This document shows positions 1 through 64,000 of a stretch of 64,000 nt of DNA, in pieces. Under the pieces are notes generated by a model. The model did not search any database, was not told where the DNA came from, and worked only from the letters and a program-made list of their open reading frames with translations. The stretch is taken from contig CAVYGB010000008.1 in NCBI GenBank assembly GCA_963767925.1, forward strand, positions 2,880,001 through 2,944,000. Direction: 5' to 3'. The translations under genes were made by a program, and so were the position numbers. Position 1 is the first letter of the stretch. Each line of letters starts with the position of its first letter. The DNA is from an uncultured delta proteobacterium. Its GTDB lineage: Bacteria; Myxococcota_A; Polyangia; Fen-1088.

Positions 1-490
1 GCTGTTCGTCAACGGCCGCTCGGCCGGCCGGAAGAAGCGGGTCAGCGCCGACTTCCCGGCCGCCGGCCTGCGCTGGCTGGTCCGCCTGCGCGACGGCCAG
101 AACGAGCTGCGGGCGGTCGGCCAGCAGGGCGGCGTCGAGGTGACCGACAAGATCGCCCTCACCTACCAGACCGCCCGCTGGGACAAGCCCGCGCGCCTCG
201 TGCTCGAGGCCGGCAAGACCGAGGACGACCTGGTGACCTTGCAGGTGCGCTGCCTGGACCGCAAGGGCGTGCTCTGCCTGGACGCCCGCAACCCGGTGCG
301 CTTCGGGCTGACCGGCGACGGCCGCCTGCTCGACAACCTGGGGACCTCGATGGGGGCCCGCCAGGTCGAGCTCTACAACGGCCGGGCTTTCATCTCGGCC
401 CGGCTCGCGGGGGGCGTCTCGGTGGTGAGCGTGTCGTCGAAAAACCTGCCCACCGCCCTGCTCACGCTGGGTCCGCGTCGGCGGGCCTGA
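1..490 (+). CDS. Glycoside hydrolase family 2 (beta-galactosidase-like), C-terminal part, truncated by the window edge
   Basis: Open frame from base 2: LFVNGRSAGRKKR..DFPAAGLRW..G.NELRAVG...VRFGLTGDGRLLDNLGT..GARQVELYNGRA, which resembles the C-terminal Ig-like domains of GH2 enzymes. Confidence 0.75.
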   Translation, partial: LFVNGRSAGRKKRVSADFPAAGLRWLVRLRDGQNELRAVGQQGGVEVTDKIALTYQTARWDKPARLVLEAGKTEDDLVTLQVRCLDRKGVLCLDARNPVRFGLTGDGRLLDNLGTSMGARQVELYNGRAFISARLAGGVSVVSVSSKNLPTALLTLGPRRRA

Positions 491-1673
491 GCCCCCGCTT
501 CGGGAAGAACCGGCGCCAGGCCAGGGCGAAGCCCGTCCAGACCAGCAAGGTGGCGCCAAGCGAGACCAGCCCGGCGGCGAGCTGGCCGGGCCAGCCCAGC
601 GCCTCGCCGGTGTGGAGGAACCGCAGCCACAAGCGCACCTTCCGGTCCTTCTTCTGATCGCCGTAGCCCTCCCGGCGCAGCACCTTGGCGGTGAAGGGAT
701 CGAGCGAGACGGTCAGGCTCGAGAACAGCGGCCAGACATCGGTCGGCTTGACCGAGAAGACGAGCGCCTGCGGCTTGCGCGCAGCCGGAGGTCCTCCCCC
801 CCTGGCGCCGCCGCCTGGCGGCGCTGCCGCGGGCATCCGGTAGGTGATGGTCTTGTAGCTCGGCACCTCGACCGCCGCCGCCGCGAACAGCCGATCGATC
901 GGCAGCGGGCGCGCGCCTGGAGGCGGGGGTGGCACCGGCACCGGCGCGGCGGCCCCCGGGCCCCGCACCGTGGGGATGGGGTCGCCGGTGACCCGGGAGA
1001 TGAGGTTCGAGAACCAGGCGTACGAGATCATCATCCCCGAGGCGGTGACGACGATGATCACCGGCAGGGACCAGAAGCCGGTCACGTTGTGCCAGTTGAA
1101 GTCGCGCGCCCGCCCCGAGATCCCCGGCCGGAACCAGAGCGACAGGCGCAGGGCCCGCCCGGTCCAGCGGCGCGGCCACCAGAGGTAGAGCCCCGACAGC
1201 GCCAGGGACAGGAAGGCCGCGTTGCAGGCGCCGGTGATGGCCCGGCCGATGGCCCGCTTTTCCCCGGAGAAGCCCAGGGCCCGGTGCCAGTCGATCACGA
1301 CCTGGAAGAAGGTGCGCCAGCCCGACCCCTCGAAGGCCCGGGCCTGCCCGGTGTAGGGGTTGACGTGAAACCCGTCGCGCCGGCCGGTGACGACCCGGAC
1401 CGCCGAGGTCGGGTCGGCGTGGACCACCACCGCGACCGGCGGCGCCGCGGGCGTCGCCTTCCGGACGACGTCGAGCAGCTCGTCCATCGGGCGCCGGGGC
1501 GTCCCCGGCGGGGGGGCCTCGATGCGCTGGGTGCCGCGATCGATCCACTCCATGATCTGCGGCTCGAAGGCCATCACCGCCCCGGTGCCGCCCATGACGG
1601 CGACGACGAGCCCGGCGCCCAGGCCGGTACCGAGGTGGATCCAGAAGATGATCGTGCGCAACCTGTGCTTCAT
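462..1673 (-). CDS. PepSY-associated TM helix protein (PiuB-like, iron-regulated membrane protein)
   Basis: FWIHLGTGL..GGTGA.MAF, VNPYTG, DWHR.L, SGLYLWWP, WHNVTGFW and LRFLHTGE..G motifs. Confidence 0.9.
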   Translation of the reverse strand: MKHRLRTIIFWIHLGTGLGAGLVVAVMGGTGAVMAFEPQIMEWIDRGTQRIEAPPPGTPRRPMDELLDVVRKATPAAPPVAVVVHADPTSAVRVVTGRRDGFHVNPYTGQARAFEGSGWRTFFQVVIDWHRALGFSGEKRAIGRAITGACNAAFLSLALSGLYLWWPRRWTGRALRLSLWFRPGISGRARDFNWHNVTGFWSLPVIIVVTASGMMISYAWFSNLISRVTGDPIPTVRGPGAAAPVPVPPPPPGARPLPIDRLFAAAAVEVPSYKTITYRMPAAAPPGGGARGGGPPAARKPQALVFSVKPTDVWPLFSSLTVSLDPFTAKVLRREGYGDQKKDRKVRLWLRFLHTGEALGWPGQLAAGLVSLGATLLVWTGFALAWRRFFPKRGLRPADADPA

Positions 1674-1679
1674 GGTCGG

Positions 1680-2384
1680 TCACCGCAACGAGAACTGAAA
1701 CGGGACCTCGATGACCACCCGCACCGGCCGTCCCACATGGCCGATGGCAGGGGAAAAACGCCACTTCCCGATGGCCGCGATGGCGGCCGCGTCCAGCGCG
1801 GGCACCGAGCGGACCACCACGGTCCGATCCGGCTCCAGCCGCCCGTCCATCCCGACCACCACCCGCAGCAAGACCAGGCCGACGATCCGGTCGTAGCGGG
1901 CTGCCCGGGGATACTCCGGGACCACCTGCTCGAGGACCGAAGGGGGGCGCGCCACCTCGCGCAGCTCGTGGATGGCGTCGCCGCTGACGCCGGTGAACCC
2001 GGCCGGCGCCGGCGGTCCCGCCGGGTCGATCTCGGTCTCGCCGGGTGGCTCCTCCGGCTCCTCGGGCTCGGGTGGGGGCGGCGGCTCGGGCGGCGGCTGC
2101 TGTACGATCGCGAGCGGCTGCACCACCGGTCGGGGCCGCGGGCGGGGCCGCGCGGGCGGAGGCGCCGCCGCGGGTGGGCGGACTGGTCGCGGCGGAGCGA
2201 AGCGGAGGAGCACCGGCTCGGCCGGAGGCTCCGGCTGCGGCTCGGCCGCGGGGCGGGCGAAGATCAGCCCCAGCACCACGCCGGCGTGGGCCGCCAGGGA
2301 GGCCACCAGACCCAGGCGCCGCCGGCCGCGACTCCGCTTGCGCGCGCCGGCCTCCGCCAGCAAGGCGCGGCCGAAGTCGCTCAC
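1680..2384 (-). CDS. tonB: Energy transducer TonB
   Basis: N-terminal TM with SxxxH (SLAAH), Pro-rich linker, C-terminal PEYP..A...G.V.LRVVV..DG..LDAAA..A..KWRFSPA. Confidence 0.9.
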
Positions 2385-3061
2385 GGCTCGGACCAGCGCC
2401 GCAGGAGGTTGTGGTACACGCCGGTCAGGACCACCAGGGCCGGGCTCTCGGCCTGCGTCTTGTTGAGCTCGACGATGGCCATGTCGAGATCGAAGAGCAG
2501 GGCCCGCTGGCCCGTGTCCCGCACCAGGCTCTGCACCCAGAAGAACGAGGCCAGCCGCTCGCCGCCGGTCACCGGGGTGACGTGGTGGAGACTGGAGGCC
2601 GGGTAGACGATGAGATCGCCCGCCGGCAGCTTGACGCTGTGGCTGCCGTAGGTGTCCTCCACCACCAGCTCGCCCCCTTCGTAGCTGTCGGGATCGGAGA
2701 GGAACAGCGTCGCCGAGACGTCGGTGCGCAGCCGCTCGGCGCTGCCCGGGATCGGGCGGATGGCGTTGTCGACGTGCGAGCCGAAGCTCATGTCGGGGGC
2801 ATAGCGGTTGAACAGCGGGGGAAACACCCGCTGCGGCAACACCGAGGACAGGAACAGGGGGTTGCGCTCGAGCGCCGCAAGCACCGCGTCCCCCAGCTTG
2901 CGCGCCACCGGGCTCCCCTCGCGGACCTGGCGGTTCTGCTTTACCCGCCCGGACTGGTGGCCGGCCGTCTCCCGGCCGTCCACCCAGTCCGCCCCCGCGA
3001 GGGCCGCGCGGAAGCGCGCCACCTCCTCCGCGCCGAACACCTCGGGGACCTGGACCATCAT
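2381..3061 (-). CDS. piuC: Fe2+/2-oxoglutarate-dependent dioxygenase (PiuC/YbiX, PKHD-type hydroxylase)
   Basis: [65 protein letters not shown]. Confidence 0.93.
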
Positions 3062-3104
3062 CGGCGCGAAAGGTTCTCAGGATGGCTCCCCGAGCAACGT
3101 TTGC

Positions 3105-5456
3105 TCAGAGCCGGACGCGGGCGGTCATCAGCACCACCCGTCCCTCGGCGGGCACCGCCTGGCTGCCCGAAGATTGCTCGTAGTAGAGCGCGTCGGTCAG
3201 GTTGGACAGGTTGACCTGCAGGTCGAGGTGGGGGAAGGCGTAGCTCACGAAGGCGTCGAGCCGCACGAAGTCCGGCACCTTGTTGAGCGGCAGCATCTCG
3301 GAGGCCGGGTTGTTGACCACCGTCTCGGCCTGGTAGGCCGCACCGGCGCCCACCACCAGGTTCGACAGCATCCCGAAGGTGCTCCAGAACGACAGGCTGT
3401 GGGCGGGGGTGTTGGGCAGGCGCTGGCCGACCAGGTACGGGCTTGTGTGCCGGCGGATGCGGGACTGCAGATAGGTGTAAGAGCCGATGAGCTTGAGCCG
3501 CTCGATCGGGCTGCCGGTGGCCCCGACGTTGACCCCCTGCACGCGCTGCCGTCCGAACAGGATCTGGGGCGGGCCGTTCATCGGGTCGAGGCCCGGCACC
3601 CGGGCGTTGGTCTTGGCGATGCGGAAGACCGAGCCGCCCAGCCCGAGCCGTTCACCCAGCAGGTCGGCCTTGGCCCCCAGCTCGTAGATCACGTTCTTCT
3701 CGGGCTCGAGGCTGACCGTGGCGTCCGACAGGGTCCCCGCCTCGGCCGAGGGGTTGGTCGAGGTCCCCACCATGGCGTACAGGCTGGTCTTCTCCAGGGG
3801 GTGGCCCACCACGCCGCCCCGCCAGTTGACGAGCAGGTCGCGGTTCTCGAGCTCGCTCTCGCCCATCGGGTTGATGAGCGAATAGCTGGTCACGAACGAC
3901 TCCAGCCGGACCGAGCCCAGCACCTCGAGGAACTTCGTGATCTGGACCTGGTCGGAGGCGTAGATCGCCCCCGCGAGCTGGGTGCCCCGGCTCCAGCTGC
4001 TGAACAGCCGCTCGAGCGAGGAGGTGTCGGGGGCGTGGTCCGGGTTGCGCAGATCGGCCGAGAGGTTGGTGGCGGTGCCCATCGCCCCCATCACCGAGAG
4101 GTTGTAGCGCTGCTGCGTCCGCTTCTCCCAGGACAGCTCCATCCCCAGGTTGGCCACGTGTTTGAGGAAGGCGGTGACCCCCTCGAGCCGCAGGTCGGTC
4201 TGGTTGACCACCCCTTCGTGGTCGGTCTCGCTCTCGAAGCGCTGGCGCCCGATGCTGGTCGGGTTGTCGAGCGGGGCGAGGTTGCGGGGCGCCGTCGGCA
4301 GGGCGAAGCGGTCGACCCGCCCCCAGCGGAGGGCGCTGGTGAGCTGGGCGTTCTTGCTGAAGACGTGCTGGACCCGGGCGCTGGCGACGTGGGCGTCGAC
4401 CTCCTCCTTGTCCGACCCGGCGACGCCGTAAAAGGCGCTGCGGGAGACCCCCATCGACGGGATCGACGACACGGGCGAGCCGTTGTGAAAGGGCTGGCCG
4501 TAGTCGGGGGTGGAGCGCTCGCGCTGGTAGAGGTAGTCCACCCCCAGCGTGGTGCGGCCGAACTCCAGTCTGAAGGAAGGGGCCAGGCCGGCCCGGTTCC
4601 GCTCGATACTGTCCCGGCCCTGCACGCCGCCGGCCTGCCCCATGGCGTTGACCCGCACCTGCACCTTGTCGAACAGGACGTGGTTGACGTCGGCCTCGAT
4701 GCGCCCCTGGGGCGCGGTCCCGGCGCTCAGGCTCACGTCGGCGAAGGTGCCCTTGCGGGGCGTCTTGGTCACCAGGTTGACCGCGCCGCCGGTCGAGCCG
4801 CGCCCGAACAGCACCGAGGAGGGGCCGAAGAACACCTCCACGCCCTCGAGGTTGAAGGTGTCGCGCGTGAACCAGCCGAGGTCGCGGCTGCCGTCGCGGA
4901 ACATGTCGGTCTGCCCGGAGAAGCCGCGCAGGATGAAGGTGTCACCCTGGCGCCCGCCTTCGCCGGCGCTGATGGTGATGCCCGAGACGTTGCGGAGGGC
5001 GTCGCGGACCGTGGTGGCCCGCTGCTCCTCGAGCACCTTCTCCGGCACCACCGTGATCTGCTGGGGCGTGTCCCGCAGGGGAGTGGCCAGGCGTGGCACC
5101 CGGCTCTGCTCGGTGCGGTAGCCCTCGGCCTCGCCCTCCACCTGCACGGTGGGGAGCACCAGGGGGGGCGCCTGATCGGACGCGGTGGTGGGGCCTTCGC
5201 CGGGCGGCGCGGGGGTCGGCGCGGCGGCCGAGGCCAGAGACGAGGGGGCCGCCGGGCTGCTGGCTACCGGCTGCTCGGGCGGGGCGGCGGCGGGTGGATC
5301 CTGGGCGGCCCGGGCGACGGCGCTGCCGCCGGCGAGGGCGGACACCAGGCTCACGGCCCGGCCGAGCGGACCGAACGATTCGAGCAATGTCCCGCGGAGG
5401 CCGCTCTGGGCTCGAATACCGCTACGGTTCCGGATCGGCGTCTTCTTCGCTGCCAT
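3105..5456 (-). CDS. TonB-dependent siderophore receptor (Fiu/PiuA-like)
   Basis: Plug motif DTPQQITVV..LEEQ..TVRDALRNVSGIT..AGEGG, GPSSVLFGRGSTGGAVNLVTK; upstream of piuC. Confidence 0.9.
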   Translation of the reverse strand: MAAKKTPIRNRSGIRAQSGLRGTLLESFGPLGRAVSLVSALAGGSAVARAAQDPPAAAPPEQPVASSPAAPSSLASAAAPTPAPPGEGPTTASDQAPPLVLPTVQVEGEAEGYRTEQSRVPRLATPLRDTPQQITVVPEKVLEEQRATTVRDALRNVSGITISAGEGGRQGDTFILRGFSGQTDMFRDGSRDLGWFTRDTFNLEGVEVFFGPSSVLFGRGSTGGAVNLVTKTPRKGTFADVSLSAGTAPQGRIEADVNHVLFDKVQVRVNAMGQAGGVQGRDSIERNRAGLAPSFRLEFGRTTLGVDYLYQRERSTPDYGQPFHNGSPVSSIPSMGVSRSAFYGVAGSDKEEVDAHVASARVQHVFSKNAQLTSALRWGRVDRFALPTAPRNLAPLDNPTSIGRQRFESETDHEGVVNQTDLRLEGVTAFLKHVANLGMELSWEKRTQQRYNLSVMGAMGTATNLSADLRNPDHAPDTSSLERLFSSWSRGTQLAGAIYASDQVQITKFLEVLGSVRLESFVTSYSLINPMGESELENRDLLVNWRGGVVGHPLEKTSLYAMVGTSTNPSAEAGTLSDATVSLEPEKNVIYELGAKADLLGERLGLGGSVFRIAKTNARVPGLDPMNGPPQILFGRQRVQGVNVGATGSPIERLKLIGSYTYLQSRIRRHTSPYLVGQRLPNTPAHSLSFWSTFGMLSNLVVGAGAAYQAETVVNNPASEMLPLNKVPDFVRLDAFVSYAFPHLDLQVNLSNLTDALYYEQSSGSQAVPAEGRVVLMTARVRL

Positions 5457-5482
5457 GGGTCGGTTCTCCTGGGTGGCGGGTA

Positions 5483-5572
5483 AACCTGAAATTGATTTTC
5501 AGGTTCATCACAGCCTTCAATACACGCCGGCCCGGAGGCCTGTCAATAGATCCGAAATTGATTATTGTTATC
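5483..5572 (-). promoter_or_regulatory. Promoter region with two Fur-box-like sites upstream of the siderophore receptor
   Basis: AT-rich island. Perfect 9-5-9 inverted repeat AACCTGAAA-ttgat-TTTCAGGTT at 5483-5505. GAAATTGATTATTGTTATC at 5554-5572 matches 14/19 of GATAATGATAATCATTATC. TTGACA on the minus strand at 5541-5546. Confidence 0.75.
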
Positions 5573-5629
5573 AACATCGTGGCGGATCGGCCCTCCGACC
5601 CGCCGCCGCCTCCCGCCGGGAGAGCCCGC

Positions 5630-7819
5630 TCAGAACGAGGACTTCACCCCCGCCTGCAGCCAGCGGGGGGCGATCGGGCGGGCGCCGAAGGGACGGCGGG
5701 AGGCGATGTCCTGGGCGTTGGTCAGGTTGCGCAGGTGCAGGTAGGCCTGGGTGCTCCCGTAGACCTGGGCCCGCACGCCGGCCTCGATGACCAGGGCCGC
5801 ATCGGTGGAGAAGTCCGGGTCGAAGGCCCCCTGCCCGGCCTCCTCGCGCATCTGGCTGGTGTAGCTGATGCCGGCGGAGAAGCCGACGCGGCCGGTCTCG
5901 ACGGCGGCGGACACGGCACCCTGGTGCTGCGGGACGTAGGGCAGCTGGTCGCCGGCCTGCACGCTGCCGAGCTGCGGGTCCTCGGAGACGAACGACGAGG
6001 CCAGGCGCGTGCGGGTGAAGCCGTAAGCGAGCGTCACCGGGACGTTGATGCCGGGCCGGGGCTGCCAGGCGGTCTGTCCGAACAGCTCGACGCCCCAGAT
6101 CGTGGCTCGCCCCGCGTTGAACTGGCGATCGACGAGCTCCTCGGCGCAGCCGCTGGCCTGGGTGCAGACGCTGATCAGGTTGCGGTAGTCGTTGAAAAAG
6201 CCGATGGCCTCGGCCCGCAGGCGCCGGTTGCCGAAGCGGGCCCCCGCCTCGTAGTTCCAGCTCGTCTCGGGCCGGGCGCCGTCCACCAGCGAGGGGGCCG
6301 CCGGGGAGAACCCCCGGTAGGCGCCGGCCAGCAGGCCCACCGTGGGCGTCAGCTCGTAGAAAGCGCCCGCGCCCGGGATCAGGACGCCCTGGCGGGTCGA
6401 GTTGGCCGGCAGCTCCTGGCGGCGGTCGAGCAGCCGCATGCGGATCAGCTCGAAGCGCAGTCCGGGCGTCAGGGTGAGCTTGCGCCAGGTGACGGCGTCG
6501 ATCGCGTGCAGGGCCATGGCCGTGCTCGCGCCCCGGCCGTTGGCGGTGATGAGGGTGTCCCCCGGCCCCCGCACGAGGGTCCCGCCCTGGGCGAGGAAGG
6601 GATCCTCGCTGTGCCGCCGCTCGATGGAGTCGAAGTGCAGGCGCGCGCCGATCTCCACCCGCTGGGTTACCGCGCCGCCGAAGCGCAGCCGACCCACCGT
6701 GGCCAGCCCCTCCGAAACGAAGGTGCGGTGGTTGGGCCCGATCCAGATGGCCTCGTCGGGCTGGGCGTCGGGGGCCAGGGTCAACACCCCGTACAGCACC
6801 TGGTTGCGGGCGCTGGTCGGGTCGCGCAGCACGTCCCCGATGGCGGCCGAACCCAGGCGGCTGACCTTGCGCCAGGTGCGGTCGAAGTCGTGGCGGTAGG
6901 CCACCGTCTCGAGGCTGCGGCCGCTGCCGAAGTCGAGCACGTGGCGCAGGGTCCCCTGGGTGCGCAGCCAGGTCATGCGGTCCAGCCGGCTGGCGCCGTA
7001 GCGCCGCCGGGGATTGGCCCGCAGGTCGGCGTCGGAGAGCCCCAGGTAGGTCTCGTTGGATTCCTCGGTCGAGAGCCCCAGCTTGAGCTCGAGGGCGTTG
7101 TGCATGGCCGCCCCCGGCACCGGGACCCAGCGCCCCTTGACCATCACCTCGTTGCGGGCAAAGCCCGTGTCGCCGCCCCCGTCGAGCTCCTTGAACCCGT
7201 CGCTGCGCAGGTGCACCCCCTCGACCAGGACCCCGAAGTGGCGGTTGCTCCAGCCCAGGTGGCCGTGGGCCTTGCCGTAGCCGTATTGCCCGGCGCCCAG
7301 GTCGATGGCCCCCGAGAGGCGCTCCGGGATCCGCCGCGTCACCAGCTCCACCGCGCCGCCGACGGTCTGGGGCCCGAACATGACCGCCCCCGGGCCCTTG
7401 ATCACCCGCACCGAATCCATGCGGGTCATCAGCGGGAAGTAGTAAGCCGCCGGCGCCGAATAGGGCGCCGGCCCGAACAGGACGCCGTCCTCGAGCAGCG
7501 TCACCTTCTTGCTCCGGTCGGGATTGCCCCCCCGGATCCCGATGTTGGGCCGCAGCCCCACCCCGTCCTCGCCGCGGGAGTAGACCCCCGGCACCTGCCT
7601 GAGCACCTGCTCGCTGTTGTCGTGGTCGAACCGCTCGAGCTCCTCGCTCTTGACCACGTGGGCCGACCCGGCGGTCTGCTTCTCCCGGGTGCCGACAACG
7701 GTGAGCTCCTCGATCCGGGCGGGCGGCTCGTCGGCCTGGGCCCGGGCCAGCGAGGGATGAAACACGGCCGCCACGACGGCGGCCACCAGCGATTTTTCGA
7801 TCAAGGTCCTGGACGACAC
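5630..7819 (-). CDS. TonB-dependent receptor, FecA-like
   Basis: QVPGVYSRGEDGVGLRPNIGIRG..PDRSKKVTLLEDGV..GPAPYSAPAAYYFP, KGPGAV.FGPQTVGG, C-terminal Phe. Confidence 0.92.
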   Translation of the reverse strand: MSSRTLIEKSLVAAVVAAVFHPSLARAQADEPPARIEELTVVGTREKQTAGSAHVVKSEELERFDHDNSEQVLRQVPGVYSRGEDGVGLRPNIGIRGGNPDRSKKVTLLEDGVLFGPAPYSAPAAYYFPLMTRMDSVRVIKGPGAVMFGPQTVGGAVELVTRRIPERLSGAIDLGAGQYGYGKAHGHLGWSNRHFGVLVEGVHLRSDGFKELDGGGDTGFARNEVMVKGRWVPVPGAAMHNALELKLGLSTEESNETYLGLSDADLRANPRRRYGASRLDRMTWLRTQGTLRHVLDFGSGRSLETVAYRHDFDRTWRKVSRLGSAAIGDVLRDPTSARNQVLYGVLTLAPDAQPDEAIWIGPNHRTFVSEGLATVGRLRFGGAVTQRVEIGARLHFDSIERRHSEDPFLAQGGTLVRGPGDTLITANGRGASTAMALHAIDAVTWRKLTLTPGLRFELIRMRLLDRRQELPANSTRQGVLIPGAGAFYELTPTVGLLAGAYRGFSPAAPSLVDGARPETSWNYEAGARFGNRRLRAEAIGFFNDYRNLISVCTQASGCAEELVDRQFNAGRATIWGVELFGQTAWQPRPGINVPVTLAYGFTRTRLASSFVSEDPQLGSVQAGDQLPYVPQHQGAVSAAVETGRVGFSAGISYTSQMREEAGQGAFDPDFSTDAALVIEAGVRAQVYGSTQAYLHLRNLTNAQDIASRRPFGARPIAPRWLQAGVKSSF

Positions 7820-7850
7820 GGGGATGCCTCGCTTTTAGCCCATTGGGCGG

Positions 7851-9239
7851 TCATTGCACGGCGACGAGCCGGCGGGGACGGTGGGAGGGCGCGCCGAGGA
7901 TCCAGGGCTTGGCCGAGAGGCCCTCCCCCACGCGCCGCAAGTCCACCCGGGGATCGATGAGCAGCTCGGCGCGCCGCCCGTTGAGGGCCACGTGGGCCTC
8001 CGCCCGCACCTCCACCCGGCCGTGACCCTGGCGGTCGTAGTCCGCCCCGATCCGCTGCGCGAGCTGCCAGATCAGATCGGGCTGGGTGGCCATGTCCCGC
8101 TCCTGGTAGGCGCGCAGGTACTGGCCGGGGCTCACCTCCCAGACCCGCCCGCTGGCGGGCGCCCGCACGTGGTAGGTCACGCTGGCGTTCTTCTCGCGCA
8201 CCATCACCCGCCAGGAGAAGCGCATCCCCTGCTCGTGCCACAGGACGTTGCCCCCGTAGGCCAGGTAGCGAAAGGGCAGGACCACCTGCACGGCGGCGAG
8301 GACCGCCAGCCCGGCCAGCGCCACCCGGGGACCGGGAAACATCGCGGCGGGCGCGGCCGGCGCCACGGCGGGGGCCGCGGGTGCCAGCAACCCGAGCCGG
8401 GCCAGCAGGCGGCGGGGCCAGTCCGGCGCGAAGAACACGGTCGCCGCCACGATCATGATGAAGGGGAACATTCCGATCGGGAAGAACAGCGCCGTCAGGC
8501 CGTGGAACACCACCACCACCGCGAAGGCCACCACCCGGGTGCACCGCCAGGCCAGGAAGATCGCGATCGTGCTGTCGAACAGGAAGCCCCCCCAGCTCGC
8601 CAGGTGGGGGGCCAGAGGGTGGGCGAGCAGCGGTCCGATGACCGGCAGGTCGGTCAGCGAGGTGAGCCAGAGCCCGAGCGGCTGCGCCTCGATCAGCCAG
8701 TCCCGCTGCAGCTTGGCCAGCCCCGCGCAGGTGTAGACCAGCGCCACCTGCAGGCGCAGGGCCTGGATCGCCAGGGCGGGCACCGTGTCCCGGGCGATCC
8801 CCGGCCGCAGCCGGGCGTCGAGGGAGAAGGTGGCGCTGGCCGGCAGGAAGGTGAGCAGCAGCGCCAGCAGGCTGACCAGGTAGTAGTGGTTGAGGTAGAG
8901 GGTGACGTCGATGAGCTGCAGGTAGGTGAAGAGGACGAAGTAGAGCGCGATGGCCACCCGGTAAAACAGGCCCACCGTGATCAGCAGCGCCAGCAGGGCC
9001 AGCAGGGCGAAGTGCAAGTACATCCCCCAGGCCGGCCAGGCCTTCACCCAGGTGAACCCCCAGTACTTGAAGTGGAAGGTGGGGGCGACGAAGAAGGTTT
9101 CGATCCAGCCGTACCAGAAGAAGCGCAGGGTCGAGATCAGCGCCAGCAGGCCGAAGCAGACGCGAAAGGCCGCCAGGCCGGCGGCGTCGACCGGCGCCCG
9201 GAGGGCGGCTGCGCGGCTGTCGGCGCGGGCGGCGGGCAT
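7851..9239 (-). CDS. HTTM domain / vitamin K-dependent gamma-carboxylase-like membrane protein
   Basis: LAAFRVCFG, FHFKYWGF.WV, YLNHYYL, AGLAKL..DWL, FH..T..FFPIGMFP, W.EQGMRFSWRVMVREK, LNGR...LIDP.VDL; ATG overlaps the upstream stop (TGATG). Confidence 0.9.
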   Translation of the reverse strand: MPAARADSRAAALRAPVDAAGLAAFRVCFGLLALISTLRFFWYGWIETFFVAPTFHFKYWGFTWVKAWPAWGMYLHFALLALLALLITVGLFYRVAIALYFVLFTYLQLIDVTLYLNHYYLVSLLALLLTFLPASATFSLDARLRPGIARDTVPALAIQALRLQVALVYTCAGLAKLQRDWLIEAQPLGLWLTSLTDLPVIGPLLAHPLAPHLASWGGFLFDSTIAIFLAWRCTRVVAFAVVVVFHGLTALFFPIGMFPFIMIVAATVFFAPDWPRRLLARLGLLAPAAPAVAPAAPAAMFPGPRVALAGLAVLAAVQVVLPFRYLAYGGNVLWHEQGMRFSWRVMVREKNASVTYHVRAPASGRVWEVSPGQYLRAYQERDMATQPDLIWQLAQRIGADYDRQGHGRVEVRAEAHVALNGRRAELLIDPRVDLRRVGEGLSAKPWILGAPSHRPRRLVAVQ

Positions 9240-10474
9240 CAGTCCTGATCGCTCTGCACGCCCTCGGGGAGCTCGAGGTTGAGGACGCTGACGAACTCGG
9301 TCTTCATGAGGGTCACGAGCTGCCGCAGCTCCTCGTAGACCGCCATCACCGCCGGCCGGTTGCTCACCAGGGCGTCCTTGAAGTCCCCCCCGGGGATGGC
9401 GGCCAGCGCGGCCCGGAGGGGCGCCAGGCGCTCGCGCATGCGGGTGGCGAGATCGCCCGCCCCCGAGGCCGAGAGCAGGTCGTCGAAGCCGAGGTCCCCG
9501 CCCGAGGGACAGCCGAAGGCCAGCTTCTCGAAGCCGTCGACGTTGCGCGCGAGGTGATCCTTGGAGCGCAGGGCGAAGCGGGACTCGAGCTGATCGAGGC
9601 AGGGCGGCGTCGCGCACTCGCGCAGGCCGAGGGGGCGCCCCAGCTTGACGTCTTTGCCCGGGTTCTCGATGTAAAACAGGGCGTGGCTCATGGCATTGAG
9701 CGCCTGCTGGGTCGAGGTGAACACCATGCTGCCCGCGCCGGCGCTCTTTACCTCGGCGAGGAAGTTGCGCCTGGCCGGGTCCCAGGCGTCGACCAGATCG
9801 CGACCCCGCTTTGCGATGTCGGCGGCCACCACCGCGGCGTAGGCCCGCTTGCGCAGCGCCAGGTCGTCGGCGGTGAGGGCCGCCCAGGCCCCGGTCGTGT
9901 TGAGGGTGGCGGAGGGCAGGCAGTGGTTGGCGCTGCCCTCGTAAAACAGGAGGTATTCCAGGGCCCCCAGCCCGCGCACGTTGACCAGGCTGCGGGTGGC
10001 GAAGTCGCCCTCCTTGAACCGCTGGCTCACGATCTCCTGTTCGACGAAACAGGGCGCGACGAAGGGCCAGGCGTACATGTTGTCGCGGATGTCCTCGGCG
10101 CCCGGTGAGGTGGTGCGGGCCGCCAGGGGACCGTACTGGAACATCTCCGCCTCCTCCCAGGCGGCCATCGCCGCCACCCAGGCCGCGCGGGCCGCCGTCC
10201 AGCGCTCGGCCGCTCCGTCGGCGGCCAGCATGGCGGTGGCCTCGACGAGCCCGTCGGCCGCCGGCAAGAAGGCCCGATAGACCTCGAGGGTGCAGGTGCC
10301 CAGCCCGGACAGCACCGCGCTGCGGGTCATGCCGGGCGAGGTGCCGCCGTCGCCGCTCTCGGCGTCGACCGACGCGTCGGCGGGCCCCGCCTCGCTGCCG
10401 CCCCCGCAGTTTCCAGCCAGGCCGGCCCCGGCCGTGATGGCAAAACAGACGAGCAGAGAACCGAGTCTTGGCAT
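9239..10474 (-). CDS. Imelysin family lipoprotein
   Basis: Lipobox-like AGNC, ARAAW..AM.AWE.AEMFQYGP, VRGLGALEYLLF, K.GRPLG, ES.FA..S, C-terminal SDQD; GGAGG RBS before the ATG at 10474. Confidence 0.85.
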   Translation of the reverse strand: MPRLGSLLVCFAITAGAGLAGNCGGGSEAGPADASVDAESGDGGTSPGMTRSAVLSGLGTCTLEVYRAFLPAADGLVEATAMLAADGAAERWTAARAAWVAAMAAWEEAEMFQYGPLAARTTSPGAEDIRDNMYAWPFVAPCFVEQEIVSQRFKEGDFATRSLVNVRGLGALEYLLFYEGSANHCLPSATLNTTGAWAALTADDLALRKRAYAAVVAADIAKRGRDLVDAWDPARRNFLAEVKSAGAGSMVFTSTQQALNAMSHALFYIENPGKDVKLGRPLGLRECATPPCLDQLESRFALRSKDHLARNVDGFEKLAFGCPSGGDLGFDDLLSASGAGDLATRMRERLAPLRAALAAIPGGDFKDALVSNRPAVMAVYEELRQLVTLMKTEFVSVLNLELPEGVQSDQD

Positions 10475-10487
10475 CGCGGAGCCTCCC

Positions 10488-11654
10488 CTAAAAAGCGATC
10501 TTGAACGCATCCACCTCGGCGGCGGTCCAGCCGTAGACCGCCTGGACGCGGGCGATCACCTCGTCCAGCCGGGACACCTCGTTCGCGGTGTCGAGGGCGT
10601 ACCGGTACAGCGTGACGGGCCCCGCGGGCGGGATCCCGAGCACCGTGAGAAGCTCGTCGATCTGAACGTCGGTGATGGTCCGGTTCGCCCCCGGCATCAT
10701 CCGGAAGCCGTAGGCGAAGCCGAGCCCCTCGCCGAGGCTGTGCAGGGCCCCCGCCACGTTGGCCTGCCCGAACCGGGTGCGGGCGTCGTTGGCGTAATAG
10801 AGGGTCGTCGCCAGCAGCGCCCGCTCCCAGTCGGCGCGGATGGCGCCCAGGGCCTCCTGCAGCTCGGCCGCGCAGCCGGCTCCCGCCCTGGCCGCCGCGC
10901 GGGCCCGGATCAGGTTGCCCTTGATGCGCGGGTAGATGCCGGGGGTGGCCGCCCGGGGGTCGCTGCGGCGGCGGGCGTAGACCGCCGACCAGGTGTCGGC
11001 GCTGCCCGCCCCGGCGTCCCCCGTGCCGAAGCTGGGGTGGCCGCCGTAGAGGGCGAGGATGCGATCGACGGTCGCCGCCGTCACCGTCCCGCCCATCAGG
11101 CTCACGGCCCGGTTGTAGAACGACGCCACGAACATGCCCTTGTCGATGGCCTGGCGGATGTCGAGGCCCTCGGGCGAGAAGATGTCCACGCCCAGCTTGC
11201 CGCCGGTGGCCGGCGGGGGATCGGCCGGGGCCCAGGCGTTGCCCGCCGAGGCCTCGAACAGCGCGAGCCACTCGTCGACCTTGCCGGCGAAATATGGGGT
11301 CGTGATCGAGCGCAGCGAGGGCGGGCCCTGGTCGAAGCGGGCGCGCAGCTCGGCGACTGTCGGCTTGAGGGTCGTGTCGTTGCCGGCGTTGCGCATCGGC
11401 ATCATGAACGACTCGTGGGCCGCGCGCAGGCCGAGCTCGACGATGGCGTTGCTCTCGTAGTCGGCCCCGTCGTAGCGGTCCGGATCAGCGGGCGCGCAGG
11501 CGCTGACCGGTCCCTCGGAGCCCACCCCGGCGTCCTCGCGAACCGCGCCGGCGTCTTCGCGAACCGCGGGGGGAGCGCCCGGGCCCGCCTCGTCGCAGGC
11601 CCACGAAACAGGGGCGGCCAGGGCAAGGGCCAGGATCGCCAGGTACTGCCTCAT
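10488..11654 (-). CDS. Lipoprotein, DUF4856-like (iron-cluster associated)
   Basis: Signal peptide with SWAC lipobox; GLDIRQAIDKGM..A.FY and LHSLGEGLGFAYG motifs; first gene of the imelysin/HTTM/receptor run. Confidence 0.65.
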   Translation of the reverse strand: MRQYLAILALALAAPVSWACDEAGPGAPPAVREDAGAVREDAGVGSEGPVSACAPADPDRYDGADYESNAIVELGLRAAHESFMMPMRNAGNDTTLKPTVAELRARFDQGPPSLRSITTPYFAGKVDEWLALFEASAGNAWAPADPPPATGGKLGVDIFSPEGLDIRQAIDKGMFVASFYNRAVSLMGGTVTAATVDRILALYGGHPSFGTGDAGAGSADTWSAVYARRRSDPRAATPGIYPRIKGNLIRARAAARAGAGCAAELQEALGAIRADWERALLATTLYYANDARTRFGQANVAGALHSLGEGLGFAYGFRMMPGANRTITDVQIDELLTVLGIPPAGPVTLYRYALDTANEVSRLDEVIARVQAVYGWTAAEVDAFKIAF

Positions 11655-11703
11655 CTTGCGGGGACGTCTCCTCGAGCTTGCGGCTTTCCTAGCAGATGCC
11701 AAT

Positions 11704-11722
11704 GAAAATGAGAACGAAAATC
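11704..11722 (-). promoter_or_regulatory. Fur-box-like site upstream of the DUF4856-imelysin-HTTM operon
   Basis: GAAAATGAGAACGAAAATC matches 13/19 of the Fur consensus, in an isolated AT-rich patch 50 bp upstream of the start codon. Confidence 0.6.
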
Positions 11723-11801
11723 ACTTTGGAGGGCGGCCGGTCCGGGTCCGCGATCCAGGTCGCGCCGGCGGCCTGAGCGCGCGACGGGCCAGGCCGCGGC
11801 G

Positions 11802-12626
11802 TCACTCCAGACGGTAGGCCAGCGGCACGTCGACGGCGATCGCGCCGCCGAGCTCGGCGGGCGGCGGCGGGAACGGGGCGGAGGCCAGCAGCGTGCGGGA
11901 GGCGGCCTCGCACAGGACGGTGTGCTCGCAGGATCCGACGAGGCGCAGCTCGAGCAGCTTGCCGCTGCCGTCGATCGCCACGCGCATCACCACCACGCCT
12001 TCGATCCCTTCGCGCTCGGCTTCGGGCGGGTAGCGGAAGCGGGCGGCGATGCGGCTGCGGAACAGCTCGCGCAGGTAGCGCTCGAGCAGTGAGCGGCGCT
12101 GGCTCGGATCGGGCGGTGGCAACGTGCCGCCGACCTGTCCGCCCACCACGCCGCCGGCGACTCCCTGGTCGACCCCCTGCTCCTGCTGATCCTCTTGCGG
12201 CGGTTGCTCCTCGGGGGCGGGCGCCGCGGCCTGCGGCGTCGGCTCCACCCGGGGCTGGACCAGCTCGGGGGTCGGGGTGGGCCGGGGACGGGGCCGCTTC
12301 GGCACGGCCGCCCGCGCGGGAGGAGGAGGAGGCGGCGGAGGCGCCAGCGGGGTGGTCAGGAAGGTCACCGAGACCGAGGGCGCCGTGAGCTCGTCGACCT
12401 GCCAGAACGAGAGGCAGACGCCGGCCGCGACTACCAGCCCGTGGGCCGCCAGGGAGACCGCGATCATGCGGGTGCGGGCGCGCCCCGCGGGGCGCGCGTC
12501 GCGCCCCTGGGCGAGGAACGCCCCGAAGCAGGCCGGCCCGGCGGACGGTGGCGCGAGAGTCGCGGCGGCGGGAGCCGGGAGCGAGGCCGGCTCGGGGGCC
12601 CCGGGAGATGCGGTCGTGGCGGGCAC
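11802..12626 (-). CDS. TonB family protein (second copy; start uncertain)
   Basis: SLAAHGL TM segment, poly-Pro linker, GVAGGVVGG, RYPPEAEREGIEGVV.MRVAIDGSG..APFPPPP. Confidence 0.8.
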   Translation of the reverse strand: MPATTASPGAPEPASLPAPAAATLAPPSAGPACFGAFLAQGRDARPAGRARTRMIAVSLAAHGLVVAAGVCLSFWQVDELTAPSVSVTFLTTPLAPPPPPPPPARAAVPKRPRPRPTPTPELVQPRVEPTPQAAAPAPEEQPPQEDQQEQGVDQGVAGGVVGGQVGGTLPPPDPSQRRSLLERYLRELFRSRIAARFRYPPEAEREGIEGVVVMRVAIDGSGKLLELRLVGSCEHTVLCEAASRTLLASAPFPPPPAELGGAIAVDVPLAYRLE

Positions 12627-12839
12627 CAGGATCGGATGATAACGGATGTGACGTGCAGTTTCACCTCTGACCGGGCGCCCCACCTCGCCCGCTGGCATAC
12701 CGCGGCAAGGCACCGATCTTGCGCCTCGCCGGCCCGCGCCGCCCGCCGGTGGCAGCCGCCGCCCGTGCCGGAACGGCAGGTCCGCCGCGCTCCGGGACCC
12801 GCACCGAGAACACCGAGCGCTGGGGTAGGATCCGGTCGT

Positions 12840-13328
12840 ATGGCCGGCAAAGCCAGCGCCCGATCGAAGGCGCCCAGCGCAGGGTATTCGGGCACGCCCT
12901 TGCCGAAGAAGCTGGGGATCAAGGAGGGCCACCAGGTCGCGATCCTCGGCGCCCCCGCCGAGCTCCCCGAGGGCCTCACCCCGTTGCCCGACGGCGTGAA
13001 GCTCACCCGCCGCCTGCCGCCTGCGCCCCGCGCACGCAGCGGCGCCGGGCTCGACGTCACCGGCCTCGACGTCATTGTCCTCTTCGCGCGCCACCTGGCC
13101 GATCTCCCCGCGGCCTTCCGCGCCGCCACCCGCCAGCTCGACCCCGCGGGCGGCCTCTGGGTGGCCTGGCCCAAGAGGGCCTCCGGAGTCGCCACCGACA
13201 TCACCGAGGACCGCGTCCGCGAGGTCGCCCTCGCCGCCGGTCTGGTCGACAACAAGGTCTGTGCGATCGACGGCGTGTGGTCCGGGCTGCGCTGCGTGTA
13301 CCGGCTGAAGGATCGTCCGCAGCGCTAG
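12840..13328 (+). CDS. DUF3052-like protein
   Basis: AGYSGTPLPKKLGIK, GGLWVAWPKRASGVATDITED.VRE.AL..GLVDNKVCAID..WSGLR. Confidence 0.8.
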   Translation: MAGKASARSKAPSAGYSGTPLPKKLGIKEGHQVAILGAPAELPEGLTPLPDGVKLTRRLPPAPRARSGAGLDVTGLDVIVLFARHLADLPAAFRAATRQLDPAGGLWVAWPKRASGVATDITEDRVREVALAAGLVDNKVCAIDGVWSGLRCVYRLKDRPQR

Positions 13329-13365
13329 CAGGGACGGGGACGCGTACGGACGGGTTCAGGGGTCG

Positions 13366-14147
13366 TTATTCGTCGGCGATGACCGGGCTGCGCAGGAGGC
13401 CTACCCCTTCGAGCTCGACCTCTACGGTGTCGCCGGGGCGGAGGGCGCGGGTCTGGCCGGGGGTGCCGGTGTAGACCAGATCGCCAGGGGCCAGGGTGCA
13501 GAAGCGGCTGACGAAGCTCACGACCGTGGCGCAATCGAACAGCAGATCGGAGGTGGTCTGCTGCTGCACCACTTCGCCGTTGACCCGCGTGGTCAGCGGC
13601 AGCCGATCCGGGTCGAGGCCGGTGGCGACGATCGGGCCGCAGGGGGCGAAGGTGTCCGAGCCCTTGGCCCGCCACCACTGCAGGTCCTTCTTGGGACCCG
13701 CTTGCCACTGCCGCTCGCTGACGTCGTTGCCGCAGGTCACGCCGAAGATGGCCGCCCGCGCCTGCTCGGGCGACAGGTGCTTGCCGGCCTGTCCGATCAC
13801 CAGCACCAGCTCGCCCTCGAAGTGCACGTCGGTCGAGTCGCGGGGCAGCCGGATCGGATCGCCCGGGTTCTGCAGCGACGAGAGCGGTTTCCAGAAGATC
13901 TCCGGCTGCTCGGGCGCGGGCCGGGTGCCGAGGTGGCTGCGGTAGTTGCGCCCCACCGCGAAGATCTTCTGGGGCTCGGTCGGAAACAGCAGCTTCACCT
14001 CGCCGAGGGCAATGCGGGCCCCCGCCTCGACGCCGTCCAGGTAAGGGGCGGCGGTCAGCTCGTGGATGGTGTCGCCCTCGAGCCGCCCGTGGCGGGCCCG
14101 GCCCCCCTGGGCGAACCGAACGAAAAACGCGCTCCGGCTGGATTGGC

Positions 14148-14151
<4 letters not shown>
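13366..14151 (-). CDS. Fumarylacetoacetate hydrolase family protein
   Basis: KIFAVGRNYRSH, HFEGELVLVIG, CGNDVSER, AKGSDTFAPCGP, PGDLVYTGTPG. Confidence 0.92.
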
Positions 14152-15365
<1,214 letters not shown>

Positions 15366-15402
15366 GGCGAAGCTTTCCTCTTCTAATCCAGCGGCCGGAG
15401 TG

Positions 15403-16062
15403 TCAAGGCGAAAGCGACAAGCCCAGCCCGCCGAGCGCGGCCCGCACCGGCTGCCAGCCCGGATCTCCGGGCATCGCGGCCCGTATCACGCCCGGGGCGG
15501 CCACCACCTGGTTGTCGATGACCAGCCGCGCGCGGTCACGCGGGCGGCACTCCGCCAGGTAACGCTCGTGGGCGGGTAGATAGCGCCGCTGGATGCGACG
15601 CTCGATCTCCGCCTGTGTCCGCCCCTTGCCGAGGTCGCGCGCCACGACGCGACGCCAGGCCTCCTCACGCGGGATGTCCAGGTAGATCGAAAGCGCCCCC
15701 TCCGCGCCCGCCAGCCGGGCCACGAACACCCCCTCGACGATGGCCACCGAGGCCTGCCCGAAGGCAAGGGGCGTCTCGTCGCCGAGGGCCTCGCTCTCGC
15801 CGGCCAGCGTCCGGTAGCGGCAGCCAGGCGCGCCCGCCTGGAACTCGGCCAGGCAGCGATCGAGCTCGGCGAGGTCGTAGCGCGCGTCGTAGTAGAGGTC
15901 GAGCTCGCTCCGATCCGCGCGGGTCCAGTCGACCGGCCGGCGAAAGTCGTCGACCGCGAAGCGCACCGCCTGGCCGCCGAGCGCTTCGGCCAGCCGCCGG
16001 GCCAGCACCGACTTGCCGCTGCCGTCGAGGCCGTCGACCGTGACGATGCGGCGCCCGCTCAC
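15403..16062 (-). CDS. P-loop kinase, uridine kinase-like
   Basis: IVTVDGLDGSGKS, VDDF, IVEGVF, RVVARD, RYLPA; GTG start overlaps the cysQ stop (GTGA). Confidence 0.75.
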   Translation of the reverse strand: MSGRRIVTVDGLDGSGKSVLARRLAEALGGQAVRFAVDDFRRPVDWTRADRSELDLYYDARYDLAELDRCLAEFQAGAPGCRYRTLAGESEALGDETPLAFGQASVAIVEGVFVARLAGAEGALSIYLDIPREEAWRRVVARDLGKGRTQAEIERRIQRRYLPAHERYLAECRPRDRARLVIDNQVVAAPGVIRAAMPGDPGWQPVRAALGGLGLSLSP

Positions 16063-16895
16063 CGGAACAGGACCGCCAGCCGGGCCAGCAGATCGCCGTG
16101 GCAGGCGCCGTTGCTCGACACGACGCCCCGGGGGCGCCCGACGTCGGGCTGGTTGTAGCGCAGGCGGGCCCCGTCGGCGTCGCTGACCCGCCCGCCGGCC
16201 TCGTGGATGATCAGCTCGGGAGCGCAGCTGTCCCATTCCTTCTCGCCGAAGGTGGCGGTCACGACAGCGTCGAGATCGCCCCGGGCCAGCGCCGTGTATT
16301 TGATGGAGGCGCCCGAGCGCAACACGCCCGCCTCGAGCCCCTCGCGGGCCAGCCAGGCCAGCAGCGCGGGCGGCGCGAGGTGCCGGCTGATCCCGATCCG
16401 GAACTCCTCGATGCGCGTCCGCTGCGAGGTGCGCAGGCGCTGGACGCCGTCGCGCCCCTCCCGGAAGGCCCCCTGCCCCAGCACCGCCCGGTAGAGTGTG
16501 TCCTGCACCGGGTGGTACACGACCGCCACCGTGGGCAGGCCCTCGATGGCCAGGGCCACGTGCACCGCGAAGTCGTCGGTGCGCGCGAGGAACCCGCGGG
16601 TGCCGTCGAGGGGATCGATGATCCAGACCCGGCGGGCGGTGAGGCGGGCGGAGTCGTCGGCGCTCTCCTCGCTCAACCAGGCATCGTCGGGGAAGGCCCC
16701 CCGGATGGTGGTCTCGATGGCGGCATTGGCCGCCAGGTCGGCCTGGCTGACGGGAGACCCGTCGGCCTTCGTCTCGACGCTCGGCCCCTGGGCCGCCCGG
16801 TAATGGTGGAGCAGGACCTCGCCCGCGCGGCGGGCGGCCTCCTCGGCGGCGGTGAGCTCGCGCTGGAAAGCGTGGATGGGGGAATCAGCGGACAC
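16059..16895 (-). CDS. cysQ: 3'(2'),5'-bisphosphate nucleotidase CysQ / inositol monophosphatase family
   Basis: KADGSPVSQAD, LSEE, WIIDPLDGT, EWDSCA motifs. Confidence 0.85.
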   Translation of the reverse strand: MSADSPIHAFQRELTAAEEAARRAGEVLLHHYRAAQGPSVETKADGSPVSQADLAANAAIETTIRGAFPDDAWLSEESADDSARLTARRVWIIDPLDGTRGFLARTDDFAVHVALAIEGLPTVAVVYHPVQDTLYRAVLGQGAFREGRDGVQRLRTSQRTRIEEFRIGISRHLAPPALLAWLAREGLEAGVLRSGASIKYTALARGDLDAVVTATFGEKEWDSCAPELIIHEAGGRVSDADGARLRYNQPDVGRPRGVVSSNGACHGDLLARLAVLFR

Positions 16896-16935
16896 GGAAG
16901 CCCGCGATGTTATCACGCGGGCGGACGATCCCCGA

Positions 16936-17883
16936 TCAGGGCGTCCAGGGCTCGGCGACGGCGTGGCCGAAGGCCCCGGGGTCGAGGGTCAGGCCGAGGA
17001 CGTGGGCGATGGTGGCGGCGGTGTCCTGGGTGCCGACCTGGGCCTCGAGGGGGCGGCCAGCGCGGATGCCGGGCCCCTTCACGATCCAGGGGATGTGGAC
17101 GTCCTCGGGCAAGCCCGACCAGTGGATGTAGCCCGAGCCGCCGTGGTCGGCCGAGACCAGCACCGTCGCGTCGGGAGGGATCGCGGCCAGCAGGCGCCCC
17201 AGGGCGGCGTCGGTCGCCGCCACCTGGACCAGGTAGGCCGGCGACATCCAGCCCAGGGCGTGCCCGACCATGTCGACCTGGGGCAGGTGCACGAACATCA
17301 GATCGAACCCGGCGGCCAGCTCCTGCACGGCCTCGTCGATCACGTCGGCGTCGCGGTCGGGCGCCCACACGAAGACGTCGAAGTCGTCGGGCGGGGCGAG
17401 CTGGATCATCTTCTCCTTGCCGACCACCAGCACCACCCGCTTGCCCGCGCGCCGGGCCGCCGACATCACGGTGGGGACGGCGATGTAGCCGGGCCGCAGG
17501 TCGTTGTGGAACAGGCCGTGCGACTCGGGGGGAAAGCCCGAGACCATCGAGGCGTGCGAGGGGAGCGTGTAGGAGTGCCCGATGGTGCGCGCCCGCCAGG
17601 AGTAGGCCCCCCGGCAGGCCAGCGCCTGCAGGTTGGAGGCCGGCGCGTAAAACAGGGCGTCGGGCCGCAACCCGTCGACGCTGATGAGCACGACCCGGGC
17701 GCCCGGCTCACCCGGCAGGGGCCCGGCCAGCGGCGCCTCCTCGGTCACGCCCGGGAAGACGTCGCAGCGCGGCGCCACGTCGAAGATGTCCGCGACGGCG
17801 ATCGACGGCGGCCTGCCGTCCCCGCAGGCCGTCCATGCGACCGCGAGCACCAGCAGCCGGCTCGCGACTCCCGCTGTCCGCAC
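16936..17883 (-). CDS. Alkaline phosphatase superfamily (nucleotide pyrophosphatase/phosphodiesterase) lipoprotein
   Basis: TAC lipobox; VVLISVDGLRPD, TLPSHASMVSG, D..GH, SADHGG. Confidence 0.85.
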   Translation of the reverse strand: MRTAGVASRLLVLAVAWTACGDGRPPSIAVADIFDVAPRCDVFPGVTEEAPLAGPLPGEPGARVVLISVDGLRPDALFYAPASNLQALACRGAYSWRARTIGHSYTLPSHASMVSGFPPESHGLFHNDLRPGYIAVPTVMSAARRAGKRVVLVVGKEKMIQLAPPDDFDVFVWAPDRDADVIDEAVQELAAGFDLMFVHLPQVDMVGHALGWMSPAYLVQVAATDAALGRLLAAIPPDATVLVSADHGGSGYIHWSGLPEDVHIPWIVKGPGIRAGRPLEAQVGTQDTAATIAHVLGLTLDPGAFGHAVAEPWTP

Positions 17884-17907
17884 CGGCTCAGGGTAGCATC
17901 GATGCGC

Positions 17908-19114
<1,207 letters not shown>

Positions 19115-19280
19115 TTCGGCCCGTTTCCTATCGCGAAGGTTCGACGCAAGCAACCGACCCGAAAGGGGGTAGGCTCCTTGTCGCAAGGCTTGGATTCCCG
19201 GCGACACCCCTGGTTACAAGGGTCAGGAAGTGCTGGCGCAGCAGGGCGTCCGTGACTAGACTTCGGCAAAAGGAGCATTG

Positions 19281-19688
19281 ATGTCCACCGCACAGGCCGA
19301 GACCCCCACGACCACCTCTGCTACCCCGGCAGCCTCCCCGCCCGACACCGACCCCGGCTCCAACCCGGTGGCGCTGACCGACAAGGCCGCCGAGAAGGTC
19401 AAGGAGATCCGCTCCGAGGAGAACATCGAGGACACCTACGCTCTGCGGCTGAAGGTCCAGGGTGGTGGCTGCTCGGGCTTCTCCTACGACCTCTACTTCG
19501 ACCAGCAGCAGGACATCGACCACGCCTTCGAGTCCCACGGGATCAAGCTGATCTGCGACCAGATGAGCCTGATGTACCTCATGGGGACCGAGGTCGACTA
19601 CGTCGAGGGCCTGCACGGCGCCGGGTTCAAGTTCATCAACCCGAACGTCAAGTCCACCTGCGGCTGCGGCAGCTCCTTCAGCGTCTGA
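19281..19688 (+). CDS. erpA: Iron-sulfur cluster assembly accessory protein (HesB/IscA/ErpA family)
   Basis: LRLKVQGGGCSGFSY, NPNVKSTCGCGSSF; AGGAG RBS. Confidence 0.9.
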   Translation: MSTAQAETPTTTSATPAASPPDTDPGSNPVALTDKAAEKVKEIRSEENIEDTYALRLKVQGGGCSGFSYDLYFDQQQDIDHAFESHGIKLICDQMSLMYLMGTEVDYVEGLHGAGFKFINPNVKSTCGCGSSFSV

Positions 19689-19736
19689 GTCGCCTCGAGG
19701 GCTGAACGTTCCCTGCTCGGGGCGCTCCCCCCGACG

Positions 19737-20093
19737 TCAGGGCACGTCCACGCCCTCGTCCTTTTTCAGGCGCACGATCTTGGTCAGGCACTGCTGCCGG
19801 ATCTGGCCGCGCACGGCCGGGCTGGCATCTTCGATCGAGTCGCGCAGCAGGTCCTGGTAGCCCTTGCACCGGATCGACCCTGGCTCGGCGGCGCAGATGT
19901 AGTCGCGCACCCGCTGGCAGGGGTTGCGGGCGCTGTCGATCGCCTCGAGCACCACCCACACCACGCCGGCGGCCAGGGCCCCCACCGCGATGGCGGCCAG
20001 CGCCCGCCGGCGCTTGCGGTACTGGTAGGGGTCGATCTCCTCGGCCTCCCTGGCGCGGTCGCGTCGCTCGCGCTCGTCCCGGTCCTGGTCCAT
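19737..20093 (-). CDS. Hypothetical membrane-anchored protein with four Cys
   Basis: Charged N-terminus, one TM helix, then NPC..VRDYIC...C...C; GC3-rich codon usage. Confidence 0.65.
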   Translation of the reverse strand: MDQDRDERERRDRAREAEEIDPYQYRKRRRALAAIAVGALAAGVVWVVLEAIDSARNPCQRVRDYICAAEPGSIRCKGYQDLLRDSIEDASPAVRGQIRQQCLTKIVRLKKDEGVDVP

Positions 20094-20192
20094 GGGCACG
20101 CTCCCCGGCCCAGTATCGGCGAGGCGCCCCACCCTGTCATCTCCTCGCCGCGCCCGATCGCCCGCCCCCCGCACCCCGTGTTAGAGACGGGG

Positions 20193-20981
20193 ATGCCCAT
20201 GCGCAAGCAGGCACCGCCGGCCACCCGCAGGCGTCCGGCCCAGCCGGCGTCTCGCCGGAGCGCCGGTCCAGACACCCGCCCGGCCACACCGGCCAGCCGC
20301 CGGGCGGTGACGAAAGCGACGCGCCGGCCGATCCGGGCCCGCTGGCCGCCCCAGCCCGATCGGGTGGGCGCCATCCTGGCCGGCCTCGAGCAGCTCTACC
20401 CCGACGTGGACTGCGAGCTGCTCCGGGAGACCCCCTTCCAGCTCCTGTGCGCCACCATCTTGTCGGCCCAGACCACCGACGAGCGGGTCAACCAGGTCAC
20501 CCCGACGCTTTGGAAGACCTTCCCCACCCCCGCCGACCTGGCCGCCGCCGACCTCGCCGTGATCGAGGAGATCATCCGCCCCACCGGCTTCTTCCGGCAG
20601 AAGGCCAGGAGCCTCAAGGGCACCGCCACCCTGATCGTCGAGCGCTTCGGGGGCGAGGTCCCCCGCACCATCGACGAGCTGCTGACCCTGCCCGGCGTGG
20701 CCCGCAAGACCGCCAACGTCGTGCTCGGCACCGCCTTCGACATCGCCGTCGGGGTGGTGGTCGACACCCACGTGCAGCGCCTCGCCCTCCGGCTCGCGCT
20801 CACCCGGCAGGTGGCCCCGCCCAAGATCGAGAGCGAGCTGATGACGGTGATCCCGCAGGAGCGCTGGATCCGCTTCTCCCACCAGCTGATCTGGCACGGC
20901 CGCCGCGTCTGCTTCGCCCGCAAGCCCGACTGCGAGCACTGCCCCCTGGCCCCCCACTGCCCCAGCGCCTTCAAGGAGTGA
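20193..20981 (+). CDS. nth: Endonuclease III
   Basis: TILSAQTTD, HhH LPGVARKTANVVL, VDTHV, C-x6-C-x2-C-x5-C FeS motif. Confidence 0.95.
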   Translation: MPMRKQAPPATRRRPAQPASRRSAGPDTRPATPASRRAVTKATRRPIRARWPPQPDRVGAILAGLEQLYPDVDCELLRETPFQLLCATILSAQTTDERVNQVTPTLWKTFPTPADLAAADLAVIEEIIRPTGFFRQKARSLKGTATLIVERFGGEVPRTIDELLTLPGVARKTANVVLGTAFDIAVGVVVDTHVQRLALRLALTRQVAPPKIESELMTVIPQERWIRFSHQLIWHGRRVCFARKPDCEHCPLAPHCPSAFKE

Positions 20982-21003
20982 CCCCCCTGGACGCCGCCGT
21001 CCC

Positions 21004-22258
21004 TCAGGCCGAGCGACCCCCGAAGTAGACCTCGTCGTAGGCGCAGGTGGCGTCCTTGTCGGGCGCCTGCGGGTAGTCCACCGCCCGCCCCTCGAAGTTG
21101 CGCAGCAGCCAGCGGTCCTCCCCGCGCTCGAGCACGTAGTCGGGCCCGATGCTCACCTTGCCCATCCCGCCCGGGGTGTCGATCACCAGGTGGGGGATGG
21201 CCAGCCCGGAGATGTGCCCGCGCAGCTTCTCCATGATCTCGATGCCGGTCTCCACCGACGTGCGCAGGTGCCCGGTCCCCGCGGCGACGTCGCCCTGGAA
21301 CAGGTAGTAGGGCCGCACCCGGCAGCGCAGCAGCTCGGTGAACAGGGCTGCGCAGCACCGGCACCGACGAGTTGACGCCCCGCGCAGCAGCACGGTCTGG
21401 TTGCCGAGCGGGATGCCGGCGTCGGCCAGCTTCTCGCAGGCCGCCGGGCCTGCGGCGTCAGCTCCTTGGGGTGGTTGAAGTGGGTGTTGATGAAGAGCGG
21501 GTGGTAGCGGCGCAACATCGCGCACAGCTCGTCGTCGACCCGCATGGGCAGCACCACCGGCACGCGGGTGCCGATGCGGATGATCTCCACGTGGGGGATC
21601 GCGCGCACCGCGGCGAGGATCTCCTCGAGCCGTCGGTCGACAGGGTCAGCGGATCGCCCCCCGAGATCAGCACGTCGCGGATGGCCGGGGTGCGCCGGAT
21701 GTAGTCGATGGCCTGGTCGAGGTCGTCCCGGGAGATCGCGCTCTCCTCCTGGCCGACCAGGCGGCGCCGGTTGCAGTGGCGGCAGTAGATGGCGCAGCGG
21801 TCGAGCGCCAGCAGCAGGCAGCGGTCGGGGTAGCGGTGGAAGATCGCCGCCACCGGCCGGTGGGCGTCTTCGCCCAGCGGATCGAGCAGCTCGCCCGGCT
21901 GGGTCACCAGCTCGCCCGGCCGGGGGATCACCTGCATGCGCACCGGGCAGCTCGGGTGGTCCCGGTCGATCAGCGAGAAGTAGTAGGGCGTGACCGCCAC
22001 CCGGAAGTGCTCGGGCGCCACCTCGAGGCCGGCCCGCTCCTCGGCGGTCAGGGGCAGCAGCTCCTGCCACTGGGCCAGGGTCGAGACCCGGTTGCGGAGC
22101 TGCCAGCGCCAGTCGGGATCGAGCAGGCGGGCGCCGATCGGCTCGGTGGCCGGCCGCACCTCGGGATCCCCCTGCTCCGCCTCGGAGGCCACGGGCAACA
22201 GCGATCGCCGCCGGGTCCCGGGGGCCGGCGCGCCGGGCTCTGGTCGCGATCCGTTCAC
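21004..22258 (-). CDS. kamA: KamA family radical SAM enzyme (lysine 2,3-aminomutase-like), split by frameshifts
   Basis: [71 protein letters not shown] across consecutive frames. Confidence 0.88.
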
Positions 22259-22265
22259 GGGTGCT

Positions 22266-22667
22266 TCACGGGGCGGGGGTCGGCTTGGCGGGCTCGCCGG
22301 TGGGGTTGGCCGCCAGGGCCAGGCGCCGCACGTAGCCTCCCAGATGCTGGATCTTCGGCCGCGACAGGGACGCGCCGAAGCCGGGCATCAGGTTGCGGCC
22401 GCCCATGATCACCCCCTCGATCTCCTCGACGCTGCGCTGGCGCAGCTCCGGGTCGCCGAAGTCGCGGATGGTGGGCATGGTCTTGCGCATCTCCGCGTCG
22501 CCCCGGCCGTCGGCGCCGTGGCAGCGCGTGCACATCTGTCCGTACAGGGTCACCGGGTCGACCGGGTGGGCGGGACCTCGCCTGGTTGCTACGAGCAGGC
22601 CAGCGGCGCCAGCCCGGCCGCCAGCACGATGGCCGCGAAGCGCCGCCTTCGGCCAGCCGCTGATCAT
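22266..22667 (-). CDS. Mono-heme cytochrome c (signal region possibly frameshifted)
   Basis: [14 protein letters not shown] and GRNLMPGF (axial Met). Confidence 0.8.
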
Positions 22668-24393
<1,726 letters not shown>

Positions 24394-24396
24394 GTG

Positions 24397-24488
24397 GCTC
24401 CCTTCGCCGGCATTACCCGGGCAGGTTCCAAGGGTCGCACCGCGCATTTGGCGAGGTGCCTCTCAGCCGTAGTGGGCTCCCCCGAGTC
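24397..24488 (-). ncRNA. TPP (THI-box) riboswitch
   Basis: Minus strand reads GGGGGAGCC..GGCTGAGA..GACCCTTGGAACCTG.CCGGGTAATGCCGGCGAAGGGAG, ending just before the thiC ATG. Confidence 0.95.
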
Positions 24489-24499
24489 GAGAAGTTTTG

Positions 24500-24528
24500 T
24501 TTCTAGCCGGCGGTGGGGGCGAATGCAA
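24500..24528 (-). promoter_or_regulatory. Sigma70-like promoter for the TPP riboswitch/thiC
   Basis: TTGCAT-17 bp-TAGAAA on the minus strand just upstream of the aptamer. Confidence 0.55.
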
Positions 24529-24626
24529 GACGACGGAGCGCATCGCCCCGGAACCCGGCCCTGCCCCGGATGCCCGCGTCCGTCCGCCCGGTCGTCCGTC
24601 CGACGCGAGAAAGGGCGCGGACGAAC

Positions 24627-25355
24627 CTAGTTCAGGTAACCCGAGCGGCGGTCTTCCCGGCGACCACCTTCGACCAGGTGAAAGCGCCGCCGTGGGTTGC
24701 GCTTGCGCAGGCGCTGCCAGATCTCGCCCAGGCCGGCGCCCCGGCCGCCGCTGATGACGTAACCGGCCACGATGGCCACCACGTCCCCGGCCAGCGAGGG
24801 CCAGGCGGCGCGCATCAGATCGGCCACCAGGGCGAAGGCGATGAGGATGAGGGTGAGGGTCCGCGCCTCCAGCACCAGGTTGCCGAGCAGGCGGGCAGGT
24901 GTGCGGTTGTAGACCCGGCCGAAGGCCACGAACAGGGCCAGCACGCCCAGGTTCGACCCGCCGTAGAGCTGGGCATCGTTCTGGGCTGCCGCCACCAGCG
25001 CCAGGCCGAAGTTGGCCAGCACCGCCGCCCCGAAGAAGAGCAGCAGGAAGCGGGGGCGCCCCAGCTCCCGTTCCATCGCGGCGCCCACGAACCACAACCC
25101 GATCATCCCGAACAGGAAGGCCACCCCGTCGAGGTGGATGAAGACCGAGGTGAAGAGCTGCCACAGCTCGAGCTGCTGGAAAACGGCCGGCCCGAGCGCC
25201 AGGTGCCCCTCCACGAACATCCGGCTCGGCCTGACCAGCGCGTAGAACACGAAGGCCAGGGTGTTGACGATGACGAGCGCTGTGATGGTGGGCGACAGCC
25301 GCTCGGTAACCGGCCTCATCCAGAAGGGATTCGGCGACCGGGATGGCACGCGCAT
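24627..25355 (-). CDS. Rhomboid-family membrane protein (probably catalytically inactive)
   Basis: ELWQLFTSVFIH, LWFVG..MERELGRPRFL; catalytic motifs degenerate. Confidence 0.75.
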   Translation of the reverse strand: MRVPSRSPNPFWMRPVTERLSPTITALVIVNTLAFVFYALVRPSRMFVEGHLALGPAVFQQLELWQLFTSVFIHLDGVAFLFGMIGLWFVGAAMERELGRPRFLLLFFGAAVLANFGLALVAAAQNDAQLYGGSNLGVLALFVAFGRVYNRTPARLLGNLVLEARTLTLILIAFALVADLMRAAWPSLAGDVVAIVAGYVISGGRGAGLGEIWQRLRKRNPRRRFHLVEGGRREDRRSGYLN

Positions 25356-25407
25356 ACGCTGAAATGTAGCACAGGCCCGGTCGTCGACAGCCCCTGACGC
25401 GCCTCGC

Positions 25408-26103
25408 TCACTCGAGGACGAACTCGACGTCCAGCGAGGCCGGGCGGGCGTCCGGAACCTCGTAGCTCATGACGTTGGTCTCGTAGACCGAGTTGCCCCC
25501 GCCGTCCAGCAAGCGGAGCTGGTAGGCGTAGACGCCGGTCCTGATGGCCTGGGTGATTCCGCCTCCGTCCTCGCAGGGGAAGGTGAACTTCTCGCGCGCC
25601 TCGCTCGCGAGCTGGGTCTCGAGCTCGATGGTGCGGACGCCCGCCTCCGCGCAGCTCGTGAAGCGGGTCGCGGTGCCCACCTTACGGATGAGGACCCACT
25701 CCAGCTCCCAGACCTGCACCTGGAACTCGATGAGCGGCAGCTCGGTCAGGCCATGCCGGTGGATGTTGAAGGGGCCCGCGATCTGGGAGACGGGGCGCTT
25801 TTGCTCGTCGAGCAAGGAGAGGGTCGCCTCGTACTGGCCGTGGGGCAGCACCTGGCTTATGCCCCGCAGCGCCGAGCAGGCGAACTCGCCCACGTAGGTC
25901 GCGCCGGTGTTCAAATGACGCGCATCGAGCGCGACGGTCGGCGTGCCGGCGTCCTCGCAGCTCACCCGCCCCCCGTTGTCGACGTAGGCCAGGTCCCAGG
26001 ACGCGAGGAAGGCGGAGTCATCGGCTTCCTCGATGACGCAGCCCACGGCGCCCAGGGTCATGGTCATGAAACCCGGTAGCCACAGTGTGCGTAATCGCCA
26101 CAT
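25408..26103 (-). CDS. Hypothetical lipoprotein with two internal Cys-containing repeats
   Basis: GAVGC lipobox; two ~100 aa repeats W.L..SC..AG...F.C...G..Q....G.Y...L.LLD. Confidence 0.7.
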   Translation of the reverse strand: MWRLRTLWLPGFMTMTLGAVGCVIEEADDSAFLASWDLAYVDNGGRVSCEDAGTPTVALDARHLNTGATYVGEFACSALRGISQVLPHGQYEATLSLLDEQKRPVSQIAGPFNIHRHGLTELPLIEFQVQVWELEWVLIRKVGTATRFTSCAEAGVRTIELETQLASEAREKFTFPCEDGGGITQAIRTGVYAYQLRLLDGGGNSVYETNVMSYEVPDARPASLDVEFVLE

Positions 26104-26116
26104 TTTTTTTCTCTCC

Positions 26117-26632
26117 TTATTCTCGAGTGCAGACTCGGTTGCTCTGTTCGCCGTTGCAGGCGGCCGCACACCCCGATTCAATCGCCATCGCGTCGAGCTG
26201 AGTGGGCCGGCCGAACACCACGTCTCGCAAGATCGGTGCCGGCACCCGGACCCCGGCCCCGTAAGGTGGCTCCCCGGCCAGGATCTCCCCGCCCGCCCCC
26301 AGCGGCGCGACAGAGATGGCGTAGCGGGACGGGGCGACGAAGAAGGCGGTCGCGCCGCTCTGGCGAGCACAGGAAAATTCACAGTCCGACCTCCCCGCAC
26401 AGACATCCTGCCCCAGGCTCCCGTCCGGCTGGACCTCCGCCACCACCAGGCGCACCCGGCTGACCTCCGGGGCCGAGCAGCGGCAGCTCGAGATGGCCCG
26501 TCCGTCGAAGGTCCGGAGGACCCAGCTCACCTCCACCGCCCCACCGTCGGTGGGCACACACGCGACCACGCCGCCGAGCGCGCCCCCGAGCAAGCAGGCA
26601 CGCGAGATGAGGACTAAAATGATGGATCTCAT
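26117..26632 (-). CDS. Hypothetical Cys-rich lipoprotein
   Basis: VVAC lipobox; one copy of the same W.L..SC...F.C...G.T repeat. Confidence 0.65.
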   Translation of the reverse strand: MRSIILVLISRACLLGGALGGVVACVPTDGGAVEVSWVLRTFDGRAISSCRCSAPEVSRVRLVVAEVQPDGSLGQDVCAGRSDCEFSCARQSGATAFFVAPSRYAISVAPLGAGGEILAGEPPYGAGVRVPAPILRDVVFGRPTQLDAMAIESGCAAACNGEQSNRVCTRE

Positions 26633-26762
26633 TGTCCTACACCCTGAAAATGGCCCCGATCAGCATCTATAACATCTGCGCGGTCTCGCTCGCGAGCGCC
26701 GGTCCCTCTCCGTCCTCGCCCGTTCCGGATCCCGGCCGCATCGATCACTCAAGGAGTCCGAC

Positions 26763-27484
26763 ATGATCCTCACCCTGCTCCAGGTCGGCGCGACCGAGGA
26801 GAAGCTGGACATCATCTCCCTCATTCTCACGGCCTCGCCCGTGGTCAAGGGCGTCCTCCTCCTGCTCGCGTTCATGTCCCTGGCCTCCTGGTACGTCATC
26901 GGATCGAAGGCCCTCTATCCTGGGGCGGGCCCTGTCCCGCTCGAGCGGCTTCCTCGACGCCTTCTGGAAGACCCAGCGGCTCGACGACGTCTGGAAGTTG
27001 ACCGAGGAGACCGCCGCCCTCGCCGGTGAGCGAGGTGTTCCGGGCCGGCTACGTCGAGCTGGCCAAGCTGCGCCGCCGGCGCACCGAGCAGGGCTCGACG
27101 GTCGATCCCGAGACCCACCTCGGCGACCTCGAGAGCATCCAGCGCGCGCTCGAGCGGGCCCGCACCACCGCCGTCACCGAGATGGAGAACCGGGTGCCCC
27201 TGCTGGCCACCACCGCCAGCGCCGCCCCCTTCATCGGCCTGTTCGGGACGGTCTGGGGCATCATGAACTCCTTCCGCAACATCGGCGCCAAGGGCGCCGC
27301 CAACCTGGCCACCGTGGCCCCCGGCATCGCCGAGGCCCTGGTGGCCACCGCCATCGGGCTGGTGGCGGCCATCCCCGCGGTCATGGCCTACAACTACTTC
27401 GTGCGCCGGATCCGGGTGGTCTCCGCCGACATGGAGACGTTCGCCAACGACTTCCTCAACATCGTTCGCCGGAGGTTCTTCTAG
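26763..27484 (+). CDS. tolQ: TolQ (MotA/TolQ/ExbB family), frameshifted
   Basis: [63 protein letters not shown]. Confidence 0.9.
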
Positions 27485-27489
27485 TGGCC

Positions 27490-27898
27490 ATGAGCAGCGG
27501 CAGCAGCACGGGGGGCGCGGCGCTGGCCGAGATCAACGTCACGCCGCTGGTCGACGTCATGCTGGTGCTGCTGATCGTCTTCATGGTGACGGCGCCGATG
27601 TTGCAAACCGGGGTCGACGTGAACCTGCCCCGAGGCCAAGGCCCAGTCGTTGCCCGACGAGACCGGCAAGCTGATCGTCACCATCACCAAGGACCGGCGG
27701 GTCTTCCTGGGCAAGTCGGAGATCCCCTGGGACCAGGTCGAGACCATGCTGAAGGCCAACGAGAAGATCCGGATCGAGAAGGAGGTCTACCTGCACGCCG
27801 ACGAGAACCTGCTCTACAAGGACGTCATCAAGATCATGGCCGCGGTCAAGCTGGCCGGCGCCGACAAGCTGGGCATGATCACCGACCCGCTGGAGTGA
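27490..27898 (+). CDS. tolR: TolR (ExbD/TolR family), one frameshift near 27630
   Basis: [23 protein letters not shown] ... VYLHAD..L.Y..VIKIM..VK.AG..KLGMIT. Confidence 0.9.
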
Positions 27899-27905
27899 CC
27901 CCCAG

Positions 27906-28649
27906 GTGGACGCCGAGACACACGTCGCTTTCCGCAGGCCCGGACGGGGGCTCACCGGCGGCGTGATCCTCACCGTGCTGATCCACGGGGCCCTGGGCCT
28001 GCTCGTGTACCAGTCGCAGCTCAAGTCCCCCGCCCGGCCCGAGGCCGTGCGGGACTTCATCGTGACCCGCACGGTGACCCTCGGGAAGAAGCGCGAGCAG
28101 TTCTGGCTGCCGAAGGTGGTCAAGCCCCCGCCCCCCCGGGCGCCCGAGCCGGTGATCAAGCTGACCGACAACCCCCTGGCCCCCCCGGTGCCGCCTCCCC
28201 CGAAGGAGGCCCCCAAGCCGCAGGACCGGGAGATCTCCAAGGACATGAAGCGGGCGCTCGAGCGGGCCCGCAGCCTGGTGGCGGCGGCCAAAGAAGAGGA
28301 GCCGGAGGGCTCGCCGGTGGGCGCCGAGGACGGCGTCTCCTCGCAGGCCACCACCGGCGATGAATATTTCACCCAGGTCTACACCGCCATCCGCCGCAAC
28401 TGGAACACCCCCACCGGGATGATCAACGACGCCCAGCTCGCCGCCCTCACCGCCGAGGTGACCATCCAGATCGACAACGACGGGACCCTCCGGGACGCCT
28501 CGCTGACCCGATCCTCGGGGAACGACCTGTTCGACGACTCGTGCCTGCGGGCGGTCAAGCTCACCGGAACCGTGCCGCCCCCACCCCCGACCATGCGGAA
28601 CCGGGTGCGGCGGGGTGTGCTGCTGGCCTTCGAGGGCAAGGACCTGTGA
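27906..28649 (+). CDS. tolA: TolA-like protein (TonB C-terminal domain)
   Basis: TM with TxxxH, Pro-rich linker, Y...[20 protein letters not shown]; lies between tolR and tolB. Confidence 0.8.
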
Positions 28650-28739
28650 CCCGGGCGTGACGCCCGTCCGGCGGGGCGTCCCGGAGGACGGCGAACGGAT
28701 GAGGTGGCGGGACCGGTTTTCGATTACGCTGCTGGAGAC

Positions 28740-30032
28740 ATGATGCGCGTCCTAGCGGCCGTGGCCTTGCTGATTTATCCCCGGCTGCTCCTGGCCCAGG
28801 CCCCCCCGGCGGGGGGCGACGAGCTGCCTCGCATCGCCATCACCAACCCCAACCGCGATCTGTTCCGGCTGGCCCTGCCCAACGTGACGGGCGATGGCCC
28901 CCTGACCCAGGAGGCGCAGGAGATCCAGCGGCGCAGCCTGGACATCATGGGGCTGTTCAACCTGCTCAACCCGGCCTCCTTCCCGGCCGACCTGCAGGGC
29001 GAGGGGATGGGCTTCTCCTCGGCGCTCTGGTCGCAGGTCGGCGCCCAGGGGGTGGTCAAGCTCCGGGTCGCGCGGGAGGGGGGCAACGTCATGGTGGAGG
29101 GGCGCCTCTACCAGGTGGGCCGGGGCGAGGCCGCGCTGCTGAGCCGCACCTACCGCGGACCCGCACTTCGCCCCTTGCTGCACACCTGGGTCAACGACGT
29201 GATCGAGCAGTTCACGGGCGTGCGGGGGGTGTTCGGATCGCGGATCGCCTTTGCCATCAGCGGGCGCCAGAGCGAGATCGGGACGGTGGGGGCCGACGGC
29301 TCGGAGAACCGCGTGCTCACCAGCATGGGGGCCGAGTGCCTCATGCCGGCCTATTCGCCCGACGGGAGCCGGCTGGCCTTCACCTCCTACCTGCGTGGCA
29401 CTCCCGACCTGTGGGTGCTGCCGGCCGGCGGGGGGCGCGCGCGGGTGCTGTCGCGGCGGCCGGGCATGAACAGCGGGGCGGCCTGGGCCCGCGACGGGCG
29501 GGACATCGTCCTGACGATGTCCTTCGAGGGCAACGCGGAGCTGTACCGGATCTCGGCCCAGGATGGCCGCCTGGCCACCCGGCTGACCCGCTCGCCCTTC
29601 ATCGACATGTCGGCCACCCTCTCGCCCGACGGCTCGCAGATCGCCTTCGTCTCGGACCGCGGCGGCAACCCGCAGATCTACCTGATGTCGGCCGCCGGCG
29701 GGGACGCGCGCCGCCTGACCTTCCAGGGCAGCAACAACACGACGCCGCGCTGGAGCCCCCGGGCCGACAAGTCCCAGATCGCCTTCACCGGCCGGGACGA
29801 GAAGGGCGTGTTCGATGTCTTCGTCTACGACGTCAAGAGCAAGAACATCGAGCGGGTGACCGAGGGCCAGGGCTCGAACCAGAGCGCCGACTGGTCGCCC
29901 GATGGCCGGCTGCTGGTCTACGCCTCCAGCCGGGGCGGCCTGTACGTCATGAACCCGGAGACCCGGCGCGAGACCGTTGTCTACCGGGGCAAGGTCAACT
30001 CCCCCACCTGGGGACCGGCGCCCAAGCCGTGA
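28740..30032 (+). CDS. tolB: Tol-Pal system beta-propeller protein TolB
   Basis: Signal peptide, PD40 repeats (PAYSPDG.RLAF, SPDGSQIAFVSDRGGNPQIY, WSPDGR). Confidence 0.9.
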   Translation: MMRVLAAVALLIYPRLLLAQAPPAGGDELPRIAITNPNRDLFRLALPNVTGDGPLTQEAQEIQRRSLDIMGLFNLLNPASFPADLQGEGMGFSSALWSQVGAQGVVKLRVAREGGNVMVEGRLYQVGRGEAALLSRTYRGPALRPLLHTWVNDVIEQFTGVRGVFGSRIAFAISGRQSEIGTVGADGSENRVLTSMGAECLMPAYSPDGSRLAFTSYLRGTPDLWVLPAGGGRARVLSRRPGMNSGAAWARDGRDIVLTMSFEGNAELYRISAQDGRLATRLTRSPFIDMSATLSPDGSQIAFVSDRGGNPQIYLMSAAGGDARRLTFQGSNNTTPRWSPRADKSQIAFTGRDEKGVFDVFVYDVKSKNIERVTEGQGSNQSADWSPDGRLLVYASSRGGLYVMNPETRRETVVYRGKVNSPTWGPAPKP

Positions 30033-30976
30033 AGCTCGCGACGGTCGACGTCGGCACCAACACGACCCTCCTCCTGATCGCCGAGGGGACCGACGCCGCC
30101 AGCCTCAAGGTGCTGGCCGACCGCGCGGAGATCACCCGGCTGGGCCGCGGCATCGGCCGCGACGGGCGGCTGGGCGCGGAGGGCATCGCGAGCACGCTGG
30201 CGGTGCTGGGCGAATACGCGGCGACCGCCCGGGCCCAGGGCGCGCCCCTGGTGGCGGTCGGGACCGAGGCCCTGCGGCGGGCGCCCAACGCCGACGACTT
30301 CCTGGACCCGGCCGCCCGGATCCTCGGCGCGCCGGTCGAGGTGATCGACGGCGAGCGGGAAGCGGAGCTGACCTTCGCCGCCGCCAGCGCCTCCTTCCCG
30401 AAGATCGCGCAGGCCTCGGTGGCGGTGGTGGACATCGGCGGCGGCTCGACCGAGGTGATCGTGTCGGAGCGGGGGCAGGTCCGCTCGCGGGTGAGCCTCC
30501 CGCTGGGCTCGGTCCGCCTCACCGAGCGCCACCTGCGCTCGGATCCGGCCCGCCCGGAGGAGATCGCGGCCCTGGTGGCGGACGTGGATCAGGGCCTGCG
30601 GGACGTCTCGCCGCGCGGCAGCGCCGGAGAACCCCTGATGCTGGTGGGTACCGCCGGCACGGTCACGACCTTGTGCGCGATGACCCTGCAGCTCGCGAGC
30701 TACGACGCCAGCCGGGTCCACGGCTACCGGCTCGCGCAGGCCGATCTGGAGGCCCAGATCCAGCGCCTGGCGGGGTCCACCCAGGCGGAACGTGAGCGCA
30801 TGGCCGGCCTGGATCCGCGCCGCGCGGACGTGATCCTGGCAGGGGCGTACATCCTACACGGGATCACGCGGCGTCTCGGGGCCAGCGCCCTGCTGGTCAA
30901 CGATCGTGGGATTCGCTGGGGCTTGTTGTACCAGAGGCTGGCGTCTGCCCTTGCTCCGCCGCCGCAGCTTGGGTAA
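30029..30976 (+). CDS. ppx: Ppx/GppA exopolyphosphatase family
   Basis: ATVDVGTNT, TEALRRAPN, IDGEREA, DIGGGSTE, GTAGT, RADVILAG; GTGA overlap with tolB. Confidence 0.9.
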   Translation: MKLATVDVGTNTTLLLIAEGTDAASLKVLADRAEITRLGRGIGRDGRLGAEGIASTLAVLGEYAATARAQGAPLVAVGTEALRRAPNADDFLDPAARILGAPVEVIDGEREAELTFAAASASFPKIAQASVAVVDIGGGSTEVIVSERGQVRSRVSLPLGSVRLTERHLRSDPARPEEIAALVADVDQGLRDVSPRGSAGEPLMLVGTAGTVTTLCAMTLQLASYDASRVHGYRLAQADLEAQIQRLAGSTQAERERMAGLDPRRADVILAGAYILHGITRRLGASALLVNDRGIRWGLLYQRLASALAPPPQLG

Positions 30977-30993
30977 TTTCCCGCTACGTTATC

Positions 30994-31740
30994 GTGCCGC
31001 TCTCGAGTAGTGCTTCGGTGGTGGTGCTCGCCCTGACTGCTGCGACAGCGGTCGGTTGCAAGGCGAAGACCCCGGTAATCAGCGAACCCTTCAACGACGC
31101 CTTCGAACGTCGCGAGGTGGGCGCCGCCTGGCTGGATACTTCCAGCGGACAGTTCCAGGTCCGCGAGGGCAAGCTGAACGTGCAGGGCGGCCTCAACCGC
31201 CCGCTCTGGCTGCGCAAGCGCCTGCCCCGCGACGTCACCGTCGAGCTCGACGTCATGTCGAAGAGCCAGGACGGGGACATCAAGATCGAGCTGTTCGGCG
31301 ACGGCGAGTCGTTCGATCCCGACCAGGGGACGTATTTCCCGACCGGCTACGTGTTCGTGTTCGGGGGCTGGGGCAACAGCCTCAGCATCATCGGCAAGCT
31401 CGGGGAGCACGACGACGCCGTGAAGGCGAGCCGCCCCCACACCCCGCTGCCCCAGCCGCCCGCCGCCGGACCCATCGCCGGAGAGGGAGCCGCCGCCGGC
31501 GCGGGCACGGAGGCCGTGACGGCCCCGGCCGGCCTCGACAAGGCGGTGGTCGCCGGGCGCACCTACCGCTGGAGCATCACCCGCAAGGGCAGCCAGATCG
31601 ACTGGAAGGTCGACGGCCAGCCTTTCCTCTCCTGGACCGATCCGGCGCCGCTGTACGCCGAGGACAAGGCCTACCTCGCCTTCAACAACTGGAACGCGGA
31701 CGTGTACTTCGACAACCTCAGCATCCGTCCGGTGCCCTGA
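30994..31740 (+). CDS. Hypothetical lipoprotein with a concanavalin-like beta-sandwich
   Basis: AVGC lipobox; F.DAFER, PLWL..LP.DV.VELD, GYVFVFGGWGN, FDNLSI. Confidence 0.7.
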   Translation: MPLSSSASVVVLALTAATAVGCKAKTPVISEPFNDAFERREVGAAWLDTSSGQFQVREGKLNVQGGLNRPLWLRKRLPRDVTVELDVMSKSQDGDIKIELFGDGESFDPDQGTYFPTGYVFVFGGWGNSLSIIGKLGEHDDAVKASRPHTPLPQPPAAGPIAGEGAAAGAGTEAVTAPAGLDKAVVAGRTYRWSITRKGSQIDWKVDGQPFLSWTDPAPLYAEDKAYLAFNNWNADVYFDNLSIRPVP

Positions 31741-31768
31741 TCGCGGGCCAGCGCCTGCCGCGTCCACC

Positions 31769-32865
31769 ATGCCCCGCCGTACCGCCACCCCTCGCACGTC
31801 CGGGCGCCGCGCCCCACCGATCCCGCTCAGCACCGTCACGTCTCCGCCCCGCTTCCCCCTCGAACAGAGCCTGGAGAAGCTGGCCGGCACCCGCCGGATG
31901 CTCGTGTACATGCACGACAACCCCGACCCCGACGCCCTGGCGGCCGCCAGCGGCCTCAAGCACCTGGTCGAGGAGGAGGTCGGTGCCGAGGTCACGCTGG
32001 GCCGGGGGGGCATCGTCGGACGGGCCGAGAACCGGGCCATGGTGGAGGCACTGAAGCATCCCGCTGGCCCCCATCGAGGAGCTGCACCCTCTCCCGCTTC
32101 GATCGGCTGGCCATCGTCGACAGCCAGCCGGGCACCGGCAACAACTCGCTGCCCGCCAAGCGCAAGGTGGACGTCGTCGTCGATCATCACCCCCTGCGCC
32201 AGGAGAGCACCAGCGCCGTCTGGTGCGACGTGCGCTCGGCCCTCGGCGCCACCTCGACCATCGTGCTCGAATACCTGCGCGACCGGCGCGTGTCGATCGA
32301 CGCGCGCCTGGCCACGGGCCTGTTCTATGCGCTGCGGAGCGAGACCCGCGACCTGGGCCGCGAGGCCACCGACGCCGAGCGCGACGCCTACCTGTTCCTG
32401 GTCCCCCTGGTCGACCACAAGACCCTCTCCCGCATCACCCACCCCAAGGTCCCGCGCGAGCACTTCATCGCCCTCGACCGGGCCATCCGCTCGGCCCGGG
32501 TCTGGGGCAACGTGGTGGCCGCCAACCTGGGCGAGCTGTCTTATCCCGACCTGGTCGCCGAGGTCGCCGACCTGCTGCTGGCCTTCGAGGGCGCCCGCTT
32601 CGTGCTGTGCGGAGGCCGCTACGACCGCCGCGCCTTCCTGTCGTTGCGCACCGACGCCTCCGAGCGCCGGGCCGGCACCCTGATGCGCGAGATCATCGAC
32701 GCCCGGGGGGCCGCCGGCGGCCACGGCACCATGGCCGGCGGCCGCCTCCACGAGCCGGTCGATGACGACACCCAGCTCGAGACCGCCTTCGACGCCCTCG
32801 TCGAACGCCTCCTGACCCGCGTCGGCGCCTCCTCCAGCACCGCCCACCCCCTGGTCGACCGCTGA
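31769..32865 (+). CDS. DHH family phosphoesterase (NrnA-like), frameshift near 32060
   Basis: HDNPDPDA, VVVDHH, GATSTI, AGGHGTMAGG. Confidence 0.85.
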
Positions 32866-32903
32866 ATCTCGCGCTATCGTGCCCCCCTCTCCCGTCCCCT
32901 CCC

Positions 32904-32986
32904 GCCGGAGTGGCGAAATGGTATACGCAGCGGACTCAAAATCCGCCGGGGGCAACCCCGTAGGAGTTCAAGTCTCCTCTCCGGCA
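32904..32986 (+). tRNA. tRNA-Leu (anticodon CAA), long variable arm, CCA not encoded
   Basis: GCCGGAG acceptor pairs with CTCCGGC; D-loop TGGCGAAATGGTATACGC; anticodon loop CT-CAA-AA; variable arm GGGGCAACCCC; T-loop GTTCAAGTC. Confidence 0.97.
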
Positions 32987-33181
32987 CACCGCGAGAAGCC
33001 CGAGGATTCCGCACCGTTTCAGCGACCAGCCGGCTGATTGTCCGCGTCGAGGTGGGCCGGACCGGGACTGCCAGGGCGCGCGCGCTGCGCCGGATGTTGT
33101 TTCAGCGACGGATCCGGACGGGACTTCCTCCTCGTCGGACGGCCGGAGGGCCCTAGACTTCAGCTTCGACGGGAGAGTCTC

Positions 33182-33397
33182 ATGTGGAATCGAGCGAAGG
33201 CGGGCAGCGCCATGCGGAAGGTCTTGAAGAAGGCGCAGACACACGTGCCGATGCCAGCGGCCTGGAAGTCGTGGCTGGGGAGCAAGCGGCGCCGGTCGAA
33301 CCATGTTCGCAACGTGGTCGTGCTGGTCGCCCTGGCGGCGGCCTATGTCTTCCGCACGCGCTCCGAGAAGAAGCGCTGGTACGAACGCCACGAGTGA
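33182..33397 (+). CDS. Small basic hypothetical protein with one TM segment
   Basis: GGGAGAG RBS-like, ATG, VVVLVALAAAYVF helix. Confidence 0.5.
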   Translation: MWNRAKAGSAMRKVLKKAQTHVPMPAAWKSWLGSKRRRSNHVRNVVVLVALAAAYVFRTRSEKKRWYERHE

Positions 33398-33461
33398 GCC
33401 GGCCCGATCGTCCGTTGCGCTTGCCGGGGGTGGGCGAAAGGGGGCATGGTGGCGACTGCCG

Positions 33462-33707
33462 ATGGATGATGAGACGGGTCATGCTGGCGAGGGAATGGCG
33501 TTGCCCACCGGGCGGCTCGACGCGCGCCTGGGGAAGCTGGATGATCAGATCGCGCACTTCGGGCGGCGGATCGCCACCATGGAGACGCGGGTCGAGCAGA
33601 TCCACGGATCGATCCAGCAGCTCCGCCAGGAGCTCGCGGAGAACCACGCCGAGCTGATGGCGAAGCTGGAAGCGACGCTCGGTCAGCTCACGCTGGCGCG
33701 CAAGTAG
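33462..33707 (+). CDS. Small coiled-coil hypothetical protein
   Basis: Heptad pattern LDARLGKLDDQIA..METRVEQI..LRQEL. Confidence 0.55.
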   Translation: MDDETGHAGEGMALPTGRLDARLGKLDDQIAHFGRRIATMETRVEQIHGSIQQLRQELAENHAELMAKLEATLGQLTLARK

Positions 33708-33728
33708 CCGCCGGTTGGCTGGTGATGG

Positions 33729-34203
33729 CTACCGCGGGCGGTCGCGGTGGCGGAGGGTGCGGCGGAGCTCGGCCAGGATGACGGGCCAGCCCTGGGGGCC
33801 GGACATGCCGGCGCGGAGGGTGGCGCCGCTGTCGCCGTGGCGGGCGAAGTCCCGGTGCTCCAGCTTCAGGCGGGTGCCGTCGGCGGCTGGCTCGAAGCGG
33901 ACCTCGACCTCGCTGGCGTTTTCGGGGGGGATGGGTTTGCGGTCGGCGCCGATGCCGAAGCCCAGGACGAGGCGCTTGCCCTCCTCGTAGGCGCGCACGT
34001 CGCCCCAGTCGAGCTTCTTGGCCCTCGATGTCGCGCTCGTACCAGGTGCCGCCCTTGCGGCGATCGACGGCGCCGTCGTCGAAGCGGGCCTCGGAGAAGG
34101 TGTAGGCCAGCGGCCACCAGACACCCAGGTCGCAGAAGACGTCGAAGGTCTTCTGTGGAGAGGCCGGGATGAGCAGCTCCTTGGTGATGATCGCGTCGGC
34201 CAT
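33729..34203 (-). CDS. SRPBCC/AHSA1-like START-fold protein, frameshift near 34020
   Basis: GGAGG RBS; ASPQKTFDVF..L..WWP, GG.WYE, WG.V..YE...RLV, SEVEVRFEP..GTRL.LEHRDF..HG, GW..IL. Confidence 0.8.
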
Positions 34204-34413
34204 GGGACCTCCTGTTCCGGGATGAAGGTGCGTCTCTGGAGGGGCGGTGCACCTCGGGGCAGCCCCGTCAGAGTGACCCTGCGATTTTACCGGAGCGCGG
34301 GGCCGCGGGCTGCCGCCGACCGGGAGCGGGCCTATTGGGCGCGAGGGGGGGCACGCGGAGCCGGTGCGCGTACGCGCGCGGAGGCTGTAGGTGGGAGCTG
34401 GTAAGCTGACGCC

Positions 34414-34728
34414 TTGGCGCCGAAAGCGAAACGACCGCGGGCCGAGCGGCGGCAGGTGGAGCGGGCCCTGCGCAAGGAGGTCGGCGTCCGGGAGCGGCTG
34501 GCGGCCGCCGCGCCGGGAGGCGCCGCGGATCGGCCGCTGGTCGTCGCCTCGGCGTCGGTGATCGAGGGCCGCGCGCGCTCGGTTCCCTGCATTCAATGTG
34601 GGGGCGAGCTGGACCTGCGGCAGCACCGGGCCGGCAGCGGCGCTCTCCGCGTCGTCGCCCTGGTGTGCCGGCTGTGCCACGCCCCCCGCGAGATCTGGTT
34701 CAAGATCGAGCCCGCCGCGGCGAATTGA
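34414..34728 (+). CDS. Hypothetical protein with a Zn-ribbon (CxxC...CxxC)
   Basis: CIQCGG ... CRLCH motifs. Confidence 0.6.
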   Translation: MAPKAKRPRAERRQVERALRKEVGVRERLAAAAPGGAADRPLVVASASVIEGRARSVPCIQCGGELDLRQHRAGSGALRVVALVCRLCHAPREIWFKIEPAAAN

Positions 34729-34858
34729 ATCCGGCCGGTGGCGCCGCGGCGAAGCCCGCCGCGGGGACGCGGACCCTGCCCCGGCGGGCGACGAACAGGC
34801 GCTCCCGAGGAAACTGCCCCGAGCGCCAACAGGAGGACGGGCGGCGAAATATTCAAGA

Positions 34859-35365
34859 GTGTACGAGCTGTCCCGCTCGTATTGGCTGCGGACGCAGCCG
34901 GAGGGCATGAGCAACGAGTGGCTGCTCGCCCGCCTGCTCGTCGAGGACCAGCTCGGGACCGCCCCCGCCGCCGCGGGCCTGCGGGCCCGCTTGCTCGATC
35001 GCCAGCAGGCCGATGGCGGCTGGCCATGGCTCGCCGGCCCGGCCAGGCAAGCCAGCGACGCCCTCACGACCGGCCAGGCGCTGTACGCCCTGCGCTTGGC
35101 GGGCCTGGACGGGGACCACGCCGCCATCCGCCGCGGGGCGGCCTATCTCATGCGCACCCAGAGGCCGGACGGCGCCTGGATCGTCCCCGCCAAGCTCGTC
35201 AGCACGCGGGACGAACCGGGCGGCAAGATCGAATACATCTACAAGTTCTGGGGAACCGCCTGGGCGACGATCGGCCTGGCCCGCAGCGCGAGGGACGTGA
35301 CCGCGGTGGCCGGCCCCGTCGACTCGGTGTCCACAGCGCGGGCCACGGCCCCCCTCCCCCGCTGA
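34859..35365 (+). CDS. Prenyltransferase/squalene-cyclase (QW) repeat protein, short or N-truncated
   Basis: QQADGGW, DALTTGQALYAL, RRGAAYLMRTQRPDGAW, GTAWATIGL. Confidence 0.6.
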   Translation: MYELSRSYWLRTQPEGMSNEWLLARLLVEDQLGTAPAAAGLRARLLDRQQADGGWPWLAGPARQASDALTTGQALYALRLAGLDGDHAAIRRGAAYLMRTQRPDGAWIVPAKLVSTRDEPGGKIEYIYKFWGTAWATIGLARSARDVTAVAGPVDSVSTARATAPLPR

Positions 35366-35457
35366 GGTGACCTCGGGGGCGCATGGCTGAACCGCGCTGC
35401 GGTTCCCGGACGGGTGAGAAAGCTGCGGGGGTGGGGGCGGCGGGGTACGCTGGCGGC

Positions 35458-35775
35458 GTGGCCTGGTACGTCTATGTCGTGCGTTGCGGCGACGGCTCGC
35501 TCTACACGGGCATCAGCGTCGACGTGGCGGCGCGCGTGCGCGCGCACAACGAGGGGCGCGGCGCCCGCTACACGAGGAGCCGCCTGCCGGTGGGGCTGGT
35601 CCACACCGAGCGAAAGCGTTCCCGCTCGACGGCGCAGAGCCGGGAGGCGGCCATCAAGGCGCTCTCCCGCCAGGACAAGCTGAAGCTGATCGCTGCCTGG
35701 ACGGCGGCCCGCTCCACCCGAGCGACACCAGCCCCGGCTCCTCGGGTGCGACGTCCCCCGGGGCTTCGCACGTAG
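35458..35775 (+). CDS. GIY-YIG nuclease family protein (UPF0213/YhbQ-like)
   Basis: WYVYVVRCGDGSLYTGIS, R..AHNEGRGARYTRSRLPV, EAAIK.LSR..K. Confidence 0.88.
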   Translation: MAWYVYVVRCGDGSLYTGISVDVAARVRAHNEGRGARYTRSRLPVGLVHTERKRSRSTAQSREAAIKALSRQDKLKLIAAWTAARSTRATPAPAPRVRRPPGLRT

Positions 35776-35916
35776 CAACGGACGCCCACTCCTCCGTCGG
35801 GTGGGAGAAGGTCGTGGACGGATCCGGCGATGTCAGTAAAATCCCGGCACCTGCGCGCGGTGAGGCCCCATATCACGGGGTCTGCCCGCGCCCGCAACGA
35901 CGCACCGGAGGCCGCC

Positions 35917-37044
35917 ATGTCAAAAGAAGTCTCTCGTCGAGGGTTCATCTCGGGTCTGACCGTGAGCGGGGGGATGGCGCTGGCGACGACGGCGGAGGCC
36001 GCCACCACGCCGGAGGCGGGCGACAGCGCCCACCGCCACTTCCTCGAGCTCAAGCCCACCACCACGCCCATCCGCATGTTGCTGGCCGGCCGGCCGGGGC
36101 GCCCCGACGTGTTGACTTCGGCCGAGGTGGCGAAGGTGAAGAGCGGGGCGCCGGGGATCGACCTGGCGATCCCGAAGACCGAGGCCGACATGTTGAAGGC
36201 GGCGGCGCGCGCCGAGGCCATCCTCGGCGAGCCGACGGTGGAGACCATCCGGGCGGCCAAGAACCTCAAGTGGGTGCAACACTGGGCGGCCGGCGTGGAG
36301 AAGCTGCCCCCCGAGCTGATGGCCCACCCCTGTCTGCTCACCAACATGGCGCGCGTGTTCGCCCCGGTCATCGCCGAGAGCGCCTTCGCCATGTTGCTCT
36401 CGCTGACCCGCGGCCTGGCCAGCGACGCCTTCCCGAACTTCCAGAAGAAGAGCTGGCCGGCGCCGGCCCGCCCCTCGGTGCCGCTGGTCGACCTCTACGG
36501 CAAGACCATGGGGGTCGTCGGGCTGGGCGGGCTGGGCACCGAGATCGCCCGCCGGGCGGTGCACGGCTTCGGCATGAAGGTCGTCGCCGTCGACGCCAAG
36601 CCGATGCCGAAGCCGGAGTGGGTGGCCGACCTGCGCGAGCCGGCCTGGCTGCCCCAGATGGCACGCGAGGTGGACGTGCTGGTCAGCAGCGCGCCCCACA
36701 CGCGGCAGACCGAGAAGGTGTTCAACGACGCCCTGTTTCGCTCGATGAAGAAGACGGCCTACTTCCTCAACGTGTCCCGGGGCGGACTGGTCGACCAGGA
36801 GGCGCTGGCCCGGGCCCTCAAGGCGGGGACCATCCAGGGCGCCGGCCTCGACGTCACGACGCCCGAGCCCCTGCCCCCGGAAGACCCGCTGTGGTCCTGT
36901 CCCAACCTGATCATCACGCCGCACAACTCGGGCCAGGCGCCCATCCGCCAGGTTCGCCTGGTGGCGCTGGTGGCGGAGAACGTGCGCCGGTATGCCAGCG
37001 GTTTCCCGCTGCTCAACGTCGTCGACAAGCAGCGCGGCTACTGA
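35917..37044 (+). CDS. D-2-hydroxyacid dehydrogenase with a twin-arginine signal peptide
   Basis: GGAGG RBS; SRRGFI...AEA; GLGGLG, NVSRGGLVD, GAGLDVT.PEPLP, ITPHN. Confidence 0.88.
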   Translation: MSKEVSRRGFISGLTVSGGMALATTAEAATTPEAGDSAHRHFLELKPTTTPIRMLLAGRPGRPDVLTSAEVAKVKSGAPGIDLAIPKTEADMLKAAARAEAILGEPTVETIRAAKNLKWVQHWAAGVEKLPPELMAHPCLLTNMARVFAPVIAESAFAMLLSLTRGLASDAFPNFQKKSWPAPARPSVPLVDLYGKTMGVVGLGGLGTEIARRAVHGFGMKVVAVDAKPMPKPEWVADLREPAWLPQMAREVDVLVSSAPHTRQTEKVFNDALFRSMKKTAYFLNVSRGGLVDQEALARALKAGTIQGAGLDVTTPEPLPPEDPLWSCPNLIITPHNSGQAPIRQVRLVALVAENVRRYASGFPLLNVVDKQRGY

Positions 37045-37145
37045 CCAGGCCGGACAAGGCGAGCGTTTCCGGGGCCCCTCGGCCGGGGGAACACCGGGGC
37101 TAAGGCCCGGGCGGGGATCCACCGATCTCCTGAGGCGAGATTCCT

Positions 37146-38675
37146 GTGCATCTCGCCCTGGCACCGGAGCGCGTGGTCGACGGGCCACGTGGCCGCTACC
37201 GAATCGTCGCCGAACATGGGCGGGGGGGCTTCGGCGTCACCTACCGGGGCGAGCGCGAGGGCGATGGGCTGCCCGTGATCGTGAAGACCCTGCGGCTGGC
37301 GGGGCTGCCAGGGTGGAAGGCCTACGAGCTGTTCGAGCGCGAGGCGGCGGTGCTGCGCGCGCTCCGGCACCCCAACGTGCCAGCCTGGATCGACGACATC
37401 GTCTTCGGGCAGGAGGGAGACGTCGGCGCGGCCGCCGGCTTCGCCCTGGTGATGGAGCTGATCCCGGGGCGGACCCTGCGCGAGGCCACCCGGAACGGGG
37501 GCCTGTCGGCGGCGGAGATGACGGGCTGGCTGCGCAACGTGCTCGAGGTGCTGGCCTTCATCCACGGCCGCTCTCCGCCCCTCATCCACCGCGACGTCAA
37601 CCCCAAGAACATCATTCTCCGCCCCGACGGCAGCGCCGCCCTGGTCGACTTCGGCAGCGTGCAGGCGGCGCTGCGCTCGGCCGACACGGTCGCCTCGACC
37701 TCGGCCGGGACCTTCGGCTACGCGCCTCTCGAGCAGTTCATCGGCCACGCCACGCCGGTCAGCGACCTCTATGGCCTGGGCATGACCTTCCTGACCGCGG
37801 CCACCGGCCGCGAGCCCAACAAGCTGCCTTTCCAGGGGCTGAAGGTCGACGTCCGGAGCCTGCTGCGCGATCCGCCGCACCTGGTGAGCCTCATCGAGGC
37901 CATGGTCGAGCCCGATCCCCGCTTCCGCATCAGCGGCGCCAGCGTTGCCCTGGAGGTGCTGGCCGGCACCGCCCGGCTGCCCGCCTCCCCCGCCGGGGAG
38001 GCGCGCGCCGAGGGCCGCCGGATCGCCCGGCGCCGGGACGGCGATGACGACGACGATGACGTCAGCGCCGAGCGGGGCCTCGCCCGGGGCGAAGACCACC
38101 GGATGGACGGCGGGGTGGACGGCGAGATCGCCCGCGAGCGGGAGGCCTCCGCGCCGCTGCGGGCCGACGACTACCTGGCACGCCTGCGCGAGAAGCTGCT
38201 CGACCTCGGCTTCGAGGTCGAGCCCGACGGGGAGATCGGACGCAGCCCGCTCGAGGTGGCGGCCCATCGCCTGGCGGCCGGCTTCGCCGGCATCGGCGCC
38301 CACCTCTACGCGGTCCGGGGCGAGCGGGTCAACGGCGCCCGGGCCCACAAGCCCCTGCCCCCGGTGCCCGCCGCCCTCTTCGTCCAGTCCGCCTCGAGCT
38401 TGCACGCCCGCGACGAGCTCGGCTTCTGGGCTCGCCTGCTCGGCCAGCGGCAGGTGGTGATCCCCCTGTTCATCTGCACCGCGGGGGTGGGCCCCCGGAC
38501 CCGGGGCCACATCGCCGCCGCGCTCCGCGAGCCGGCCTCGATCGTCGTGGTGCCCGCCATCGTCGACCTGCTGGGCGAGGGGTTCGAGCTGATCACGCCC
38601 CCCTCCCTGCTGGCCGGCGACCCCGGCGGCGTGATGGAGACCGTCCGCCACCTGCTCTCCCTGCCGGGGCGCTGA
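37146..38675 (+). CDS. Ser/Thr protein kinase with an uncharacterised C-terminal domain
   Basis: GRGGFGVTY, VK, FEREA, HRDVNPKN, DFG, GTFGYAP.EQ, SDLYGLG. Confidence 0.88.
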   Translation: MHLALAPERVVDGPRGRYRIVAEHGRGGFGVTYRGEREGDGLPVIVKTLRLAGLPGWKAYELFEREAAVLRALRHPNVPAWIDDIVFGQEGDVGAAAGFALVMELIPGRTLREATRNGGLSAAEMTGWLRNVLEVLAFIHGRSPPLIHRDVNPKNIILRPDGSAALVDFGSVQAALRSADTVASTSAGTFGYAPLEQFIGHATPVSDLYGLGMTFLTAATGREPNKLPFQGLKVDVRSLLRDPPHLVSLIEAMVEPDPRFRISGASVALEVLAGTARLPASPAGEARAEGRRIARRRDGDDDDDDVSAERGLARGEDHRMDGGVDGEIAREREASAPLRADDYLARLREKLLDLGFEVEPDGEIGRSPLEVAAHRLAAGFAGIGAHLYAVRGERVNGARAHKPLPPVPAALFVQSASSLHARDELGFWARLLGQRQVVIPLFICTAGVGPRTRGHIAAALREPASIVVVPAIVDLLGEGFELITPPSLLAGDPGGVMETVRHLLSLPGR

Positions 38676-38677
38676 GG

Positions 38678-39181
38678 TCAGTGGGCGCCGCCCTCCACCA
38701 CGAAGCTCACGGCGGGATCCGCGGCGGTGACCCCCAGGACGTGGGTCCCCACCTGCAGCGGGTAGACGTGGCGCCCCTTCACCTCGGGGCAGGCGGCGCT
38801 GCTGCCCGCCGATGACTCGGCCGCCACCTCCCCGCCGGTGGGGCCCGTCACCACGAGCTGGACGGGCGCGCTGCTGAAGAACAGGTAGTCCCCGACCGCG
38901 CTGGCGGCGAAGGTGAGGTAGCCGGCTTTTCCCGCCGCGCCCGCGACGTCGACGAGGGTGACGTCGTAGCGGCGGTGGTCGGCCCCCAGCGCGGGGGCGG
39001 TGGGGCTGGCGGTGCTGGCCGCGGTGAGGGCGACCGCGCCTTCCGCCTGCGTCAGGTGCTCGCAGGCCTCGAGGTCGGGGTCCTCCTCGGTGTGGCCGTC
39101 GCCGCCGCAACCGGGGAGTGAGGCGGCGGCCAGCAGGAGCAGGGCGGGGAACGCGGGGAGAGATATGGCGAAGGGGTGCAT
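38678..39181 (-). CDS. Hypothetical lipoprotein with His/Cys/acidic N-terminus (putative metal binding)
   Basis: LPGC lipobox, GHTEEDPDLEACEH. Confidence 0.7.
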   Translation of the reverse strand: MHPFAISLPAFPALLLLAAASLPGCGGDGHTEEDPDLEACEHLTQAEGAVALTAASTASPTAPALGADHRRYDVTLVDVAGAAGKAGYLTFAASAVGDYLFFSSAPVQLVVTGPTGGEVAAESSAGSSAACPEVKGRHVYPLQVGTHVLGVTAADPAVSFVVEGGAH

Positions 39182-39259
39182 GGGTAGGTCCTTTCGTTCT
39201 GGTTACGTTATTCGAAGCAGGGCGGTCGAACCCCGCTGGCGGGATCGCAGGGGCGGCGG

Positions 39260-40147
39260 TCAGTCGGGGTGGCGCGCGACGGTGGCCGTGAGGACGCGTC
39301 CCTCGGCCAGGTTTCTGCGCAGGGTGGCGCCGGCGGCGGCCACGTCGAGGGCGCCGGCCGGCGCCGGCAAGGCGGCGAAGTCGACCCCGTCGAACAGGGC
39401 GGCGCTCAGCTCGACCGCCAGATCGACGGTGACGCCAGGGGGAGATGCGCGATCGAGAGGGATGTCGAGGTCGGTCTCGAGGACCGGCGGGCCGGCGGCG
39501 GCGCCTTCCCCGGTCGCGGCTGGGGCGCCGAGCTGCAGGCGGAAGGGCGTCTCGGGCAGGCGCGGCGGCTGGCGGAGATCGCGCACGGAGCCCTCCATGG
39601 CCAGCACCGCGATGGCCGCCGAGGCCCCCACGATCCGGGAGCGGTCGAGGTTGCAGCTCGGCTCGCACGGCAAGGAGCGCGTCTCGGGGACGAGCAGGTC
39701 GAGCGCCCCCTCGACCGGCAGGGTGAGCACGGCGGTTCGCTCGGCTCCCCCCACGGCGCCCGCGAGCTGCGCCTCGATCTCCCGGTAGGGGACCAGGCTC
39801 CCGTCGGCCGCGTGGCAGTGCCCGTTGTGGCACAGGCTGTAGCCGGGCGGCGGCCGGGCCGGGTCGAAGCGGGCCTCGGCGCCCGCCGGCGCGGCCAGCA
39901 GGCGGATGGCCGCGAGCGCGAGCCGCGCCCCGCTGACCCGGACCTGGTAGTCGTTGCTCAGCATCTGCCAGCCCGGCCCGGCGTCCCGATCGGCGCGGAC
40001 CTGGTAGGCGGCGGTCAAGCTCGGGCGCAGCGATCCGAACCATCCCCCCGGCTCGAAGGTGCAGCCGCTCGCCGCCCCGCCGGCGACGAGCGCGCAGGCC
40101 AGGGCGAAGGCGGTCAACGGAGCCCGGGTCGTCGTCATCCTGTCCAT
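39260..40147 (-). CDS. Hypothetical lipoprotein with a CHNGHCH motif
   Basis: ASGC lipobox; FDPARPPPGYSLCHNGHCH; GGAGG RBS. Confidence 0.75.
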   Translation of the reverse strand: MDRMTTTRAPLTAFALACALVAGGAASGCTFEPGGWFGSLRPSLTAAYQVRADRDAGPGWQMLSNDYQVRVSGARLALAAIRLLAAPAGAEARFDPARPPPGYSLCHNGHCHAADGSLVPYREIEAQLAGAVGGAERTAVLTLPVEGALDLLVPETRSLPCEPSCNLDRSRIVGASAAIAVLAMEGSVRDLRQPPRLPETPFRLQLGAPAATGEGAAAGPPVLETDLDIPLDRASPPGVTVDLAVELSAALFDGVDFAALPAPAGALDVAAAGATLRRNLAEGRVLTATVARHPD

Positions 40148-40157
40148 GGTGCCTCCT

Positions 40158-41366
40158 TCAAAACGGGTGGGCGCCGTGAGCGCCGACCACGAACTCCGCC
40201 GCCAGGAAGACCGCCCAGCCGGTCTTCCCCGACCCGGCCAGGTGATCGGACGACCCCTGCAATCGCAGCCGGGAGAACTCGGTCGGCCAGAAGGTGGCGG
40301 CGGCGCTCAGCCGCTGCCGGTGCCCGGTCCAGTCGGGATCGAGGTCGTCGCCCACGACCCCCGCCCGGTTCCGGGTGGGGCTACCGTATTCGTAACGTAC
40401 GCCGCTGCCCCAGCGGCGGGCGAACCGCCAGGTCAGGTAAGCGTAGCCGCCGAGGTCGCGCAGGACGTCGCCGGGGACCTGCCGGCGCCGGTGGAACAAC
40501 TCCGCCTGCAGCGCGACGACGGTGTGGCTGCCGGTGGTGATGGGGCGATACTTCAGATAGACGTCGGTGCCGAAGATGTCGGTCCGGTTGCGGGGGCCGG
40601 TCGGGTTCGGTCCGAGCGCCGCCGTCAGCCCCCAGGCCAGCGACAGGTCGTGAGACAGGGGGAAGAACTGCTTGGCCGCCAGGGTGGTCTGGAAGTCGAG
40701 GGGCGAGCGGATCCCCAGGTCCTCCCCCCCATAGAAGCTCCGGGCGGTCGCCTCACCGGCCGGATCGGTCAGCGAGGCGACCAGCTCGACGTACCAGGGC
40801 AGCGGCGTCAGGTACGACAGCTCCAGCCCCAGCCCCCGGTTGCCCTCGCCGCCGAACAGCCGGCCCAGCACGAAGGGTTGATCGACGAAGTCCCAGCCGT
40901 GCGGATGGGTCGGGTTCAGCCGCCCCACCCGGGTCAGGAACTGCCCCGCCCGGAGCTGCAGGTTGGCCGGCAAGGCCAGGGTGGTGGCGTAGGCCTCCTC
41001 GATCTCCACCCCGAACTGGCTGAACACCAGGTTGCCGTCGAAGCGAAAATACGGGTCGACCGCCTTGCCGATCGACAGCTCGAGCTGCTGCAGGTTGAAG
41101 CCGTTCTTCCGGGGATCGTGGCCTCCGGTCTGGCGCGGGTCATCGCTGGAGAAGGCGGCCAGCGCCAGGTCGGTGATGACCGCCAGGTCCGGGTTGAGGT
41201 TGCTTGCCGCGGCCGCCGTCCCCACGGGGGCGCCCGGGGGCGGAGAGGGAGGGGCCTCCTTCGCGGCGGCGGTGTCGGCCTGCAGGGCCCGCTCGATCTC
41301 GCTGAGATCGGAGGCGGGCTGGGCGAGCTGAAGAACCATCGAAAACAAGAGACTCGGCACCAGCAC
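40158..41366 (-). CDS. Outer-membrane beta-barrel protein of the 'zinc-regulated outer membrane receptor' type
   Basis: LNPDL, FNLQQLELS...VDPY, EIEEAY, N.THPH.W.F, SRLRLQ, C-terminal GAHGAHPF; AGGAG RBS. Confidence 0.8.
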   Translation of the reverse strand: MLVPSLLFSMVLQLAQPASDLSEIERALQADTAAAKEAPPSPPPGAPVGTAAAASNLNPDLAVITDLALAAFSSDDPRQTGGHDPRKNGFNLQQLELSIGKAVDPYFRFDGNLVFSQFGVEIEEAYATTLALPANLQLRAGQFLTRVGRLNPTHPHGWDFVDQPFVLGRLFGGEGNRGLGLELSYLTPLPWYVELVASLTDPAGEATARSFYGGEDLGIRSPLDFQTTLAAKQFFPLSHDLSLAWGLTAALGPNPTGPRNRTDIFGTDVYLKYRPITTGSHTVVALQAELFHRRRQVPGDVLRDLGGYAYLTWRFARRWGSGVRYEYGSPTRNRAGVVGDDLDPDWTGHRQRLSAAATFWPTEFSRLRLQGSSDHLAGSGKTGWAVFLAAEFVVGAHGAHPF

Positions 41367-41589
41367 GGTTTTTTCTCCTGGCCTGAGGAAAGAGGTCGTC
41401 GTCCAGAAAGGCGCGCACGCGCAGCAGGGGTGGCGTCCGGCGCAGCCCCCGAGCGGATCCCATCCCCGGGGACGCGCCCGGGGATTGCCGCGGGCTCGCG
41501 GGTAGCGGCACCGGAAGCGGTGACCACCGGCGCGGGCGATCGCCGGCCGGCCCGGCGGCGCGGCGGCCCGATCGGCGGATCCGGATCGT

Positions 41590-41994
41590 TCAGACCGGGG
41601 GCGACGTCTTGGGGGCCAGGGACAGGACGGCCAGGGGCGGCGCCGGCTCGGCCGGCGCGACCGCGACCAGCGGCGTCGGGTCGAAGTCGCCCGACCAGGC
41701 CGGGCTCCCCTGTCCGAACACCTGACCGAAGCGGCAGACCCGGGCGAAGGCGCAGCCGTCGTGGCCCGGGGGCTGCTGGGAGCCGTCGTGGGCCGCCGGG
41801 CGCGTGTCGGCCTGGGCCAGCGCCCCGGGCTCGACCGCCTCCTCCACCTTGCCGTGCTCGGCGCAGTAGCGGTGGACCTCCGCGTTCGCGTGCACGGAGG
41901 CGAGGATCGGCGCCGCGCACCAGAACACCCCCACCAGGAGCGCCGCCAGCCGGTGCGCCGCGCGCAACGACCGGGGCCGGCAGGTGGAGGACAT
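41590..41994 (-). CDS. DUF2946-like His/Cys-rich leader protein
   Basis: N-terminal hydrophobic helix, HRYCAEHG, HDGCAFARVC, C-terminal APKTSPP. Confidence 0.65.
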   Translation of the reverse strand: MSSTCRPRSLRAAHRLAALLVGVFWCAAPILASVHANAEVHRYCAEHGKVEEAVEPGALAQADTRPAAHDGSQQPPGHDGCAFARVCRFGQVFGQGSPAWSGDFDPTPLVAVAPAEPAPPLAVLSLAPKTSPPV

Positions 41995-42146
41995 GATCGT
42001 GGGATACTGTCAGAGAGGACCCGCTGTCAAGCTGCGGCCACCGCTCCGGCCATCGACGCCGGGAGCTCGACGGCGCCGGCTTGTGGTCCCTCGGTGGCGG
42101 GCGCAAGATGACAGGGCGGCAGGCCTCCGGCTCTGCCCCGCGTCCA

Positions 42147-42959
42147 ATGCTGAAAGCCGTGCTCGCACGCCTCGCCCAGGGCCACCGGACCGCTCGCTTC
42201 CCCGACGAGCGGCCCACCTTGCCCGAGCGGTTCCGGGGCCGGCCCGCCCTCGACGCGAGCCGCTGCCCGGAGGGCTGCCAGGCGTGCAGCGAGGCCTGTC
42301 CCACCGACGCCCTCGCCGACGACGGCGACAGCCTCGCCCTCGATCTGGGCCGTTGCCTGTTCTGCCAGGCGTGCAGCGAGGCCTGCCCGGACGGCGCGCT
42401 GACCTTCACCCGCGACCACCGCCTGGCCAGCCGCACCCGCGCCGAGCTGGTGCTGCGATCGCCCCGCCACCCCGGCGGCGCCAGCCCCACCAGGCTGGAC
42501 CCCGCCGACGAGGCGCGGGGGCTCGCCCTGCACCAGGAGCTGCTGCGGCTGTTCGGCCGCTCGCTCAAGCTGCGGCAGGTGAGCGCGGGCGGGTGCAACG
42601 CCTGCGAGGCCGAGGTCAACGTCCTGACCAGCATCGTCTTCGACCTGGGGCGCTTCGGGATCCAGATCGTCGCCTCCCCCCGCCACGCCGACGGGCTGCT
42701 GGTGACCGGACCGATCCCGCGCAACATGCACCTGGCCCTGCGCAAGACCTACGAGGCCATCCCCGCCCCGAAGATCGTCCTCGCGGTGGGCGCCTGCGCC
42801 ATCTCGGGCGGGCCCTACCGCGGCCACCCCGAGGTCCACGACGGCGTCGACGGCGTCTTGCCCGTCGACCTCTATGTCCCCGGCTGCCCGCCCCACCCTC
42901 TCACGATCCTCGACGCCCTCCTCGGCCTGCTGGGCCGCCGGCGCCCGCCCCCGGCCTGA
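42147..42959 (+). CDS. Ehr/hydrogenase-4-type small subunit fused to a 2x[4Fe-4S] ferredoxin (HycF+HycG / NuoI+NuoB-like)
   Basis: FRGRP, CQACSEACP x2, GGCNACE, ASPRHAD, GACAISGG, PGCPPHP. Confidence 0.9.
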   Translation: MLKAVLARLAQGHRTARFPDERPTLPERFRGRPALDASRCPEGCQACSEACPTDALADDGDSLALDLGRCLFCQACSEACPDGALTFTRDHRLASRTRAELVLRSPRHPGGASPTRLDPADEARGLALHQELLRLFGRSLKLRQVSAGGCNACEAEVNVLTSIVFDLGRFGIQIVASPRHADGLLVTGPIPRNMHLALRKTYEAIPAPKIVLAVGACAISGGPYRGHPEVHDGVDGVLPVDLYVPGCPPHPLTILDALLGLLGRRRPPPA

Positions 42960-42989
42960 CCGGCGCGCCGCTCGCGCCGCCGCGCGAAC

Positions 42990-44516
42990 CTAGAGGTCGT
43001 GCCCGCAGTAGGAGAGGTCGAAGCTCTTGTTGCACAGGGGGAAGTCGGAGATGGGCTGCCCGCGCAGGGCGAGGGCCAGCCCGCTCCAGTTGTGGAACGA
43101 AGGATCGACGACCTTGTAAGCCGCCAGCCGCCCCTGCCCGTCGGTGAAGGCGACGTGGCAGATCTCCCCCCGCCAGCCCTCGACCAGCGAGACGCAGAGG
43201 TGGTCGGGCCGCAGCGGCGCCAGCGCCGACCGCACCGGCCCCGCCGGCAGCTCCTCGAGCTGGGTGCGCACGAAGGCGGCCGAGCGCTGCACCTCCAGCC
43301 AGCGGACATAGGCCCGGGCGAACACGTCGCCGCTGGCCCAGGTAGAGGTGGGGATGTGGGCGAACCGGTACAGCCCCCAGGGGTGGCTGGTGCGCACGTC
43401 GCGCTTGAGCCCCGAGGCCCGCGCCGCCACCCCCACCAGGCCGAGCTCGCGCGCCACTTCGGTCGGCACCCGACCGGTCTCGTCGAAGCGCGCCTGCACC
43501 GAGGCGGTCGTCCACAGCAGCTCGACCGCCCGCCCGGCGTCGCGCAGGGCCGCCGCCAGCCGGGCCGCCATGTTCGCGGCCAGCGGCGGGTCCAGGTCGA
43601 ATCCGACGCCGCCTGGCCGGACCAGCCCGCGACCGAACCGGCTCCCGCACAGCGAGGCGGTGAGGTTGAGCAGCTCCCCCCGCAGCCGGCCGCAGAACGA
43701 GGCGGTGGGCAGGAACCCGACGTCGGCGGCCAGGGCGCCGAGGCCGCCGAGGTGGTTGGCCATTCGCTCGAGCTCGAGGGCGATGGCCCGCAGGCCCTGG
43801 GCCCGCGCTGGCGCCCGTCCCCCGGCCAGCGCCTCGTGGAGCTGGCAATGGGCGCTGGCGTGGCCGACGCTTGTGTCCCCGGCCAGCGTCTCGACCAGGT
43901 GGATGGTGCGCTTGCCCGGCCCCCCGACGAGGGCGCGCTCCACTCCCCGGTGCTGGTAGCCGAGCGAGATCTCGAGGTGCAGCACCTCCTCGCCGTGGCA
44001 CTGGAAGCGGAAGTGGCCGGGCTCGATCACACCGGCGTGGACGGGGCCCACCGCCACCTCGTGCACCTCCTCCCCCTCGACCCGGTAAAACTCCGTCACC
44101 CCGATCTCGGGTCCCCCGCCGGCGCCCGCGGTGCCCGGCGCGAACCGCACCGGCTTGAGCCAGGGGTGGCCCTCCGGCGTCACGCCCCACTGCTCCCAGA
44201 TCTCCCGCTCGAAGAGCTGCACCTGGGGGCAGACCGGCGTCAGGGAGGCGAAGCCGGCCTCTTCGCCCGGGCCGGCGATCGCCGTCCGCCCCACTTCCAG
44301 CACCCCCTCGGCGTCGGCCGCCAGCACCACCACCAGCTCGATCCCGCCCTCGGCCCGGTGGCCGAACAGGGCGGCGACCCGCCGGCCCCCCGCGACCCCC
44401 GCCAGGATCGCCTGCCGGAAGGCCGCCGGATCGCAGCGGGGGACCTGCGCGCGCGGAACCGCGGCGGCGTTGCTCATCCGCAGCAGCCCGCCGGTCTCTC
44501 CGGCCGCGGCCGTCAC
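42990..44516 (-). CDS. Ehr large subunit (HycE/HyfG-like NuoC+NuoD fusion lacking Ni-binding Cys motifs)
   Basis: FEREI.EQWG..P.GHPW, VGPVHAGVIEPGHFRF, LGYQHRGVE, EGWRGE, DPSFHNW, DFPLCNKSFDLSYCGHDL. Confidence 0.9.
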   Translation of the reverse strand: MTAAAGETGGLLRMSNAAAVPRAQVPRCDPAAFRQAILAGVAGGRRVAALFGHRAEGGIELVVVLAADAEGVLEVGRTAIAGPGEEAGFASLTPVCPQVQLFEREIWEQWGVTPEGHPWLKPVRFAPGTAGAGGGPEIGVTEFYRVEGEEVHEVAVGPVHAGVIEPGHFRFQCHGEEVLHLEISLGYQHRGVERALVGGPGKRTIHLVETLAGDTSVGHASAHCQLHEALAGGRAPARAQGLRAIALELERMANHLGGLGALAADVGFLPTASFCGRLRGELLNLTASLCGSRFGRGLVRPGGVGFDLDPPLAANMAARLAAALRDAGRAVELLWTTASVQARFDETGRVPTEVARELGLVGVAARASGLKRDVRTSHPWGLYRFAHIPTSTWASGDVFARAYVRWLEVQRSAAFVRTQLEELPAGPVRSALAPLRPDHLCVSLVEGWRGEICHVAFTDGQGRLAAYKVVDPSFHNWSGLALALRGQPISDFPLCNKSFDLSYCGHDL

Positions 44517-45946
44517 CGCGCCCCCTCGAGGTCGGCGGCCGCCCCGGTGATCAGGGCCAGCAGGGGCGGCGGCAGATAGACCCCCAGCAGCAGCACCAGG
44601 CCCAGCAGCACCGCGATCGGCGCCACCGTGAGGAAGCTCTCGCGCCGCGGCCCCGCCGGCAGGCGCTCGCCCGGCGGGCCCTGCACGATCCGGATGACCG
44701 TCGCGCCCATGCCCAGGAACACGACGATCAACATCACCAGGAACAGCGCCGCCACCCCCGGCCGCCCGGCCGCCACCGCCGCCCGCAAGATCGTGAGCTC
44801 GCTGAGAAACGGCCCGAAGGGGGGCGAGCCCGTGATGGCGAAGAACCCCGCCAGGAACAGCGCCCCCGAGACCGGCAGGTGGCGGAGCGCGCCGGCCACG
44901 TCGTCGGTGAGCTTGCTGCCGTAGGCCCGGTGGAGGTTGCCGGCCGACAGGAACAGGACGCCTTTGGCGAACCCGTTGCTCAGCAGGTGCAGCAGGGCCC
45001 CGAAGGTGCCGGCGCCGCCGAGGCTCACCCCCACCGCCAGGATCCCCATGTGCTCGACGCTGGAGTAGGCGAGCATGCGCTTGTAGTCGCGCTGGCGGGC
45101 CACGAACACCCCCGCCACCGCCATCGAGAGCAGGCCGAGGGCCAGCATCAGCTCGCGGGCGAAGCGGGCCTCCCCCGCCGCCGTGCAGATCTTCACGAAG
45201 CGCAGCACCGCCAGGAAGGCGCAGCTGGTGAGCCCGCCGGCCAGCAGGGCGCCCACCAAGCCTGGCGCCTCCCCGTAGGCGTCGGGCTTCCAGGTGTGCA
45301 TCGGCGCCAGCCCCATCTTGGTGCCGTAGCCCACGAACAGGAGCACGAAGGCCGCGTGCAGCCAGGGCCGCGACAGGCGGGGCGCGTCGCGCACCAGGTC
45401 CTCGAACAGCAGGGACGAGCCGAGGCCCCCGTGCAGCGCGGAGTAGGCGAGGAAAAACGACCCCAGCAGGGCCAGCGCGATCCCCACCGATCCGATCAGC
45501 AGGTACTTCCAGGTGGCCTCGAGCGAGCGGGGGTTGCGATCGAAGTAGAGCAGCGGCGCCGCGGCCAGGGTGCTGGCCTCGACCGCCACCCACATCAGGC
45601 CCAGGTGGTGCGAGAGGACGATGAGGGTCATCATGCCCAGGAAGGCCAGCAGGGCCGCGCAGAACACCCGGGTGTGCGCCTCGGGCCGCCGCCGCAGGTA
45701 CCCCGGCACGTAGATCGAGCAGAGCAGGACGTGCAGGCTGAGGAACCCCAGCACCAGCCGCCCCAGGGGATCGAGGACGAGCCAGCCCCCGAATGCGGGC
45801 CCCGGCGGACGGGCCAGGCAGGCGGCGGTCAGCAGGGCGTGGACCGTGGCGCCGGCCGGCACCAGCCAGGGTCGGACCCCGGGCCGGGGCATGGCGAACG
45901 TGATCGCGGCCAGGAGCAGGGGCGCGAGGACGAGGGCCGCCAGCAC
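44513..45946 (-). CDS. hyfF: HyfF-like proton-translocating antiporter subunit
   Basis: WVAVEASTL, LEATWKYL, GYGTKMGLAPMHTWKPDAY, KRMLAYSSVEH. Confidence 0.88.
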   Translation of the reverse strand: MLAALVLAPLLLAAITFAMPRPGVRPWLVPAGATVHALLTAACLARPPGPAFGGWLVLDPLGRLVLGFLSLHVLLCSIYVPGYLRRRPEAHTRVFCAALLAFLGMMTLIVLSHHLGLMWVAVEASTLAAAPLLYFDRNPRSLEATWKYLLIGSVGIALALLGSFFLAYSALHGGLGSSLLFEDLVRDAPRLSRPWLHAAFVLLFVGYGTKMGLAPMHTWKPDAYGEAPGLVGALLAGGLTSCAFLAVLRFVKICTAAGEARFARELMLALGLLSMAVAGVFVARQRDYKRMLAYSSVEHMGILAVGVSLGGAGTFGALLHLLSNGFAKGVLFLSAGNLHRAYGSKLTDDVAGALRHLPVSGALFLAGFFAITGSPPFGPFLSELTILRAAVAAGRPGVAALFLVMLIVVFLGMGATVIRIVQGPPGERLPAGPRRESFLTVAPIAVLLGLVLLLGVYLPPPLLALITGAAADLEGAR

Positions 45947-45947
45947 G

Positions 45948-46589
45948 TCACTCCTTGAGCGCGCTCAGCCGAGCCGTGTCGAGCGAGGCGTATTCGCGGC
46001 TGATGTGGTGGATGATGATGCCCATCACGAAGATGCCGACGAAGAGATCGAGCAGGGCCCCCACCTCGACAAGGAAGGGCATCGCCTCGAGCAGGGTGAG
46101 GCCCATGGCGAAGATGCCGTTCTCCATGACCAGATAGCCGACCACCTGGGTGATGGCCTTGCGCCGGGTGGTGAGGATGAGAAACCCGGTGATGATGGTG
46201 GCAAAGGAGGTGGGCAGGAGCAGCGACCCGCGGTGCTCCTCGACGAGGGGCAAGGTCCGCGAGAACAGCAGGGCCAGCACCGTGCCGAGGGCCGCCACCA
46301 GCAGCGAGGGGACGAAGCCGATGAAGGGCTCGACCTCCCGGTAGATGGCGGCGTCGCGCATCGCCTTGTGCAGGAGGCGGGGGATGAACAGCCCCTTGAG
46401 CAACACGGCGCCCACCCCCACCAGTACGGTGGCGGTGGTCAGGTGGCGGTGGACCAGCACCGCCACCGCGCCGAGCAGGATCCCCTGCGCCGCCGAGGCG
46501 TTGATCACCGCGCGCAGCCGGCTGGTGCCGACCAGGTACAGGTTGAGCAGCAGCAGCAGGACCAGGAGGGGATCGTGCTGGTGGTTCAT
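45948..46589 (-). CDS. hyfE: HyfE-like membrane subunit
   Basis: QVVGYLVMENGIF, VE.GALLD, LSALKE. Confidence 0.85.
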   Translation of the reverse strand: MNHQHDPLLVLLLLLNLYLVGTSRLRAVINASAAQGILLGAVAVLVHRHLTTATVLVGVGAVLLKGLFIPRLLHKAMRDAAIYREVEPFIGFVPSLLVAALGTVLALLFSRTLPLVEEHRGSLLLPTSFATIITGFLILTTRRKAITQVVGYLVMENGIFAMGLTLLEAMPFLVEVGALLDLFVGIFVMGIIIHHISREYASLDTARLSALKE

Positions 46590-46595
46590 GGCGCC

Positions 46596-47519
46596 TCAGC
46601 GGACCAGCAGGACGAGGCCGAAGCCGGACAGCAGGCAGGCGGCGATGAGCAGCCGGGGGACGTGGGCCAGCCGCACCCGGGCCATGCTGGACTCCACCAC
46701 CCCGATGGCCACCGCGAGGACCAGGCTGGACCCCAGGACGGCGGCCCAGCTCGCCCAGGGGCTGGCCCAGACCCGCGGCAGCACCAAGCGGCCCAGCAGG
46801 GCCACGAAGAGGAACAGCTTGAGCGCCGCCCCGTACAGGACCACGGCCAGACCGGGCCCGCCGTGGTCGAGCACCATGACCTCGTGGATCATGGTCAGCT
46901 CGAGGTGGGTGCTGGGATCGTCGACCGGGAGGCGGCTGTTCTCGGCCAGCAGCACGATGAACAGGCCGACAACGACGAGCACCAGGGAGGGCCCGCCCTG
47001 CCCCCAGGCCCGGGTCAGCGAACCGCCCAGCATGCCCGAGAGCGACAGGCTCCCCGAGCCGACGACGAGCACCAGCAGCCCCAGGAAGAAGGCCGGCTCG
47101 GCCAGCGCGGCGAAGCTCCCCTCCCGGGCGGCCCCCATGCCCTCGAAGGCCGAGCCGGTGTCGAGCGCGGCCAGCATGGTGAAGAAGCGGGCCAGCCCCA
47201 GCAGGCCGGCGAACAGGACGAAGTCGCCGTCGAAGGCGACGAGCGCGGGCCGGCTGCCGAGCGGCACCAGCGCCCCGGCCAGCCCCACCGCCGCCAGGGC
47301 CACCAGGGGGCCGGCCTGGAACACCCAGGTGCTCGACGTGCTGAAGACCGAGCCCTTGCCCAGCAGCTTGGCCAGGTCGCGGTAGGGCTGCAGCCAGGGC
47401 GCCCCCACCCGCCCGGCGAAGGCCGCCTTGGTCTTGACGATCACCGACAGCAGGAGAGGGGGGAACAGGAACAGCACCGCCCCGTGAATCGCCGCGTGCA
47501 AGGCGCCGGTCGCGCTCAT
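46596..47519 (-). CDS. hyfC: HyfC/HycD-like (NuoH-like) membrane subunit
   Basis: GRVGAPWLQPYRDLAKLLGK, LDTGSAFEGMGAARE, ENSRLPVDDPSTHLELTMIHE; ATGA overlap. Confidence 0.88.
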   Translation of the reverse strand: MSATGALHAAIHGAVLFLFPPLLLSVIVKTKAAFAGRVGAPWLQPYRDLAKLLGKGSVFSTSSTWVFQAGPLVALAAVGLAGALVPLGSRPALVAFDGDFVLFAGLLGLARFFTMLAALDTGSAFEGMGAAREGSFAALAEPAFFLGLLVLVVGSGSLSLSGMLGGSLTRAWGQGGPSLVLVVVGLFIVLLAENSRLPVDDPSTHLELTMIHEVMVLDHGGPGLAVVLYGAALKLFLFVALLGRLVLPRVWASPWASWAAVLGSSLVLAVAIGVVESSMARVRLAHVPRLLIAACLLSGFGLVLLVR

Positions 47520-49501
47520 GGCCGCACCGAGGACCAGGCCAGGGCCCCTACCACGACGAGGAGGATATACAGCAGGTAGACGTGCAGGATCCCCTGGTGC
47601 AGCCAGCGCAGCCGCGCCAGCCAGCCGGCCCAGCGGTCGAACCAGGGCTGATACACCCCGCGGGTGAGCGGATCGGTGTAGTCGGCCGCGAGCCGCGCCG
47701 GCCCGGGCAACACCCCGACCGGCGGCTGCAGGTCGAGGCGCGCCCCCAGCGACCGGGGCAGCAGGCTCTCGGCGGCGATCCCGCTGAACGAGCTCGCGGT
47801 GTATTGCATGCGGGCGGTGGGCGCGAGGTAGCCGCAGCCCCAGGTCTCCGCCCGGGCGGCGGGGCGCCGGCGCAGGTGCCAGGCGTAGCCGAGCCCGAGC
47901 AGCGCCAGCAGGGCCCAGACGGCGCGGATCACCCAGGCCAGCGGCCCCACCGGGGCCAGCGCGGCGGTTAGGTCGGCGGGCGAGGCGCCGGGCAAGATCT
48001 GGCCGAGCACCGGCCCGAGCCCCGCGAGGATCGTCCCGGGGAGCAGGGCGGCGAGCAGGCCCAGCAGGGCCAGCGCGGCCATCGCCCCAACCATCGGCGC
48101 GGGCGCCTCGTGGGCCTGGCGGGCGCCCTCGCTGCGCGGCTCGCCCAGCAGGGCGATACCGAGGAGGCGGGTGTAACAGAGCGCGGCCAGGCCCCCCACC
48201 AGCGCCAGCCCCCCGATCGCCAGCAGCAGGAGCAGGGCGGTGGCCCCCGGCTGCCCGATCGCCCCCCGGACCAGGCCGAGCACGATCAGCCACTCGCTGA
48301 CGAACAGCCCCAGGGGGGGCAGCCCGGCCAGGGTGATGGCGCCCAGGATCATGAGCCCCCCGGTGCGGGGCATCCGCCGGAGCAGGCCGCCCAGCCGCTC
48401 TAGGTCGCGGCTGCCGCTGCCGTGCAGGACGCTGCCGGCGCACAGGAACAGCAGCCCCTTGCCGGCGGCGTGGTGCAGGAGGTGCAGGAGCCCGCCGCAG
48501 GCCCCCAGCAGCGCCACCGCCGGCTGCCCGCGGACGCTGGCCTGGAAGGCCACCCCCAGCCCGATCAGCACGATGCCGACGTTCTCGATGCTCGAGTAGG
48601 CCAGCACGCGCTTGAGGTCGCGCTGGGCCAGGGCGAGGGCGATGCCGAGGAGGGCGCCGCCGAGGCCGAGGGCGAGCAGGACCGGCCCCCAGTAGCGCGC
48701 CGGCTCGAGGAAGGTCAAGGCGCGCAGCAGACCGTAGACCCCGAGCTTGATCAGGATGCCCGACATGAGGGCCGAGACGTGCGAGGGGGCGGCGGCATGG
48801 GCCTCCGGCAGCCAGACGTGGACCGGCACCAGCCCGGCCTTGATGCCGAAGCCGAGGGTGGCCAGCCCGAAGGCGAGCAGCCCCCCGGGGCCGGCGGCCA
48901 GCCGGGCGGCGGAGAAGGCGGCGAAGCCGAGGTCGCCGGCGTGGTGCCCCAGCACCAGGAACAGCCCCACCAGGCAGGCGAACCCCACGTGCGCCGAGAT
49001 CAGGTAGGCCCAGCCGGCCCGGCGCACCTCTGGCTCGCCGTGATCGAAGGTCACCAGCAGGTAGGAGGTCAGCGACATCAGCTCCCAGGCGACGAGGAAC
49101 ACAAGGGCGTGCCGGGCCAGCAGCACGAGGATCATGGCGGCCACGCACAGGTTGAACAGGCACGCGGGCGCGGCCAGGTTTCGTCCCGGCGACCCGGCCA
49201 GCAGGTACGACCGCCCGTAGACCGCCGCCGCCGCGGCCAGCGCCAGCAGCGGGATCAGGAAGAAGCCGGTCAGGGGGTCGAGCCCGAGGACGATCTCGCC
49301 ACCGGGGACGGGCCAGGGCCGGCGCAGCTCGGGGAAGGGCGCGCCCGCCAGCGCGGCGAGCCCGGGCGGCAACCCCAGCCCCGCCGCCGCCAGCACCCCC
49401 AGCGTCGCCGCGGCGGTGGCGGCGCGGGGCCGGCGGTGCAGGACCACCGCCGCGACGGCGCCCGCGATCAAGGCGGCCAGCGCCAGCAGCACGAGGGTCA
49501 T
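47516..49501 (-). CDS. hyfB: HyfB-like proton-translocating antiporter subunit
   Basis: WELMSL, KAGLVPVHVWLPEAHAAAPSHVSALMSG, KRVLAYSSIEN, TWGCGY, MQYT..SF. Confidence 0.9.
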   Translation of the reverse strand: MTLVLLALAALIAGAVAAVVLHRRPRAATAAATLGVLAAAGLGLPPGLAALAGAPFPELRRPWPVPGGEIVLGLDPLTGFFLIPLLALAAAAAVYGRSYLLAGSPGRNLAAPACLFNLCVAAMILVLLARHALVFLVAWELMSLTSYLLVTFDHGEPEVRRAGWAYLISAHVGFACLVGLFLVLGHHAGDLGFAAFSAARLAAGPGGLLAFGLATLGFGIKAGLVPVHVWLPEAHAAAPSHVSALMSGILIKLGVYGLLRALTFLEPARYWGPVLLALGLGGALLGIALALAQRDLKRVLAYSSIENVGIVLIGLGVAFQASVRGQPAVALLGACGGLLHLLHHAAGKGLLFLCAGSVLHGSGSRDLERLGGLLRRMPRTGGLMILGAITLAGLPPLGLFVSEWLIVLGLVRGAIGQPGATALLLLLAIGGLALVGGLAALCYTRLLGIALLGEPRSEGARQAHEAPAPMVGAMAALALLGLLAALLPGTILAGLGPVLGQILPGASPADLTAALAPVGPLAWVIRAVWALLALLGLGYAWHLRRRPAARAETWGCGYLAPTARMQYTASSFSGIAAESLLPRSLGARLDLQPPVGVLPGPARLAADYTDPLTRGVYQPWFDRWAGWLARLRWLHQGILHVYLLYILLVVVGALAWSSVRP

Positions 49502-50184
49502 CCCCGCCCCACCGGCTGCAAGCGCGCCTCCACCTCGCTGGCCCGGGCCAGGATCGCGGCGTCCGGCGCCCGGCCCGCCACCGCCGCCTTGAAGCCCAAA
49601 TCGAGCAGGGCCCGCGACAGCTTCGCCAGGAGCTGCAGGTGGGTGGGGATGGTCGGGGTGACGATGAGGAACAGGGTGTGCACCGGCTGCCCGTCGGACG
49701 CGTGGAAGTCGAGGGGCGTGTCGAGGAAGCAGAGGCTGATGGCGGGCCTGCCTCCCGGGCATACGACGGGGCTGCGCACGTGCGGGATGGCGATCCCCTC
49801 GCCGATCGCGGTCGAGCCACCCGCCTCGCGGGCCAGCACCAGCTCCGCGAGCAGCTCCCGATCGGGGCCGTCGATCCCGGGCAGGCAGGTGATGGCCGCC
49901 TGCAGGACCTGCCCCCGGGTGTCGCCGCCGACGGCTCGGTGGACGCCGCCGCGCTCGAGGACCTCGGTCAGCGCTGGCCCCCGCCCGCCGCCGCCCTCGT
50001 CCTCGAACAGCTCCGGGGAGACCGGCAGCCGCCGGGCCGTCGCCCACTCGAGCAGCTCGGTGCGGGCGAAGCGGGGCTGGTGGTTCACCAGGTAACAGGG
50101 GATGCTCCCCGCGTCGACCCAGCGGTAGATCTCGGTCTCGCCGACGGCCAGCAGCCTGGCGGCCTCGCGCACCGTGAGCTTCAT
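49498..50184 (-). CDS. Excisionase-type HTH fused to PTS EIIA (Ntr-like) domain
   Basis: LTVREAARLL.V....YRW HTH; RE..GSTAIGEGIAIPH phospho-His motif; HLQLLAKLS. Confidence 0.88.
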   Translation of the reverse strand: MKLTVREAARLLAVGETEIYRWVDAGSIPCYLVNHQPRFARTELLEWATARRLPVSPELFEDEGGGGRGPALTEVLERGGVHRAVGGDTRGQVLQAAITCLPGIDGPDRELLAELVLAREAGGSTAIGEGIAIPHVRSPVVCPGGRPAISLCFLDTPLDFHASDGQPVHTLFLIVTPTIPTHLQLLAKLSRALLDLGFKAAVAGRAPDAAILARASEVEARLQPVGRG

Positions 50185-50346
50185 CGGCGACGCCCACCGG
50201 CCCGACCGCGCGCTATCAGGTGCAGATGCGTGGCGGGTTTCTCCTCTTGCGACGCGCAGATTACCACGGCTACGCCTCCTTCCGGGCCAGCTCTTCCGCC
50301 CGCTCAGGCCCGGGCGCAAGAGCGCCGAACGGTTCCCCCGCGAACC

Positions 50347-50524
50347 GGAGACCCCTCTCCCCGCTGGCGCAGGGCGAGGGCGAACGATTTGCCAGGTTCC
50401 CCGATTCTCTCCCGAGGAGCATCTCGGTATCGGAGATCCACGGAGGAGTCCCAGATCTCTGCACCCCGCTTGTCCGTTCGCCCTCGCCCCGCGCCAGCGG
50501 GGAGAGGGGGGGTGAGGGGTCTCC
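50347..50524. repeat. Long intergenic inverted repeat (REP/MITE-like)
   Basis: GGAGACCCCTCTCCCCGCTGGCGCAGGGCGAGGGCGAACG (50347-50386) pairs with 50475-50524: 35 bp with 1 mismatch, plus a 10-nt insertion before the terminal TCTCC. Confidence 0.75.
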
Positions 50525-50585
50525 GGCCAAACTGTTCGGTACGCCAGGCCTCCGGCGGCCGGCGGTTCGATGATAGAGATGGCTC

Positions 50586-52229
50586 ATGCGCTGGGAGCAG
50601 ACCTACAGTCCGGTCGGCGGCGGCGTCCTGATCTCGGCCCTGGTGGCGGCGGTGCCGGTGGTGGTGCTGCTGGGCAGCCTGGCCTTGCTGCACATGCGGC
50701 CCCACCGGGCGGCCTTGCTGGGGCTGCTCGCCTCGGGGGCGGTCGCCATCGGGGTGTTTGGCATGCCGGTCCCGCTGGCGGCCGCGGCGGCGGGCTACGG
50801 CGCCGCCTTCGGGCTCTTCCCGATCGGCTGGATCGTCCTCAACGCCATCTTCCTCTACGACGTCACGGTGGCCACCGGGCAGTTCGACGTCCTCCGGCGC
50901 AGCGTGGCCGGGCTGGCCAGCGACCGCCGGATCCAGGCCCTGCTCATCGCCTTCAGCTTCGGGGCCTTCATGGAAGGCGCGGCCGGCTTCGGCACGCCGG
51001 TGGCCATCTCGGCCGCCATGTTGATAGGCCTCGGGTTCCGGCCCCTGCAGGCCGCCGGCCTGACCCTGCTGGGCAACACCGCCCCCGTCGCCTTCGGCGC
51101 CCTCGGCACGCCCCTCATCGCGCTGGCCGCCGTGACCGGGCTGCCCCTCGGCGATCTGTCGGCGATGGTGGGGCGGCAGCTCCCCTTCTTTGCCCTGCTC
51201 ATCCCCTTCTGGATGATCGCGGCCATGGCCGGGCTGCGCGGCCTGCGCGACGTGTGGCCAGCCTGCCTGGTGGCCGGGGCCAGCTTCGGCCTGGCCCAGC
51301 TCGCGCTCAGCAACCTGCACGGCCCCTGGCTGGTCGACGTGCTGGGGGCCGCCGTGTCGATGCTGTCGCTGGTGCTGCTGCTCCGGTTCTGGCAGCCCCG
51401 CACGGTCTGGCGGTTCGAGCACGACGCCCCCGCCGGCGCCGAGGCGGCCGACCCCGCCGGCCCGCCCGACCGGCGGGCCACCGCCCGGGCCTGGATGCCC
51501 TGGGTGCTCCTGTCGCTGTTCGTGTTCGTCTGGGGCATCCCGGCGGTCAAGCGCGCGCTCGACGGCCTGTTCGCCCTGCGCCTCCCGGTGCCCCTGCTGC
51601 ACCAGGCGGTGGTGCGCATCCCCCCGGTGGCGCCCCGCCCGGAGCCGGAGAACGCCATCTTCAACCTCAACCTCCTGTCGGCGGCCGGCACCGCGATCCT
51701 GCTGGCCACCGTCGTCTCGGGCCTGCTGCTTGGCCTGCGCCCGGGGCGGCTGCTGGCCCTGTACGGGCGGGCCCTGCTGCGCGTGCGCCTGTCGCTGCTG
51801 ACCATCGCCGCGATGATGGCGCTGGGGTTCGTGACCCGCTATTCCGGCTCGGACACGACCATGGGCCTGGCCTTCGCCTCCACCGGCTGGCTGTTCCCCT
51901 TCTTCTCGCCCCTGCTCGGCTGGCTGGGCGTCGCGCTCACCGGCAGCGACACCTCGTCGAACGTGCTGTTCGGAAACCTGCAGAAGGTCTCGGCCGAGCA
52001 GATCGGCGTCTCGCCCATCCTCACCGCTTCGGCCAACAGCTCGGGCGGGGTGATGGGGAAGATGATCGACGCCCAGAGCATCGTGGTGGCCAGCGTGGCC
52101 ACCGGGTCGGGGGCCAGCGCCAGCGCGATCCTCCGCTACGTTTTTTGGCACAGCTTCGTGCTGGCGCTGCTGGTGGGAGGGCTGGTCCTCGCGCAGGCCT
52201 ATCTATTCCCGGGCATGATCCCGCGCTGA
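50586..52229 (+). CDS. lctP: L-lactate permease
   Basis: [74 protein letters not shown]. Confidence 0.95.
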
Positions 52230-52280
52230 AACCGGCAAAGGTGGAGCGGCGCGCGACCGGCCGATATAATGCGATCCCAC

Positions 52281-52670
52281 ATGCCGAGGAAATCGCTCTC
52301 TCTCCTGCTGGCAGGCGCGCTCGCGCTGGCCGCGCTGCTGCCGGCGCCCGCGGCCCAGGCCCGGGATCTGGTGCGCGCCGCCGCCGCCGCCGCCCTGGCC
52401 CTCGCCGACGAGACCCCCCCGCCCACCCGGACGCAGGTCATCGCCAAGCAACAGCAGGACGAGGCCGCCCGGGCCGAGGCGCGCAAGCAGCAGCAGCGGG
52501 CCGACGTCCCCTATTACAAGAAGTGGTGGTTCTGGGCCCTGACCGCCGCGGTCGTCGGGGGTACCGTGGCCCTGGGAGTCTGGGCCATCGAGCCGAGCGA
52601 CCAGCCGGCCCGCGCCTGCACCCCGGGCGCCCTCGGGTGCTTCGGGGACGGTCGGAGTCAGCCCCTATGA
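52281..52670 (+). CDS. Hypothetical secreted/membrane-anchored protein
   Basis: Signal peptide (AQA), C-terminal PYYKKWWFW plus TM helix. Confidence 0.65.
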   Translation: MPRKSLSLLLAGALALAALLPAPAAQARDLVRAAAAAALALADETPPPTRTQVIAKQQQDEAARAEARKQQQRADVPYYKKWWFWALTAAVVGGTVALGVWAIEPSDQPARACTPGALGCFGDGRSQPL

Positions 52671-53089
52671 AGTCCCGCCCCACCTCTCCGGCCTGGGCTG
52701 CCCTCGGTGGCCTGACCCTGCTGGCCCTGCCCGCCTGCTCCGAGCCGATCGACTACGGGTACTTCGCCGTGAAGGTCACGGTCGACGCGCCCGCCGACGC
52801 CGACTATCTGGCCCGCATCGCCGCCTGTGGCGTGAACGTGGACGGGGTCGACGTCGACTTCGGCTCGCTCGCCTGCGCCGAGAACCGCTTCACCCAGCGC
52901 GAGCTGGGGACCTTCGAGTGGAGCACCAACACTCCCGGCGGCACGGTCGAGTTCACCGTGACGCTCAAGAGCATCATCGGCCGCGTGCTCGGCACGGGCA
53001 AGTCGGCCCCGGTCGCGATCTCCCCCGGAAACACGGTGGAAGCATCGGTGCTGGTCACCCCCGCCCCCGACGCCCTAACGCCACAGTAG
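52667..53089 (+). CDS. Hypothetical lipoprotein
   Basis: ATGA overlap; LPAC lipobox; beta-rich mature part. Confidence 0.65.
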   Translation: MKSRPTSPAWAALGGLTLLALPACSEPIDYGYFAVKVTVDAPADADYLARIAACGVNVDGVDVDFGSLACAENRFTQRELGTFEWSTNTPGGTVEFTVTLKSIIGRVLGTGKSAPVAISPGNTVEASVLVTPAPDALTPQ

Positions 53090-53180
53090 TCGGGACCCTC
53101 GCAGGGTCCCGCCCCCCCGCGAAGCTTCGCGCCGAGCAAGCTCGGCGGCTCGAGAACCGCCAAAGATTCCGGACCTCCGG

Positions 53181-54572
<1,392 letters not shown>

Positions 54573-54766
54573 CGAACCCGGGTTGCAGTCGGATTGAGCC
54601 ACGCCGAGTGCGCGCAGCATACGGTCAAACCCATCGGTCGTAAACCCCCCGTCCCCGGCCCGTCCCCAGCAACGATCGGCAGGATTGCCGACGGTGTAAC
54701 GCTTCGATGTCCTATCGGGTCGTCATGTTGAGCCGCATGGGAGCGTGTTAGTCTCCTGCCGGCGGA

Positions 54767-55684
54767 ATGAGCACGAACGCGGCGGACGGTGTAAATCGCG
54801 GCTTCTTGACCGGGAGAACGGTGCAGTGGTTTGCCCAGCTCGCCGGGGACTGGAATCCGCGCGACCTGCGCGACGGCGGGGGCTTCGCCGAGCTCATGGC
54901 CGCGCTGCTCAGCCTGGGGGCCGAGCCGGGGGACATCTGGTTCAACCACAAGCCCCGGGAGGAAGACGCGGGGGAGATCTTCCGCCGCCTCTCGCAGCGG
55001 GACCTGCTGGTGCTCCCCACCCGCCCGCCCCTGCACGACAAGGGGGAGGGCCAGCCCCGCCGCCACCTGCGCCCCAGCAGCACCGCGCTCGAGCGCGCCG
55101 TGCACGGCCCCTTCGAGCTGTTCTTCCAGCGCTGCGCCCGCAACGCCGTCACCCTCGCCGAGGAGCCCGCCCGCCGCCTCGATGCCGAGCGCAAGAACCG
55201 CCGCTCGACCACTTACTACCAGTACACGCGCAACGGCCTGGAGGTGACCTGGGCCTTTTACAAGACCCTCGAGGGGCGCAAGCCACCCAACAGCCGCGAC
55301 CGCAGCACGGCGGTCTTCCTCGTGCACGTCCCCCAGCTCTGGAAGGACGGGCCCGGCATGCTCAGCGCCTTCGGCATGGGGGCCAACGAGACCCTGCTCT
55401 GGTGCCACATCCTGCGCACCCGCATGCGGCAGCTCCTGATCGACGTGCTCCGCTCGAGCTCGCCCCGCTTCGTGATGTGCGAGCTGGGGACCACCGCCGC
55501 CTGGACCTCGGAGCCCCTGCGAGCCCCGCTCGACCTCCTCACCCTGACCGCGGCCGCCGAGCACTGGCAGGTCGAGCCCATCGTCGACTTCAGCGCCCTC
55601 ACCTGGGCCCCGCCCCTGCCCGAGACCTTCACCGTCCCCCCCGCCCGCGCCGGCGCCACCCGGGGCGTCGTCACGAGGCATTGA
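54767..55684 (+). CDS. Hypothetical protein
   Basis: 305 aa ORF with GC3-rich codon usage and globular composition; no family recognised. Confidence 0.7.
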   Translation: MSTNAADGVNRGFLTGRTVQWFAQLAGDWNPRDLRDGGGFAELMAALLSLGAEPGDIWFNHKPREEDAGEIFRRLSQRDLLVLPTRPPLHDKGEGQPRRHLRPSSTALERAVHGPFELFFQRCARNAVTLAEEPARRLDAERKNRRSTTYYQYTRNGLEVTWAFYKTLEGRKPPNSRDRSTAVFLVHVPQLWKDGPGMLSAFGMGANETLLWCHILRTRMRQLLIDVLRSSSPRFVMCELGTTAAWTSEPLRAPLDLLTLTAAAEHWQVEPIVDFSALTWAPPLPETFTVPPARAGATRGVVTRH

Positions 55685-55708
55685 TTACAGACGCCTCGGG
55701 GGGCTGCG

Positions 55709-55960
55709 TCAGGTGCGGGGTTTGGGGGGTGGGAAGAAGCGGCGGCGGGCGGCCAGCATGGCCACCAGCAGGGAGGTCAACGCCACCGCGCGCAGCACCT
55801 TGACCCGGCGGGCCCGCTGGCGCAGGACCTCGTAGTAGGCGTGGGCCTCGTCGACCGGGAGCTTGCGCAGGATGGCCTCCTCCTGCTTGAGGCGGACGCC
55901 GTCGGACAGATGGGCGCCCAGCGCCAGGATCAGCACCACGAGCAGGACGCCGGTCAGCAC
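55709..55960 (-). CDS. Small 2-TM membrane protein (paralog B)
   Basis: TM-loop-TM; shares A.L.K.P...A...YE..R....RV with the neighbouring gene. Confidence 0.65.
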   Translation of the reverse strand: MLTGVLLVVLILALGAHLSDGVRLKQEEAILRKLPVDEAHAYYEVLRQRARRVKVLRAVALTSLLVAMLAARRRFFPPPKPRT

Positions 55961-55967
55961 GGAGCCC

Positions 55968-56204
55968 TCACCGCTGCCCGCCCCCCAGCGCCAGGTCGAC
56001 GACCGCCGCCACGCCGACCAGGCCCAGCACCACCGTGACCACCAGCATGACCCGCTCGCTGCCGCGCCGGCGCGCCTCGTAGCCGTCGCGGGCCTTCCGC
56101 CCGGGCTGCTTCTCCAGGACGGCCAGCCGGTAGCGCTCCTGCAGGTATTGCCCGGCCACCGCCGCGGCCGCCGCCAGCACCAGCACGATCCGCAGGAGCT
56201 GCAT
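55968..56204 (-). CDS. Small 2-TM membrane protein (paralog A)
   Basis: ATG overlaps the kinase stop (TGATG); TM-loop-TM. Confidence 0.65.
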   Translation of the reverse strand: MQLLRIVLVLAAAAAVAGQYLQERYRLAVLEKQPGRKARDGYEARRRGSERVMLVVTVVLGLVGVAAVVDLALGGGQR

Positions 56205-57985
56205 CAGCCCCCCAGCTCCTTGAGCGCGGCATCGATGTCTCTTCGCACGCAGTCGTTCCCTCCGCTCACTATGCCACCCATGGGGCCCCGCGCGCCGCGC
56301 GCCTTGCGCAAGCGGGTGACGGCCCGACGGTCGCCGGTGGCGCCGAGGCGGCGGATCGCCTCGCGCTTTTCCTCGCAGGTGCGAGCCTGCGTCAAGTCGA
56401 GCGCGTAGCTCTCGACCTGGTCCACTTGCGCGACGCAGCCGGCCCTGTCGCAGGCGGCGCGGGCGCTGGCCCGGAGGTCGGCGCGCCGATCCCGACTGGC
56501 GATCCGGGCCAGGTCCTCCCCGGCCGGGGCGCCGATCTCCGCCATCAGATCGAGGGCGGCCGAGGCGAGCTTGCGGTCCTTGTCCGCGACCAAGGCCCGG
56601 GTATTTAGCAGCAAGGCCGGGTCGGCGCGAAGGCCGGGGTCCAGCTCGAGCGCCGCGGCGTAGCCGGCCACCGCCGCCGTCGGGCGCTTCTCGACGAAGT
56701 CGAGGTGACCGAGCAGGTAGTGGACCCGCGCCTCGCGCGGGAACCGGGACAGGAGCTGCAGCAGCCGGGCCCGCGCCTCGGTGAACCGCCCGCTGGCCAG
56801 GGCCTCGTCGGCCTGCTGCAGGGGGATCTGCATCGCGGTCGCCACCGCCCGCCGCCCGGGGGCCGACACCAGCCGGTCGGCCTTGAAGCAGAGCGAGGAG
56901 GCCACCACGAGCAGCACGACCACTCCCAGCACCCCCGCCACCGGGGACCAGCGCTGCAGCTCGCCGGGCTGCCGCCGGTAGCGCGCCGCCACCTCGCGCG
57001 CCATCGCCCGCAGGCGCGCCCAGACCTGGCGCGCGCCGGTCATCGCCGCCGTCACCGCGGCCGGGGCCATCGCCAGCTCCAGCCCGGCCAGGGCCGCGGC
57101 GAAGTCGCCCGCGCTCTGGTAACGGCGGGTGCGGTCCTTCTCCAGGGCCCGCATGACGACCGCCTCCAGCGCGGCCGGCAGGTGCAGCTCGGGCGCGACC
57201 GAGGCGAAGGCGGGCGGCGCCCGGGTGACCTGCATGGCCAGCACCTTGACGAGGTCGCTGGCCATGAACGGCTTTCGCCCGGTCAACATCTCGTAGAGCA
57301 TGACGCCGCAGGCGTAGAGATCGGCCCGGTGGTCGGTGTCCTGGCCGGTGGCCTGCTCGGGCGACATGTAGCTGGGGGTGCCGAACACGACCGATGCCTG
57401 GGTCAGGGGCCGGTCGCCAGGGGGCAGCTCCTGGGTCAGCTTGGCCACCCCGAAGTCGAGGATCTTCACCGTGTCCTCGCTCTGCCCGTCGGGCGACCGG
57501 GTGAGCATGACGTTGGCCGGCTTGAGGTCGCGGTGGACCACGCCCTCGGCGTGGGCGTGGGCCAGGGCGGCCAGCATCTGGCGGGCGATCCCCAGGGCCC
57601 GGGGCAGGGGCAGGTTGCGGGCCTCCTCGATGGCGTCGTCCAGGCTCCGCCCGGGGACGAACTCCATCACCAGGTACAGCTCTCCCGACTCGGCCCGCCC
57701 GAAGTCGGTGACCGTGATGATGTTCGGATGGGACAGCCGGCTGGCCGACTGGGCCTCGCGCTCGAAGCGCCGGACCATGTCCTCGACCTGGCCGAGCTCG
57801 CCGTGCAAGAGCTTGAGGGCCACGGTCTTCTTCATCAACGTGTGCTCGGCCCGGTAGACCGCGCCCATCCCACCCACCCCGACCTTGTGGAGCAGACGGT
57901 AACGTTCCCCGACCAGCTTGCCGACGAAGGGATCGGCCCCCGCCTCGGTGGCCGGCTGCGTCGGGAGGGAGCCGGAGTCGTTCAT
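56204..57985 (-). CDS. Membrane Ser/Thr protein kinase with C-terminal TPR/HEAT-like repeats
   Basis: GVGGMGAVY, VALK, HRDLKPAN, DFG, GTPSYMSPEQ; TM helix; TPR-like helices. Confidence 0.92.
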   Translation of the reverse strand: MNDSGSLPTQPATEAGADPFVGKLVGERYRLLHKVGVGGMGAVYRAEHTLMKKTVALKLLHGELGQVEDMVRRFEREAQSASRLSHPNIITVTDFGRAESGELYLVMEFVPGRSLDDAIEEARNLPLPRALGIARQMLAALAHAHAEGVVHRDLKPANVMLTRSPDGQSEDTVKILDFGVAKLTQELPPGDRPLTQASVVFGTPSYMSPEQATGQDTDHRADLYACGVMLYEMLTGRKPFMASDLVKVLAMQVTRAPPAFASVAPELHLPAALEAVVMRALEKDRTRRYQSAGDFAAALAGLELAMAPAAVTAAMTGARQVWARLRAMAREVAARYRRQPGELQRWSPVAGVLGVVVLLVVASSLCFKADRLVSAPGRRAVATAMQIPLQQADEALASGRFTEARARLLQLLSRFPREARVHYLLGHLDFVEKRPTAAVAGYAAALELDPGLRADPALLLNTRALVADKDRKLASAALDLMAEIGAPAGEDLARIASRDRRADLRASARAACDRAGCVAQVDQVESYALDLTQARTCEEKREAIRRLGATGDRRAVTRLRKARGARGPMGGIVSGGNDCVRRDIDAALKELGG

Positions 57986-58113
57986 CTTTGCCCTGGGCGC
58001 GGTCCGGTACAACGAGCGCCGGATGCGCCGGTTTACTTTACCCCACGCCCGCGATTGACCACCAAAGGTCCCGGGCAGTTGACCTCGGGGCCGCTCCCCC
58101 CATTCTGCGCCTC

Positions 58114-59214
58114 ATGGTGTTGGGTGCCGAAAACGCGCTTCGCCGGCGGCTGGCCGATCTGGTCGCCTTCGACACGCAGAACCCCAGCGGCAACGAACGC
58201 CCGCTGGCGCTGCACCTCGCGCGCGAGCTGGCGGCCCTGGGGGCGGACAACGTCGAGGCCTTCACCGCCGGCCGCCACCACGGCGTGCTGGCCCGCTTCG
58301 GAGCGGCGCCCAAGCTGCTCCTCAACGCCCACATCGACACCGTGCCCGCGAACAACGGGTACACCGCGCCTCCCCACCGCCTGGTCGAGCGCGACGGGCG
58401 CCTGTACGGCCTCGGCTCGTGCGACACGAAGGGGTCGATCGCCGCCATCCTCGAGGCGCTGGCCCAGCGCCGCTCGACGAAGGCCCCCATCCGCGACGTG
58501 GCCGTCCTGTTCTCGGGCGACGAGGAGAAGGGCGCCACCGTGGCCCGGGCCTTCCTGGCCAGCCCCCGCGTCCGCGGGCTCGAGCGGGCCATCGTGTGCG
58601 AGCCCACGAGCTGCCGGGTCGGCCACCGCCACCGGGGCATGGCCGCCGTCGAGGCGGTGGCCACCTCCCCGGGCGGCCACTCCTCGCGGGCGGACGAGTT
58701 GCCCAGCCCGATGGTGATCCTGGCCCGCGCCGCCCTGGCCCTCGACGGGCTGGGACAGCGGCACCGCGACCTGGGGACCGAGGGGTTCCGCGGCCTGTGC
58801 GTCAACGTGGCGGGCTTCGAGGGCGGCCTGGCCTTCAACGTGATCCCCTCGCGCGCCCGCCTGACCGTGTCGGTGCGCCCCCCGCCCGGCAGCAACATGC
58901 GCGCCATCCTCGGGGAGATGGAGGCGGAGGCCAAGCGGGCCGCCGCCCCCGCCTCGATCGACTGGGCGGTGGTGCACGAGAATCCGCCCTTCGCCACCCG
59001 CGAGCTGCGCGCCTTCGAGCCGCTGCTGGGCGAACGCGCGCGCAGCCCCGTCGATCTGGCCTACTGGACCGAGGCGGCGCTCTTCGCCGTCGCCGGCATC
59101 GACGCCGTCGTGTTCGGCCCCGGCGACATCGCCCAGGCCCACGGCGCCGACGAGTTCGTCGAGATCGCGCAGCTCGAGATCGCGCGCGATGCCTTCATCG
59201 CCCTGCTGTCTTGA
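58114..59214 (+). CDS. argE: Acetylornithine deacetylase (M20 peptidase family)
   Basis: NAHIDTVP, GLGSCDTKG, GDEE, CEPT, GGHSS, WTEA, GPGDIAQAH..DE. Confidence 0.85.
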   Translation: MVLGAENALRRRLADLVAFDTQNPSGNERPLALHLARELAALGADNVEAFTAGRHHGVLARFGAAPKLLLNAHIDTVPANNGYTAPPHRLVERDGRLYGLGSCDTKGSIAAILEALAQRRSTKAPIRDVAVLFSGDEEKGATVARAFLASPRVRGLERAIVCEPTSCRVGHRHRGMAAVEAVATSPGGHSSRADELPSPMVILARAALALDGLGQRHRDLGTEGFRGLCVNVAGFEGGLAFNVIPSRARLTVSVRPPPGSNMRAILGEMEAEAKRAAAPASIDWAVVHENPPFATRELRAFEPLLGERARSPVDLAYWTEAALFAVAGIDAVVFGPGDIAQAHGADEFVEIAQLEIARDAFIALLS

Positions 59215-59227
59215 GCCCGAGGTCGCC

Positions 59228-60410
59228 ATGGATCCGGAGGTCGTACGCCGCTTCCTCGAGAGCGTCGGGCAGAAGGCCGACGTCGACCTGTACCTGAAGC
59301 TGTTCCGGTCGCAGGAGAAGGAGAGCTTCGCCATCATCGCCGCCGACGCCCAGATGGTGCGCACGGCGCTCGACCCCTTCCACTTCGACCTGCGCATCCT
59401 GGCCGGCATCGGCCTGCACCCGGTGGTGCTGCTGGGCCTGTTCGACGCCAAGGACGCCGACCGCCAGGCCCAGCGGGTCTACGAGTGGCTGGTCGAGGAC
59501 CAGGTCCCGGCCCGCATCGTCGAGGCGGGGGCGGCCATGGCCCCCGCCGACGTCGACCTCATCCGCCACACCATCCGGGGCAACACCATCCCCATCGTCT
59601 CGCTGGAGGAGGCGCGCGAGGGCAAGACCGACTGCCCGCTTCAACCTGCTGTCGGCCCTGGCCACCGCCCTCGGCACCCGCAAGGTCATCTTCCTCTCGC
59701 CCAGCCCGGGGCTGGAGCGGGAGGGGGCTCCCCACATCTCGGGCGTGAACCTCAACGTCGACTACGAGCGCCTGCTGGGCGCCCGCGGCCAGCTCGCCCG
59801 CCGCCACTACACCCTGCTGCGCCAGGTGAAGGAGCTGCTCGACGAGGTCCCGCAGCGGATGAGCGTGGCGGTGGTCAACCCCCTGGCCCTGCTGCGCGAG
59901 CTGTTCACCGTGAGCGGGGCCGGCACCCTGATCCGCAAGGGATCGCGCATCGAGATCCACGCCGACCTCGCCCGCGTCGACCGGGGCCGCCTGCGCGTGC
60001 TGCTCGAGTCGGCCTTCGGGCGGCCGCTGCGCGAGGAGGCCTTCGACGGCGAGGTCGAGCGGGTCTACCTCGAGGAGAACTACCTCGGCGCCGCCCTGCT
60101 CTCCCCCTGCCCCATCGCCTCGTACCTGTCGAAGTTCGCGGTCGAGCGGGCCGCCCAGGGCGAAGGCATCGGCACCGACCTGTGGTCGATCCTGGTGCGC
60201 GACTACCCCTCCTTCTTCTGGCGCTCGCGCCCGGACAACCCCATCACCCCCTGGTACGCCAAGCAGTGCGACGGCCTCGTGCGCACGCCCGAGTGGCACG
60301 TGTTCTGGCGCGGCCTGCCCCCCAGCCGGGTCGAGGCGGCGGTGACCTTCGCCCTCGGCCAGCCCGCCGACTTCCTGCAGCCGCTACCCGCCGCCGCCCA
60401 GGCCGGCTGA
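59228..60410 (+). CDS. ArgB-like kinase domain plus DUF619 N-acetyltransferase domain (NAGS/NAGS-K-like), frameshift near 59635
   Basis: FL..VG...D...YL..F, LLRELFT.SGAGTLIRKG, YL.KFAV...AQGEGIG, FWRSR..NP...WY..CDG, W.VFW; follows argE. Confidence 0.82.
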
Positions 60411-61589
60411 CCCGGGCGGCGGCCGGTCCACCCGCGACAGCGGCAGCAGCAGCAGGGCGACGAGGGCCAGGACGGCGCCCGTCGAGAAAGCCGTTGGCGG
60501 GCCGAAGCGCTGGTAGAGCAGTCCGAACAGCGCGCTAGCTGGCAGCAGCGTGACGCCGAGGCAGAGGTGGTAGGCCCCGTACCCACGGGCCCGGGCGGCC
60601 GCCGGCACGAGATCCGCGACCAGGGCCTTCTGCGCGCCGCCGACGAGCGCGTGGTGAAAGGCGTAGACCGTGAAGACGACGATGAAGCCGTTCAGCCCGT
60701 CGGCCAGCGCGAACCCGGCGTAGACGAGGGCGTACAGCGCCCAGCCGGCGGCCAGCGCCCGCCGGCGGCCGATCCGGTCGGCCAGGCCGCCCCCCCAGGC
60801 GGTGGCGGCCGCCTTGATCCCGTTGTGAAAGGCCCAGAGCAGCGGGATGGCGGCGGCCGGCAACCCGAGCTGGTTCGCGCGCAGCAGGAGGAACGCGTCG
60901 GCCGATCCGCCGAGGGCGAACACCGTGACCGCCGCCAGGTAGCCGAGAAACGGCCGGGAAAACGGCGCCGGGGAGGGCGAAGCCGGGGGGACCGCTCCCC
61001 GAAGCGTGGTCAGCGGGGCCGGCGGTGGCTCGCGCACCACCACCCCCACGACGAGGCAGGCCAGCGTGGCGGGAACGGCGCTGGCCAGGAACACCGACGG
61101 CAGCGACGCGCCCAGGGCCAGCAGCCCGGCCGCCGCCAGCGGCCCCGCCACCGCCCCGGCGTGATCCATCGCCTCGTGCACCCCGAAGGCCCGTCCCCGC
61201 TGCTCGGGCGCGACGACGTCGGCGATGAGCGCGTCGCGGGGGCTGGAGCGCACCCCCTTGCCGAACCGATCGATGAGCCGGATGGCGAGCACCGCGCCCG
61301 CGCTGCTGGCCAGGGCCAGGAAAGGCCGGGCCGCCGAGGCGACGAGGTACCCTGCCACCACGAACGGCTTGCGCCGCCGCGTGCGGTCCGAGGCGTAACC
61401 CGCCGCCAGCTTCAGCAGGCTGGCCAGCATCTCGGCCGCCCCCTCGATGAGTCCGAGGACCGCCGGACCGGCCCCGATGGAGGTGGCCAGGAACAGCGGC
61501 AACAGCGGGTAGATCATGTCGCTGGCCGCGTCGTTGAGCAGGCTCGTGAGCCCCAGCGCATAAACGGTAGCGGGCAGTTTTCGCCGCAC
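60384..61589 (-). CDS. MFS transporter
   Basis: SLLNDAASDMIYPLLP, SDR..RRKP, DRFGKGVRSSPRDALIAD, GRAFG.H.AMD. Confidence 0.92.
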   Translation of the reverse strand: MRRKLPATVYALGLTSLLNDAASDMIYPLLPLFLATSIGAGPAVLGLIEGAAEMLASLLKLAAGYASDRTRRRKPFVVAGYLVASAARPFLALASSAGAVLAIRLIDRFGKGVRSSPRDALIADVVAPEQRGRAFGVHEAMDHAGAVAGPLAAAGLLALGASLPSVFLASAVPATLACLVVGVVVREPPPAPLTTLRGAVPPASPSPAPFSRPFLGYLAAVTVFALGGSADAFLLLRANQLGLPAAAIPLLWAFHNGIKAAATAWGGGLADRIGRRRALAAGWALYALVYAGFALADGLNGFIVVFTVYAFHHALVGGAQKALVADLVPAAARARGYGAYHLCLGVTLLPASALFGLLYQRFGPPTAFSTGAVLALVALLLLPLSRVDRPPPGSAGLGGGG

Positions 61590-61611
61590 GGGTGGCGGGT
61601 ATACTGCGCCC

Positions 61612-62145
61612 ATGATGACGCTCGCCACCGTTTTACCGTTGCTGTCCGCCTCCCTCCTGGCAGCGGGCACCCCCGTCACCATCGACGGGCTCACCTCCAG
61701 CGTTCCGGCCTCCTGGAAGGAGCTGCCGGCTACCCAGATGCGCTTCAAGCAGTTCACCATCCCGAAGGTCGCCGCCGACAAGAACGACGCCGAGCTGGTG
61801 GTCTTCTTCTTCGGCCCGGGCGGCGGCGGCGACGTGCAGGCCAACCTGGCCCGCTGGAAGGGCATGTTCGTCGCGCCCGAGGGCAAGAACATCGACGAGG
61901 CCGCCAAGACCCAGACCTTCAAGGTCAACGGGGTCGACGTCACGACCCTCGACGTGCGCGGAACCTACAAATACAAGCCCTCGCCGATGGCCCCCAACGA
62001 GGAGCTGCGGCCCGGCCACCGCATGATCGCGGTCGTCTTCGCCAGCCCGCAGGGACCCTATTTCATGCGCTTCGTGGGCCCCGAGAAGACCGTCGACAAG
62101 AACCAGAAGGACTTCGACAAGTTCCTCAAGGGCTTCAAGAAGTAG
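61612..62145 (+). CDS. Exported hypothetical protein
   Basis: Signal-like N-terminus; P.SW, GGG.V.AN..RW..F, GPY..RF.GP. Confidence 0.75.
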   Translation: MMTLATVLPLLSASLLAAGTPVTIDGLTSSVPASWKELPATQMRFKQFTIPKVAADKNDAELVVFFFGPGGGGDVQANLARWKGMFVAPEGKNIDEAAKTQTFKVNGVDVTTLDVRGTYKYKPSPMAPNEELRPGHRMIAVVFASPQGPYFMRFVGPEKTVDKNQKDFDKFLKGFKK

Positions 62146-62161
62146 CCGGTCGAGGAGGGAG

Positions 62162-62204
62162 AGGAAGGGAACGAAGGCGCGCGCGACGCGGTCGTTCCCT
62201 TCCT
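62162..62204. terminator. Strong hairpin downstream of the 61612 gene (terminator-like, no U-tract)
   Basis: Perfect 13-bp stem AGGAAGGGAACGA / TCGTTCCCTTCCT. Confidence 0.5.
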
Positions 62205-62311
62205 GGGAGGCGGGGCTGTCGCTGCCGCCCCGATGTGGAAAAATGTGCAAGTCGGAGTGGGAGAGCCTCTCCGCCCCCGACGGGGCTCGACACGACCGGT
62301 TCCGGTGCTGA

Positions 62312-62360
62312 GCGCCTCTGCGGGCCGGCTCTACTGCGCCTCTGCGGGGCCGGCTCTGCT
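62312..62360. repeat. Two-copy ~24 bp tandem repeat, intergenic
   Basis: GCGCCTCTGCGGGCCGGCTCTACT followed by GCGCCTCTGCGGGGCCGGCTCTGCT. Confidence 0.7.
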
Positions 62361-62507
62361 GGGTTCGTTTTACAGATCTTCTCTACAGATTTGGGGGGCC
62401 CACGCCGATGACGTCCTCGTGCCAGGCGCGCTCGCGCAACCCATGGTAGGGGCCGGCGTGCCCGGCGTTTTCATGTTAAGGTAACCTTCCCGAGTGAAGC
62501 TTTCACT

Positions 62508-64000
62508 GTGTGCGGCCTCGCTGGAATCCTGAGCCTTTCCGAGGAGCCCGTGGCTCCCGGCGAGCTCGAGTCGATGATCCGCCCGCTGCACCACCGCGGC
62601 CCCGATGATACGCAGGTGTTCAGGCAGGGCGGCGTGGGGCTGGCCCACGCCCGCCTGAGCATCATCGACATCGCCGGCGGCCGGCAGCCCGTCCACAACG
62701 AGGACGAGTCGATCTGGACCGTGTTCAACGGGGAGATCTTCAACTACCTCGAGCTCCGGCAGGAGCTTGAGGCGAAGGGCCACACCTTCTATACGCGCTC
62801 GGACACCGAGGTCATCGTGCACGCCTACGAGCAATATGGGCTCGACTTCGTGCAGCGCTTCAACGGCCAGTGGGCCATCGCCCTCTGGGACCGCAACCGC
62901 AAGCGCCTGGTCCTGGCCCGCGACCGGCTGGGGGTGCGACCCCTGTTTTACCGGCGCACGGGCGATCGCCTGCTCTTCTCCTCCGAGATCAAGGGCATCT
63001 TCGCCCTGCCGGGGGCCGAGCGGCGGATCGACCGGCGGGCGCTGGCCAGCGTGTTCCACTTCTGGTCGCCCCTCGAGCCGGCCAGCATGTTCGAGGGCGT
63101 CTCGCAGGTGCCCCCCGGACACATGCTCATCGCCGAGACCGGCGACAAGAAGGGCGACCTCCAGGTCCGCCGCTGCTGGGACTGGAGCTTCCCCTCCGAG
63201 GAGATCCCCTTCGACCGCCCGATCAAGGACTACGCCGACGAGCTGCGCAGCCTGATGATCGATGCCGTCCGCCTGCGCCTCCGCTCCGACGTGCCGGTGG
63301 GCGCCTATCTGAGCGGCGGGCTCGACTCCTCGATCATCACGACCCTCATCAAGAACTACACCGACACGCCCTTGCGCACCTTCTCGCTGGGGTTCGAGGA
63401 CGAGGAGTTCGACGAGAGCCCCTACCAGCAGGAGCTGATCCAGCACCTCGGCACCACCCACACCTCCATGACCTGCACCAAGCGGGACATCGGGGCGGCC
63501 TTTCCCCGCACCATCTGGCACACCGAGGCCTCCATCCTGCGCACGGCCCCCACCCCGCTGATGTTGCTGTCGCAGCGGGTGCACGAGGAGGGCTACAAGG
63601 TCGTCCTCACCGGCGAGGGGGCCGACGAGGTGTTCGGGGGCTACGACCTGTTCAAGGAGGCGCACATCCGGCGCTTCTGGGCGCGCCGGCCCGACTCGAA
63701 GTGGCGGGCCTCGCTGCTCTCGCGCCTGTACCCCTACCTCAAGAGCTCGCCGACCGCCTCGCCCCGCTACGCCGAGAGCTTCTTCAGCCAGGGGATGGAC
63801 CGCATCGCCGAGCCCTTCTTCGGGCACCTGCCGCGCTGGTCGACCACCAGCCGCACCTGGCGCTTCTTCAGCGGCGAGCAGCTCGCCGCCCTCGAGGGCT
63901 GGAACCCGGTCGAGCAATACCGGCAGCAGCTCCCGGCCGAGATCGGCCGCTGGCACCCCTTCAACCGCGACCAGTACAACGAGGGCCACACCCTGCTGTC
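62508..64000 (+). CDS. asnB: Asparagine synthase (glutamine-hydrolyzing), 3' end outside the window
   Basis: GTG-C-G start (N-terminal Cys nucleophile), HRGPD, RLSIID..GG.QP, FNGEIFNY, SDTEV, ARDRLG.RPL, LSGGLDSS, GEGADE.FGGY; missing from the ORF track because no stop is reached. Confidence 0.93.
   Translation, partial: MCGLAGILSLSEEPVAPGELESMIRPLHHRGPDDTQVFRQGGVGLAHARLSIIDIAGGRQPVHNEDESIWTVFNGEIFNYLELRQELEAKGHTFYTRSDTEVIVHAYEQYGLDFVQRFNGQWAIALWDRNRKRLVLARDRLGVRPLFYRRTGDRLLFSSEIKGIFALPGAERRIDRRALASVFHFWSPLEPASMFEGVSQVPPGHMLIAETGDKKGDLQVRRCWDWSFPSEEIPFDRPIKDYADELRSLMIDAVRLRLRSDVPVGAYLSGGLDSSIITTLIKNYTDTPLRTFSLGFEDEEFDESPYQQELIQHLGTTHTSMTCTKRDIGAAFPRTIWHTEASILRTAPTPLMLLSQRVHEEGYKVVLTGEGADEVFGGYDLFKEAHIRRFWARRPDSKWRASLLSRLYPYLKSSPTASPRYAESFFSQGMDRIAEPFFGHLPRWSTTSRTWRFFSGEQLAALEGWNPVEQYRQQLPAEIGRWHPFNRDQYNEGHTLL

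Follow-up and report, generated by a model that had tools for sequence, protein, structure and literature searches.

The window, the whole 64,000-nt stretch of DNA analyzed here (G+C, 72%), carries one copy of a widespread and apparently iron-regulated iron-starvation uptake cassette, in which a homolog of the γ-glutamyl carboxylase GGCX (an HTTM enzyme) occupies a position that other oxygen-using enzymes fill in related cassettes. The reading that we favor, with a probability of about 0.5, is that this O2-activating enzyme would use menaquinol and act on a carboxylate ligand presented by the neighboring imelysin, rather than serving as a classical propeptide-directed Glu carboxylase. No description of the mechanism of the module was found in the literature searched. 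The features of the locus are as follows.

11802..13094, minus strand: TonB-C-domain protein, co-oriented and upstream (PF03544, E = 1.3e-11); start uncertain, possibly a member of the unit
11704..11728: Fur-like box (two 19-mers that overlap, offset by six bases), 50-75 nt 5' of the ATG of the DUF4856-like gene
10488..11654, minus strand: divergent DUF4856-family probable lipoprotein, 388 aa, ATG at 11654; below the Pfam cut-off, linked by iterative HMM
9239..10474, minus strand: IPPA-type imelysin (GxxxxE variant), probable lipoprotein (PF09375, E = 1.3e-31)
7851..9239, minus strand: membrane enzyme with HTTM and VKGC lumenal domains, GGCX homolog, 462 aa (PF05090, 4.1e-76; PF22777, 1.2e-43)
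5630..7819, minus strand: TonB-dependent receptor with plug and barrel domains, 729 aa, orthologous to the post-HTTM receptor of relatives
5488..5578: second set of Fur-like boxes (15/19, 14/19, and 13/19 matches), upstream of the next receptor gene
462..5456, minus strand: adjacent, separate iron unit of four genes (NCBIfam, Pfam), listed below
3105-5456, minus strand: Fiu-like siderophore receptor (NCBIfam Fiu, E = 1.8e-97, under its cut-off)
2381-3061, minus strand: PKHD-type 2OG oxygenase (Pfam)
1680-2384, minus strand: TonB (Pfam)
462-1673, minus strand: PepSY_TM protein (Pfam)

The four tightly spaced, co-oriented genes described in the first-pass annotation are all present on the minus strand, and the TGATG said to couple imelysin to HTTM is read at 9241-9237, with the imelysin stop TGA at 9241-9239 and the HTTM ATG at 9239-9237. 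The imelysin ATG, preceded by GGGAGG, lies 13 nt past the stop of the DUF4856-like gene, and the receptor gene has a GTG start 31 nt past the HTTM stop. A TonB gene is also found upstream of the imelysin in locus L026. The proposed linkage of HTTM, imelysin, DUF4856, and receptor genes proved strong: among genome loci with enough flank, 71 of 74 have an imelysin gene immediately 5' of HTTM and co-oriented with it, 61 of 73 have the receptor immediately 3' on the same strand (68/73 anywhere in the locus), and 50 of 69 have DUF4856 upstream. In an imelysin-anchored survey of metagenome loci, HTTM is immediately 3' in 71/73, the receptor is present in 45/45, and DUF4856 is present in 48/51; in 139 of the 145 loci, the imelysin stop and a candidate HTTM start are no more than 60 nt apart. 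Order, orientation, and coupling are conserved in at least five phyla, and the first gene of many Myxococcota and Proteobacteria encodes a DUF5122 β-propeller protein, not DUF4856. Other arrangements include an HTTM-receptor pair without imelysin (L071), a locus without an upstream imelysin (L044), and HTTM-plus-lumenal genes in other contexts (G005:C23).

HTTM itself is present in 14 of 18 DUF4856-imelysin loci of one Bacteroidota class. The genomes of the four HTTM-less cassettes carry no VKGC domain (0/4), and a gene for a membrane di-iron hydroxylase (PF04116, FA_hydroxylase) adjoins DUF4856 in all three of these cassettes whose upstream flank was examined. HTTM thus fills a slot that is exchangeable between O2-activating enzymes of the membrane. 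The hydroxylase cassettes share DUF4856, imelysin, and receptor in identical order and imelysins with an identical tail; they differ in that their enzyme gene lies upstream of DUF4856, whereas HTTM lies between imelysin and receptor. The di-heme DHOR peroxidase occurs in cassettes with HTTM (L158, L009, L030) and without it (L127, L103).

The Fur-like box reported upstream of the operon was found by scoring 19-mers on both strands of the whole 64 kb against the Escherichia coli Fur consensus. The 19-mers at 11704 and 11710 each match at 13/19 positions and are among the six best in the window, the others being at 5554 (15/19), 5560 (14/19), 5488 (13/19), and 26618 (13/19); all six lie in AT-rich islands, where AT-richness itself adds to the scores, and a match of 13/19 is modest and does not distinguish Fur from other Fur-family regulators, of which the source genome encodes four. 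Of 19 high-G+C relatives, 12 also have Fur-like boxes upstream. A cassette of another phylum, Riemerella anatipestifer RAYM_09779-09794, matches by annotation (receptor, "vitamin K-dependent gamma-carboxylase," imelysin lipoprotein, and hypothetical protein) and is known from rows of a transcriptome table (PMC5609570, Table 4), in which the four genes are recorded as Fur regulated and induced by iron restriction (WT-Fe/WT+Fe, 2.1-3.1). The same rows give ratios of 2.7-3.1 for iron restriction in the fur mutant and 1.4-1.9-fold induction for fur deletion alone, so that Fur may not be the sole regulator. Together with the cassette linkage, these data support the first-pass view of a conserved iron-acquisition-type module, and iron regulation is probable in the source organism as well. 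Menaquinone synthesis genes (MqnA/D) are present in the source genome, consistent with menaquinol as the putative cofactor; VKOR, which would recycle quinone epoxide, was not found in the source genome (83.8% complete) or G005 and is present but unlinked in four of five other carriers.

The family names given earlier to the first and last genes both need qualification. The direct match of the "DUF4856-like lipoprotein" to Pfam DUF4856 does not reach the threshold (E = 0.0056; 16.1 bits, with 22.3 required), and its membership rests on one close homolog that carries PF16148 (1 of 10 homologs) and on an iterative HMM that connects it to the DUF4856 set, of which 10/10 sampled members pass PF16148. 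The protein has a conserved Cys at a lipobox-like position and an all-α AF2 model (pLDDT, 77.8). The "FecA-like" label is weak, at 103.8 bits for NCBIfam FecA against a cut-off of 1100; the protein belongs to a subfamily of generic TonB-dependent receptors that has no name, and a purpose-built receptor HMM matches it at E = 5e-202.

The HTTM protein is a true GGCX homolog (E = 7.6e-37 against human GGCX; profile E = 3.4e-85 over human residues 48-504). A Foldseek search with its AF2 model (pLDDT, 94) gave 16 matches at E ≤ 0.001, every one of them GGCX, with 9wfc_A as the best (TMq, 0.84; 26% identity). The motifs YLNHYYL and AGLAKLQRDWL are both in the translation, and the catalytic Lys and His that they were thought to bear do align with those of GGCX. 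K218, H160, N159, W223, F286, and F299 (human numbering) are kept in 51/51 diverse relatives, and F294 is kept in 49/51; human Lys218 corresponds to Lys176 of the window enzyme. Like human GGCX (PDB 9wfc, 9l20, 9bvk), the window enzyme has the HTTM transmembrane domain and the first lumenal domain, the catalytic Lys218, His160, and Asn159, and the naphthoquinone pocket (W223, F286, F294, F299, V210, A214, and G259); residue roles are as given in bioRxiv 10.1101/2025.02.09.637231, according to which N159 and H160 hydrogen-bond the substrate carboxylate in the human enzyme. However, it has 462 residues against 758, and its C terminus aligns at human residue ~504, so that the propeptide-binding half is absent; the human part past ~504, with the propeptide-binding exosite, has no counterpart in the window enzyme, and no Gla-type propeptide-bearing substrate is evident in the bacterial cassette. 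The residues of the Glu pocket are not retained either (Y395 is variable, R436 is not kept in either of the two alignments, and N158 is replaced by L), with K217 to A and M401 to V as further substitutions. In the linker of this pocket the bacterial family has its own conserved sequence, E-x-G-x-R-F-S-W, with G396 to R in 46/51 and N392 to E in 47/51. A second HTTM paralog (45% identical) lies 18 kb away in the same genome, where another imelysin with a D-x-D tail immediately precedes it and two Fur-family genes come after it; its cassette is a DHOR-HTTM hybrid.

The window imelysin ends in a D-x-D-COOH tail (SDQD), and its profile matches 3pf0 right up to the last residue. Every HTTM-adjacent imelysin examined ends in the same way (75/75 and the window's, 80/80, and 14/14 in three sets), but the tail is also found in IPPA (3pf0) of DHOR operons, in two Granulosicoccus imelysins that have no HTTM in the vicinity, and in 4/4 imelysins of the di-iron FA_hydroxylase cassettes; the tail alone therefore does not identify an HTTM substrate. 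We consider it unlikely that HTTM carboxylates acidic residues of the cassette lipoproteins while these are still on the periplasmic side of the inner membrane, ahead of outward sorting, yielding malonate-type metal-binding groups (Gla or β-carboxy-Asp) with the imelysin tail as the best candidate site. The retention of the entire GGCX catalytic core, including N159 and H160, the conserved Arg of the bacterial pocket linker, and the constant tail would suit such a role, as would the C-terminal TPR repeats, a protein-binding module, in 2 of 16 long-form HTTM relatives scanned. Against it stand the missing propeptide-binding domain, the altered Glu pocket, the equal occurrence of the tail where HTTM is absent, and the sister cassettes, whose di-iron hydroxylase cannot carboxylate. 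The Leptospira ortholog reportedly performs vitamin K epoxidation and leaves test peptides uncarboxylated. In the IPPA crystal the six C-terminal residues are disordered (PMC3143127), which would suit a flexible tail as the site. MloH of malonomycin biosynthesis, a bacterial VKDC ortholog of the HTTM type with a non-Gla substrate, is reported, as cited in bioRxiv 10.64898/2026.08.19.745780, to carboxylate an aspartyl moiety. MloH differs from the window enzyme in that it comes from a secondary-metabolite cluster, acts on a polyketide-peptide intermediate, and has no known imelysin or iron-uptake link. Thus, of the first-pass interpretation the iron module and the GGCX-type Lys and His stand, whereas Glu γ-carboxylation of the two lipoproteins is weakened by the truncated enzyme, the lost Y395, R436, and N158, and the cassettes without VKGC; its redox alternative is suggested to lie nearer to the comparative data.

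In one form of that alternative, which we regard as quite unlikely, the menaquinol/menaquinone couple or a peroxy intermediate alters the oxidation state of imelysin-bound iron, as a counterpart of the EfeB/DHOR peroxidases of EfeUOB-like systems, and carboxylase chemistry is irrelevant. The HTTM partner is an imelysin of the IPPA/PA4372 type, in that it carries a lipoprotein signal, shows the GxxxxE variant, and ends in D-x-D-COOH, and thus resembles that of Pseudomonas aeruginosa PA4370-PA4373 and similar Fur-regulated imelysin-DHOR-imelysin(-DUF1513) operons; some hybrid cassettes combine DHOR with HTTM, but the window cassette lacks DHOR and the second (GxHxxE) imelysin and carries DUF4856, HTTM, and a receptor of its own instead. 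EfeUOB likewise combines an imelysin-domain protein with an oxidant-using enzyme in ferrous-iron uptake (PMC3143127); unlike it, the window cassette lacks an EfeU permease, a cupredoxin domain, and a DyP peroxidase, and uptake is apparently through the TonB-dependent receptor. HTTM and DHOR share cassettes or alternate, as this proposal would expect, although their co-occurrence argues against simple replacement, a metal site is absent from GGCX-type enzymes, which are not known to have iron redox activity, and it is not obvious why receptor-based ferric uptake would require a ferroxidase.

We give little credence to a scheme in which HTTM and the di-iron hydroxylase oxygenate a lipid or quinone of the membrane, or else an iron chelate that is taken up from outside and may be amphiphilic, with the lipoproteins only capturing and passing on cargo. 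Lipids are the typical substrates of the FA_hydroxylase family, so that a lipid or quinone, not imelysin cargo, may be the shared substrate; GGCX itself oxygenates a lipid quinone, the MloH substrate is a small-molecule intermediate by the account cited above, and HTTM-receptor pairs without imelysin occur. However, the cassette has no chelator biosynthesis genes, and the tight imelysin-HTTM adjacency, with reading frames overlapping or nearly so, points to a putative direct protein partnership. That HTTM is a mere passenger in a cassette that works without it, as its absence from 4/18 DUF4856-imelysin-receptor cassettes might hint, was already disfavored and is highly improbable given the conserved order and coupling, the invariant catalytic residues, and the other membrane oxygenase in HTTM-less cassettes.

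In the favored reading of a menaquinol-using, O2-activating enzyme, the constant parts of the cassette would be the IPPA-type imelysin lipoprotein and the TonB-dependent outer-membrane receptor, joined by a DUF4856 lipoprotein or DUF5122 β-propeller protein as the first gene product and by an integral-membrane O2-activating enzyme as the fourth part. The GGCX homolog fills the enzyme slot here, its predicted site for menaquinol (vitamin K2) binding and deprotonation being complete with Lys176; by homology to GGCX, its topology would place it in the inner membrane with the active site toward the periplasm. Menaquinol and O2 would yield a reactive oxygenated-quinone intermediate, whose target may be a ligand with a carboxylate group offered by the co-translated imelysin, either a metal or chelate that the imelysin holds or its own acidic C-terminal tail. 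The enzyme would thereby take the role of the DHOR peroxidase or the membrane di-iron hydroxylase in sister cassettes. Propeptide-directed carboxylation of Glu in the classical manner is unlikely, and since cassettes without a VKGC protein have a di-iron hydroxylase beside them, the chemistry that the cassette needs is probably not carboxylation as such.

The four co-oriented genes named in the first-pass annotation, with the imelysin and HTTM genes coupled through a TGATG, were borne out by the coordinates and by the junctions as read. The window (G000:C8:2880001-2944000, in a genome of 9.3 Mb and 83.8% completeness) has a G+C content of 72%, and the closest homologues are from Myxococcota.

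Gene order at the cassette, in window coordinates
11802-13094, minus strand, TonB-C-domain gene
11655-11801, spacer of 147 nt with an AT-rich island
10488-11654, minus strand, DUF4856-like gene
9239-10474, minus strand, imelysin gene
7851-9239, minus strand, HTTM gene
5630-7819, minus strand, TonB-dependent receptor gene

The TGATG arises where the imelysin stop overlaps the start of HTTM; GGGAGG precedes the imelysin ATG, which lies 13 nt past the stop of the preceding gene, and the receptor starts with GTG, 31 nt past the HTTM stop. A sigma-70 promoter scan returned 0 sites, terminator-like sites showed no excess over shuffles, and NCBIfam supplied no names for the DUF4856-like, imelysin, or HTTM proteins. 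The receptor has plug (PF07715) and barrel (PF00593) domains, and its earlier label "FecA-like" is unjustified, since no NCBIfam equivalog matches it at its cut-off. The label "DUF4856-like" stands in part: the gene is present, but its product matches PF16148 below threshold (16.1 bits, cut-off 22.3) and is linked to the family indirectly, via its homologue P0129 and an iterative HMM. The idea that DUF4856 is a hidden imelysin gained no support (hhalign of DUF4856 versus imelysin alignments, probability just 10.8%). With the model of the DUF4856 protein, Foldseek gave no match at E<=0.001, and a wide VIA-align search found generic four-helix bundles alone (Z about 10, residues 269-377).

The proposed module recurs well beyond the window. 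We surveyed the 80 best of 591 confirmed genome loci around HTTM genes, with members in Myxococcota, Gammaproteobacteria, Bdellovibrionota, Bacteroidota, Rhodothermota, and records labelled Chloroflexota. Scoring relied on HMMs that were grown iteratively from the proteins of the window; denominators are the loci with enough flank. Among these best 80 of 591, all four genes occur together in 49/67 loci; imelysin lies immediately upstream of HTTM on the same strand in 71/74, the orthologous receptor is immediately downstream in 61/73 and anywhere in the locus in 68/73, and DUF4856 is upstream in 50/69. All 10 of the 10 "DUF4856" ORFs sampled from these loci pass PF16148. DUF4856 is absent mostly from Myxococcota and Proteobacteria loci, and in DUF4856-less loci 7/9 sampled ORFs upstream of imelysin encode DUF5122 beta-propeller proteins; possession of DUF4856 makes the window's lineage an unusual one among its relatives. 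Most of the loci L010-L032 (Myxococcota, Proteobacteria) open with a 510- to 620-aa DUF5122 beta-propeller, not DUF4856. From the imelysin side, the 80 best of 419 metagenome loci, chosen by the C-terminal motif pattern, have HTTM after imelysin in 71/73, the receptor after imelysin in 45/45, and DUF4856 before it in 48/51. The distance from the imelysin stop to the candidate HTTM start is at most 60 nt in 139/145 loci, a figure biased to small gaps by the choice of the closest start.

The HTTM protein (462 aa) matches PF05090 (E 4.1e-76; 256.4 bits, cut-off 27.7), and its membrane domain is followed by the VKGC lumenal domain PF22777 (E 1.2e-43, residues 310-452). Sequence comparison relates it to human GGCX at E 7.6e-37, and a profile of 51 diverse HTTM relatives matches human residues 48 to 504 (E 3.4e-85). 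Its AF2 model (pLDDT 94.0, pTM 0.92) retrieved 16 structures at E<=0.001, all of them GGCX, the best being 9wfc_A (TMq 0.84, TMt 0.60, 26% identity); TMt is just 0.60 because the C-terminal part of human GGCX has no counterpart. The suggested kinship of its Lys- and His-bearing segments with the animal carboxylase is upheld, as both residues align and the catalytic base Lys218 corresponds to Lys176 of the window protein. Residue states were counted in the 51 bacterial relatives, with the roles of the human residues taken from section 8 of bioRxiv 10.1101/2025.02.09.637231.

Human GGCX positions in 51 bacterial HTTM relatives
K218, H160, N159, W223, F286, and F299: kept in 51/51 each
F294: kept in 49/51
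G259: kept in 44/51
V210: kept in 43/51
A214: A or G in 51/51
K217: Ala in 43/51
N158: Leu in 47/51
N392: Glu in 47/51
G396: Arg in 46/51
M401: Val in 38/51
Y395: variable, with F, M, Y, and H mixed

R436 is not kept in either of two alignments (window versus human; 51-relative profile versus human). Judged from these alignments, the quinol-activating half of the enzyme is intact; the substrate-recognition half differs from that of the human protein but is conserved among the bacterial relatives. The family comprises 1590 cluster representatives at E<=1e-30 and is present in 48/201 sampled genomes of the window's phylum. MqnA/D, of the futalosine route to menaquinone, are encoded in the window's genome, and therefore the natural cofactor is at hand; co-occurrence of VKOR with HTTM was dropped, as VKOR presence is inconsistent among the genomes checked. 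A Rosetta-stone search found an imelysin fusion in 0/16 and TPR repeats in 2/16 of the long HTTM relatives scanned. The latter two, P0185 and P0269, are HTTM-plus-lumenal proteins of ~700 aa with C-terminal TPR repeats; others of 570 to 870 aa have extensions or insertions to which no Pfam model matches.

The fixed partner of this enzyme is an imelysin (Peptidase_M75/imelysin domain PF09375, E 1.3e-31) whose profile matches 3n8u, 4ecg, 3pf0, and 7xrx. The IPPA family, typified by PA4372 (3pf0), is defined by a GxxxxE variant of the GxHxxE motif in which the His is lost (PMC3143127); the corresponding column of the window protein, G-L-G-A-L-E, is this variant, and the final E varies (E/D/G) among HTTM-partner imelysins. 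The protein ends in SDQD and 3pf0 ends in TDGD, aligned to the last profile position, and after 3pf0 we set D-x-D-COOH as a criterion for the tail. It is present in the window's imelysin and in 75/75 other HTTM-adjacent imelysins, in 14/14 imelysins of HTTM-bearing cassettes of the Bacteroidota class, and in 80/80 HTTM-adjacent metagenome imelysins (best 80 of 419), where the selection pattern enforced it. Canonical imelysins of the same loci lack the D-x-D end (3/3), and likewise those of loci L090, L091, and L100. As an HTTM-specific mark, the tail is ruled out by controls: it occurs in the crystallized IPPA, which comes from an operon with the di-haem enzyme DHOR, in two Granulosicoccus imelysins without HTTM nearby, and in 4/4 imelysins of HTTM-less cassettes. 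Because these share it, the tail is an IPPA-wide trait and does not mark HTTM substrates. The last six residues of IPPA are disordered in the crystal according to PMC3143127, and the tail is probably a flexible acidic arm binding metal or a partner. A lone D-x-D-tailed imelysin in genome G005 (L104, 7578-11102, G005:C3), whose convergent neighbour is a fatty-acid cis/trans isomerase (CTI) gene, has neither HTTM nor DHOR near it.

The enzyme itself can be exchanged. The DUF4856 family occurs in 31/121 genomes of the class of one Bacteroidota carrier, from which 20 loci were taken, one genome flagged unpublished being left out. The DUF4856-imelysin pair is found in 18/20; HTTM precedes the receptor in 14 of these 18 and is missing from 4. 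The VKGC lumenal domain was found in 0/4 genomes of these HTTM-less cassettes by a search that finds it in other genomes. A gene for a ~310-aa PF04116 FA_hydroxylase lies directly upstream of DUF4856 in 3/3 HTTM-less cassettes examined with upstream flank, two co-oriented with DUF4856 and one divergent. In one HTTM-less cassette (L206, 1103-4313, genome G321), the genes immediately upstream of the FA_hydroxylase encode an HmuY-like protein and a further TonB-dependent receptor, and therefore the di-iron hydroxylase stands between two uptake units. DHOR di-haem enzymes occur with HTTM in L158, L009, and L030 (convergent in L030) and without it in L127 and L103. Unlike EfeUOB/imelysin-peroxidase systems, which encode a peroxidase with the imelysin, the window's cassette is without one (no EfeB or DHOR within 5630-13094 in a Pfam scan).

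The window's genome carries a second HTTM paralogue, 45% identical and 18 kb away, in a paralogous minus-strand cluster (L009, G000:C8:2860001-2880000, 9051-17121). Its order is DUF6607, DUF4198, a canonical imelysin, a 910-aa frame, and HTTM plus lumenal domain, followed by two Fur-family genes (8368-8859 and 6901-7599), and the genome has four Fur-family genes. The 910-aa frame joins a DHOR-like N terminus, whose match covers profile positions 7 to 87 only, to a D-x-D-tailed imelysin.

Iron control of the cassette is suggested by Fur-like sites and by expression in Riemerella anatipestifer. All 19-mers of the window were compared with the E. coli Fur consensus, and the six best matches fall in three AT-rich islands.

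Fur-like 19-mers in the window
5554 (15/19), 5560 (14/19), and 5488 (13/19): upstream of the Fiu-like receptor unit
11704 and 11710 (13/19 each): upstream of the cassette
26618 (13/19)

A candidate site matching at least 13/19 positions lies immediately ahead of the cassette's first gene in 12/19 high-G+C relatives. In Riemerella anatipestifer, Table 4 of PMC5609570 lists four consecutive genes (TonB-dependent receptor, vitamin K-dependent gamma-carboxylase, imelysin lipoprotein, and hypothetical protein) as Fur regulated, with WT-Fe/WT+Fe ratios of 2.1 to 3.1; according to the same table, fur deletion alone raises them 1.4 to 1.9, and they are still induced on iron restriction in the fur mutant. 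The neighbouring genes fit an iron island: the minus-strand unit at 462-5456 encodes a catecholate receptor resembling Fiu, a PKHD-type 2OG-Fe(II) oxygenase (PiuC-like), a second TonB, and PepSY_TM (PiuB-like), and is separate, with its own Fur-like boxes, better than those of the cassette. Together with the cassette it spans 13 kb, and three TonB-domain genes lie in the window's first 29 kb. The third Fur-like site, in an AT-rich island at 26604-26642 (13/19 at 26618, 12/19 at 26606), is ~125 nt upstream of an exbB/tolQ-like start (ATG 26764); next come TonB/TolA-like (27906-28649) and TolB-like (28704-30032) genes. The Pfam match to ExbB falls in an ORF from 27026, and the exbB/tolQ-like gene may be frameshifted or mis-started.

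The constant core of the cassette is the IPPA-type imelysin with the receptor, and the variable parts are the first binding protein and the oxidant-using enzyme, whose slot is common to three unrelated types (quinol/O2, di-iron/O2, and di-haem peroxidase-like). Because these types share the slot, the simplest reading, to which we give a probability of about 0.5, is that the enzyme would perform O2- or peroxide-driven chemistry on something the imelysin handles, and not carboxylation as such. The Arg conserved in the pocket linker, along with the invariant counterparts of N159 and H160, hints at a substrate that bears a carboxylate. Protein carboxylation by the HTTM enzyme is unlikely: the Glu-pocket residues Tyr395, Arg436, and Asn158 of GGCX are not retained in the bacterial family, and the propeptide-binding exosite (human ~495-513 and further C-terminal lumenal domains) is absent, the protein stopping at human ~504. 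An iron redox role is quite unlikely, and a lipid, quinone, or small-molecule substrate, which would be compatible with the hydroxylase family found in sister cassettes, is improbable. That HTTM adjacency has no functional meaning is very hard to credit given its recurrence.

The families of the enzyme and of the imelysin are already known, as are Fur-regulated imelysin operons; we found no description in the searchable literature of the HTTM-containing cassette or of its exchange with the di-iron hydroxylase. A search of freely accessible papers found no paper treating HTTM and imelysin together, or DUF4856; the 2011 imelysin structure paper (PMC3143127) has 0 occurrences each of carboxylase, vitamin K, and TonB. 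The sole printed trace of the cassette found is the Riemerella table, and supplements or subscription papers may contain further transcriptome entries.

A further reading is a long shot: the GGCX homologue, or the di-iron hydroxylase in sister cassettes, might covalently turn the invariant Asp-rich C-terminal tail of the imelysin into beta-carboxy- or beta-hydroxy-aspartate. If true, a lipoprotein would gain a siderophore-like ferric-binding group by post-translational modification. No earlier case of a vitamin-K-dependent protein modification would then be on record for bacteria, and the reaction would be the likely original function of the animal carboxylase that acts on clotting factors. 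The role of the bacterial relatives of vitamin-K-dependent carboxylases is a long-standing question. Here the bacterial form with the full-length core is linked to a single defined iron-starvation cassette that is very widespread, has a constant protein partner, and can carry a membrane di-iron hydroxylase in place of this enzyme; this link and the exchange restrict the hypotheses to chemistry that depends on O2 and takes place at the membrane, and make them testable in tractable organisms. The finding bears on iron uptake by the poorly understood imelysin systems and on what the animal enzyme did before its recruitment to Gla formation.
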